Source of the DNA: Eledone cirrhosa
Taxonomy: Eukaryota
Direction of reading: 5' to 3'
Assembly: GCA_964016885.1 (NCBI GenBank)
Contig: OZ024757.1
Span: 8,432,001-8,496,000, forward strand
Length of the DNA stretch: 64,000 nucleotides
Part shown: positions 1-64,000 of the stretch, in pieces
Layout of the letters: every line of letters begins with the position of its first letter
How positions within the stretch are numbered: position 1 is the first letter of the stretch
Translations under genes and position numbers: made by a program
The notes under the pieces: model-generated
The model's database searches: none
What the model saw: the letters and a program-made list of their open reading frames with translations, nothing else
Told to the model about the DNA's origin: nothing

Positions 1-945
1 GGCTTATAAAGCACTAGAACTCTTTAATTTTAAGGAAATAGTACAGTATATGCAATATTCAATACAGAAATCACTGTCAAAGGACTAGAACTAATATATT
101 TGTAGTAAATAGTAGTATATATGTAATATTTAATACAGAAATTGCTTCTGAAGCACTAGAACTCTTTAATTTGAAGGATATTAATAGATATTATGCAATA
201 TTTAATATGTAAATAGATTCCACAGGGCTAGAACTCATTAATTCGAAGGAAATAGTAGTGTATATGCAATATTTAATACAGAAATAACTTCTACAGGGCT
301 GAAATTCATTAATATGAGGGACATTAATACATTATATGCTATATTTAATACAGAAATTGCCTCTAAAAGACTAGAACTTTTCAGTTTATAGGAAAGAGTA
401 GATTATATACCACATGTAATAAATAAATGGTCTCTAAAGGAGTAAAGCTCATTAATTCGAAGGAAATAGTAGTATATATGCCATACTTAATATAGAAATG
501 GCTTCTAAAGGGCAAAAGCTCATTAATTCAAAGGAAATAGTACATTATATGCAATATTTAATACAGAAATGGCTTGTGAAGGACTAGAAGTCATTAATTT
601 GAAGGATATTTGTAGATTATATGCCATATTTAAGAAAGAAATGGATTCTAAGGGAGTAAAACTAACATAATTGGAGGAAATAGTAGTATATATGCCATAT
701 TTAATACGGAAATGGCTTCTAAAGGACTAAATCTCATTAATTTGAGGGAAATAGTAATGTATGTGTAATATTCAATACAGAAATTGCTTCTAAAGGAATA
801 GAACTCTTCGATTCAAAGGAAATAGTACAGTATATGCAATATTTAACAGAGAAATAGCTTCAACAGAGCTAGAACCCATAAATTTGAAAGAAATAGTAGA
901 GTATACGCAATATTTAATACATAAATAGCTTCTACAGTGCTTGAA
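1..945 (+). repeat. 71-bp AT-rich satellite array, block 1a
   Basis: Diverged unit like aaggaaatagtagtatatatgccatatttaatacagaaatggcttctaaaggactagaactcattaattcg; the aagga(a/t)at anchor recurs at 460, 531 and 602 (period 71). Confidence 0.93.
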
Positions 946-1500
946 CTTTTAGCAGTATTAGTTATAGATGTTATCGCCACTTTAGCAGGGTGGTAGAATC
1001 AGTGGTCGTTAGTTGCCAGTCTGGTAAGTGATAGTATCCTCGTTGGATTATCTTGTTGACATAGACGTGAGGGAAGGTCCCTCGATCTATTTACCATCTA
1101 TTTACAATATTCCTTTCGGCAGGTCGCCAATTTCAGCAGCATGGATTAAAGTTGTTATTGAGACACGAGTAACATAACAACGACTTCAACCGCAGTAATT
1201 AGAGATGAAATGTTTGTTTATTTATATGGTTGAAGTTACAGATAAAAAGAGGTTACAAAATGGAATGTGCCAATGCGCCGTTAAGCCGGCGAGGCTAGGG
1301 GTGCAATATCTCACTGCTACATTATGCGTGTTGCTGGCTCGAAGTTTCTGGTACAAGAGAGAGATTCTTCAAATCTTCGCGGGGAATTTCTTCCTCAGGG
1401 CACGTAGGGATACATCCTCTTCTACTGGCGCTGATTGGCTGAACTGAGCCAAATCACGCACAGAGAATGTATGTGAGCCCGCGGAATGTAGGTCACTACA
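946..1500 (-). mobile_element. Probable LTR-retrotransposon fragment (5' LTR + PBS + short leader) interrupting the satellite
   Basis: Minus strand starts TGTAGTGACC at 1500, has a CCAAT box (~1435), AATAAA (~1220) and a PBS-like TGGCGACC (~1122-1129). It is absent from the inverted satellite copy near 19.0-19.25 kb. The terminal CA is not clean. Confidence 0.45.
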
Positions 1501-3058
1501 GTATCATTGATTTGAACACAATAGTAGTGTATATGTAATATTTGTTACGGAAATTACTTCTATAGGGTTGAAACTCATTAATTTAAGGGTATTAGTAGAT
1601 TATATGCCACATTTAATGCAGAAATGACCTTCAGAAGACTACAATGCCTCAATTCGAAAGAAATAGTAGAGTATATGCTATATTTAATAAAGAAATGTCT
1701 TCTAAAGGAGTAAAATTAATATAATTTGAGGAAATAGTAGTATATACGCTATATTTAATACAGAAATGTCTTCTAAAGGACTTTTATTTAAAGGGTATTA
1801 GTAGATTATATTCTATACACAATACGGAAATGGCTTCTAAAGGACTAAAGCTCATTAATTTGAGGGAAATAGTAGTGTATGTGCAATATTTAATACAGAA
1901 ATGGCTTCTAAAGGAATAGAACTCTTCGATTCGAAGGAAATAGTATTTTATATGCAACATTTAATATAGAAATGGTTTCTAAAGGGCTAAATCTCATTAA
2001 TTTGAAGGAAATAGTACATTATATGCAATATTTAATAGAGAAATGGCTTCTACAGGACGAAAACTCATTAATTCAAAGGATATTAGTAGATTATATGCCA
2101 TATTTAATACAGAAATGGCTTCTAAAAGACTAGAACTCCTCAATTCAAAGGAAATAGTAGTATATATGCCATATTTAATACAGAAATGGCTGTCAAGAGA
2201 CTAGAACGAATATATTTGTATATGTGCAATATTTAATTCAGAAAAGTCTAGAAAAGGACTAGAAATTTTAATTCAAAGGAAATAGTACATTATATGCCAC
2301 ATTTAATATGGGAATGGCTTCTTGAGGACAAGAACTTTTAATTTGTAGTAAATAGTAGTATGAAAGCAATATTTAATACAGAAATGGCTTCTACAGGACT
2401 AAAACTTTTTAATTTGAAGAGTATTAATAGATTATATGCAATATTTAATTCATAAATAGCTTCTACAGTGCTACAACTCATTAATTTGTACAAAATAGTA
2501 GTGTATATGCAATATTTAATACAGAAATGGCTTCTACAAGGCTCAAACTCATTAATTTGAAGGGTATTACTAGATTTTATGCTATATTTAATACAGAAAT
2601 GGCCTCTAAATTACTAGAACTCTTCAATTCGAAGGAAATAGTAGATTATATGTCACATGTAATAAGGAAATTGCCTCTAAAGGAGTAAAGCTCATACTTA
2701 TGAGGGAAATAGTAGTATATGTGCAATATTTCCTTCAAATTAATGAGTTCTCGTCCTGTAGAATCTATTTACATATTAAATATTGCATATAATCTATTAA
2801 TATCCTTCAAATTAAAGAGTTCTAGTGCTTCAGAAGACATTACATATATACTACTATTTCTTGCAAATATATTAGTTCTAGTCTTTTGACAGCCATTTCT
2901 GTATTATATATTGCATATACTGTAATATTTCCTTAAAATTAAAGAGTTCTAGTGCTTTAGAAGCCATTTCTGTATTAAATATTGTGTATACTCTACTATT
3001 TCCTTCGAATTACTGGTTTCTAAGTCTTTGGAAGCTATTTCCGTATTAAATATTACAT
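1501..3058. repeat. 71-bp satellite block 1b with internal strand switch at ~2727
   Basis: Forward units run to ...gtgcaatatt (2730), then reverse-complement units (tccttcaaattaatgagttc...). Confidence 0.92.
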
Positions 3059-3060
3059 AT

Positions 3061-5545
3061 CATCATCATCACCGTTTTACGTCCGTTCTTCCACGCTAGC
3101 ATGGGTTAGACGGGTTGTCCTGTTGTGGGCAGTATCTGGTCGGCTGACCATGCCTTGCTCATACAGGAACTGATTTGGCTTGATTTCTACAGCTGGATGC
3201 CCTTCCTAACACCAACCTCATTTACAGTGTGGGCTGGGTGCTTTTTTGCCATGTCACCTCCACGACCACCTTGGGTGGGGGCATATTGTCTATGTGCTTC
3301 AGCTTGTACCCATGGGAGGTCGGGTACTCTGTATTACTGCGTGACGCCAGAAGTCACGGTCGTGTGTCATTGTCTTTGAGAGGTGTAATTGGGTAAGATC
3401 AGCTTTTATCACCTCATCCCAGGTCATCTTGGGTCTCCCCACTCCGCGGTTTCCATCAACTTCTAGTGCTCTGCACCTTTTTATGCAGCTGTCATCCTTC
3501 ATACGCATCACATGTCCATACCAGCGCAACTGCCTCTCCTGCACACAGCATTTGATTCCTCTTATGCTCAGTCTCTCTCTCAATTCATTTATGCTTTGTC
3601 GTTCACATATATTACTGTTACACATCCATCGGAGCATGCAGGCTTCGTTTCTCTCTAATCTACGTAAGTCTTCCACCTTCAGCGCCCAGGTCTCACTACC
3701 ATGAAACATCGCTGTTCGGATACACGCATCATACAGTCTGCCTTTCATTCTGAGGGAGAAGCCTTTTGCAGCTAGCAGTGGTAGTAGTTACCTAAACTTC
3801 TTCCATCCCATTCTTACCCTAGTTATTGTACTTTCTGAACACCCACCTCCGTTGCTAATTCAGTCACCTAGGTAGCAGAAGCTGTCTACTGTTTCTACAG
3901 GGCCCTCCCAGAGATTGGTGGTACTTGTTTCCTGTGGCTGTTTGCTGCTTGCTGTCTCAGCATAGCTGCTGCATGTGAATCCTACATTCTCAATTAAGCT
4001 TTCTGAGATCCCGCTACATCTCCATAGATTCAGCTATGAGTGCGAGGTCATCAGCATACAGGAGTTCCCATGGGCATCCGGTCTTAAACTCCTCTGTTAT
4101 TGCCTGCAGGACTATGATGAACAGGAGAGGGCTAAGAACAGAGCCCTGGTGGACCCCAACCTGTACACTAAATTCCTTGCTATACTCATTGCTAATCCTA
4201 ACTTTGCTGACTGCTCCCCTATACATGGCTTGTACCGCTTTCACAAGCCATTCATCTACTCCTAGTTTTCTAAGAGCCCACCAGATTACAGCACGTGGAA
4301 CTCTGTCAAAGGCTTTCTCAAGGTCGACAAATGCCAAGTAGAGTGGCTTACTTTTAGCTAGGTACTTTTCCTGTAATTGCCTCACAAGGAAGAGCACATC
4401 AGTGGTGCCTCTTCCTGGTACAAACCCAAATTGCATCTCGTCTATTTTCACCCGGTCCCTAATCAACTGTGCTATAACTCTTTCTGTGACTTTCATGACC
4501 TGGTCCATCAACTTTATACCTCTATAGTTTCCTCTATCTAGTGCATCGCCTTTACCTTTGTAGCAGTTGACAATGATGCTACTGCACCAATCTTTTGGTA
4601 TGGCCCCTTCTCGTATTACCTGGTTAACAATACGTGTGGTTATAGTGTGACCTACAGACCCAGATGCCTTCAGCATCTCGGCAGCTATACCCGATGGACC
4701 GGTTGCCTTCCCCATCTTCATATCTTTGATTGCCTTACTTACTACGCTGCTGCTGACTTGTACTGCTGGTCCCTCTATAGGGTCTACTTGGTGTAGGGTC
4801 TCTTCTTCCCATGCATTCTCCTCATTTAGTAATCTATCATAATGACTCTTCCATGCATCTTTCTTCTCAGCACTTGTGAGGGCAAGCTCACCTTTATCAT
4901 TCCGGATACACTTCTCTCCAATGACATCACAACTATCTCTGACACACTGCCTCGCAATCTTGAATACCTCCTGTTTCTGGTCCTCACGTTGTAAAACATG
5001 CTTGAATTTTCTATCCTCTGCTTCCCTCCTAGCTAAGTATACTTGTCACCTAGCTTCCCTCTTGGTCTCTATGTAATGTACCCTGCTCCCCCCGTTCTTC
5101 CATTCTTTCCATGCCTGTCTCTTGGCCTTAACTGCTTCATCTACCTTATTGTTCCACCACCAAGTCACTCTCCTCCTGCTTGTGGTCTTACTTACTCCAG
5201 CCACAGACCTCATCCGTCGCCTCTAGTAAATTATTTTTTAGGAACTCCCAGTTCTCTTCTACGTTAAATGTCTCTATCTGTTCTTCTTTACTGTCGTAGG
5301 CGTTGAGTAAAATATCTTTAAATCTGTTACTGGTTGAGGGGACTTTCAGCTTCCAGATCTTTCTTCTCCAGGTTGGCCTCCGTTTCCAGGTTCGTCTAGT
5401 TCTGACTGTGAGGTCGCTGACAACTAAGCTATGTTGGGATGTACATTCCTCACTAGGGAAGGCTTTTGTGTTTACGGCCGTCCATCTGTCACGTCCTCTG
5501 ATGAGGATAAAATCTAACTGACTAGAGTGCTCCCCTGATCTATAG
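3061..5545 (-). mobile_element. RTE-clade LINE, subfamily A, 5'-truncated with an internal deletion at ~4021
   Basis: RT motifs QFGF, FVDLEKAFDRV, GVHQGSVLSP and YADDL in ORF 4014-4721; C-terminal ORF 3299-3748; (TGA)n tail at 3061; very similar to 45771-48520. Confidence 0.96.
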
Positions 5546-6292
5546 TATATATATATACTTCTATTTCCTCCAAATATATTAGATGTCATCCTGTAGAAGT
5601 CGTTTCTGTATTAAACATTGCATATACACTACTATTCCCTTCGAATTAATGAGTTCTAGCCCTGTGGAAGCTATTTACATATTAAATATTGCATACATAC
5701 TACTATTTACTATGAATTAAAGAGTTATTGTCCTTAAGAAGCAATTTCCATATTAAATATGGCATATAATGTACTATTTCCTTCAAATTAAAAGTTCTAG
5801 TCATTTAGAAGCCATTTCTGTATTAAATATGGCATATATACTACTATTTCTCCTTTGAATCGCAGATTTCTAGTCCTTTAGAAGCCATTTCTGTATTAAA
5901 TATTGCATATAATGTACTATTTCCTTCGAATTAATGAGTTTAATCCTTTAGAAACCATTTCTATATTAAATGTTGCATATACTATACTATTTCCTTCAAA
6001 TCGAAGAGTTCCAGTCATTTACAAGCTTTTTCTGTATTAAATATTACACATATACTACTATTTACTCCAAATAAATTCATTCTAGTCCTTCAACGGCCAT
6101 TTCTGTATTAAATATTGCACATACACTACTATTTCCTTTGAATTATTGAGCTTTACTCCTTTAGAAGCCATTACATGTGGCATATAATCTACTATTTCCT
6201 TCAAATTGAAGAGTTCTAGTCCTTTAGAGGCCATTTCTGTATTAAATGTAGCATATAATCTACTAATACCTTTCAAATTAATGAGTTTCAGT
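5546..6292 (-). repeat. 71-bp satellite block 1c (reverse orientation)
   Basis: Continues the array interrupted by the LINE; same unit, reverse-complemented. Confidence 0.9.
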
Positions 6293-6317
6293 GACCTGGA
6301 ACTAGTAAAAAAAATTC

Positions 6318-6523
6318 TATTTAGGAAACCGAATGATTCTCGGCTTCAGAGTGTACGCGCCTGTATTTGCATACCCATGGCGGGTGTTTTCACGTATGCA
6401 TGTGTATGTATGTATATGGAGACGTGCAGCTATATATTTAATTTTTGTTGATTTCAATAACCTCTGTAATTTATTTACATTATCCTTAATTCTGAAGCCG
6501 AGAATCATTCGGTTTCCTAAATA
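6318..6523. repeat. Perfect 33-bp inverted repeat with a 140-bp spacer (MITE-like or fold-back)
   Basis: tatttaggaaaccgaatgattctcggcttcaga (6318-6350) and its exact reverse complement (6491-6523). Confidence 0.8.
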
Positions 6524-6910
6524 TAATTTTAGTCTATCACTTCAGTTATACCATAAACGTGGTTTTGTCTTTGCATGTAATTGTTTTCACTGCTCCAAAT
6601 AATGACGTATTATCTTCGTTTTTATCCGTTCTTTGCCAGGGAAAGTCTCCACAAACCAAAATATCGTCTTCCTGTCTTCCTTCTGTTGCAATGTTTTTCG
6701 AAATATTTACTTCTGCGTTCACAGATTGATTTTTTTAGTTTCAGAAGATCATGTTAAGGGTGAAAGCAGTTCTTCTTTGCCTAAACTTTAATCTGTTATT
6801 TTAATAAATATTTGCTCTACGGTTCTTATATATTTGATATATATTTATCCTTATCGAGCCCTCTTTGGATTTTAGTCTTCAAATTTATTATTATTACTAT
6901 ATATATATAT

Positions 6911-7490
6911 CATCATCATCATCAGGTCGAGGTTGCTCTCCTTTTTAGCTTTCAATAGCTGGATATACACTTGCAGTCTCTACTCCATACAAGTGAAAGC
7001 AGTACTCTGTGTTACAGCGGTTGTGCCTCACCGAAACATCCAAACAATAGTTGATATGATCGCCTTGCCACTAGTAGTATGAACCAAATTCACAGTTACT
7101 TGATCATTTCTTTATCTACTGATCCGACATCCTTCCTACCAATGTCGTCGTTTAACCCAGTCAAGATTGGTTTGACAGATTGCCTATCAAGGCCAAAGAG
7201 CTCTGTCCACCCTGGCTTTGAAATCAGAATGGTCCCTCTCCTAAACAGATTGCCGACCAAGGCTACCAAATATATACTATATACTCATTTACACTATTTT
7301 TGGATGGCCGTTGACTCTTATTAGTTCTTCCGCCCTTTGTCAGGTTTTGTTTTTGTCCTGCAGGATGTCCAAAATCACCCTCCTCACCAAGTAAACTTGA
7401 TGGGGTTGCCGGTTTAGTCGCCGACGACCCGACCATGTGAGAGGTTGTACTGGGTTACATGTTACCAGTAGCACTTGAGAGTGACCTGAC
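6911..7490 (-). mobile_element. Unclassified retroposon-like interspersed fragments flanked by (TA)n
   Basis: Starts with a (CAT)n tail next to a TA tract and ends at a TA tract; no recognisable ORF. Confidence 0.35.
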
Positions 7491-7530
<40 letters not shown>

Positions 7531-7818
7531 TTAATTTTGGTATGTTTATATACATTTTTTCTTCTAACTTTGATTTTATACCTAATTGTGTATGGTTGAC
7601 GATATATTTAATCGATTTCCACGTGCTGTTGGAAATGCTGGGTAAATATTCTATGGCTGTTTATCTATTATTTCTTCATAGGTGTCTTTTAATCTTATAG
7701 CCTGGTTTAATTGGTTTTTTGTGTGGTTAATTATGCTGATTGGGAGAGGAAATGGTGTATATATTTTATCAAATGTTTCTATGGACATACTTTATTATAT
7801 ATACATTTATATATTTTT

Positions 7819-8199
7819 GGAGGCACATGGCTTAGTGGTTAGAGCATTGGCCTTGCAATCGGTTGTGAGTTCAATTCTCAGACTTGATGTGTTGTTTCCT
7901 TGAGCAAGACACTTTATTTCACATTGCTCCAGTTTACTCAGCTGTAGAAATGAGATGATAGGAATGGCATCCCTATCATTCCACTGTAAAGTGGTCATGG
8001 AGATACCACGGCAAAACAGGGCACCCAGCCCACACTGTAAAGTGGACGTGTAGGTGCCACGGCAAAAAAGCACCCAGCACTCACTGTAAAAGAGGTTGGT
8101 GTTAGGAAGGGCATCCAGCTGTAGAAATCAAGCCAGAATCAGTTCCCGTCCCACCCTTGCAAGCAGGGAAAAGCGGACGTAAAATGATGATGATGATGA
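7819..8199 (+). mobile_element. tRNA-derived SINE with RTE-derived 3' tail
   Basis: A-box tggcttagtgg, B-box gttcaattc, then RTE 3'UTR motif gttaggaagggcatccagctgtagaaa and terminus cttgcaagcagggaaaagcggacgtaaaa(tga)n. Confidence 0.85.
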
Positions 8200-8289
8200 T
8201 TTATATTAAGTTTTTTTCGAGTTTTAGATAATCTGTGGTCGTGAGTTCAATTTTCACCTCGGATTTTAGGTTAAAATAATTTTAATGTT

Positions 8290-8620
8290 ATTTTTTTTTT
8301 GTTATTGCTTTAGTTGCTCAATCGACCAGGGCAATGCTGGGGCAACACTTCCAATATATTATTTTGTTAATATCGGCCCCAGTACATTAAAGGATTTCTA
8401 CTTTATATTAGTTTTACAATACTCAGTTTATGTTTATATTAAAGGGGAACATAAACATATTTTAGATTGTGGAGGGGCATGTAGCAGAAAAATTTGGGAA
8501 CAACTGATATATATATATATATATATGGTTGTGTGTATATATATATATATATATATACATAACATATATATACATATATAATCTATATATATATATATGC
8601 GTGTGTGTGTGTGCGCGCGC

Positions 8621-8665
<45 letters not shown>

Positions 8666-9170
8666 AACATGCACATATCCATAAATATATATATACGTGT
8701 GTGTCCTTTCTGCACCATGCCCCTCCTCAATCTAAAATATGTTTATGTGCCCCTTTAATATAAAAATAAACTCGAAAATATAAACAAACTTCTCGTAGGT
8801 GCTGCCAGATACACGATAACATGTGTAGACGAAGTGTAACTGGAAGTTGGGTCGTATTATATCACTTTAAAATTGGCCCCTATTATATTCAAATTAACAC
8901 CAGTGTGGCGTGCACCCCTCGTTGGGAATCCCTGATATATACATATTTACTGCTGTCCTGTAGAGGCACAACACAAACCGGACGTGGCAGCCATTAAAAA
9001 ACTTTGGCTTAAAATCAGTGAAAATATTTTAAACTAGAAAATTTAATGTAAACAAACCCGGAGGTTTTTGCCAAGAAAGATAACTCTTGTCTTACTTAAT
9101 CGCAAAAAATCGAGACAAAAATTTTGCGGGTCCTGGTTGTTGGTATTTGACTGTTATTTCTAGCATATAT
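8290..9170. repeat. Rearranged partial copy of the ~1.3-kb local repeat unit, including hAT-like MITE ends
   Basis: 8310-8505 matches 11560-11755 and 12895-13105; 8945-9165 matches 11315-11550. Short ends such as gttgggaatccctg and tttgggaacaactg resemble hAT TIRs. Confidence 0.75.
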
Positions 9171-9244
9171 GGACACTTTAGAAATAGCAGCGAAAACGGA
9201 ATGAGGGTACACACACCCACATATATATATATCTGTGTGTATAT

Positions 9245-9298
<54 letters not shown>

Positions 9299-9328
9299 AG
9301 ATCAAAAGATGGTTAAAAGAGTTCCATG

Positions 9329-9399
9329 TATTTTATTATGCGCATTTCAAAAACAAATATCATTACGCAATAACATTCGTGTTTTCATCAGATAAAATA
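9329..9399 (-). ncRNA. Minimal type I hammerhead ribozyme (left arm)
   Basis: Minus strand: TATTTTAT-CTGATGA-aaacacgaatgtta ttgcgtaa tgatatttgttttt-GAAA-TGCGCA-TA-ATAAAATA. Has an 8-bp stem I, the full core, a long stem II and a palindromic stem III. Confidence 0.82.
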
Positions 9400-9922
9400 G
9401 GAAGACATGATATGAAGGTTAAAGAACACTTGTGAATAGTGCAGTTTTAAATCAACATATGAAAAGTAGTTTTAGACTGATGTGTGATATTGGGAAAAAG
9501 TTTTTGAGGGCGGGGGTAGGTTGGAAAGGATGAAAAAGAGGAGGAGATGAGAGTAAAAAGTGGAGGGGGAGGAGTATAATGAGGAATGATGAGATAGGAG
9601 GAGAGATGGGTGGTAGAGAGAGAGAGATAGCTTTTATAACTGAGAAAAATATATTGTTTTACATAGAGAGGTTAAAAAACGGTTTTTAACCTCTCTATGT
9701 AAAATAATATATTTTTCTCAGTTATAAAAGCTATCTCTCCTCCTATCTCATCCTTCTTTATCATACTCCTCCCCTTCCATTCTTTACTCTCATCTCCTCC
9801 TCTTTTTCATCCTTTCCACCACCACCCCTCAATATCACACATCAATCTAAAACTACTTTTCATATGTTGATTTAAAACTGCACTATTCACAAGTGTTTGT
9901 TAACCTTCATATCATGTCTCCC

Positions 9923-9993
9923 TATTTTATCTGACGAAAACGCAAATGTCAACGCATGATGATATTTGTTTTTGAAATGCGCATAATAAAATA
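9923..9993 (+). ncRNA. Minimal type I hammerhead ribozyme (right arm)
   Basis: TATTTTAT-CTGACGA-aaacgcaaatgtca acgcatga tgatatttgttttt-GAAA-TGCGCA-TA-ATAAAATA; predicted cleavage after UA at ~9984. Confidence 0.82.
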
Positions 9994-10132
9994 CATGGAA
10001 CTCTTTTAACCATCTTTTGATCTTATATTATTTATACTCCAGTCCTACAAACTGTAGAGTGCTACTTATCCGATATCTGCATTGCTTTATTGTACTACAA
10101 TAAAACTCACCTCTTATATATATATATATATA

Positions 10133-10921
10133 TCATCATCATCATCATCATCATCATTTTACGTCCGCTTTTCCCTGCTTGCAAGGGTGGGATGGGTCTT
10201 ATTCAGCACAGCATCTCTCCACCCGTCACGGTCCCTCGTCATCTCCACCGTGAGCTTCAATGATCTGAGGTCTGTTCTCACCACCTCCGCCCATGTTTTT
10301 CGTGGTCGACCTCTACCACGTCTTCCTTCAACTGGCATTTCCTGGCACTTCTTCACCCATCGGTCATCCTCCATGCGCATCACATGTCCATACCACCTCA
10401 GTCTCCTCTCCCGTACACTACATTCTATCCCTCTCAGACACAGTTTCTCTCTCAACACATTTATGCTGGGTCGTTCACGCAGAGTTACACTGCACATCCA
10501 ACGGAGCATGCTTGCCTCATTTCTCTCCAGCCGTCGCATATCCTCTGCGGTTGCTGCCCATGTCTCACTACCATGCAACATCGCGCTCCTCACACAGGCA
10601 TCATACAACCGGCCTTTCGTACGCAGGGAGAAACCCTTCTTCGTCAACAGAGGAAGCAGCTCCCTAAACTTCTTCCAACCCGTCCTTATTCTAGATACTA
10701 TGGCCTCGGAACACCCTCCTCCCATGCTAATCTGATCTCCTAGGTACCGGAAGCTATCCACCACTTCTATAGCGCCCTCTCGCATTTGAAAAATGTGTCT
10801 ATCAGTGCGACTTCTACTGTCTAATTTCCCTGTACATCTACTGCATACATATTTCTCCCTACCTGTTAGTTTGCCTGCTATCCCGCTACATCTCTTGTGT
10901 ACCCAGGACCTGCATTGTGTG

Positions 10922-10926
<5 letters not shown>
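10133..10926 (-). mobile_element. RTE LINE subfamily B, 5'-truncated 3' fragment
   Basis: ORF 10159-10785 (VDSFRYLG...RRLRWYGHVMR...RGRPRKTW); (TGA)n tail; (TA)n on both sides. Confidence 0.95.
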
Positions 10927-10973
<47 letters not shown>

Positions 10974-11339
10974 TAGAATTCCGGAGAACAACCGAAAAAT
11001 GCTGAGTTTAAAGTTTAGTAAACAGCAGAAAGAAGGACATAAATAAATAAATATATATCAACATTTAAAATATGTTTATGTCCCCCTTTAATAAAAAAGA
11101 AATAGAACCTTGTAAAAGAGTGTTATTACTGTAATATAAAGTAGAGATCCTTTATTTAAACAAAGCTAAGATGCGGCGATGATCAAAACAAACGTATTAT
11201 ATAACTTTCAAATTGACCCCTATTATATTCAAATTAACCCCAGTGTGGCGTGCACCCCTCGTTGGGAATCCCTGATATATAAATATATGTGAGTGTGTTG
11301 CTATTTCTAGCAGGTTTACTGCTGTCCTGTAGAGGCACA

Positions 11340-11425
11340 ACACAAACCGGAAGTGGCAGCCATTAAAAAACTTTGGCTTAAAATCAGTGAAAATATTTTA
11401 AACTAGAAAATTTAAGGTAAACAAA
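11340..11425 (+). promoter_or_regulatory. Candidate promoter/first-exon module (ETS + YY1-like motifs, splice donor); copies at ~8970 and ~12675
   Basis: CCGGAAGTG immediately followed by GCAGCCATT, with AAG|GTAAAC about 60 bp downstream. Confidence 0.35.
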
Positions 11426-11842
11426 CCCGGGTGTTTTTGCCAAGAAAGATAACTCTTGTCTTACTTAATCGCAAAAATCGAGACAAAAGTTTTGCGGGTG
11501 TGCAGTTGATTTGGTCCTGGTTGTTGGTATTTGACTGCTATTTCTAGCATTTTATTATTTTAGTTGCTCATTCGACTAAGGCCATGCTGGGGCAACACTT
11601 CCAATATATTTTCTTGTTAATATCGGCCCCAGTACATTAAAGGATTTCTACTTTATATTAGTTTTTCAAGTCTCAGTTTGTGTTTATATTAAAGGGGAAC
11701 ATAAACATATTTTAGATTGAGGAGGAGCATGGTGCAAAAAAGGGTGGGCACCACTGATATCTATATATATAGCGAGAGAGAGAGAGAGAGGGAGAGAGAG
11801 CACCCAAACACACACACAAGTATATACACATGTGCCTGTCCT

Positions 11843-11877
<35 letters not shown>

Positions 11878-12331
11878 GTAATAATAATAAATTTCAAGAC
11901 TAAAATCCAAAGAAGGCTCCATAAGGATAAATATATATCAAATATATAAGAACCATAGAGCAAATATTTATTAGAAAATAACAGATTAAAGTTTAACCAA
12001 AGAATCAGAAGATCTCGTTAAGGGTGAAAGCAGCGATTCTTTGCTTAGACTTTAATCTGTTATTTTAATAAATATATATATATATAAATACACATATGTA
12101 TATATAACATCCAAACACACACACACGCATATATATACACACACGCACCTATATGTAATATAGGTGTGTGTGTGTGTGTATGTATGCACGTACACACACA
12201 CACAATTATATATATATATCAGGGATATACGCCCCACAGGGACCAATTTGTATATAATAGGGGCCAATTTGAAGCAGAAAAGGTTGGGGACCACTGAAGA
12301 CAACAAATCGTTCTTTTTATTTTATTACAAT

Positions 12332-12610
12332 TGAGTTCAAATCCCGCCAAGGTTAACTTTGCCTTTCATCCTTACGGGGTCGATATAATAAAGTACCAGT
12401 AATACACTGGGTAATTTGCTGGCCTTGTGCCAAAAGTAGAAACAATTATTATTATCATATATATATATATATATATAATTGTTTATACTTTAGGCACAAG
12501 GCCAGCAATCAACCAGTGCATTACTGGTACTTTATTATATCGATCCCGTAAGGATGAAAGGCAAAGTTAACCTTGGCGGGATTTGAACTCAGATCGTAAA
12601 GGGACGTAAC
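12332..12610. mobile_element. Two inverted Meta-domain-type SINE fragments around a TA tract
   Basis: gagttcaaatcccgcc...gcctttcatccttacggggtcgata..aaagtaccag on + (12332-12445) and on - (12480-12610). Same family at ~13450, 14560-14750, 15760, 53180-53490 and 56840-57330. Confidence 0.7.
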
Positions 12611-13105
12611 TATGTGAGTGTGTTGCTGAGATTTCTATTTCTAGCAGGTTTACTGCTGTCCTGTAGAGGCAAAACACAAACCGGAAGTGGCAGCCATTAA
12701 AAAACTTTGGCTTAAAATCAGTGAAAATATTTTAAACTAGAAAATTTAAGGTAAACAAACCCGGGTGTTTTTGCCAAGAAAGATAACTCTTGGCTTACTT
12801 AATCGCAAAAATCATGAGAAAAACTTTGCCGGTGTGCAGTTGTTTTGGTCCTGGTTGTTGGTATTTGACTGCTATTTCTAGCATTTTATTATTTTAGTTG
12901 TTCATTCGACTAAGGCCATGCTGGGGCAACACTTCCAATATATTATCTTGTTAATATCGGCCCCAGTACATTAAAGGATTTCTACTTTATTATTAGTAGG
13001 TATTACTAAGTATTACAAGTCTCAGTTTGTGTTTATATTAAAGGGGAACATAAACATATTTTAGATTGAGGAGGGGCATGGTGCAGAAAAGGTTGGGAAC
13101 TACTG

Positions 13106-13143
<38 letters not shown>

Positions 13144-13569
13144 CACCCAAACATGTATATACACATGTGCGTGTCCTACCTTATATATATATATATATAT
13201 ATAAACACACATATGTATATATAACATCCAAACACACACACACGCATATATGTACACACACGCACGTATATGTAATATAGGTGTGTGTGTGTGTGTGTAT
13301 GTATGCACGTACGCACACACACACACAATTATATATATATCAGGGATATACGCCCCACAGGGAGCAATTTGTATATAATAGGGGCCAATTGAAGCAGAAA
13401 ATGTTGGGGACCACTGAAAACAACAAATCGTTCTTTTTATTTTATTACAATTGAGTTCAAATCCCGCCGAGGTTAACTTTGCCTTTCATTTTTACGGGGT
13501 CGATAAAATAAGGTACCAGTAATACACTGGGTATTTGCTGGCCTTGTGCCAAAAGTAGAAACAATTATC

Positions 13570-13603
<34 letters not shown>

Positions 13604-13682
13604 CTATATTACATATAGGTGTGTGTGTGTATGGATGTTATATATACATATGTGTGTATATATATATATATACATCATCTCT

Positions 13683-14374
13683 ATCAAAATACACCCCCGT
13701 CCCACCACCTCCACCCCATCCACACCGCCCCTTTCAATGTAAAGTTATGTTGGTCCCACAACATCCAGGCCGAAACAAATGAGATCGTGTAGGTGTCACG
13801 ACAAAAAACACACAGTCCACGCTGTAAATCTGGCCGTGTAGGCAACACGGTAAAAACCTCCCAGCCCCACACTGTAAATGTTGTTGGTGTTAGGAAGGGC
13901 ATCCAGCTGTAGAAAACCCGCCAGACAGTCCACGCTGTAATGTGGCCGTGTAGGCAACACGGTAAAAACCTCCCAGCCCCACACTGTAAATGTGGTTGGT
14001 GTTAGGAAGGGCATCCAACTGTAGAAAACCCGCCAGACAGTCCACGCTGTAATGTGGCCGTGTAGGCAACACGGTAAAAACCTCCCAGCCCCACACTGTA
14101 AAAGTGGTTGGTATTAGGAAGGGCATCCAGCTGTAGAAAACCCGCCAGACAGTCCACGCTGTAATGTGGCCGTGTAGGCAACACGGTAAAAACCTCCCAG
14201 CCCCACACTGTAAATGTCGTTGGTGTTAGGAAGGGCATCCAACTGTAGAAAACCCGCCAGACAGTCCTATGCGAGCAAGACAACCACTCTTGCCTCAAGT
14301 GGGAAAAACCCCGTCCAAACCCATGCAAGCGTGGAACACGGACGCTAAACCTGATGATGATGATGATGATGATG

Positions 14375-14375
<1 letters not shown>
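13683..14375 (+). mobile_element. RTE subfamily C 3'UTR containing 4 tandem copies of a 112-bp segment
   Basis: taggaagggcatcc at 13891, 14003, 14115 and 14227; (TGA)n tail then (TA)n. Confidence 0.9.
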
Positions 14376-14440
<65 letters not shown>

Positions 14441-14837
14441 ATTAGTTAAGCAAAACAAGACCACAAATTTCACAAGGAAGACATTATTAAAAGAATGTCA
14501 ACATATTTTAGTTTGATGCAAGGAATGTAGAGAATAATAATAATAATATTAATAATAATTGTTTCTACTTTAGGCACAAGGCCAGCAATTATCCCAGTAC
14601 ATTACTGGTACTTTATTTTATCGACCCTGTAAGGATGAAAGGCAAAGTTAACCTCGGCGGGATTTGAACTCAGACTGTAAAGGGACGTAACTCTGTGCTA
14701 GAAGACATGGGGTCCAACCCTCTACCGATACTGCCAATCCACCGCCCTTTAATAATATTAATAATAATAATGTCTGTTTACAATTGTTTCGCTACTCCAT
14801 ATAATATTTCTGGACCAAATCATCATATATTATTATT

Positions 14838-15663
14838 GAGGCAGGTTGTATGATGCCTGCATACGAACAGCAAGGTTGCATGGCAGTGAGACCTGGGCAT
14901 TGTGTGCAGAGGATATACGCAGACTAGAGAGGAACCAAGCTTGCATGCTCCGCTGGATGTGTAACAGTAATATATGTGAACGACAAAGCATAAACGAACT
15001 AAGGAAAAAATTAGAAATAAGAGGGATCAGATGTTGTTTACTCGAGAGAAGGCTACGTTGGTATGGACACGTGATGCGCATGAAAGTCGATAGCTGTATA
15101 ACAAAGTGCAGGGCAATAAAGATAGACGGTAGCCACGGAATAGGCAGACCTAGAAAAACCTGGGACGAGCTGATAAACTCCGACCTCACACACTTACACC
15201 TCTCCAAGACAATGTCACTGGACCGAGACCTTTGGCGGTGCTCAGTAATAGAGAAGACCCGCCTTACCTAAATACACAGTAAAACCTACTACAGCCAGTA
15301 GGCATCTCTAACAAAATACACCCCGTCCCACCACCCCCCACCCCATCCACACCACCCCGTTCTATGTAAAGTTATGTTGGTGCCACAACATCCAGGCCGA
15401 AACAAATGAGATCGTGTAGGTGTCATGACAAAAAAACACACAGTCCACGCTGTAATGTGGCCGTGTAGGCAACACGGTAAAAACCTCCCAGTTCCACACT
15501 GTAAATGTGATTGGTGTTAGGAAGGGCATCCAACTGTAGAAAACCTGCCAGACAGTCCTATGCGAGCAAGACAATCACTCTTGCCTCAAGTGGGAATACG
15601 CCCGTCCAAACCCATGCAAGCGTGGAACACGGACGTTAAACGTTGATGATGATGATGATGATG
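14838..15663 (+). mobile_element. RTE subfamily C, 5'-truncated
   Basis: ORF 14846-15271 is the RTE C-terminus, followed by 3'UTR and (TGA)n tail. Confidence 0.93.
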
Positions 15664-15717
15664 ATTGATCTGGTTCAGTTGAAAATAATTAATTATTTTC
15701 AACTGAACCAGATCAAT
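15664..15717. repeat. Perfect 54-bp palindrome
   Basis: attgatctggttcagttgaaaataatt|aattattttcaactgaaccagatcaat. Confidence 0.9.
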
Positions 15718-16148
15718 AATGATTATATAATGATATATAATCATTATGATATATAATACCGCCGAGGTTAACTTTGCCTTTCATTCTTACCGGGTTGATA
15801 AAATAAAGTACCAGTAATGTACTGGGATAATTGCTGGCCTTGTGCCAAAAAGTAGAAATAATTATTATTAATATTATTATTATTATTCTCTACATTCCTT
15901 GCATCAAACTAAAATATGTTGATATTCTTTTAATAATGTCTTCCTTGTGAAATCTGTGGTCTTGTTTTGCTTAAGTAATGAATATTTCCAGCTCTGTGCA
16001 CCTAACCTCTGCATGAACCCAGCCACCTAGCTGCATTCCACTGCATATTGCACATTGAGCACATGCCTTTACGCTTTGGCTTCTAACTAATTCACCAATC
16101 TCTCCTCTCCTATCTCCATCTCTCTCTTTAAGATTGGTTACTCTTGAA

Positions 16149-16220
<72 letters not shown>

Positions 16221-16272
16221 TTACGTGTGTGTATATGTGTGTGTGTGTATGGATGTTATATATACATATGTG

Positions 16273-16303
<31 letters not shown>

Positions 16304-16312
16304 ATATATATA

Positions 16313-16510
16313 TCATGATCATCATCATCATTCTACGTCTGCTTTTCCCTGCTTGCAAGGGTGGGCCTGGTCTTATTAAGCACAGCATCTCTCCACTTGT
16401 CACGGTCCTTCGTCATCACCGTGAGCTTCAACGATCTGAGGTCTGTTCTCACCACCTCCGCCCATGTTTTTCGCGGTCTACCTCTACCACGTCTTCCTTC
16501 AACTGGCATT
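16313..16510 (-). mobile_element. RTE subfamily B extreme 3' fragment
   Basis: Matches 10135-10340; (CAT)n next to (TA)n. Confidence 0.88.
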
Positions 16511-19500
16511 AATTCGAAGGAAATAGTACATTATATGCAATATTTAATACAGATATGGTTTCTAAAGGACTAGAAATCTCTGATTCAAAGGAGAAATAGT
16601 AGTATATATGCAATATTTAATACAGAAATAGCTTCTACAAGACTAAAACGCTTTAATTTGAAGAGTATTAGTAGATTATATGCAATATTTAATATATAAA
16701 TAGCTTCTACAGGGCTAGAACTCATTAATTGAAATCAAATGGTAGTGTATATGCAATATTTAATACAGACATGGCTTCTACGGGGCTGAAACTCTTTAAT
16801 TTGAAGGGTATTCATAGATTATATGCAATATTTAATAAAGAAATGGCTTCTAAGGGAATAAAACTAATGTAATTGGGGGAAATAGTAGTATATATGTCAT
16901 ATTTAATAAAGGAATGGCTTATAAAGCAGTAGAACTCTTTAATTTGAAGTGTATTAGTAGATTATATGCCATATTTAATACGGAAATGGCTTCTAAAGGA
17001 TTAAATCTCATTAATTCGAGGGAAATAGTAATGTATGTGCAATATTTAATACAGAAATGGCTTCTCAAGGACTAGAAATTTTAATTCAAATAAAATAGTA
17101 CATTATATGCGATATTAAATATGGAAATGGCTTCTTAAGGACAAGAACTCATTAATTCGTAGTAAATAGAAGTGTGTATGCAATATTTAATAAGTAAATA
17201 GCTTCCACAGGACTTGAACTCATTAATTCGAAGGGAATAGTAGTGTATATTCAATATTTAATACAGAAAAGTCTTCTACAGGATGACAACTAATATATTT
17301 GGAGGAAATAGAAGTATATATGTAATATTTAATACGGAAATAGCTTCCACAGAGCTAGAAACCAGTAATGCGAAGGAAATAGTAGAGTATACACAATATT
17401 TAATACAGAAATGGCTTCTAAAATACTAGAATTATTCAATTTGATGGAAATAGTAGAGTATATGCATTATTTAATAAAGAAATGGCTTCTAAAGAAGTAA
17501 AACTAATATAATTGGAGGAAATAGTAGTATATATGCCATATTTAATACAGAAATGGCTTCTAAAGCACTAGAACTCTTTAATTTTAGGGAAATAGTACAG
17601 TATATGCAATATATAATACAGAAATGGCTGTCAAAGGACTAGAACTAATATATTTGCAGGAAATAGTAGTATATATGTAATGTCTTCTGAAGCACTAGAA
17701 CTCTTTAATTTGAAGGATATTAATAGATTATATGCAATATTTAATACGTAAATAGATTCCACAGGGCTAGAACTCATTAATTTAAAGGAAATATTGCACA
17801 TACACTACTATTTCCCTCGAATTTATGAGCTTTACGCCTTTAGAGGCAATTTCCTTATTACATGTGACATATAATCTACTATTTCCTTCGTATTGAAGAG
17901 TTCTAGTATTTTAGAGACCACTTATGTATTAAATATAGCATAAAATCTAGTAATACCCTTCAAATTAATGAGTTTCAGCCCCGTAGAAGCCATTTCTGTA
18001 TTAAATATTGCATAGACACTACTATTTTGTTCAAATTAATGAGTTGTAGCACTGAAGAAGCTATTTATCTATTAAATATTGCATATAATCTATTAATACT
18101 CTTCAAATTAAAGAGTTTTAGTCCTGTAGAAGCCATTTCTGTATTAAATATTGCTTTCATACTACTATTTACAACAAATTAAAAAGTTCTTGTCCTTAAG
18201 AAGTCATTTCCATATAAAATATGGCATATAATGTACTATTTCCTTTGAATTAAAATTTCTAGTCCTTTTCTAGACTTTTCTGAATTAAATATTGCACATA
18301 TACAAATATATTCGTTCTAGTCACTTGACAGCCATTTCTGTATTAAATATGGCATATATACTACTATTTCCTTTGAATTGAGGACTTCTAGTCTTTTAGA
18401 AGCCATTTCTGTATTAAATATTGCATATAATGTACTATTTCCTTTGAATTGAGGAGTTTTCGTCCTGTAGAAGCCATTTCTCTATTAAATATTGCATATA
18501 ATGTACTATTTCCTTCAAATTAATGAGATTTAGCCCTTTAGAAACCATTTCTATATTAAATGTTGCATGTAAAATACTATTTCCTTTGAATCGAAGAGTT
18601 CTATTCCTTTAGAAGCCATTTCTGTATTAAATATTGCACATACAATACTATTTCCCTCAAATTAATGAGCTTTAGTCCTTTAGAAGCCATTTCCGTATTG
18701 AGTATAGAATATAATCTACCCTTTAAATGAAAGCATTCTAGTCCTTTAGAAGACATTTCTGTATTAAATATGGCGTATATACTATTATTTCCTCAAATTA
18801 TACTAATTTTACTCTTTTAGAAGCCATTTCTTATTAAATATAGCATATACTCTACTATTTCTTTCGAATTGAGGCGATGTAGTCTTCTGAAGGCCATTTC
18901 TGCATTAAATGTAGCATATAATCTACTAATACCCTTCAAATTAATGAGTTTCAGCCCTGTAAAAGCCATTTCTGTATTAAATATTGCATATACACTATAA
19001 TTTTGTTCAAATTAATGAGTTGTAGCACTGTAGAAGCTATTTATCTATTAAATATGGCATATAATCTATTAATAGTCTTCAAATTAAAGACTTTTAGTCC
19101 TGTAGAAGCCGTTTCTGTATTAAATATTGCATACATACTACTATTTACTACAAATTAAAGAGATCTTATTCTTAAGAAGCCATTTCCATATTAAATATGG
19201 CATATAATGTACTATTTCCTTTGAATTAAAAGTTCTAGTCATTTAGAAGCCATTTCTGCATTAAATATTGCGTATACTCTACTTTTTCCTTCAAATGTAT
19301 GGGTTCTAGCTCTGTTGAAGCTATTTTTCTATTAAATATTGCATATACTGTACTATTTCCTTTGAATCGAAGAGTTCTATTCTTTAGAAGCAATTTCTGT
19401 ATTGAATATTGCACATATATTATTATTTCCCTTGAATTAATGAGATTTAGTCCTTTAGAAGCCATTTCCATATTAAATATGGCATATAATCTACAAATAC

Positions 19501-21450
19501 CCTTCAACTTAATGACTTTTAGGCCTTTACAATGTATTAATGTATTAAATATTGCATATAATGTACTATTTCCTTAGAATTAGTGAGCTTTTGCCCTTTA
19601 GAAGCCATTTCTATATTAAATGTTGCATATAATCTACTAATATTCTTCAAATCAGTGAGTTTTAGTCCTGTAGAAGCCATTTCTTTATTAAGTATGGCAT
19701 ATATACTACTATTTTCTTCGAATTAATGAGCTTTACTCGTTTAGAGACCATTTCTGTATTATATCTGGCATATAATCTACTATTTCCTATAAATTGAAAG
19801 TTTCTAGTCTTTTAGAGGCAATTTCTGTATTAAATATAGCATATAATGTATTAATGCCCCTCATATTAATGAATTTCAGCCCTGAAGAAGTTATTTCTGT
19901 ATTAAATATTGCATATACACTACTATTTCCTTCGAATTAATGAGTTCTAGCCCTGTGGAATCTATTTACATATTAAATATTGCATAAAATCTATTAATAT
20001 GCTTCAAATTAAAGAGTTCTAGTGCTTCAGAAGCAATTTCTGTATTAAATATTACATATATACTACTAGTTACTACAAATATATTAGTTCTAGTCCTTTG
20101 ACAGTGATTTCTGTATTGAATATTGCATATACTGTACTATTTCCTTAAAATTAAAGAGGTCTAGTATTTTAGAGGCCATTTCTGTATTAAATATTGTGTA
20201 TACTCTACCATTTCCTTCAAAATACTGGTTTCTAGCTCTGCGGAAGCTATTTCTGTATTAAATATTACATATATACTTCTATTTCCTCCAAATATATTAG
20301 TTGTCATCCTGTAGAAGACGTTTCTGTATTAAATATACGATATATACTACTATTTGATTCAATTTAAAGAGTTCTAGTCCTTCAGAAGCCATTTCCGTAT
20401 TAAATATGGCATATAATCTAATAATACCCCTCATATTAATGAGTTTTAGTCCTGTAGAAGCCATTTCATTATTAAATATTCGATATACTCTACTATTTCC
20501 ATCGAATTAAAGAGATTTCTTCATTTAGAAGCCATTTCTGTATTAAATATGGCATATAATCTAACAATAACCCTCATATTAATGATTTTTAGTCTTGTAG
20601 AAGCCATTTCTGTAGTAAATATTGCATTTATACTACTATTTGATTCGAATTAAAGCGTTCTAGTCCTTTAAAAGCCATTTCTGTATTAAATATTGTATAT
20701 ACACTACTATTTCCATCGAATTAATGAGATCCCTCCATTTAGAAGCCATTTCTGTATTAAATATGGCACATATACTACCAATAACCCTCATATTAATTAG
20801 TTTTAGTCCTGTAGAAGCTATTTCTGTATTAAATATTGCATATACACTACTATTTCCATCGAATTAATGATATCCCTGAATTAAAAAGCCATTTCTGTAT
20901 TAAATATGTTATATAATCTACTAATACCCTCATATTAATGAGTTTTAGTCCTTTAGAAGGCATTTACGTATTAAATATAGGATATATACTACTATTTTAT
21001 TCAATTTAAAGAGTTCTAGTCCTTTAGAACCCATTTCTGTATTAAATATGGCATATACACTACTAATACCCCTTATATAAATGAGTTTTAGCTTTGTAGA
21101 AGACAGTTCTGTATTAAATATTGGATATACAGTATATTTCCATCGAATTAAAGAGATCTCTTCATTTAGAAGCAATTTGCGTATTAAATATGGCATATAT
21201 ACTACTAATACCCCTCATATTAATAACTTTTAGTCTTGTAGAAGGCATTTCTGTATTAAATATTGGATATACATTACTATTTCCATCGAATAAATTAGTT
21301 CTCTGCATTTAGAAGCAATTTACGTATTAAATATGGCATATAAACTACTAATACCCCTCATATTAATGAATTTAGTATTGTTGAAGCAATTTCTCTATTA
21401 AATATTGCATATATACGACTATTTCATTCTAATTAAAGAGTTCTAGTCCT
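16508..21450. repeat. 71-bp satellite block 2 (forward to ~17791, then reverse)
   Basis: Same unit as block 1; strand switch at ggaaatattgcac (~17791). Confidence 0.94.
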
Positions 21451-21454
21451 TATA

Positions 21455-22148
21455 TACAGCTACCTAGGGTACAGACCTCAGAGAGACACAGAGCCACCTA
21501 GGGTACAGATCTTAGAGAGACACAGAGTCACCTAGGGTACAGACCTTAGACACAGAGCCATCTAGGGTACAGACCTCAGAGAGACCCAGAGTCACCTAGG
21601 GTACAGACTTCAGAGAGACACAGAGTCACCTAGGGTACAGACCTCAGAGAGACACAGAGCCACCTAGAGTACAGACCTCAGAGAGACACAGAGTCACCTA
21701 GGGTACAGACCTCAGAGAGACACAGAGTCACCTAGAGTACAGACCTCAGAGAGACACAGAGTCACCTAGGGTACAGACCTCAGAGAGACACAGAGCCACC
21801 TAGGGTACAGATCTTAGAGAGACACAGAGTCACCTAGGGTACAGACCTCAGACAGACACAGAGTCACCTAGGGTACAGACCTCAGACAGACACAGAGTCA
21901 CCTAGGATACAGACCTTAGAGAGACACAGAGTCACCTAGGGTACAGACCTCAGAGAGACACAGAGCCACCTAGGGTACAGACCTGAGAGAGACACAGAGC
22001 CACCTAGGGTACAGACCTCAGAGAGACACAGAGTCACCTAGGGTACAGACCTCAGAGAGACACAGAGTCACCTAGGGTACAGACCTCAGAGAGACACAGA
22101 GTCACCTAGGGTACAGACCTCAGAGAGACACCCAGTCACCTAAGGTAC
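21455..22148 (+). repeat. 34-bp minisatellite, ~20 copies
   Basis: cagagtcacctagggtacagacctcagagagaca; gagtcaccta at 22031 and 22065. Confidence 0.95.
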
Positions 22149-22865
22149 ACTTAATACACAGTGGTGTTAGGAAGGCTCAGAACAAGGATGATGTTAAAAG
22201 CTAGACTTAGTACACAGTAATGTTAGGAAAGCCCTGAATAAGGATATCAAAATCTACACTTAGAACACAGTGGTGTTAGAAAGTCCCAGAACAAGGATAT
22301 CAAAATCTTCACTTAGTACACAGTAATGTTAGAAAGGCCCTGAACTAGGATATAAAATGCTACAGTCAGTACAGAGTAATGTTAGCAAGGCCCTGAACGA
22401 GTATATCCAAATCTACACTTAGTACACAGTAATGTTAGCAAGGCCCTGAACGAGTATATCCAAATCTACACTTAGTATACAGTAATGTTAGGAAGGCCCT
22501 GAACAAGGATATAAAACGCTACACTTAGTACACAGTAATGGTAGGAAGGCCCTGAACAAGGATATCCAAATCTACACTCAGTACACAGTAATGTCAGGAA
22601 CGCCCTGAACAAGGATGTAATATGCTACACTTAGTACACAGCAATGTTAAGAAGGCCCTGCACAAGGATATAAAATGCTACATTTAGTACCCAGCAATGT
22701 TATGAAGGCCCTGAACAAGGATATCCAAATCTACACTTAGTACTCAGTACTGTACGGAAGGGCCTGAACAAGGATATCAAAATATACACATACAACACAG
22801 TGGTGTTAGGAAGGCCCAGAACAAGGATATTAAAATCTACACTCAGTACACTGTAACGTTAGGAT
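22146..22865 (+). repeat. 53-bp minisatellite, ~13 copies
   Basis: acacttagtacacagtaatgttaggaaggccctgaacaaggatatccaaatct; aggccct at 22441 and 22494. Confidence 0.93.
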
Positions 22866-23328
22866 GGCACACCCTCCCCTCTCTTCTGCAACACCGGACC
22901 TCTTGCCATCCCCTCTCCTTCCCGTTCTGTTTCTTCTTTCTTTCTCTCTTCGATTTAATCAACTTTCCCCTCCCCCAAATTACTGGCCTTCCACCTTTAC
23001 TAGAAACCATCATTATTATTGTTATTCTTACTGTAAATAATATCATGTTTATACAGTTTTGATAATAAATAAATTCTTCATTACAAACTTGTTTATATAA
23101 TTATTAATTCTCAAAACACACACACTCATATGTATATATATATATATGAAAATATTCAGGACCCCGGCGGCTGAGCTGTGGCTGTTTCAACAACTATTTT
23201 GGGATTCAACAAGCTTAATTTTTTTTATAACTGATATAAAGCACTCAACAGTTTAGTGGAGTAAATACACAATATATTAATAAATGGAAACTATATTTAT
23301 AAAACCATATTTATTTTATTATACATAT

Positions 23329-23676
23329 GGAGGCACATGGCTTACTGGTTAGAGCATTGACCTTGCAATCAAAAGGTTGTGAGTTCAATTATCAGACCGG
23401 GTGATGTGTTGTGACTTTGAGCAAGACACTTTATCTCACATTGCTCCAGTTTACTCAGCTGTAGAAATGAGATGATAGGGACTGGTGTCCACATCATTCC
23501 ACTGCAAAGTTGTCGTGGAGGTGCCACAGCAAAAAAAGCACCCAGCCCACACAGTAAATGAGGTTGGTGTTAGGAAGGGCATCCAGCTGTAGAAATCAAG
23601 CCAGAATCAGTTCCCGTCCTACCCTTGCCATCAGGGAAAAAGCAAACGTAAAATGAAATGATGATGATGATGATGA
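23329..23676 (+). mobile_element. tRNA-derived SINE with RTE 3' tail (same family as 7819)
   Basis: Same head, body and tail as 7819-8199. Confidence 0.85.
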
Positions 23677-23872
23677 GATATATATATATCTTTTAATCTT
23701 AGGTTCAGCACAGAAAGCAGTCTCCAACGATCACGATCAGCTTATGATGCCCAGTGGAAGCAGTTTAGTTTAATTATAACCTCAACGATCAAGAATAGCG
23801 GCAGCTTTTTCGAGTCTGTGACAAGTGAGGTTGGCTGCCATATATATATATGTATATATATACACAACCGTA

Positions 23873-26401
23873 TCATCATCATCATCATCATCATCGTTTA
23901 ACGTCCATGTTCCACGCTTGCATGGGTTTGGATGGGAGTTTTCCCACTTGAGGCAAGAGTGGTTGTCTTGCTCGCATAGGTCTGTCTGGCGGGTTTTCTA
24001 CAGCTGGATGCCCTTCCTAACACCAACCACATTTACAGTGTAGAACTGGGAGGTTTTTACCGTGTTACCTACATGGCCACATTACAGCGTGGACTGTGTG
24101 TTTTTTTGTCGTGACACCTACACGATCTCATTTGTTAGGGCCTGGATGTTGTGGCACCAACATAACTTTACATTGAAAGGGGCGGTGTGGATGGGGTGGG
24201 GGTGGTGTGACGGTGGTGTATTTTGTTAGAGGTGCCAACTGACTGTAGTAGGTTTTACTTTGTATTCAGGTAAGGTGGGTCTTCTCTATTACTGAGTGCC
24301 ACCAAAGATCTCGGTCCAGTGACATTGTCTTGGAGAGGTGTAAGTGTGTGAGGTCGGAGTTTATCCGGTCGTCCCAGGTTTTTCTGGGTCTGCCTACTCC
24401 GTGGCTACCGTCTATCTTTATTGCCCTGTACTTTTTTATACAGCTGTCGTCTTTCATGCGCATCACGTGACCATACCAACGTAGTCTTCTCTCGAGTAAA
24501 CAACATCTGATCCCTCTTATTTCTAATTTTTCCCTTAGTTCGTTTATGCTTTGCCGTTCGCGTATATTACTATTACACATCCAGCGGAGCATGCAAGCTT
24601 CGTTCCTCTCTAGTCTGCGTATATCCTCTGCACACAATGCCCAGGTCTCACGGCCATGCAACATATATGTTCGTATGCAGGCATCATACAGCCTACCTTT
24701 CATTTTTAAGGAGAACCCTTTAGCGGCTAATAGTGGTATAAGCTCTCTGAACTTTTTCCATCCAGTTCTGACTCTAGCTACTGTACTTTCAGAGCACCCT
24801 CCCCTACTGCTGATTTTGTCACCCAGGTAACGGAAGCTGTCCACTATTTCTATAGAACCATCTGTGCAATCGAATGAGCTAGTATTCCGTGGGCACTTGC
24901 TGCTACTTATTGCACCAGAGCACCGGCCACATATAAAAGCAATGTTCTTAGCTTACTTGTGAACCTCCTACATCTTTTATGCACCCATACTTTGCATTTG
25001 GGACATAAAATGGAGTTTCTACCTACTCCTTTCCGACACACTGAGCATGGCCATTTCCCGGATAGTACCGGCGCCCTATTTTCCTTCCTACAAACTAGAA
25101 CTTTAGTCTTAGACAGGTTAATTTTAAGGCCTTTTGATTCTAGGCCATGCTTCCATGTTTGGAATTTCTTCTCTAGTTCGGTCATTGATTCAGCTATGAG
25201 CGTTAGATCATCTGCGTATAGGAGTTCCCATGGGCAGCCGGTCTTGAACTCCACTGTTATAGCCTGAAGGGCAATAATAAATAGTAGGGGGATAAGAACG
25301 GAGCCCTGATGAACACCAACTTTTACGCTAAACTCTTCACTATATTCGTTGTTAATTCTAACCTTGCTGACTGTTTCTTTATACATGGCTTGTATAGCTC
25401 TCACAAGCCATTCATCAACACCTAGTTTTCTAAGAGCCCACCAGATAATGGAACGGGGGACTCTGTCGAAGGCTTTCTCCAAGTCGACAAAAACTAAGTA
25501 TAGGGGTTTACTTTTAGCTAGGTACTTCTCCTGTAGTTGTCGTACAATGAAAAGAGCGTCTGTGGTACTTTTGCCTGACACAAACCCGAACTGCATTTCA
25601 TCTAGATCAATTCTCTCTCTGATTAGTTGCACTATTACTTTTTCTGTGACCTTCATGACCTGGTCAATTAATTTAATGCCTCTATTGTTACTCCTATCTA
25701 GGGCATCTCCTTTACCCTTGTAGCAGTTAATGATGATGCTGCTACGCCAGTCCTTCGGAACAACCCCATTCTGTATGACTTGGTATAATATCCGTGTGAC
25801 CATGGTGTGTCCCACCGTTCCAAGGCTTTCAGCATTTCAGCAACTCTTTCCGGTCTTCATATCTTTGATTGCCTTACTTATTATACTACCTTCAACTAAC
25901 ACTGCTGTTCCCTCTATTGGGTCGATGTGGGGGAAACTGTCTTTCTCCCATTTATTCTCCTCATTTAGTAGCCTTTCGTAGTAACACTTCCAAGCTACCT
26001 TCTTATCAGCGTCAGTGATGGCAAGTACGCCATCATCATTAAGTACACACTTCTCCCCGAAAATATCACGGTTTTCCTTGACACATTGCCTAGCAATGCT
26101 GAACACCTCACGTTTTTGGTCCTTGCGTTGTAGAACATGCTTGAACTTTCTTTCCTCTGCTTCCCTTCTTGCGAAGTACACTTGTCTTCTAGCTTCCCTC
26201 CTGGCCACCAGATAGTGTTCTATACTTCTCCCATCCCGCCATGCTTTCCAAGCCTGCTTTTTGGCCTTAATTGACTCATCCCCCTTACTGTTCCACCACC
26301 ATGTTTCTCTCCTCCTGCCTATAGATCTGCTCCAGACACAGATTTCATCTGCTGCCATCAGCAAGTTTGCTTTCAGGAATTCCCATTGTTCCTCTATATT
26401 G
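23873..26401 (-). mobile_element. RTE subfamily C, 5'-truncated, frameshifted
   Basis: ORFs 25837-26400, 24907-25815 (RT + Cys/His finger) and 24266-24844; 3'UTR and (TGA)n tail. Confidence 0.95.
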
Positions 26402-26488
26402 TACATATATATGTATATATATATATGAATATAGATGTATATATATATATGTATATATATATGTATGTATATATGATATATATATGTA

Positions 26489-27346
26489 CATGTGTGGACG
26501 ATATTTGGTCGCAATTTTCAACTGCTAATTTTATGCAAATTTTTTTTACTCCGTTGTCACTCTTGTCCTCATAAAAACAGTGACTATATTTCCATTATTT
26601 ATTTTCAGAATAATTGATTATGAATAATTTTGAACCTCCAAATTTGTGGCAGAGACACGGAGTTCTTCTTGGAATCTGCGCCGAGAGGACAAATAAGACC
26701 AGAAGTTAACTCCCAGAACAACATGTGGCTCGCTGTCTCATCCAAAGACGTGCCCAGAGTCATACAGATAAAGTTTCCACCGACAACATTGGTCTTAGGT
26801 GTCGTCATGCCACCTGACTGCTTCCCCGAGGGTCTCAAGCTGAACACCGATGGCTACATTCGCGTTCTGAGCGAGGTAGTAAAGCCCTTGATGGACCAGG
26901 TAGCTGCAGGTAGGCCGTACGTGTGGCAGCAAGACTCAGCGCCCTGCCATACCAGCCAAAAGATCCAAGCCTGGCTGACAGAGAACTTCATCGACCTCAC
27001 CTCCCCTGACATCTGCCCTCCCAGCTTACCTGACTGCAATCCTCTCGACTTCTTTGTGTGACGCACAGTGGAATGAGACACCAACAGATCCAGCTGCAAT
27101 ACGAAAGACGATCTGAAGGCCAGGATCACAAGTGCCTTTAGGGGCCTAAGTAAGGGGACAGTGACGAAGGCCTTTAGCCGGTTTCGAGGTTGTCATCAAA
27201 GCCAATGGCAGGGTTATCGAGTGAGATTGAAAGAACAAGTCATGAAGACAAACTGACCCAAGTTTGATAAATAAATCTTAAAAAACAAAACTATTGTTAT
27301 TTTTTCCTAGACAGTTATCTTGCGAATAATTATCGTCCGCACCCTG
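26489..27346 (+). mobile_element. Tc1/mariner superfamily, DD37D (maT) element, internally deleted
   Basis: ORF 26630-27061 has QQDSAPCH...PDCNPLDFFV with 37 residues between the 2nd and 3rd D. Right TIR reads CAGGGTGCGGACGATAATTATTCGCA on the minus strand; left TIR degenerate (catgtgtggacgatatttggtcgca); TA flanks. Confidence 0.88.
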
Positions 27347-27414
27347 TATGTATACATATATAATATATGATATATAATATATATATACACACACATATAT
27401 ATATATATATATAT

Positions 27415-28447
27415 AAAGGGGATGCTCTGGAGAGAAGCAATTATAGGGGTATGAAACTGATGGATCGGGTTATGAAAGTGGATGAAAAGATATTAGCACA
27501 ACTGATTAGAGAAAGGGTCAAACTAGATGAGATGCAGTTTGGTTTTGTGCCTGGGAAGAGAACAACAGGTGCCCTCTTCTTGGTGAGACAATTGCAAGAG
27601 AGGTTCTTAGAGAAGAATAAGTCACTATACTTAGCCTTTGTTGACCTAGAGAAGGCCTTTTGATAGGGTGCCCCGATCTGACATCTGATGGTCCCTAAGG
27701 AAACTTGCTGTTGTGGAATGGCTTGTGAGGACAGTGCAAACTATGTACATGGGTGCTGTCAGTAAAGTCAGGGTAGGAATGGAGTTTAGTGAGGAATTCC
27801 AGATATAAGTAGGAGTACATCAGGGTTCGGTCCTCAGCCTGCTCTTGTTCATTATAGTCCTCCAAGCCATAACAGAGGCGTTTAAGACTGGCTGTCCATG
27901 GGAACTTCTCCATGTTGACGATCTGGTTCTTATAGCAGAATCAGTAGAGGAGCTAGAGAATAAATTCTGGCTATGGAAACAGCAGTTGGAAGCAAGAGGA
28001 CTGAGGGTGAACCTAGCTAATACAAAAGTGTTGATGAGTAGAAAACAGGACAAAACTCTGATTCCGTCAGGGAAATGGCCATGTTCAATATGCAGAAAAG
28101 GAACTGGCATAAATTCTATAAAATACACACAATGTAGATCCTGGGTACACAAGAGATGTAGCGGGATAGCAGGCAAACTAACAGGTAGGGAGAAATATGT
28201 ATGCAGTAGATGTACAGGGAAATTAGACAGTAGAAGTCACAGTGATAGACACATTTTTCAAATGCAGGAGGGCGCTATAGAAGTGGGGGATAGCTTCCGG
28301 TACCTAGGAGATCAGATTAGCATGGGAGGAGGGTGTTCCGTGGCCATAGTATCTAGAATAAGGACGGGTTAGAGATGCTGAATAAGAACCGTCCCAAACT
28401 TGCAAGCAGGGAAAAGCGGACGTAAAATGATGATGATGATGATGATG
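27415..28447 (+). mobile_element. RTE subfamily B fragment with stops and a ~460-bp internal deletion at ~28370
   Basis: RT motifs in ORFs 27367-27663 and 27845-28372; compared with 43997-45484. Confidence 0.93.
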
Positions 28448-28467
28448 ATATATATATATATATATAT

Positions 28468-28698
28468 ATCATCATCATCAACACTGTTTTGCGTCCGTTC
28501 TTCTATGCTAGCATGGGTTAGACGGGTTGTCCTGTTGTGGCAGTGTCCGGTTGGCTGACCTTGTCTTGCTCATACGGCAACTGATTTTGGCTTGATTTCT
28601 ACAGCTGGATGCCCTTCCTAAGACCAACCTCATTTACAGTGAGTGCTGGGTACTTTTCTTCCATGGTGCCTACATGTCTACTTTATAGTGTGGGTTGA
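28468..28698 (-). mobile_element. RTE subfamily A-type 3'UTR fragment
   Basis: Matches 3061-3240 and 45771-46000. Confidence 0.85.
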
Positions 28699-28819
28699 TA
28701 TATATATAATATATTTAATATATATATATATGATATATATATATAATATATATATATATATATAATATAATATATATAATATTTATAATATAATATATAT
28801 ATCTATAATATAATATATA

Positions 28820-28998
28820 TATCTATATATCTAAAATAGAAAATGCTTAAAACTCAAACTTTACACATGTGATACTTCAAACTTTACACATGTAATACTT
28901 ATGGTCCTCTGAGTGTTTTGAGGAGAAAAATTTCAAATTTTCAATGCCCTAGGGACCGCATTAGGCAATTTAGCGATCTCCGGGCCATTCTGCTAATA
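28820..28998 (+). mobile_element. Possible non-autonomous Helitron-like remnant
   Basis: Starts atctatatatctaaaa and ends gcgatctccgggccattctgctaa, resembling TC...CTAG termini; the end is imperfect. Confidence 0.3.
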
Positions 28999-29016
28999 AT
29001 ATATATATAATATATA

Positions 29017-29225
29017 TGGCTTAGTGGTTAGAACATTGGGCTTGTAATTGAAAGATTGTGAGTTCAATTCTCGGACCGGGTGATGTGTTATGTCCTTGAG
29101 CAAGACACTTTATTTCACGTTGCTCCTTCTACCTGGAGTTGTGACCAATAGATAGTATTAGCAATTGGAAAGACCAATGGAAACATTGTTTCTTCAGTCC
29201 AATTTGACGAAAGTCAATCGACTGA
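29017..29225 (+). mobile_element. tRNA-derived SINE, alternative body
   Basis: Same A/B-box head as 7819 but a different 3' body, shared with 33767-33976. Confidence 0.75.
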
Positions 29226-29477
29226 CGATATATGTATATATATATATTATACATATATATATATATATATGTGTCACTTACTGTATCTGCTAGAAGGACC
29301 CAGATAATATGAGATGTTTTCCCGGCTGTATCATATACTGCAAATCTATGCAGATATATACACATATATACACAAACACATAAAGATACACAAGTAATTA
29401 TACACACATTGAAGTGGTTGATAGCTTATGTGACTTAATTAGCAGTGGAGGATGACTTTATAACACCTGCCAATAAA

Positions 29478-29925
29478 ATATGATGCTGCATGGTAGTGAA
29501 ACAAGGACTGTGACAGCAGAAAAAAAGTGTAGACTGGAGAGGAATGAAGCAACCATGCTTCATTGGATGTGCCATTTAAGTGTGAGAGAAAGGCAGAGAT
29601 TGGACAAGTTCAAGAAGAAGCTGGGTTTAAGAGGGATCTTAAGAGATGTGTAAGAGAGAAGACTGCATTGGTACAGACATGTGATACACATGGATAATGA
29701 CAGCTGGGTGAAGAAGTGCCAGGACATCCCAGTAGAAGGAAGCCACAGTAGAGGTAGACCAAGAAAGACCTAGACAGAGGCTATGTGAACTGACTTCAAA
29801 TGACTGACTCTCACAGAGGAGATGACAAAGGAACATGACAAGTTGAAAGATGCCATGTTGAGAAGGACCTGTCCAAACAAAAAAGCATGGAAAACGAACA
29901 TAAAAACAGTGATGATGTTAATGAA
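29478..29925 (+). mobile_element. Old degenerate RTE 3' fragment
   Basis: atgctgcatggtagtgaaac...agactggagaggaatgaagc...gaggtagaccaagaaagacc, plus a decayed tail. Confidence 0.8.
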
Positions 29926-30199
29926 GATGACGTACATGTACACACAGACATAATAAATAAATCAAATACAGATATGCACATACTTATATATAAATACAGA
30001 TACAAACATATACATGGTCACAAATTTCTACACACATACATTCACATATATGTAGCGTATGTCAATTCTGAACAATACAGTTTTGTCAGCACAAGTCTTG
30101 GTTACAACTTCTACAAATAAAATGAAAGAAGAATTTCTTAGTAAAACAGTTTTATTCAAACTATTAACAACATTGGTGGCACTATTTTAGGTGAGTGAC

Positions 30200-30786
30200 A
30201 TGGTTTTTATCTTGTCTGATTGTGTTTGTGTTGCATCAAGTAACCTTTACAAGTGAATTATTTATCACAGACATCACAGTGATATCGTTCCTCTCCTGTA
30301 TGTTAGTGTGTAGGGAAGCCACAATATATAGAGAAGGATTTACCACAGACATCACAGTGATATGGTTCCTCTCCTGTATGTTAGTGTGTACTGAAACCAA
30401 AATTAGAAAATTATTTACATGGGTGGTGGCGAGAGCAGACGTTTGAAGCTCACGGTGCAGATGACGAAGGACCGTGACAAGTGAAGAGACGCTTTGCTGA
30501 ATAGGACCCATCCCACCCTTGCAAGCAGGGAAAAGCGGACGTAAAATAACGATGATGATGATGATGATATGGTTTCCCTCATCTATGCATATATTTAGTT
30601 AAATTGCTGCATTAAAAGATATATTTTCCAAACATATCAAAGTGATATGGCTTCCCACCTGTATATGTTTGTGTGAAGTTAATGTAACATTGAAAGAGAA
30701 TGATTTACCATAGATATTACACTGATATATATTTGTATTCTCATTAATTCACAATTTTGAGAGGATTTATCACTGATGTCAATGCA
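30200..30786 (-). pseudogene. Decayed C2H2 finger repeats downstream of the ZNF stop, interrupted by an RTE-B 3' end (30417-30568, +)
   Basis: Remnants such as tttaccacagacatcacagtgatatgg and ctcctgtatg; the inserted RTE terminus ends gcggacgtaaaa..(gat)n. Confidence 0.7.
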
Positions 30787-32244
30787 TTAAGATTTCTCAT
30801 CTGCATGTATGAGTTTGTGAGTAGTTAGGCTACTTTCCTCAGAGAATGATATACCACAGATATCACAGTGATATGGCTTGTCTCCTGTATGGGTACGTAT
30901 GTGTCTAGTTAAGGTACTACTATCAGAGAATGATGTACCACAGATATCACAGTGGTATGGCTTGTCTCCTGTATGTATACGTTTGTGTTTAGTTAAGTGA
31001 CCACTTACAGAGAATGATTTACCACAGATATCACAGGGATAGGGTTTGTCTCCTGTATGGGTACGTATGTGTCGCATTAAGTTACTACTTTGAGAGAATG
31101 ATTTACCACAAATATCACAGTGATATGGCTTGTCTCCTGTATGTATACGTTTGTGGCTAGTTAAGCTACTACTATCAGAGAATGATTTACCACAGATATC
31201 ACAGTGATATGGCTTCTCTCCAGTATGTATACGTTTGTGTTTAGTTAAGTGACCACTTACAGAGAATGATTTACCACAGATATCACAGGGATAGGGTTTG
31301 TCTCCTGTATGGGTACGTATGTGTCGCATTAAGTGACTACTTTGAGAGAATGATTTACCACAGATATCACAGTGGTATGGCTTGTCTCCTGTATGTATAC
31401 GTTTGTGGCTAGTTAAGCTACTACTATCAGAGAATGATTTACCACAGATATCACAGTGATACGGCTTCTCTCCCGTATGTATACGTTTGTGTCTAGTTAA
31501 GGTACTAGTATCACAGAATGATTTACCACAGATATCACAGTGATATGGCTTCTCTCCAGTATGTATACGTTTGTGTTTAGTTAAGTGACCACTTACAGAG
31601 AATGATTTACCACAGATATCACAGGGATAGGGTTTGTCTCCTGTATGGGTACGTATGTGTCGCATTAAGTGACTACTTTGAGAGAATGATTTACCACAGA
31701 TATCACAGTGGTATGGGTTGTCTCCTGTATGTATACGTTTGTGGCTAGTTAAGCTACTACTATCAGAGAATGATTTACCACAGATATCACAGTGATACGG
31801 CTTCTCTCCCGTATGTATACGTTTGTGTCTAGTTAAGGTACTAGTATCACAGAATGATTTACCACAGATATCACAGTGATATGGCATGTCTCCTGTATGT
31901 ATACGTTTGTGTCTAGTTAAGGTTCCTCTATCAGAGAATGATTTACCACAGATATCACAGTGATACGGCTTGTCTCCTGTATGAGTACGTTTGTGTCTAG
32001 TTAAGGCATTACTTACAGAGAATGATTTACCACAGATTTCACAGTGGTATGGCTTCTCTCCTGTATGTATAAGTTTGTGTCTAGTTAAGGCATTACTTTC
32101 AGAGAATGATTTACCACAGATATCACAGTGATATGGCTTGTCTCCTGTATGGGTACGTTTGTGATTAGTTAAGTTATTACTTACAGAGAAAGATTTACCA
32201 CAGATATCACAGTGATAAGACATATCCCCTGTATGTATACACAT
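30787..32244 (-). CDS. Tandem C2H2 (Kruppel-type) zinc-finger protein, 17 fingers in the ORF
   Basis: 28-aa repeats CxxCGKSF...H...HTG(D/E)KPY. The frame stays open upstream to ~32563, so the true start is uncertain. Confidence 0.85.
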
Positions 32245-32983
32245 GTGTGTAGTTAAGGTACTACTTTTATTGAATGATTTACCACAGATATGACAGTGAT
32301 ATGTCCTCTGTCCTGTATGTATATGTTCATGTCTAGTTAAGTGAATACTTTGAGAGAATGATTTACCACAGATGTCACAGTGGTATAGCTTGTCTCCTGT
32401 ATGGGTACGTACGTGTTTAGTTAATGCATCACTTTGAGGGAATGTTTTACCACAGATCTCACAATGATATTGCTTGTCTTCTGTATTGGTACGATTGTGG
32501 GTAGTTAAGTTACTGCTTACAGAGAATGATTTACCACAGATATCACAATGATATGGCTTGTCTCATGTATGTATGCTTTTGTTACTAGCTAACGTACTAC
32601 TGTGAGAGAATGAATTACTACAGATATCACAGTGACATGGCTTGTCTCCTGTATGTGAGTAGTTAAGGTACTACATTTATTGAATGATTTACCACATATA
32701 TTGCAATGATATGGCTTCTTTTCTCCAACCTTTGTCATCTCACCAGGAATACTAAACATTTTCGATTGTGTTTCGCATTTAACTTTCCACTCCATTTATT
32801 TTCGATAATAATTTTATCTCCAACAGAATATACTTGTAATATTTTTTACATTATATTCCTAAAAAATATATCTTCTATATTTCCCTCAACTGTGATTTCA
32901 GTTAATAGTCTTCAAATGATGATAAATAGAGGTGATGTATCCAAGATTGAAAATAATAATTAATCCCAATGTCATCTGGTATT
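32245..32983 (-). pseudogene. 5' part of the same ZNF exon: N-terminus and ~6 more fingers with a frameshift (~32655) and TGA (~32565)
   Basis: MEWKVKCETQSKMFSIPGEMTKVGEKKPYHCNICGKSF from 32795; acceptor-like tttctttcttatttcag ends at 32984. Confidence 0.7.
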
Positions 32984-33489
32984 CTGAAATAAGAAAGAAA
33001 CAGTATGAGATAATACAGAATACTTAAGAAGCAGAGATAGATTTAACAGTGGAAATTGTATATTTCTATATTCGTAAACTGTAGATATCAACTTTCCTGT
33101 CCAGAGTAATTCTCTCCAATGCAAACAGTGGTATTCCAGCATGCTCTATAAATGTTATCCTTCTATCACTAGAGAAGTCTGCTCTATGGCAGTTTAGTGA
33201 AAAATTCATTCTGATAGGACTCTCTAATATAGCAATCATCTCCTCTCCTGGTGACATGTCAACACTAGTTTAACTTCCATCTTTTTATTAGTAGGAGTCA
33301 ATTGTTCCTCTATATCTTTTTCTTACTTCTTTTCTATCTTCCTCTGCGAGAAATCGGCCGTGTTTAGACCAGGAGTTACGAGTTACAATATCAGATTTCA
33401 CTTGAAGTTTTATTCAAATCACAATGGTGTTCAAACGAGAGAGGTGATGGGCTCCATCAGGTTTTCAAATATGCACCCCTATAGTGTAC

Positions 33490-34205
33490 CCCTACGACTC
33501 CACTACTGTTTCATTTGTTTAGGACTATGTCTGGGTTAGCCAGCCAATTATCAGTAGAAGGAAAAACAGGGCCCTGATACCCTCAGAAAAATGGCCTTGC
33601 TCAGTGTGCTAGAAAGGTGTAGGTAGAAATTCCATTCTCTGTCCAAAATACAAACAATGGGTACACAAGAGATGTAGTGGGATCTCAGGTAGGTTAGCTA
33701 AGAATATACGTTTTACATGTGGCCAGTGCACAGGAGCAGTAAGTAGCAAACATTCACAGGAAGCAACGATTGACTTTCGTCAAATTGGACCGAGGAAACA
33801 ATGTTTCCATTGGTCTTTCCAATTGCTAATACTATCTGTCAGTCACAACTCCAGGTAGAAGGAGCAATGTGAAATAAAATGTCTTTCTCAAGGACATAAC
33901 GCATCACCCGGTCAGTGAATCGAACTGACAACCTCACGATTGCGAATCCAATTCTCTAAACATTCAGCCACACGCCTTCACAGGAAACAAGCTCTAACAC
34001 ACTGTTGGAGGGTCACATAGAAGAGGTAGACAGCTTCTGTTGCTTGGGTGATGATATCATCAGTGGAGGTGGGTGTTCTGAAAGTAGAGCAGCCTGAGTG
34101 AACATGGAATGGAAAAGGTTCAGGATGCTATTACCATGGCAACTTACTAAAGGCTTTTTCCTCAAAACAAAGGGCAGGTTGAATAATGTGTGTATACGAA
34201 CAGTT
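33490..34205 (+). mobile_element. Degenerate RTE (A-like) fragment split by a SINE
   Basis: aaatggccttgctcagtgtgc...tgggtacacaagagatgtagtgg...gtagacagcttctgttgcttggg. Confidence 0.75.
33767..33976 (-). mobile_element. tRNA-derived SINE with target-site duplication
   Basis: Flanked by ttcacaggaagcaa (33753-66) and ttcacaggaaacaa (33977-90); B-box gttcgattc on the minus strand. Confidence 0.8.
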
Positions 34206-34207
34206 TA

Positions 34208-34255
<48 letters not shown>

Positions 34256-34284
34256 GTGTGTATATGTATATATATATATACATT

Positions 34285-34745
34285 AAGACAATGTCACTGG
34301 ACCGAGATCTTTGGCGCTACTCAGTAATACAGAAGATCCGCCTTGCCTAAGTACAAAACGAAACCTAGTCAGTAGGCACCTCTTAACCAAATATACACCC
34401 CCATCCCACTATCCAACCCCCACCCCATCAACACCACCCTATCTCTGTAAAGTTATGTTGGTACCACAACATCCAGTCCTAAATAAATGAGGTTGTGTAG
34501 GTGTCACGACAAAAAACACACAGTCCACGCTGTAATGTGGCCGTGTAGGTAACATGGTAAAAACCTCCCAGTCCACACTGTAAACGGGGTTGGTGTTAGG
34601 AAGGATATCCAGCCATAGAAAACCTGCCATCTAGTCCTATACAAGTGAGATACGGTCATCCGACCAATCTTGCCTCAAGTGGGACAATTTCCGTCTAAAC
34701 CCAGGCTAGCGTGGAAGGTAGACGTTAAACGATGATGATGATCAT
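34285..34745 (+). mobile_element. RTE subfamily C-like 3' end
   Basis: Matches 15205-15660. Confidence 0.85.
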
Positions 34746-34819
34746 GACAAGCAATATATATAATCTAAATAGAATGGTATAATGAAAGCATATAATGTAG
34801 GTACAGCAGTATTCTCATA

Positions 34820-36262
34820 AATTGCTACAAAGGTAAAGGGGATGCTCTAGAAAGCAGCAATTATAGGGGCATAAAGCTGATGGATCAGGTTATGAAAGTG
34901 GCAGAGAGAATATTAGCACATCTGATTAGAGAAAGGGTCAATTTAGATGAGATGCAGTTTGGTTTTGTGCCTCGGAAAAGTACAACAGAAGCCCTCTTCT
35001 TAGTGAGGCAACTACAAGAGAGGTTCTTAGAGAAGAATAAGTCTCTATACTTAGCTTTTGTTAGGGTACCCCGATCTGTCATCTGGTGGTCCCTAAGGAA
35101 ACTATGTGTAAACGAATGGCTTGTGAGGACAGTGCAGGCTATGTACTGGGCTGCTGTCAGTAAAGTGAGGGTAGGAATGGAGTTTAGTGAGGAATTCCAG
35201 ATACAAGTAGGTGTACATCAAGGTTCGCTCCTCAGCCGACTCTTGTTCATTATAGGCCTCCAAGCCATAACAGAGGAGTTTAAGACTGGATGCCCATGGG
35301 AACTTCTCTATGCTGATGATCTGGTTCTTATAGCAGAATCAGTGAATCAGTAGAGGGGTTAGAGAATAAATTCTGGCTATGGAAATAGCAGTTGGAATCA
35401 AGAGGCCTGAGAATGAACATAGCTTAAACAAAAGTGTTGATAAGTAGAAAAGAGGACAACACTCTGATTCCATCGTGGAAATGGCCATGTTCGATATGTG
35501 GGAAAGGAACTGGCATAAATTCCATAAAATGTACGCAATGTAGATGTTGGGTACACAAGAGATGTAGTGGGATAGCAGGCAAACCAACAGGTAGGGATAA
35601 CTATGTATGCAGTAGATGTATAGGGAAAGTTGGCAGTAGTAATCGCAGTGATAGACACATTTTTCAAATACAGGTGGGTTCTAGAGATGTGGTTGATAGC
35701 TTCCGGTACCTAGGTGATCAGATTATCATGGGAGGGGTGTTCCGAGGCCATAGTATCTAGAATAAGGACGAGTTGGAAGAAGTTTAGGGAGCTGCTTTCT
35801 CTGTTGACAAAGAAGGGTTTGTCTCTGCATCCGAAAGGATGCTTATATGATGCCGATGTGCGATGCTGCATGATAGTAAGACATGGGCAGCAACTGCAAA
35901 GGATATGTGACGGCTGGAGAGAAGCAAGCATGCTCCATTGGATGTGCAATGTCAATGTGTGTGAACGACCAAGCATAGACGAGTTGAGAAAGAAACTGGG
36001 TATAAGAGGGATAGGTTGTGGTGTGCAGGAGAGAAGACTGAGATGGTATGGACATGTGACCACTGGGTAAAGAAGTGCCAAATAATCCAAGTAGTAGGAA
36101 GACGCAGAAGAGGTAGACCACATAAAACATGGGCGGAGGTGGTGAGAGAAGACCTCAGATCGCTAAAACTCACCGAGGAGATGACAAGTGGAGAGATGCT
36201 GTGCTGAATAGGACTTGTCCCACCCTTGCAAGCAGGGAAAAACGGACGTAAAATGATGATGA
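34820..36262 (+). mobile_element. RTE subfamily B, 5'-truncated, degenerate
   Basis: ORFs 34880-35353, 35434-35760 and 35714-36070; tail followed by (TA)n. Confidence 0.92.
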
Positions 36263-36494
36263 TATATATATATATATACTAGTATTCCAGTGTTTAGGGA
36301 GAGACCGATAAGATTGTTAGAACACATTGCAGCCTTGAAGAGGTGGTTTAAACAAGATTGGGTGGTGAAAGTTATAGTTTTTGTAGTAGGATCTCATCAC
36401 ATAAGGTACCTTCTTCTAGAGTTACAGAGTCATTTATATATATCTGTGTGTTTTGAACAATGAAAGTAAAACTAGAGACAAAGATATGTTCTTG

Positions 36495-36683
36495 ATTAGT
36501 TCATTGTTTTACGATCATTTCAGAGGTTTGATTGATCATGGTAGATTGATATATTGACAAACAGGTAGTTGTCATGTCACTAATTATTTCTAGTCTCAAA
36601 ATCCCTGATCAATCACACCGTATCAATATATTGATTTACCATGATCAATCAACACTCTGAAACGATCGTAAAACAATTAACCA
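36495..36683. repeat. Imperfect inverted repeat carrying a hammerhead 3'-half motif
   Basis: attgttttacgatcatttcagag...gattgatcatggta versus taccatgatcaatc...ctctgaaacgatcgtaaaacaat. Confidence 0.6.
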
Positions 36684-36734
36684 TATCTCAGACTTTTGTT
36701 TTATTTTCAATGTTCAATTTCTTTGGAATAATTG

Positions 36735-38310
36735 ATAAGACTTGTGTCTGGAACAAAGTACCAGCCAGACAGAGGGAGACCTAGTGGTGAAACAGCACAG
36801 TAGATAGAGCTATTAACCATGTAGCATTTACATTACTCTATATTTAGTATTATATTTTCATGGTAAAGTCTTTATCTCACATAATATTGAATCTATGAGA
36901 CTTTGATATTACTTATTTTGAGGACAATACATTAACATCAATATGAGCAGTGAGTTACAACCGGTTTGAACAGAAAGAAGTGAGAGAATTCTGGCTGGAT
37001 ACGGCCAGTTTAAATGCTAAAGGGTTAAAGACAAGTGACAGGCATGGAAAGACTGGAAAAATAGGGGCGTCAGACCAGGACCTGGTAGCTAAGAGAGAAG
37101 CTAGAAGACAGGTATACATAACACAGAGAGAGGCTGAAAAAAGAAAGTTTGCCAATGTCTTGAGACATGAGAATGAGAGGTGTGAAGTGTTTCACATTGC
37201 AAGACAGGGAAAGGTGTGTTAGAAATGACACTGGTACACTTATAACCACTGATGCTTAAAAGAAAGAGGCCTGGAAATGTTACTATGAGAGATTGATGAA
37301 TGTAGAGAATAAATTAAGAAGCAATCTTAGACTTTTGTTTTATGTTCATTGTTCAACACACACACATATATAATTGACATTCTCTTTGGAATTACTGATG
37401 AAACTTGTTAGTGACACAACTACAAGAGAAGATCCTAGATCTAGAAAAGGCCTTTGACAGAGTACCTTACTCTATTATCTGGTGGTCCTTCAGAAAATTA
37501 GGTGGAGAATGGCTTGTGAGAGCAGTGCAAGCCATGTACAGTGGAGGTGTCAGTAAAGCGAGAGTAGGAAGGGAGTTTAGTGAGGAATTCAATGTACAGG
37601 TAGGTGTTCATCATGGTTCAGTTCACAACCCACTGCTGTTCTTCATAGTTCTCCAGGCCATAACCAATGAGTTTAAGACTGGCTGTTCACGGGAAACAGT
37701 CTAATGTGAATGATCTGGTCCTATAGGTGAATCCATAAAAGAACTAGAGAATAAGTGACCCTACTGTATATGTAGGAAAGAAGTAGGCATAAACTGTACA
37801 CAATGATAGCTTCCGCTATCTAGGTAACCTAATTAGCAGCAGAGGAGGGTGCCTCGTAAGAGAGGATAGGATTGAAGTTTAGAGAGCTACTTACACTGTT
37901 GGCAAATACAGGTTTCTCCCTATGTACAAAGATGTTGGCTGTACAATGCCTGTGAGTAAGGTGCAATACTGCATGGAAGTGACACATGGGCAGTAACTGC
38001 AGAAGACATGCATAAGCTGGAGAGAAATGGAGCAACCATGCTTCGTTGGATGTGCAACATAAATGTGAGAGGAAGGCAGAGCCGGGATAAAATGAGGAAG
38101 AAATTGGTAATCACTGGTTAAAGAAGTGCTACGGAAAACCAGAGAAGAGAAGCCATACTAGAAGGAGACCAGGGTAGATGTGGTGAGAGCTGATCTCAAA
38201 TTGCTGAGACTCACAGATGACGAAGGAACAAGCGAGTGGGGAGATGTTGTACTTAAAAGGACCCATCCAACCCATGCCAGGATTGAAAAACGGACGTAAA
38301 ACTATGATGG
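36735..38310 (+). mobile_element. Heavily degenerate RTE copy in several pieces
   Basis: REARRQVY..., LEKAFDRVPYSIIWW...GVHHGS..., C-terminal remnants and the tail cggacgtaaaactatgatg. Confidence 0.8.
36813..37028. mobile_element. piggyBac-like MITE inserted at TTAA inside the RTE fragment
   Basis: ttaa-ccatgtagcattt ... aaatgctaaaggg-ttaa; the RTE reading (agagctattaa|agacaag) rejoins when it is removed; related copy at ~56513-56715. Confidence 0.7.
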
Positions 38311-38929
38311 TGTAGATGAAGTAAATTAAATCAAGATAGATTTAGACTAAAACGAACAAAACTTCCCTGAGACAACAAAGTACAACTAAATATAAAATAT
38401 ATTTTATAATGTAAGGTAGTGAACCACATAATTAAATAGACGGAGGTAATTTAAATAATAAAGATATCTTTAATTTTGTAACAAATAACACTTCCTTCTC
38501 CAAGCCTAGATTCGAAGCTGAATTTAAGAATTCTCGCTGTTCAAAATCACGACGACAGGCGCCAAAGAAAGGTTTTTTTCTTTGTCCTGTCAAAAAGTGA
38601 TTGATCAACTCCCTTTGACCTACGACCACAGCTAGGTCAAGCCAAAGTCAAATTGACCGAAGGACGTGGAAACCCTGTTGCTGTATGTCTATCATTCTAG
38701 CCACCGCAACATTATATATATGAGAGTCAAGGGAAACCCAGGATAGAAAGCTGGTCTGACAACACACAGAGAGACCTACTGTGTCAGACGAACTACACAC
38801 ACACACACTCACACAAACATATTAAGTTCCAGTGAAATAAATTATTTTTATAATGAATCCATTCACCTACTTGTTCATTATTCCGGCATACACATCCCTT
38901 ATCAATATTTCACCATTATACACAACCAC

Positions 38930-39500
38930 TACAATTTACTTAAAGCAATAACAAGGTACAGTTAAATATAAACTATATTTTATAATGTAAGGTAGTGAAG
39001 CACATAATTAAATAGACGGAGGTAATTTAAATAATAAATATATTTTTAATTTACTTAAAGCAATAACAAGGTACAGCTAAATATAAACTATATTATATAA
39101 TGTAAGGTAGTGAATCACATAATTAAATATACGGAGGTAATTTAAATAATAAATATATTTTTAATTTACTTAAAGCAATAACAAGGTACAGCTAAATATA
39201 AAATATATTTTATAATGTAAGGTAGTGAACAAGATAATTAAATAGACGGAGGTAATTTAAATAATAAATATAGCTTTAATTTACTGAAAGCAATAACAAG
39301 GTACAGCTAAATATAAAATATATTTTATAATGTAAGGTAGTGAACAAGATAATTAAATAGACGGAGGTAATTTAAATAATAAATATATCTTTAATTTACT
39401 GAAAGCAATAACAAGGTACAGCTAAATATAAACTATATTTTATAATGTAAGGTAGTGAACAAGATAATTAAATAGACGGAGGTAATTTAAATAATAAAGA
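38930..39500 (+). repeat. 115-bp tandem repeat, ~5 copies (detached partial copy at ~38380-38475)
   Basis: (t/g)aaagcaata at 38941, 39056, 39171, 39286 and 39401. Confidence 0.93.
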
Positions 39501-40541
39501 CAGTCATGATAACAATATATTTTCTATCACATGTAACAGTGGAATCTGGTTAATTACTGGATCGTTGTAAGGTTCACATAATTATATTATTTACATACAT
39601 TAATATAGACATTAAGTAAATCTTTGTCAACTTACCTCCTTCACATATAATCAATGTGTTGTGTTGTTAGTTGTTACTAAACAACCAAAGAAATAATCTC
39701 TTTGCTATCAAATTAGAAGTTTCAATGTTATCAGCTTTATTTCACGACATTAACGTTGGTGTCTCTTCTTCATCTTTACTCATAAATTGATATCTTGTCA
39801 GAATGAAGTAGTGAGGTTGACTTTATATCTTTCGCTACAGATTTGATAGGAAATATATATATATTAGGTTGATATGTGGTCTAAAATATATATATTGTCT
39901 ATAAATGACTGATAGCAGATGTTCTGGTGAAATAGTAGTTTTACTACTACAGATTGTAATGGAACTCTTAGTAGATACAGTTGTAAAGTAAGAATAGATA
40001 TGACAGTGTAAGACTGATGTCGGGGTATTAAAATTGTGTGTGTGTATATATATATATAATTGTTACACAAGATATAATTACATTAAGAAGACAGCAGGTA
40101 CTCGATGTCATTGGAAATGATTTAACTCCCTTACCGGTGTCATTAGTTAAAAGTCCCTGATATAATTTAAAACATCCAGACAGTTCCAATAGTATTTAAT
40201 CGATAGTAAATGAAAAGGTATCACTCAGTAAAATATCAATTATATATCGACGTAGTGTCTCTGAGTGCTAGAAATAGCAGTGAAATTATCCATTACAGAC
40301 TTTTCTTTCTTTAAACTCTTACGTTTAGTAGATGTTTGTGTTGAGAATGTGTGTATTTGTATATTGTATGACGGAAGTCATCATTGAAGATGTTAAAAGC
40401 AATGTTGTGGAAAATAGGATCGTACGACTTTGTAATTATTTATATATAATTTATTTACAGACTACAAAGGTTAGAAGAATGTCTCTTGAGAGCAGGAAAA
40501 TTGCTTAAGAGGGCACATCACAGAAAAAATTGAACAAAAGA

Positions 40542-40606
<65 letters not shown>

Positions 40607-40672
40607 ACCCATGCTAGCGTGCAAAGTGGACGTTAAAGGAGGATGATGATGATATATATATGTATATATATA

Positions 40673-43001
40673 TCATCATCATCATCATCGTTTAACGTCC
40701 ATATTCCATGCTTGCATGGGTTTGGACGGGAGTTTTCCCACTTGAGGTAAGAGTGTTTGTCTTGTTCGCATAGGACTGTCTGGCGGATTTTCTACGGCTG
40801 GATGCCCTTCCTAACACCAATCACATTTACAGTGTAGAACTGGGAGGTTTTTACCGTGTTACCTACACGACCACATTACAGCGTGGACTGTGTTTTTTTT
40901 GCCGTGAGACCTACACGACCTCATTTGTTTCGGCCTGGATGTTGTGGTACCAACATAACTTTACATGGAAAGAGGTGAAGTGGATAGGGTGTGGGTATAT
41001 TTTGTTAGAGGTGTCTACTGACTGTAGTAGGTTTTACTTTGTATTTAGGTAAGGCGGGTCTTCTCTATTACTGTGTAGCGCCAAAGGTCTCGGTCCAGTG
41101 ACATTGTCTTGGAGAGGTGTAAGTGTGTGAGGTCGGAATTTATCAAGTCGTCCCAGGTTTTTCTGGATCTGCATACTCCATGCTACCGCCTATTTTTATT
41201 GCCCTGCACTTTTTTATACAGCTGTCGTCTTTTATGCGCATCACGTGACCATACCAACGTAGTATTCTCTCGAGTAAACAACATCTGATCCCTCTTATTC
41301 CTAATTTCTCCCTTAGTTTGTTTATGCTTTGCCGTTCACGTATATTACTATTACACATCCAGCGGAGCATGCAAGCTTCGTTCCTCTCTAGTCTGCGTAT
41401 ATCCTCTGCACACAATGCCCAGGTCTCACTGCCATGTAACATTTATGTTCGTATGCAGGCATCATACAGCCTACCTTTCATTTTTAAGGAGAACCCTTTA
41501 GCGGCTAATAGTGGTATAAGCTCTCTGAACTTTTTCCATCCAGTTCTGACTCTAGCTACTGTACTTTCAGAGCACCCTCCCCTACTCCTGATTTTGTCAC
41601 CCAGGTAACGGAAGCTGTCCACTATTTCTATAGAACCATCTGTGCAATGGAATGAGCTAGTATTCTGTGGGCACTTGCTGCTACTTATTGCACCAGAGCA
41701 CCGGCCACATATAAAAGCTATGTTCTTAGTTAGCTTACTTGTGATCCCCCTACATCTTTTATGCACCCATACTTTGCATTTGGGAAATAAAATGGAGTTT
41801 CTACCTACTCCTTTCCTACACACTGAGCATGGCCATTTCCCGGATAGGACCGGCGCCCTATTTTCCTTCCTACAAACTAGAACTTTAGTCTTAGACAGGT
41901 TAATTTTAAGGCCTTTTGATTCTAGGCCATGCTTCCATGCTTGGAATTTCTTCTCTAGTTCGGCCATTGATTCAGTTATGAGCGTTAGATCATCTGCGTA
42001 TAGGAGTTCCCATGGGCAGCCGGTCTTGAACTCCACTGTTATAGCCTGAAGGGCAATAATAAATAGTAGGGGGCTAATAACGGAGCCCTGATGAACACCA
42101 ACTTTTACGCTAAACTCTTCACTATATTCGTTGTTAATTCTAACCTTGCTGACTGTTTCTTTATACATGGATTGTATAGCTCTCACAAGCCATTCATCAA
42201 CACCTAGTTTTCTAAGAGCCCACCAGATAATGGAACGGGGGACTCTGTCGAAGGCTTTCTCCAAGTCGACAAAACCTAAGTGTAGGGGTTTACTTTTAGC
42301 TAGGTACTTCTGTAGTTGTCGTACAATGAAAAGAGCGTCTGTGGTACTTTTGCCAGACACAAACCCGAACTGCATTTCATCTAGATCAATTCTCTCTCTG
42401 AATAGTTGCACTATTACTTTTTCTGTGACCTTCATGACCTGGTCGATTAATTTAATGCCTCTATTGTTACTCCTATCTAGGGCATCTCCTTTACCCTTGT
42501 AGCTGTTCCCTCTATTGGGTCGATGTGGGGGAAACTGTCTTTCTCCCATTTATTCTCCTCATTTAGTAGCCTTTCGTAGTGACACTTCCAAGCTACCTTC
42601 TTATCAGCGTCAGTGATGGCAAGTACGCCATCATCATTAAGTACACACTTCTCCCCGAAAATATCACTGTTTTCCTTGACACATTGCCTAGCAATCCTGA
42701 ACACCTCACGTTTTTGGTCCTCGCGTTGTAGAACATGCTTGAACTTTCTTTCCTCTGCTTCCCTTCTTGCGAAGTACACTTGTCTCCTAGCTTCCCTCCT
42801 GGCCACCAGATAGTGTTCTATACTTCCCCCATCCCACCATGCTTTCCAAGCCTGCTTTTTGGCCTTAATTGACTCCTCCCCCTTACTGTTCCACCACCAT
42901 GTTACTCTCCTCCTGCCTATAGATCTGCTCCAGACACAGATTTCATCTGCTGCCATCAGCAAGTTTGCTTTCAGGAATTCCCATTGTTCCTCTATATTGT
43001 A
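40673..43001 (-). mobile_element. RTE subfamily C copy (duplicate of 23873-26401) with a ~180-bp deletion at ~42503
   Basis: ORFs 41443-42549, 41143-41442 and 42477-43000; same 5' truncation point as the 26401 copy. Confidence 0.95.
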
Positions 43002-43074
43002 CATATATATGTATATATATATATATGAATATAGATGTATATATATATGTATGTATATATGATATATATATGTA

Positions 43075-43940
43075 CATGTGTGGACGATATTTGGTCGCAA
43101 TTTTCAACTGCTAATTTTATGCAATTTTTTTTTACTCCGTTGTCACTGTTGTCCTCATAAAAACAGTGACTATATTTCCATTATTTATTTTCAGAATAAT
43201 TGATTATGAATAATTTTGAACCTCCAAATTTGTGGCAGAGACACGGAGTTCTTCTTGGAATCTGCGCCGAGAGGACAAATAAGACCAGAAGTTAACTCCC
43301 AGAACAACATGTGGCTCGCTGTCTCATCCAAAGACGTGCCCAGAGTCATACAGATAAAGTTTCCACCGACAACATTGGTCTTAGGTATCGTCATGCCACC
43401 TGACTGCTTCCCTGAGGGTCTCAAGCTGAACACCGATGGCTACATTCGCGTTCTGAGCGAGGTAGTAAAGCCCTTGATGGACCAGGTAGCTGCAGGTAGG
43501 CCGTACGTGTGGCAGCAAGACTCAGCGCCCTGCCATACCAGCCGAATGATCCAAGCCTGGCTGACAGAGAACTACGTTGACCTCACACCCCCCCCCCCTG
43601 ACATCTGGCCGCCCAGCTAGTCTGACTGCAATCCTCTCGACTTCTTTGTGTGGGGCGCAGTGAAACAAGACACCAACAGATCTAGCTGCAATACGAAAGA
43701 CGATCTGAAGGCCAGGATCATAAGTGCCTTTAGGGGCCTAAGTCAGGGGTCAGTGACGAAGGCCTGTAGCCGGTTTAGAGGCTGTCATCAAAGCCAATGG
43801 CAGGTTTATCGAGTGAGATTGAAAGAACAAGTTATGAAGACAAACTGACCCAAGTTTGATAAATAAATCTTAAAAAACAAAACTACTGTGTTATTCTTTC
43901 CTAGACAGTAATCTTGCGAATAATTATCGTCCGCACCCTG
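43075..43940 (+). mobile_element. DD37D (maT) element, duplicate of 26489-27346
   Basis: ORFs 43216-43620 and 43648-43848; same TIRs and flanks. Confidence 0.88.
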
Positions 43941-43996
43941 TATGTATACATATATAATATATGATATATGATATATATATATATATATGTATATAT

Positions 43997-45484
43997 AAAA
44001 AGGGGATGATCTGGAGAGGAGCAATTATAGGGGTATAAAACTGATGGATCGGGTTATGAAAGTGGCAGAAAGGATATTAATACAACTAATTAGAGAAAGG
44101 GTCAAACTAGATGAGATGCAGTTTGGTTTTGTGCCTGGGAAGAGTACAACAGATGCCCTCTTCTTGGTGAGACAATTGCAAGAGAGGTTCTTAGAGAAGA
44201 ATAAGTCACTCTACTTAGCCTTTGTTGACCTAGAGAAGGCCTTTGATAGGGTACCCCAATCTGTCATCTGGTGGTCCCTAAGGAAACTAGGTGTTGAGGA
44301 ATGGCTTGTGAGGACAGTGCAAACTATGTACAGAGGTGTTGTCAGTAAAGTCATGGTAGGAATGGAGTTTAGTGAGGAATTCCAGATATAAGTAGGAGTA
44401 CATCAAGTTCGGTCCTCAGCCTGCTCTCGTTCATTATAGTCCTCCAAGCCATAACAGAGGAGTTTAAGACTGGCTGTGCATGGGAACTTCTCTATGCTGA
44501 CGATCTGGTTCTTATAGCAGAATCAGTAGAGGAGATAGAGAATAAATTCTGGCTATGGAAACAGCAGTTGGAATCAAGAGAACTGAGGGTGAACCTAGCT
44601 AAGACAAAAGTGTTGATGAGTATAAAAGAGGACAAACTCTGATTCCGTCAGGGAAATGGCCATGTTCGATATGCAGAAAAGAACTGGCATAAATTCTATA
44701 AAATGCACACAATGCAGGTCCTGGGTACACAAGAGATGTAGCGGGATAGCAGGCAAACTAACAGGTAGGGAGAAATATGTATGCAGTAGATGTACAGGGA
44801 AATTAGACAGTAGAAGTCGCATTGATAGACACATTTTTCAAATGCAGGAAGGCGCTATAGATGTGGTGGTTTGCTTCCGGTACCTAGGAGATCAGATTAG
44901 CATGGGATGAGGGTGTTCCGAGGCCATAGTGTCGAGAATAAGGACGGGTTGGAAGAAGTTTAGGGAGCTGCTTCCTCTGCTAACGAAGAAGGGTTTCTCC
45001 CTGCGTACGAAAGGCCGGTTGTATGATGCCTGTGTGAGGAGCGCGATGCTGCATGGTAGTGAGACATGGGCAGCAACTGCAGAGGTTATGTGACGGCTGG
45101 AGAGAAATGAGGCAAGCATGCTCCGTTGGATGTGCAGTGTAAATGTGCGTGAACGACTCAGCATGAATGTGTTGAGAGAGAAACTGTGTCTGAGAGGGAT
45201 AGAATTTAGTGTAGGGGAGAGGAGACTGAGGTGGTATGGACATGTGATGCGCATGGAGGATGACCGATGGGTGAAGAAGTGCCAGGAAAATGCCAGTTGA
45301 AGGAAGACGTGGTAGAGGTAGACCACGAAAAACATGGGCGGAGGTGGTGATAACAGACCTCAGATGATTGAAGCTCACGGTGGAGATGACGAAGGACCGC
45401 GACGAGTGGAGAGATGCTGTGCTGAATAAGACCCATCCCACCCTTGCAAGCAGGGAAAAGCGGACGTAAAATGATGATGATGAT
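43997..45484 (+). mobile_element. RTE subfamily B, 5'-truncated, with stops
   Basis: ORFs 44044-44391, 44656-44910 and 45118-45300; tail then (TA)n. Confidence 0.93.
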
Positions 45485-45501
45485 ATATATATATATATAT
45501 A

Positions 45502-45728
45502 TCATCATCATCACTGTTTTACGTCCGTTCTTCTATGCTAGCATGGGTTAGACGGGTTGTCCTGTTGTGGGCAGTGTCCGGTTGGCTGACCTTGTCCTGC
45601 ACATACGGGAACTGATTTTGGCTTGATTTCTACAGCTGGATGCCCTTCCTAACACCAACCTTATTTACACTGAGAGCTGGCTACTTTTCTTCCGTGGTGC
45701 CTACATATCCACTTTATGGTGTGGGTTG
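45502..45728 (-). mobile_element. RTE A-type 3'UTR fragment (duplicate of 28468-28698)
   Basis: Near-identical sequence and context. Confidence 0.85.
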
Positions 45729-45770
45729 ATATACATATAATATATATATATAATATATATATATATATAT

Positions 45771-48700
45771 CGTCATCATCATCATCATCATCACCGTTTT
45801 ACATCCGTTCTTCCACGCTAGCATGGGTTTGACGGGTTGTCCTGTTGTGGGCAGTGTCTGGTCGGCTGACCATGCCTTGCTCATACAGGAACTGATCTGG
45901 CTTGATTTCTACAGCTGGATGCCCTTCCTAACACCAACCTCATTTACAGTGAGTGCTGGGTGCTTTTTCTTGGCGCCTACACGTCCACTTTACAGTGTGG
46001 GCTGGGTGCTTTTTTGCCGTGGCACCTCCACGACCACCTTGCGGTGGGGGGAGTGGGGTCATATTGTTTATATGCTTCAGCATGTACCCATGGGAGGTCG
46101 GGTACCCTGTATTACTGCGTGACGCCAGAAGTCACGGTCGTGTGTCATTGTCTTTGAGAGGTGTAGTTGGGTAAGATCGGCTTTTATCACCTCATCCCAA
46201 GTCATCTTGGGTCTCCCCACTCTGCGATTTCCATCAACTTCTAGTGCTCTGCACCTTTTTATGCAGCTGTCATCCTTCATACGCATCACATGTCCATACC
46301 AGCGTAACCGCCTCTCCTGCACGCAGCATTTGATTCCTCTTATGCTCAGTCTCTCTCTCAATTCCTTTATGCTTTGTCGTTCACATATATTACTGTTACA
46401 CATCCATCGGAGCATGCAGGCTTCGTTTCTCTCTAATCTACGTAAGTCTTCCACCTTCAGCGCCCAGGTCTCACTACCATGTGACATTGCTGTTCGGATA
46501 CACGCATCATACAGTCTGCCTTTCATTCTGAGGGAGAAGCCTTTTGCAGCTAGCAGTGGTAGTAGTTCCCTAAACTTCTTCCATCCCGTTCTTACCCTAG
46601 TTATTGTACTTTCTGAGCACCCCCCTCCGTTGCTAATTCGGTCACCTAGGTAGCAGAATCTGTCTACTGTTTCTACAGGGCCCTCCCAGAGATTGGTGGT
46701 ACTTGTTTCCTGTGGCTGTTTGCTTGCTGTTTCAGCACAGCTGCTGCATGTGAATCCTACATTCTTAATTAAGCTTCCTGAGATCCCGCTACATCTCTTG
46801 TGTACCCATTGTTTGCATTTGGGGCAGAGAATGGAGTTCCTACCTACACCTTTCCTACATACTGAGCAAGGCCATTTCCCTGAGGGGATCTGGGTTCTGT
46901 TTTCTCGTCTACTTACAAGGACCTTAGTCTTTGTCATGTTGACTTTGAGACCCTTTCTCTCTAGTCCCTGCTTCCAGGTTTGGAATTTATTCTCTAGTTC
47001 TACCATAGATTCAGCTATGAGTGCGAGGTCATCAGCATACAGGAGTTCCCATGGGCATCCGGTCTTAAACTCCTCCGTTATTGCCTGCAGGACTATGATG
47101 AACAGGAGAGGGCTAAGAACAGAGCCCTGGTGGACCCCAACCTGTACTCTAAATTCCTCGCTATACTCATTGCTAATCATAACTTTGCTGACTGCTCCCC
47201 TATACATGGCTTGTACCGCTTTCACAAGCCATTCATCTACTCCTAGTTTTCTAAGAGCCCACCAGATTACTGCACGTGGAACTCTGTCAAAGGCTTTCTC
47301 AAGGTCGACAAATGCCAAGTAGAGTGGCTTACTTTTAGCTAGGTACTTTTCCTGTAATTGCCTCACAAGGAAGAGGGGATCAGTGGTGCCTCTCCCTGGT
47401 ACAAACCCAAATTGCATCTCGTCTATATTCACCCGGTCCCTAATCAGCTGTGCTATAACTCTTTCTGTTACTTTCATGACCTGGTCCATCAACTTTATAC
47501 CTCTATAGTTTCCTCTATCTAGTGCATCGCCTTTACCTTTGTAGCAGTTGACAATGATGCTACTGCACCAATCTTCTGGTATGGACCTTCTAGTATTACC
47601 TGGTTAACGATACGTGTGGTTATAGTGTGACCTACAGACCCAGATGCCTTCAGCATCTCGGCAGCTATACCCGATGGACCGGTTGCCTTCCCCATCTTCA
47701 TATCTCTGATTGCCTTACTTACTACACTGCCGCTGACTTGTACTGCTGGTCCCTCTATAGGGTCTACTTGGGGTAGGGTCTCTTCTTCCCATGCATTCTC
47801 CTCATTTAGTAATCTATCATAATGACTCTTCCATGCATCTTTCTTCTCAGCACTTGTGAGGGCAAGCTCACCTTTATCATTCCGTATACACTTCTCTCCA
47901 ATGACATCACAACTATCTCTGACACACTGCCTCGCAATCTTGAATACCTCCTGTTTCTGGTCCTCACGTTGTAAAACATTCTTGAATTTTCTATCCTCTG
48001 CTTCCCTCCTAGCTAAGTATACTTGTCGCCTAGCTTCCCTCTTGGTCTCTATGTAATGTACCCTGCTCCCCCCGTTCTTCCATTCTTTCCATGCCTGTCT
48101 CTTGGCCTTGACTGCTTCATCTACCTTATTGTTCCACCACCAAGTCACTCTCCTCCTGCTTGAGGTCTTATTCCAGCCACAAACCTCATCCGTCGCCTCT
48201 AGTAAGTTATTTTTTAGGAACTCCCAGTTCTCTTCTACGTTAAATGTCTCTATCTGTTCTTCTTTACTGTCGTAGGCGTTGAGTAAAATATCTTTAAATC
48301 TGTTACTGGTTGAGGGGACTTTCAGCTTCCAGATCTTTCTTCTCCAGGTTGGCCTCTGTTTCCGGGTTCGTCTAGTTCTGACCGTGAGGTCGCTGACAAC
48401 TAAGCTATGTTGGGATGTACATTCCTCACTAGGGAAGGCTTTTGTGTTTACGACCGTCCATCTGTCACGTCCTCTGATGAGGATAAAATCTAACTGACTA
48501 GAGTGCTCCCCTGATCTATAGGTGATCAGGTGGTTGTCGGGTTTTTTAAAGTTTGTGTTCCATATCGACATGTCATTGGCGTCGCAGAATTCTAGAAGTC
48601 TGAATCCTTCCTCATTCCTTGTGCCAACTCCATGGCCTCCATGTACTCTATTGAAGCCGTCGCAGTGTTTACCTACGTGTCCGTTAAAATCTCCTGCAAT

Positions 48701-49460
48701 GATTAGGAAGTCCTTGTCGTCTGTTAGAGCAGTAGTGTGTATTAGGGACTCGTAAAACCTATCCTTAAGTTCGTCTGGCAGCCCCGATTGGGGTGCGTAA
48801 GCTGATATTATTGTGGTAATTGTCTTATTCAGGACTAGTCTGAGTTTAATGATTCTTGCATTTACCCTGTACACTGAGATTACTTTATCTACCCACTTGT
48901 CAGCTAATAGTATACCTACACCACCCATCCCATCGTCATTTCCCACCCAGAAAAATTTGTAGCACTGGCTTTTTCCTACAAGGACTCTAGCAGACCCTCC
49001 TCTCCATCTAGTCTCTTGCACACAGCATACATCAACTTCCTTTCGCTCTAGCATTTCTACGATTTCTCCTGCTCTTCCTTTCATTGAGCCTACATTGATG
49101 GTACCAACTCGGAGTTTTGGGCATTTGTCGACACTCGTAGGGGAGGGTCTCTGGGTTGGCGCTTCACGTGGGTGCTTGGTAGCTCGCAGATTCATATTTC
49201 ATCTATTGATTCAGAGTTGCTCAAATGTATTCTCAGCTCATTCATCCATAACGGTGGTGAAATTGAGGGCTAGAAGAACAGTGGTGGTGGGGTAATGGCA
49301 GGGTGTGTTGGGATGCGCCAGAGGAGGAGAGAGTTAGTTAGGCAGGTAGTAGCAGCAGCAGTGGAAATGGCATGCTAGGTTTGATTGGTCGAATAGACTA
49401 TGGTGGTGTGTGGGGGGAGGGGAGGGAACTTGTGAGGTAGGAACTGAGGGTCGCATGGTA
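45771..49460 (-). mobile_element. Near-full-length RTE LINE, subfamily A
   Basis: 5'UTR (boundary uncertain), APE + RT ORF, ~300-bp 3'UTR and (TGA)n tail into (TA)n. Confidence 0.95.
46077..49195 (-). pseudogene. RTE ORF: APE endonuclease + reverse transcriptase + PHD-type finger, single frameshift at ~47585
   Basis: APE motifs GTINVG, CVQETR, SAYAPQ, AGDFNGH, SQLDFIL and SQHSLV; RT YADDL. Here tggaccttc versus tggccccttc at 4601 shows a 1-bp loss; restoring it gives ~1039 aa. Confidence 0.93.
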
Positions 49461-49834
49461 AATAACTGAGAGAGATACAATAGAATTAGAATACCGCATG
49501 GTAAATATCCAAGTTAATACTACATCAGTAAAATTAACAATAATAACGTCATGAAAACTACTAAGAAAAATCCTCGAAAATTTATCGCTAATACAGCAGG
49601 GAACATCATTAATATTAGCAACAATATGTAGGCTAAAATACCTTCGGAGATTAGTGAGAATGGATGGCTGGAACAATTGGAATCAACTCTAGTGATACAT
49701 TTTAGCAGAGAAGAATGGGAAAGTGTCTTATCTCTTCAATATTTTCAGATTGAATGAATTAGGTTAAAGACAGGGTAGTAAACCTTAAAGAGATGCATAG
49801 AGAGGGGGGGGGGTAGGAAGTGAGGGTCGTACAA

Positions 49835-52370
49835 TTACACGTCCAATGTAGCATGCATGCCTCATTCCTTTCCAATCTGTGCAGGTCCTCTCCACACAAT
49901 GCCAATGTCTCACTGCCATGTAACATTGCTGTTCGTATACAGGCATCATACAATCTGCCTTTCATTTTTAGAGAGAAATGTTTGTGTCTAGCAGCGGTAT
50001 AAGCTCTCTGAACTTTCTCCATCCCGTTCTAACTCTGGCTACTACACTTTCAGAACACCCTCCTCCACTGCTGATTTTGTCATCCAGGCAACAGAAAGTG
50101 TCCACTATTTCTATAGAACCATCTGGGCAGTAGAAGTTTCTAGTATCCTGTGGGTACTTGCTGCTTATTTCACATCAGCATCGGCCACCTATAAAATCTA
50201 CATTCTTAGATAGCTTACCTGTGATCTCACTACATCTTTTATGTACCCATAGTTTGCATTTGGGACATAGAATGGAATTTCTACCTACTCCTTTCCTACA
50301 CACAGAGCATGGCACCAGTGCCCTATTTTCTTTTCTACATACTAGACCTTTAGTCTTAGACAAGTTAACTTTAAGGCCTTTTGATTCAAGGCTATGCCTC
50401 CATTTTGGAAATTTCTTGTGTAGTTCAGCCATAGATTTGGCTAGGAGAGTTAGATCATCTGAATATAGAAGTTCCCGTGGGCAGCTGGTCTTAAACCCCT
50501 CTGTTATAGCTTGAAGGGCAATAATAAACAGAAGGAAGCTAAGGATGGGGCCTTGCTGAACACCTACTTTTACACTAAATTCTACACTATGTTCATTGTT
50601 AATTCTAACCTTACTGACTGTTTCTTTATACATGGCTTGTCTAGCTCTCACAAGCCATTCATCTACTCTTACATTTCTAAGAGCCCACCAGATAATGGAG
50701 CGGGGTCTCTGTCAAAGGCTTTCTCCAAGTCAACAAAAGCTAAGTATAAGGGGTTTACTTTTAGCTAGGTACTTCTCCTGTCCAAGAAAATAGCATCTGT
50801 GGTACTTTTACCTGGCACGAACCCAAACTACATTTCATCTAGATCTATTTGGTCTCTGATTAGTTGTGCTATAACTCTTTCTGTGACCTTCATGACCTGG
50901 TCAACTACCTTAATGCCTCTATAGTTTCCCCTATCTAGAGCATCCCCTTTACCCTTGTAGCAGTTAACGATGATACTTCTATGCCAGTCATCTGGTATGA
51001 CCCCATTCTGTATTACTTGGTTTACTATCTGGGTGTCCATAGTATGTTCCACCATTCCAGATGCTTTCAACATCTCAACAACTATCTCCAAATCCCAGCT
51101 GCCTTGCCCGTCTTCATATCTTTGATTGCCTTACTTACTATACTACCATTAACTTGCACTGCTGGTCCCTCTATTGGATCGATTTGGGGTAGACTATCTT
51201 TTTTCTCATTTATTCTCCTCTTTTAGTAGTCCCTCGTAGTGACACTTCCAAGCTACCTTCTTATCAGTATCAGTGAGGGCAAGTACACCATCATCATTAC
51301 AGACACACTTCTCCCCAACAATATCACGGTTTTCCTTGACACTTTCTTTTGCGATCCTGAACACCTCACGTTGTAGAACATGCTTGAACTTTCTATTCTC
51401 TGCTTCCCTTCTTGCAGAGTACACTTGTCTCCTAGCTTCTCTCCTGGCCACATGATAGTGTTCTCTACTTCCCCCATACTTTCCAAGCCTTCTTTCTGGC
51501 CTTGATTGACTCCTCCACCTTACTGTTCCACTTCCAAGTTACTCTCCACCTGCCTTTAGGTCTGCTCCAGCTACAGATTTCATCTGTCGCCTGCAGCAGG
51601 TTAACTTTCAAGAAGTCCCACTGTTCCTCTATATTGCACGTCTCTAATTGCTCTTCCTTATTGTCAAAGGCATCAATAAGCTTTTAAATTTGTCACTGGC
51701 TATGGGGTCCTTCAACTTCCATACTCTTCTCCTCAAGGTAGGCCTCCTCTGTCGTCGAGTACCTCTATTCCTGACTGTGAGGTAACTAACTACTAGGCTA
51801 TGTTGGGAGGTGCATTCTTCACGGGGGAGGGATTTAGTGTTTACAACAGACACAGTCACACCTTCTAGTAAGGATATAATATATCTGGCTGGCATATTCC
51901 CCTGATCTACAGGTGATCAAGTGGTTTTCTCATTTTTGAAGTTTGTGTTACAGATAGTTAGGTTATTAGTGTCACAAAATTCCAGGATTCTGGAGCCTTC
52001 CTCATTTCTAGTACCAAACCCATAGCCTCCATGGATTCCATCATAGCCATCACTATGTTGTCCTATGTGACCTTTTAGGTCACCAGCAATAATTATGCAG
52101 TCACTGAGGTTTATTTGGGAGGAAGTGAACATTAGCAAATCATAGAACCTGTCTTTTATTACGTCAGGTAGACCAGATTAGGGTACATAAGTGGATATTA
52201 TTGTCATGGTTGTTCTATTTAGAACTAGTCTTATTTTAATTATTCTGTTGTTAACTCTCTATTTATGGCAATTACCTTATCTACCCATTTCTCTGCTAAC
52301 ATAATTCCTACTCCACCCAGCCCTATGTCATTTCCCACCCAGAGAGGTTTATAGCATTGTTTTTACCCAC
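49835..52370 (-). mobile_element. Older degenerate RTE (C-like), APE to RT, 3' end lost
   Basis: Fragmentary ORFs 51917-52138, 51644-51895, 51206-51451, 50828-51091, 50175-50651 and 49759-50022. Confidence 0.9.
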
Positions 52371-53630
52371 ACACCCCTCCACCTACTCTCTTGAACATAT
52401 AAATACTGTATATATATATATATGATTTCTATATATATATATATTACATACATACACTATATATAATGTTGGTCAAAGAATGGCTGAAACAGATTGACAC
52501 CAATGATGTCACAGCTCATCATTTAATGTCCAATCTGATGAGTTCCACTCCACTTGCTAAGATCTGGGATGTTGAGATTTGTTACACAAATATCACTAAA
52601 ACTAAGATACTGGGTTGGTATAACTACATGGTTTGTATGTGGTGTGGAATGATGTGTCTGTTGTGGTTTGGTATGTGGTGTATTGTGGTGTTTTGATGTG
52701 GTGTGTGTGTGCAGAGTGATGTGTTGTTGTGTGTGTGTAGTGTATTGGAGAAATTTTACAAACAGCACGTAGAAGGGGTGTGTGAGGAGTCTAACCCCTA
52801 CAACCCTCTCAGGAATGGGTGAAGAAAAAGAGAAGAAAATTGTAAAGTATTTTCAAATGTGAATTATTTTTTAAAAAGTCATAATTTGAATTCTCATGAA
52901 AGTACCATCAACAAATATTAAAGTTATAGAATTGTTTTTATTTACACATAAATGTAGATATTTTGTCACAAATATGAATATAAAACAGTTAAGGTTTATA
53001 AAATAAATACATTGATCTTGTTGTTTTTTTTATGATGTAGTTATAAGGGTGCCACTGTGGACATTTGAAGCTTGGTGGAGCTTTCACTCACCAGGTTTGA
53101 ACAGTTGATTTCTTCCAGAGAAGGAGAGAGAATGAGAGAGAGGAAGTGAGAAAGAAATATGGAGAGGAAGAACAGACCCCAGTGGTAGACTGGTACTTTT
53201 TTGTTATCAACCTTGAATAGATGAAAGGCAAAGTTGACCTCAGCAGGATTTAAACCCAGAGCAGAGAACAAGAACAAATATGGCAGAAAGCATTCCATCC
53301 ATTGTTTTATAGACTTTAAATAACTGTTTCTACTTTTAACTCAACCCCAGTGCATTACTGGTACTTTATTTTACTGAACCTCTGAGGAAGAAGAGTAAAG
53401 CTAACCTCAGCAGGATTTTAATACAGAATGTAACTTTATGACACAAAGCATATCGTCTGACACTCTACTGATTCTGCCAATCCACCACCCTCAACAATGA
53501 AATGAGGAGTCTCTATAAGAAACCTTAATGCCAAATAATATGAAGTAGAACTTCATTGTGGATTACAATACAAAACATCTGAGAATGATTTTCAACATAT
53601 TTCACCATAATAAATGTTCATCAATATATC

Positions 53631-53855
53631 TTATTATTATTATCATTTATTAGGTCAGGTGGATTGGCCAGAACAATTCTACACTTCTTTTTTAGATGTC
53701 ATGATCTTCCATGGCATTCCTGAGATCATTAATCTCCAGCTGGACATCCTGTGACATCTGATCTATGTAGGTCAAACTCAGTCATCCCACTAGGGTCTTA
53801 CTATGTTTAGGTATCTACCACAGGAGGCAGCTCATCAGGTCATCCTATCCTCAGT
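53631..53855 (-). mobile_element. 3' end of a different RTE-like LINE with a (TAA)n tail
   Basis: Minus translation includes LTYIDQMSQDVQLEINDLRNAMEDHDI, typical of an RTE C-terminus. Confidence 0.55.
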
Positions 53856-53987
53856 AGCAATATATATATTTATATATGTATATATATACACACACAGACA
53901 GACACACATATATATATTTATTTTCTTCTTTCCAGAGTGTGTCTGTATATTTGTGTGTTTCACATTTCACAGTGATGGGGTTTATCA

Positions 53988-54239
53988 CTAGTGTTGACTA
54001 CATTTGTGAACAACCAGCGAAGAATTCCATGTGAAAGATTTCCCACATATTTCACAATGGAATGGTTTCTCTCCAGTGTGACTCCGTATGTGGATGACAA
54101 GATTAGAATTATCAGTAAAAGATTTCCCACATATTTCACAGTGGAAGGGTTTTTCTCCAGTGTGTATTTTCTCGTGTGAGGTTAGTTTCAGTTTTGAAGA
54201 GAAAGTTTTCCTGCAAATCTCACAGCTATATTCAGACAT
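53988..54239 (-). pseudogene. Truncated C2H2 ZNF (2 complete fingers + 1 broken)
   Basis: [13 protein letters not shown]...[16 protein letters not shown]; stop in the third finger; a decayed fourth finger follows (~53950-53985); paralogous to the 61882 locus. Confidence 0.8.
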
Positions 54240-54480
54240 ATTTCTAGCTAGTGATCTTTACATAAAGGATTCTCACCACTTCTACTGATACATTAAGATA
54301 TGTAGATATGGTTAATAGATACCATGTAGTCTAATATACAAAGTGTCCATAAAAGACTGCAGAACTCCGCTTTCTTCTTCTACAAAGTTGTAATGTAGCA
54401 TTCAGTTGGTACAAGTAATAAGACATATGACAGCGTAAGACTGATCTTAGAGAAGAAAAAGCAAGTGCTTATATATATAT

Positions 54481-54664
54481 CATCATCATCACCGTTTTAG
54501 GTCCGTTCTTCCATTCTAGCATGGGTTAGATGTGTTGTCCTGTTGTGGGCAGTGTCCGGTCAGCTGACCTTGTCTTGCTCATACGGGAACTGATTCTGGC
54601 TTGATTTCTACAGCTGGATGCCCTTCCTAACACCAACCTCATTTACAGTGAGTGCTGGGTGCTT

Positions 54665-54665
<1 letters not shown>
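54481..54665 (-). mobile_element. RTE A-type 3'UTR fragment within (TA)n
   Basis: Matches 3061-3245; TA tracts on both sides. Confidence 0.85.
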
Positions 54666-54696
<31 letters not shown>

Positions 54697-55149
54697 TATA
54701 AGTGATTATTGTGGAGTATACCACTATTATTTTTGCTAAAGTGAGAGAAGCTCTATTCATACTAAAATCCTCAGCTCCCAAAACCGACAAATAAACTTCT
54801 ATAGTTACGGTTCTTGTTATTGAGGACAGTTCAGGTGACAAGAGAATTAATATCCATAATTTCAAAAGATGAAGGTTAATATATATACACATATATATAT
54901 ATATATACAGACATACAGTGTTTACGTATGAGAGAGAGAAATAGACGTGTGTGTAGAAATATGTGTGTACGCATTGTAATAATCAAGATATTTCACTTTA
55001 GATACTAAAAAGTTCACAATGTTTGTGTTGTGATGGAAAATGAAATAATACGTACTTTAGTTGTCAAATAAAGTCAAGAAAATTTAGTAAAAACTAATTT
55101 TTCACAGATTTCTGATTAAAAAAACATTTTCCTGTCCTGTAAAATGATC

Positions 55150-55552
55150 ACATGGCAGAAGATGGGCAGTCTGCTGTTTCTTGTTATGTAATTCTACCGG
55201 AATCTCTTCAGGAGCCTTCGAGATATTGGTCGAGGCAGTGTTGATCTGGTTCTCTATCAGTGTGGGTGTAATTCCAGTGACGTCCGAGTAGAGACTGTCG
55301 TAGTTGAGATATTGGTGGGCTCGGTTGTTGTAGGCCTCTCTGGTAATAACAAAATTATTTTCCCTTGTCCGATGAGAAGTATACAAGATTCTTAGATCTG
55401 AGGTTAACTTAGGGTAGCGAGTTGTGGTCTGGAGAGGTTGTGGTGAGTATGTGTGTGTTTTTGTAGGATCTCGAGAATAAACTCTCACAGTTAAAACTTA
55501 CCATGACTAACATCCTACAAAAACACACACATACTCCCCAAACCTCTCCAGA
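55150..55552 (-). mobile_element. Probable Penelope-like element RT-upstream fragment with a terminal inversion
   Basis: Minus strand encodes SDKGK, then (after a frameshift) VITREAYNNRAHQYLN...IENQIN, resembling the PLE DKG motif region. Inverted repeat at 55428-55469 / 55512-55551. Confidence 0.55.
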
Positions 55553-55750
55553 GGTGAAAGCAGTGATTCTTTGCTTAAACTTTAATCTGTTCTTATAATA
55601 TATATATAACCAAGTGAAAAGATATATACATATATCTTTTCACTTGGTTATATATACAGAGAGAAAGAGCCACATATTGTATAGGATATATGATATATGG
55701 CTCTTTCTCTCGCTCTATATATATATTTATATTTGTATTTGGTTGTTATG

Positions 55751-55785
<35 letters not shown>

Positions 55786-55807
55786 CTCTTTATATTTGGT
55801 TGTTATG

Positions 55808-55838
<31 letters not shown>

Positions 55839-56104
55839 CTTTATATTTGGTTGTTATGTCTCTCTCTCTCTCTATATATATATATACATATATCTTTGTA
55901 TTTGGTCGTTATGGCTCTAGATAAAATCTATTGATCTTGCTTATTGAGTAACACAAAATTCTAAACATATTTGATGTGTTTTAATTCATTATTTGAGTAT
56001 ATATATATATACAGGAAGCAAAACATGTTCTCCTTAGAGAAGATACATAGAAAATGTATAATTTTTTCCTGATATGTTGGTAGACTAGCAGGCATATATA
56101 TACG

Positions 56105-56148
<44 letters not shown>

Positions 56149-56318
56149 CATATGTATGCCTGCTAGTCACTGATCTGTCCAAATTATACAATTTCTCTGT
56201 ATTTTCTCTAAGGAGAACATGTGTTGCTTCCTGTTATACATAAAACTTTGCATCTTCGAAATATATATAATGAAATAAATAGAGATGATATAAAGTATAT
56301 ATCTTCCGTTTATTACTA

Positions 56319-56349
<31 letters not shown>

Positions 56350-57853
56350 TATATATGCCATTATAGTTTATTGTCACGGCAGGAAAACCTTTAATTATAA
56401 GTTTACTTGACCATACCAACCTGGGACTTAATTTAAGCCAGGCGGTGTTGTTTCCCTTAGCACTAATCACTGAATTAATATCCAGTAACGTCTGCTTTTC
56501 TTCTAGGTTTAGTTAAGCCTTTATCATTAACGTTACTCTATATTTACTGTTATATTTTCCCAGTAAACATAATTATCTCACAAAATATTGTATCTATGAG
56601 ATTTTGATATTATTTATTTTGGGAACAATACCTTAACATCAGCATGAGCGGCTTGTTAGGGCCAGTTAGACAGGAAAATGTCAGAGAATTCTGGCCAGAT
56701 ACGGACGGTTTAAATAAATGATTTAATAAATAACAGCTCTATTGAAACACTACTGTGTTGTTCTGAGATGATTTCAGTAGAATTTCAAATGGTAGAAGGA
56801 CAAATATATTCTACATTTACTTTAATATAGATTTAAACAAAGATGGTAGAATGACAGAATTGGTAGAGTGTCAGATAACCTACCATTGCAGTATTTGTCC
56901 TGGTTTTTAATATTCTGAGTTCAAATCCCACTGAGGTAAACTTTATATTTTATTCTTCTAGGCTAGATAAAATATATTATATGTACTACGGTTGATTTAA
57001 TAAACTTTACCCTTCCCCCAAAATTGGTGGTCTTGAGCCTAATTTACAAATCAATAGAGATTTAACAAGTTTGTTGCTTCAACTTTCTCAAAATACTTTT
57101 ATTTAGTGTGGCTAGTGCAGTAAATTGGCAATAATCGGTAGAGCGTCAGACAACAATCTTTGCATCATATAGTTATGTCCTGTTACATTCTGAGTTCAAA
57201 TTATGTGGAGGGTAGCTTTGCCTTTCATCCATACGGGGTTGATAAAATAAAGAACCAGTAATGCACTGAGATTGATTTAACTTTCCCCACGCTCAATATT
57301 ATTGGGCCTGTGCCTACATCAAATACCATTATTTACTGTGTCTAACAACACTCAGTAACCTATACTATCACTACCCCAATGATACCAGCCAAGACAGTGT
57401 CTCAAAATTCTCTCTGGCCTGCAGAAACCCAGGTACCAGTTACCTCATGCTCCTGGCTAAGGACAGAATGGAGAAAGGGTTAACCTGGAAGATAGTGAGG
57501 GAGATGTGTTGAAGTAGACATTAAAACCTCTTGGGGCCTCACAAGTTTTAAAAACAACAAAGTTCAATAGAATTTTAAACATTTCAAATACCAATGAAGT
57601 GTTTGTGTTTGATTTATTCTAACTACTTTCAAGATATCATTACATATGGTGTTCTTAACAGATAATTAGATGGGAAATTAACAAAAATATGGAATCACAG
57701 ACTGGACAAATTCCTCAAATGTAACTCTTTACTTAACAAAAATAGATTGAATTTCAGGAGATATATATAATTTAATTAATATATTATGAAAATAATTTAC
57801 TCAAAAAAGAAAGAAGAATAAAGCTAGGAAAAGACATATACATTGCATCAATC

Positions 57854-58940
57854 ACACATCACAAGAGGGAATGTTGGTGTTGACCTCTAAGATATCAGAA
57901 TCAAGACACAGCATTACCTCAGGTGATAGAGGGTCTCCCTCAATTACACATCACAAGAGGGAATGTTGGTGTTGACCTCTAGTATTTCTGAGACTAGACA
58001 GCATTACCTCAGGTGATAGAGGGTCTCCCTCAATTACACATCACAAGAGGGAATGTTGGTGTTGACCTCTAGTATTTCTGAGACTAGACAGCATTACCTC
58101 AGGTGATAGAGGGTCTCCCTCAATTACACATCACAAGAGGGAATGTTGGTGTTGACCTCTAACATATCAGAATCAAGACACAGCATTACCTCAGGTGATA
58201 GAGGGTCTCCCTCAATTACACATCACAAGAGGGAATGTTGGTGTTGACCTCTAACATATCAGAATCAAGACACAGCATTACCTCAGGTGATAGAGGGTCT
58301 CCCTCAATTACACATCACAAGAGGGAATGTTTGTGTTGACCTCTAGTATTTCTGAGACTAGATAGCATTACCTCAGGTGATAGAGGGTCTCCCTCAATTA
58401 CACATCACAAGAGGGAATGTTGGTGTTGACCTCTAACATATCAGAATCAAGACACAGCATTACCTCAGGTGATAGAGGGTCTCCCTCAATTACACATCAC
58501 AAGAGGGAATGTTGGTGTTGACCTCTAACATATCAGAATCAAGACACAGCATTACCTCAGGTGATAGAGGGTCTCCCTCAATTACACATCACAAGAGGGA
58601 ATGTTGGTGTTGACCTCTAACATATCAGAATCAAGACACAGCATTACCTCAGGTGATAGAGGGTCTCCCTCAATTACACATCACAAGAGGGAATGTTTGT
58701 GTTGACCTCTAGTATTTCTGAGACTAGATAGCATTACCTCAGGTGATAGAGGGTCTCCCTCAATTACACATCACAAGAGGGAATGTTGGTGTTGACCTCT
58801 AACATATCAGAATCAAGACACAGCATTACCTCAGGTGATAGAGGGTCTCCCTCAATTACACATCACAAGAGGGAATGTTGGTGTTGACCTCTAACATATC
58901 AGAATCAAGACACAGCATTACCTCAGGTGATAGAGAGTCT
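57854..58940 (+). repeat. Dimorphic 90/92-bp tandem repeat, 12 copies
   Basis: Constant part cagcattacctcaggtgatagagggtctccctcaattacacatcacaagagggaatgttggtgttgacctcta with two alternative variable segments. Confidence 0.95.
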
Positions 58941-59149
58941 CTCACTAATGCAATACAACAGGGAATTTTAGTTATTACCAAAAAAAAAAAAAGAAAACGT
59001 ATTTCACATTTATATCATTAAAAATGAATTTAGGAGGACAAAAGTTAGACATGGAAAGAATTTTGATTCCAGTTAAAAACATATTTAAGAAATGGAGTCG
59101 GTAGAAGTGTAATGGTTACATTTTTGATGTTGGTGGACAATAAGTTTAG

Positions 59150-61882
<2,733 letters not shown>

Positions 61883-62721
61883 ATTAATTCTTGAAGAATT
61901 CTTCGAAGTTCTGAAGATATATGACTGTGTAAGACTGATGTTGGTATAAGAAAGTGTAAGAGAGAGTGTGTGTGTGTTTGTGTCTTAATAAATGAGGATT
62001 GTTCAACACGGAGTGTAGAAAAGTACACAGTATCTGCTGTGGTAACAATACAAATAATACGTACTTTATATTTCAAGTCCAAGTGTAAAGTCAAGAAAGA
62101 CCAGGAAAGCTAATTGTTCAGATGTTGGTGATTTAGACCTATTTCTCACTGTCCTGTAAAATGTGGAGCAACCAATTCACGATGTAGCGTAGTTTCTCAT
62201 GAAATGAAATATTTAATCATGTAGGAGATGGAACACCTACCCTGGAACATGGAGCTCACTCTATGTTATCTACAGAATATTAACTTTCACCTTAACATGA
62301 GATAATTGATACACAAGATATAATTAGATTAATTAAAGTTATAATTAAGATAGTAGGTACGTGGTGTTGTTGAAAATGTTCCCGCGCTCTTAAATAAAAC
62401 CGGTGTCATACGTTAAAAGTCCCTGACCTAATTTAATACCTTTAGCCAGACCTTCAGTGACATCAATTCACTCCATCAATTGTATCCAACCCCTGGTAAA
62501 ACAAGTAGCATCTCCCAGTGAAATATTTATTACGTATCAAGCAGGGAGTCTCCTACCTGGTTACTTGACTTGGTAGAAATAGCAGCCAAATACCACTATC
62601 TACTGTCTTACAACAACAAAGACCATATTTTGCAGTTTACTCTCTCACACACGTATGTATATATATATATATATATGAGAATAAACGTGCTGTGTGGTTG
62701 CTAATGGGTTACATATGAATA

Positions 62722-62819
62722 AAGTTAGTCCATCATCAGTGATCTTCCAACCATCATTGGTATTTCATCGAGCGATGAAATACCAATGATGGTTGGAAGA
62801 TCACTGATAAAGGACTAAC

Positions 62820-62821
<2 letters not shown>
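62722..62821. repeat. Near-perfect ~49-bp-arm hairpin with a 2-nt loop
   Basis: aagttagtcc-atc-atcagtgatcttccaaccatcattggtatttcatcg AG cgatgaaataccaatgatggttggaagatcactgat-aaa-ggactaactt. Confidence 0.9.
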
Positions 62822-62888
<67 letters not shown>

Positions 62889-63023
62889 GATATGCCTCAT
62901 ATGAAATAATACAGCCAATTTTCCAGCACCCCAAACGCTTAATTAGGAATATACTCACTTATTTCCTAATGTTTGTTGAGTGAGTTGGAATTTGGCCGGA
63001 GTATCGCTAAAAAGCTTTCTCCG

Positions 63024-63103
<80 letters not shown>

Positions 63104-64000
63104 GGCACTACAACGGAATTGGCTGTCAGAAGTGAAAGTAGAAGAATGTGACGTCATTCGTCAACCTTCGTATATTTCCGTATCCCCACCACCACCATGT
63201 GTAAATAAATAAACTTTGAAATCACCTTGTTAATGCATAGTCATAGTTATAGAGTTAGAAAACAAATGAAGTTCAGGGGGCCAACACTACCGACTTTCTT
63301 AAACAAAAACAATTTAACGCGGGTAACTACAAGATAACCTTGTTTTGTAATACTGGTAGACATTGAAGAAAGTTTTCCCCATTGAGATTCTTTATGGATG
63401 GTTGATACTCAGCTGCCAGGAACACAGGAGGGAATTAGTATATAAAGTCCTTGACGATTGCTTGTGCCTTCCAAATATTTAAAATTCTCTATAATTTCCT
63501 TTTTATCAGGTCCCAAGCAGTAACACTTCGAATATTTCAATAAATATTAACCAGTTACTCCCGTTTTCGTTCTTTCTTTAATGTGGTAGAGTGTATAAGA
63601 TTTGCCTGCTATTTCTAGCAACTTCAATGACCACATAATTGGTTTGTAATTTTGTTTTAAAGTGTAAGGGTTTACACAGCCATTTATGAATTTCTCAGAG
63701 ATACGTTTACGATGAGATACACTTATTAAAAATACTTTCATTGCATAGTTCCGTTCGTAAAGGCTTTAATTTACTGTACTACTCGGGAACCTTTTAATAA
63801 CATACAGGATTAAGTCCATGTTTTAAAACCAATTAATGGTATCTGCTGTAGTAGGGGTAGCGATGGAAATATGGCGATGATTAACTCCACGCTGGGGTAT
63901 AATGTAGAATTCATATTATTCAACTTGCAAATACGTGTATTATCCCAAAGTGAAAAACCAAGTTTTACATCAACGTGGTGATTTCAAAGTTTATTTATTT

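Follow-up and report, generated by a model that had tools for sequence, protein, structure and literature searches.

The inverted repeat at 9290 to 10036 of the 64-kb window (the whole stretch of DNA that was analyzed) very probably consists of two head-to-head, 5'-truncated copies of a hammerhead-bearing element, laid down in a single insertion by the enzymes of a Penelope-like element (PLE), its GIY-YIG endonuclease and its reverse transcriptase. This type of origin, already proposed in a first-pass annotation of the same DNA, is in keeping with the tail on only one arm, the (TA)n flanks, the high repetition of the family with its depth biased to the 3' end, and another copy that folds back. 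The arrangement is already published, both as inverted PLE insertions and as hammerhead pairs on opposite strands, and as an object the palindrome is common debris of retroelements, of a sort described before; this copy is probably inert. Its value is that of a test case for two questions raised in the literature, how PLEs make inverted insertions and what PLE hammerheads do. On the first of these points, we see an even chance that the arms derive from two different RNA molecules whose cDNAs annealed at a short quasi-palindrome (9678 to 9684).

Architecture of the inverted repeat and its surroundings

Local alignment placed the arms at about 9290 to 9679 and 9683 to 10036 (332 matches, 22 substitutions, and 41 gap columns), with a spacer of only 3 nt (9680 to 9682) between them, and blastn of the two arms gave 84% over 385 columns (E value of 4e-125). 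The alignment and the short spacer bear out the near-spacerless inverted repeat of ca. 740 bp described in the first-pass annotation. The limits given there, 9290 to 10035, enclosed the palindrome but missed the 78-nt one-sided tail and the (TA)n tracts on both sides (Table 1). Within the 64-kb window, blastn found no third copy of the arm. A fold-back artefact of the assembly was rejected, since arms this divergent could not have arisen in that way.

Table 1 Features of the inverted repeat and its flanks (coordinates within the window)
Feature	Position	Strand	Basis or remark
(TA)n microsatellite, left target flank	9221..9298	.	Merges into left arm 3' end
Left arm: 5'-truncated pLTR-like copy, tail-less, 3' end outward	9290..9679	-	Arm alignment
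Type I hammerhead motif, core CUGAUGA...GAAA...UA, cleavage predicted after 9337	9329..9399	-	Subfamily 1 alleles in stem II
Junction: 7-nt quasi-palindrome (3+1+3) around spacer 9680-9682	9678..9684	.	
Right arm: 5'-truncated pLTR-like copy, two private deletions	9683..10036	+	Alignment and family copies
Self-complementary hexamer, fold-back centre of another copy (organism B)	9861..9866	+	X5, 1 contig
Type I hammerhead motif, core CUGACGA...GAAA...UA, predicted cut after A9985	9923..9993	+	Subfamily 2 alleles in stem II
One-sided 3' extension (tail), 78 nt	10037..10114	+	No left-arm counterpart
(TA)n microsatellite, right target flank	10115..10133	.	Then (CAT)n end of LINE

The outer boundary of the left arm is blurred by a TA run (9284 to 9298), and the right arm lacks two segments, of 21 nt and roughly 14 nt, that are present in the left arm and in other copies of the family. 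Each arm carries 5 to 10 private substitutions. The differences between the arms are unevenly spread: 9 of the 21 listed substitutions lie within 39 nt (9920 to 9958), which makes the 5' half of the ribozyme the stretch of the palindrome with the most divergence instead of the least, while the 64 nt from 9959 to 10022 are identical (P value for clustering of 2e-4, with statistics chosen after seeing the data). The tail contains three small predicted hairpins with a stability not above that of shuffles (z score of -1.34). An AATAAA on the plus strand (10100 to 10105) and a consensus 5' splice donor on the minus strand (10103 to 10114, at the end of the tail) may both be there by chance. Beyond the right (TA)n tract, an unrelated RTE-type LINE on the minus strand adjoins via its (CAT)n end and reaches to about 10923.

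Several other candidates were examined and rejected. An editing signature between the arms was discarded on the grounds that A/G-type differences numbered 8 on one strand and 9 on the other, miRNA precursor matches at the palindrome centre were all far below Rfam gathering scores, and a coding remnant was rejected because the palindrome contains no ORF. The local duplications around the insertion (8300 to 9170, 11190 to 11770, and 12650 to 13120; 200 to 360 bp, 84 to 90% identity, partly inverted) provided no empty site for comparison, as the duplicates diverge before the insertion point.

The window as a whole is animal DNA rich in RTE-type LINE remnants, C2H2 zinc-finger arrays and satellites. 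The LINE remnants comprise 46077 to 49198 (minus strand), in which the APE and RT frames are split by one frameshift and a PHD-like motif follows the RT, plus 14 other blocks. Zinc-finger arrays are found, all on the minus strand, at 30787 to 32562 (an open frame of 591 amino acids with about 21 fingers), 53991 to 54257, and 60400 to 61990 (broken over several frames). In protein searches, the zinc fingers were 32 to 61% identical to those of various animals, and the named matches of the RTE-type RT came from a cnidarian and amphioxus (51 to 59%). Blocks of a 71-bp AT-rich satellite occur in both orientations (1 to 2731, 2839 to 3060, 5475 to 6290, and 16507 to 21451) and form large inverted pairs, e.g., 2336 to 3060 with 17460 to 18184. 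Further inverted arrangements are a short repeat with two inverted copies around (TA)n, forming a long interrupted palindrome (12330 to 12590), a perfect spacerless palindrome with 27-bp arms adjoining an (ATG)n LINE tail (15664 to 15717), and a pair of LINE 3' tails that point towards each other from either side of (TA)n (40606 to 40722). An unrelated second element of similar outline lies at 62678 to 62822, where (TA)n, an AC-rich one-sided tail of about 44 nt, a palindrome (49-bp arms, 2-nt spacer) and (TA)n follow one another; one of its arms has CUGAUGA and the other CUGAUAA, and with no GAAA downstream, it is no hammerhead.

The repeat family in public contigs

Other copies were retrieved from public contigs of sequencing runs, of which 10 out of the 13 listed (none of them RNA, which says nothing about expression) contained part of the stretch and 2 contained at least half of its words. 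X1 may derive from the source of the window itself. Four of them (X1 and X4 from organism A, X5 from organism B, and X7 from organism D) were compared with 9681 to 10097 at 80% likeness, yielding 4,626, 403, 39 and 8 matching contig pieces, respectively. The family is therefore present in three organisms and highly repeated. In X1, the summed depth went from 0.03 to 0.14 million (9681 to 9834) up to 2.3 million (9989 to 10002), compared with 6 to 24 for the single pieces among those listed. Given that summed contig depth is no copy number and that short variable pieces drop out, we read no more into these values than that the family is very repetitive and biased to the 3' end.

The ends of these copies were read from the best 19 of 151 loose-end rows. 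Among the loose ends listed, (TA)n directly behind 10036, i.e., a copy without the tail, was found in X1 (35 contigs), X5 (1 contig) and X7 (1 contig), and a variant end behind 10018 was followed by TA in X1 (45 contigs), with 2 more contigs in X4. The tail (10037 to 10097) is common to other copies in all four runs, at a depth relative to that of 10003 to 10016 of 0.32 (X1), 0.61 (X5), 0.53 (X7) and 1.24 (X4); it thus appears optional in three of the four. At the other end, three X1 contigs had a loose end before 9683 with last letters that repeat 9678 to 9682 (by eye, among the loose ends listed). As these contigs continue upstream of 9683 and share 9678 to 9682, the centre of the palindrome would be the truncation point of a longer element, of which at most 16 nt beyond the centre are visible in the copies.

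A second fold-back was found in one X5 contig (depth of 5.2), in which 11 of 12 loose letters match the reverse complement of 9867 to 9878, next to a self-complementary hexamer (Table 1) near which the summed depth also steps up. This single contig could be a library artefact, as fold-back-shaped artefacts of this kind are on record (PMC3946424, as far as its accessible text goes). Among the joints listed for 9681 to 10097 in the four runs, none was labeled as a strand change and none led from the 3' end back to the 5' end. Exact-pattern scans found 0 stretches in metagenome contigs and 0 in viral contigs. PLEs are reported to be abundant in octopods in the accessible parts of PMC13282606 and PMC8967140, which is relevant only if the octopus-like look of the window reflects its host; the 3' motif of the ribozyme was absent from one supplement file each of PMC13282606 and PMC8557442, whose sequence libraries may lie elsewhere.

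Hammerhead motifs, predicted folding and variation

Scanning both strands of the whole window with our own descriptor gave exactly two hammerhead matches, one in each arm (Table 1), in agreement with the two type I cores of the first-pass annotation. The chance level was obtained by applying the same scan to 60 Markov-resampled windows: a stem I of at least 4 bp gave a mean of 0.12 matches (7 of 60 windows with a match), at least 6 bp a mean of 0.017 (1 of 60), and at least 8 bp none (0 of 60). The two matches, being copies of each other, amount to a single event. Both arms have the catalytic core, CUGANGA, GAAA and UH, in type I order. In the right arm, an 8-bp stem I (9923 to 9930 with 9986 to 9993), which can be extended by 3 to 4 bp (9919 to 9922 with 9997 to 10000) past a 3-nt bulge, encloses CUGACGA (9931 to 9937), stem II (9938 to 9973), GAAA (9974 to 9977), and an 8-nt palindrome (9977 to 9984) that corresponds to the palindromic stem III recognized previously. 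The cleavage site had been placed at about 9984, which is close, the exact predicted position being after A9985.

Two other details were correct in part. Stem II had been described as a helix of ca. 14 bp; it is long but not uninterrupted, consisting of 3 bp, a C-U mismatch at the fourth position, and then 10 bp (right) or 12 bp (left). The motifs had also been called intact, which holds for the sequence only. The opening pair of stem II is A-U and not G-C (A>G at 9938 accounts for 34% of the X1 depth, with no T>C at 9973), and the typical, non-universal G10.1-C11.1 pair and unpaired base after A9 are absent. The three stem II changes exclusive to the left arm are all pairing-neutral or in the loop. 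Rfam searches gave no hammerhead match (131 matches at an E value of ≤1 in 5000 to 15000 and 3 at an E value of ≤10 in 9915 to 10005); its models may not cover minimal hammerhead variants with a long stem II. Compared with shuffles, stem II alone was more stable (z scores of -2.68 [5/200] and -3.04 [2/200]), and the whole 79-nt motif was not (z scores of -0.75 [38/200] and -0.23 [74/200]).

We then consider how the motifs are predicted to fold, with a program that does not score the non-canonical hammerhead core. Stem I (probability of 0.95 to 0.97) and distal stem II (0.89 to 1.0) were predicted with high values, while the first three pairs of stem II reached 0.24 to 0.53 in monomers and 0.06 to 0.07 in dimers. 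Stem III was practically missing from monomers (0.001 to 0.002), and yet it formed between two molecules, as an 8-bp intermolecular helix, with a probability of 0.89 to 1.0 in the right-right and right-left dimers (a duplex of the 8-nt palindrome has -10.5 kcal/mol). These two dimers adopted a double-hammerhead fold (-43.1 and -41.1 kcal/mol, respectively), and the left-left dimer folded into another structure, i.e., two of the three pairings give the double hammerhead. The hammerheads are thus predicted to fold actively only as dimers via the palindromic stem III, as expected for the dimer-type minimal hammerhead suggested in the first-pass annotation. In the accessible text of PMC4209133, minimal PLE hammerheads are described as inactive monomers and weak dimers, and according to that of PMC11167929, the Poseidon ribozyme of the anole cleaved only when protein was present, and insertion in vitro did not depend on it.

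A read-through transcript of the locus had been expected to carry one self-cleaving motif whichever strand was transcribed. In the predicted fold of that RNA, however, none of the 71 ribozyme bases has a partner inside the ribozyme, and 64 (plus) or 68 (minus) of them are paired with the opposite arm, so that the motif is predicted to be buried in a duplex with its antisense. Since the antisense arm is transcribed first on either strand, read-through RNA is probably not self-cleaving, and cleavage at the locus seems unlikely unless transcription starts inside the palindrome. A role of such a transcript as an ADAR or small-RNA substrate is plausible by analogy with the Penelope repeats of a lizard, reported to be heavily edited, and palindromic repeats of a frog (PMC5625713, accessible text). 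If the host is a heavy RNA editor, spacerless palindromes like 9290 to 10036 would be ready-made double-stranded RNA.

Variation among the copies was evaluated from 40 of 56 variant rows. In X1, all rows of the kinds A>G, G>A, T>C, G>C, G>T, A>C and C>G at frequencies of at least 5% were visible, and none falls on a core base; 7 of the other 16 rows are from X1 and of kinds able to touch core bases. Transitions that keep pairing were found in X1 at 7 of 23 possible stem sites, versus 0 of 19 for those that break it (Fisher P value of 0.009). Adding a pair-breaking variant of X4 at 9987 (19%) to the comparison (1/19) weakens the P value to 0.044, and cruder tests on the shown rows alone gave 0.06 and 0.09. 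A third stem II variant, recognized by eye before 9966 among the loose ends listed for X4 and X5, is unchanged in the 8 proximal positions (the C-U mismatch among them) and differs in the distal stem. The listed variants spare the core and mostly keep stem pairing, and this pattern suggests that the hammerhead fold was probably under selection in the active lineage. The A>G excess on the sense strand could also stem from editing of the template instead of selection.

Origin of the two arms and relationship to known elements

Head-to-head inverted, 5'-truncated copies with a palindromic junction are present at the locus, as is an AT-rich or (TA)n target, with TA also at the loose ends behind 10018 and 10036 among those listed, and a dispersed family with 5' truncation is seen in the contigs (for which contig depth is a rough guide). 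For PLE insertions, the accessible text of PMC8557442 describes an inverted 5'-truncated copy, a tail on one end and (TA)n targets, and that of PMC3846280 describes head-to-head arms with palindromes at the junction. Against a PLE origin, no RT or GIY-YIG sequence was found in the window: a motif scan of all 360 frames of at least 55 amino acids was empty, and none of the 144 frames outside the masked portions (RTE, satellite, zinc-finger and low-complexity) matched an RT or GIY-YIG family in Pfam. Also at odds with it are the tail, longer than the 30 to 40 nt in print and crossed by no ATG frame from the ribozyme, its greater depth in X4, and the opening pair of stem II. In the mechanism that we envisage, the enzyme would nick both strands of the (TA)n target and reverse-transcribe from each nick, one cDNA starting at a distal site (with the tail) and the other at a proximal site (tail-less), and the two cDNAs would be joined by annealing at the quasi-palindrome, with the hammerheads as passengers from the parent RNA. 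As far as the accessible text of PMC11167929 goes, the anole element has both strands nicked and extended, its protein is predicted to be a dimer, and two reverse transcription starts delimit the tail in vitro. An enzyme that extends both nicked strands from two starts indicates that the chemistry needed for copying two templates exists.

Whether one template or two were copied can be approached through the alleles of the arms. Six of the 21 arm differences are at sites polymorphic in the family (31 to 67%), with the same allele as the family's alternative, and three of these six are CpG sites. The crude chance of such sharing is 0.012 when the three CpG sites are counted and 0.004 when they are left out, both values being post hoc and unphased. 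The alleles 9950T and 9953T have equal depths in X1, X4 and X5, which suggests, from unphased depth, that they travel together, and one X7 piece combines them with 9942A and 9935T, the state of the left arm, the right arm having the other state. The published interpretation of palindromic junctions, that of Arkhipova et al. (PMC3846280, accessible text), is self-priming by snap-back on a single template, after which identical arms would have diverged by mutation, CpG decay and ectopic gene conversion. We regard this as a close rival here, somewhat less likely than two templates. A near-zero spacer follows from it automatically, the very large family offers many donors for conversion, and the 9 differences within 39 nt beside the identical 9959 to 10022 resemble a conversion tract, which the clustering P value (2e-4) fits equally well. 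On the other hand, snap-back hairpins at both known centres are unfavorable (+1.9 and +2.5 kcal/mol, with terminal-pair probabilities of 0.0025 and 0.0085, although a protein could stabilize them), while intermolecular duplexes there are favorable (-2.4 and -4.4 kcal/mol). Self-priming also demands that the second arm stop repeatedly at 10036, a position that is simpler as a start site, and the left-arm-only stem II changes, all neutral to pairing or in the loop, look as if inherited from a selected template. Self-complementary motifs are common in the arm (6 hexamers and 7 heptamers). Together, the subfamily alleles and the 7-nt quasi-palindrome fit two RNAs somewhat better than self-priming. 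A broader version, in which inverted Penelope insertions in general would have two RNAs, each copied from one nick, and the stem III palindrome of the hammerhead would be the dimerization signal uniting the templates in a single particle, is unlikely in our judgment. If true, palindromes with arms of different subfamilies would document heterodimers in the genome, and pairing would be as much a reason for the hammerhead's retention as cleavage. We found no statement of a two-RNA model in the literature within reach (most subscription papers, figures and several supplements lay outside it). A large family with subfamily alleles inside the ribozyme permits a computational count of arms from different templates.

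The nature of the parent element is a separate question. It comes close to an even chance that the copies belong to a non-autonomous short element, as the first-pass annotation had it (a solo-pLTR or retrozyme monomer lineage), borrowing PLE enzymes and possibly fed by tandem arrays elsewhere that yield circular RNAs; this would be compatible with the PLE-mediated insertion proposed here. No ATG-initiated frame runs from the ribozyme through the tail, the listed variants keep an in-frame stop (10007 to 10009), the depth has a strong 3' bias, and retrozyme monomers are dispersed PLE derivatives (bioRxiv 10.64898/2026.07.22.740005, accessible text). However, the window contains no tandem direct copy and no 3'-to-5' joint was among those listed, and the retrozyme-like character assigned in the first-pass annotation fails at the locus for lack of tandem direct units with a hammerhead each. 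Besides, with only 16 nt visible upstream, an autonomous parent could have its ORF further on or after an intron. The long inverted repeat, the TA flanks and the high repetition would also suit a foldback or MITE-like DNA transposon inserted into TA sites as a whole palindrome, with hammerheads captured by chance, and a master copy whose arms differ could produce the near 50:50 depths seen in X1 at 9950 and 9953. We consider this very improbable, given that the termini are not symmetric and fixed, the tail being one-sided, that another copy has a different centre, that the parent continues upstream of 9683, that depth varies more than 20-fold along the arm, and that the allele shares are 62 to 65% in X4 and 81% in X5. 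The least probable reading, to which we give hardly any credence, is that the host retains the locus for a functional hairpin RNA, be it a substrate of editing, a source of small RNAs or a regulated ribozyme. A read-through transcript would indeed form a duplex of about -525 kcal/mol, and the edited lizard and frog repeats (PMC5625713) are a precedent, but the private substitutions of both arms and the two deletions of the right arm are what neutral decay would produce, and the locus sits among LINE debris and satellites.

The systems described in the accessible texts of the sources cited compare with the locus as follows. Animal non-LTR retrozymes (PMC7229834; bioRxiv 10.64898/2026.07.22.740005) are likewise non-coding, AT-rich units of a few hundred bases, related to PLEs and with a type I hammerhead of weak stem III, but they are tandem direct repeats giving circular RNAs (see also PMC6765202), whereas the locus is an inverted pair with a tail. 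The minimal PLE hammerheads of PMC4209133 share the type I topology, long helix II, small palindromic helix III and strong variation among copies. They differ in having a helix I of 4 to 5 bp (8 bp plus a possible extension here), a helix II shorter than that of the locus (13 to 15 bp with a C-U mismatch), and a conserved G10.1-C11.1 pair with an unpaired base between 9 and 10.1, in place of which we find A-U or G-U. In Schistosoma mansoni, such hammerheads occur on opposite strands 100 to 700 bp apart (Cervera and de la Pena 2014, PMC4209133), a range that includes the distance of about 520 bp found here. The Poseidon element of Anolis carolinensis (Frangieh et al. 2024, PMC11167929) has the same AT-rich target, two 3' ends one tail apart and a hammerhead shortly upstream of the ends, but its ORF starts in stem II and contains the tail, whereas no ATG frame crosses them here, and the stem III palindrome of the locus has no counterpart in the description of its ribozyme. 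Endonuclease-bearing PLE insertions (Penelope/Poseidon, Neptune, Nematis, and Hydra; PMC8557442 and PMC3846280) differ from the locus in that no ORF is seen here, in the length of the one-sided tail (78 nt versus 30 to 40 nt in print), and in the arm alleles of different subfamilies, which are absent from the discussion in the accessible parts of both papers. They have in common with it the head-to-head 5'-truncated copies, the palindrome at the junction, the extension of one end only, the (TA)n target and the hammerhead in the terminal repeat.
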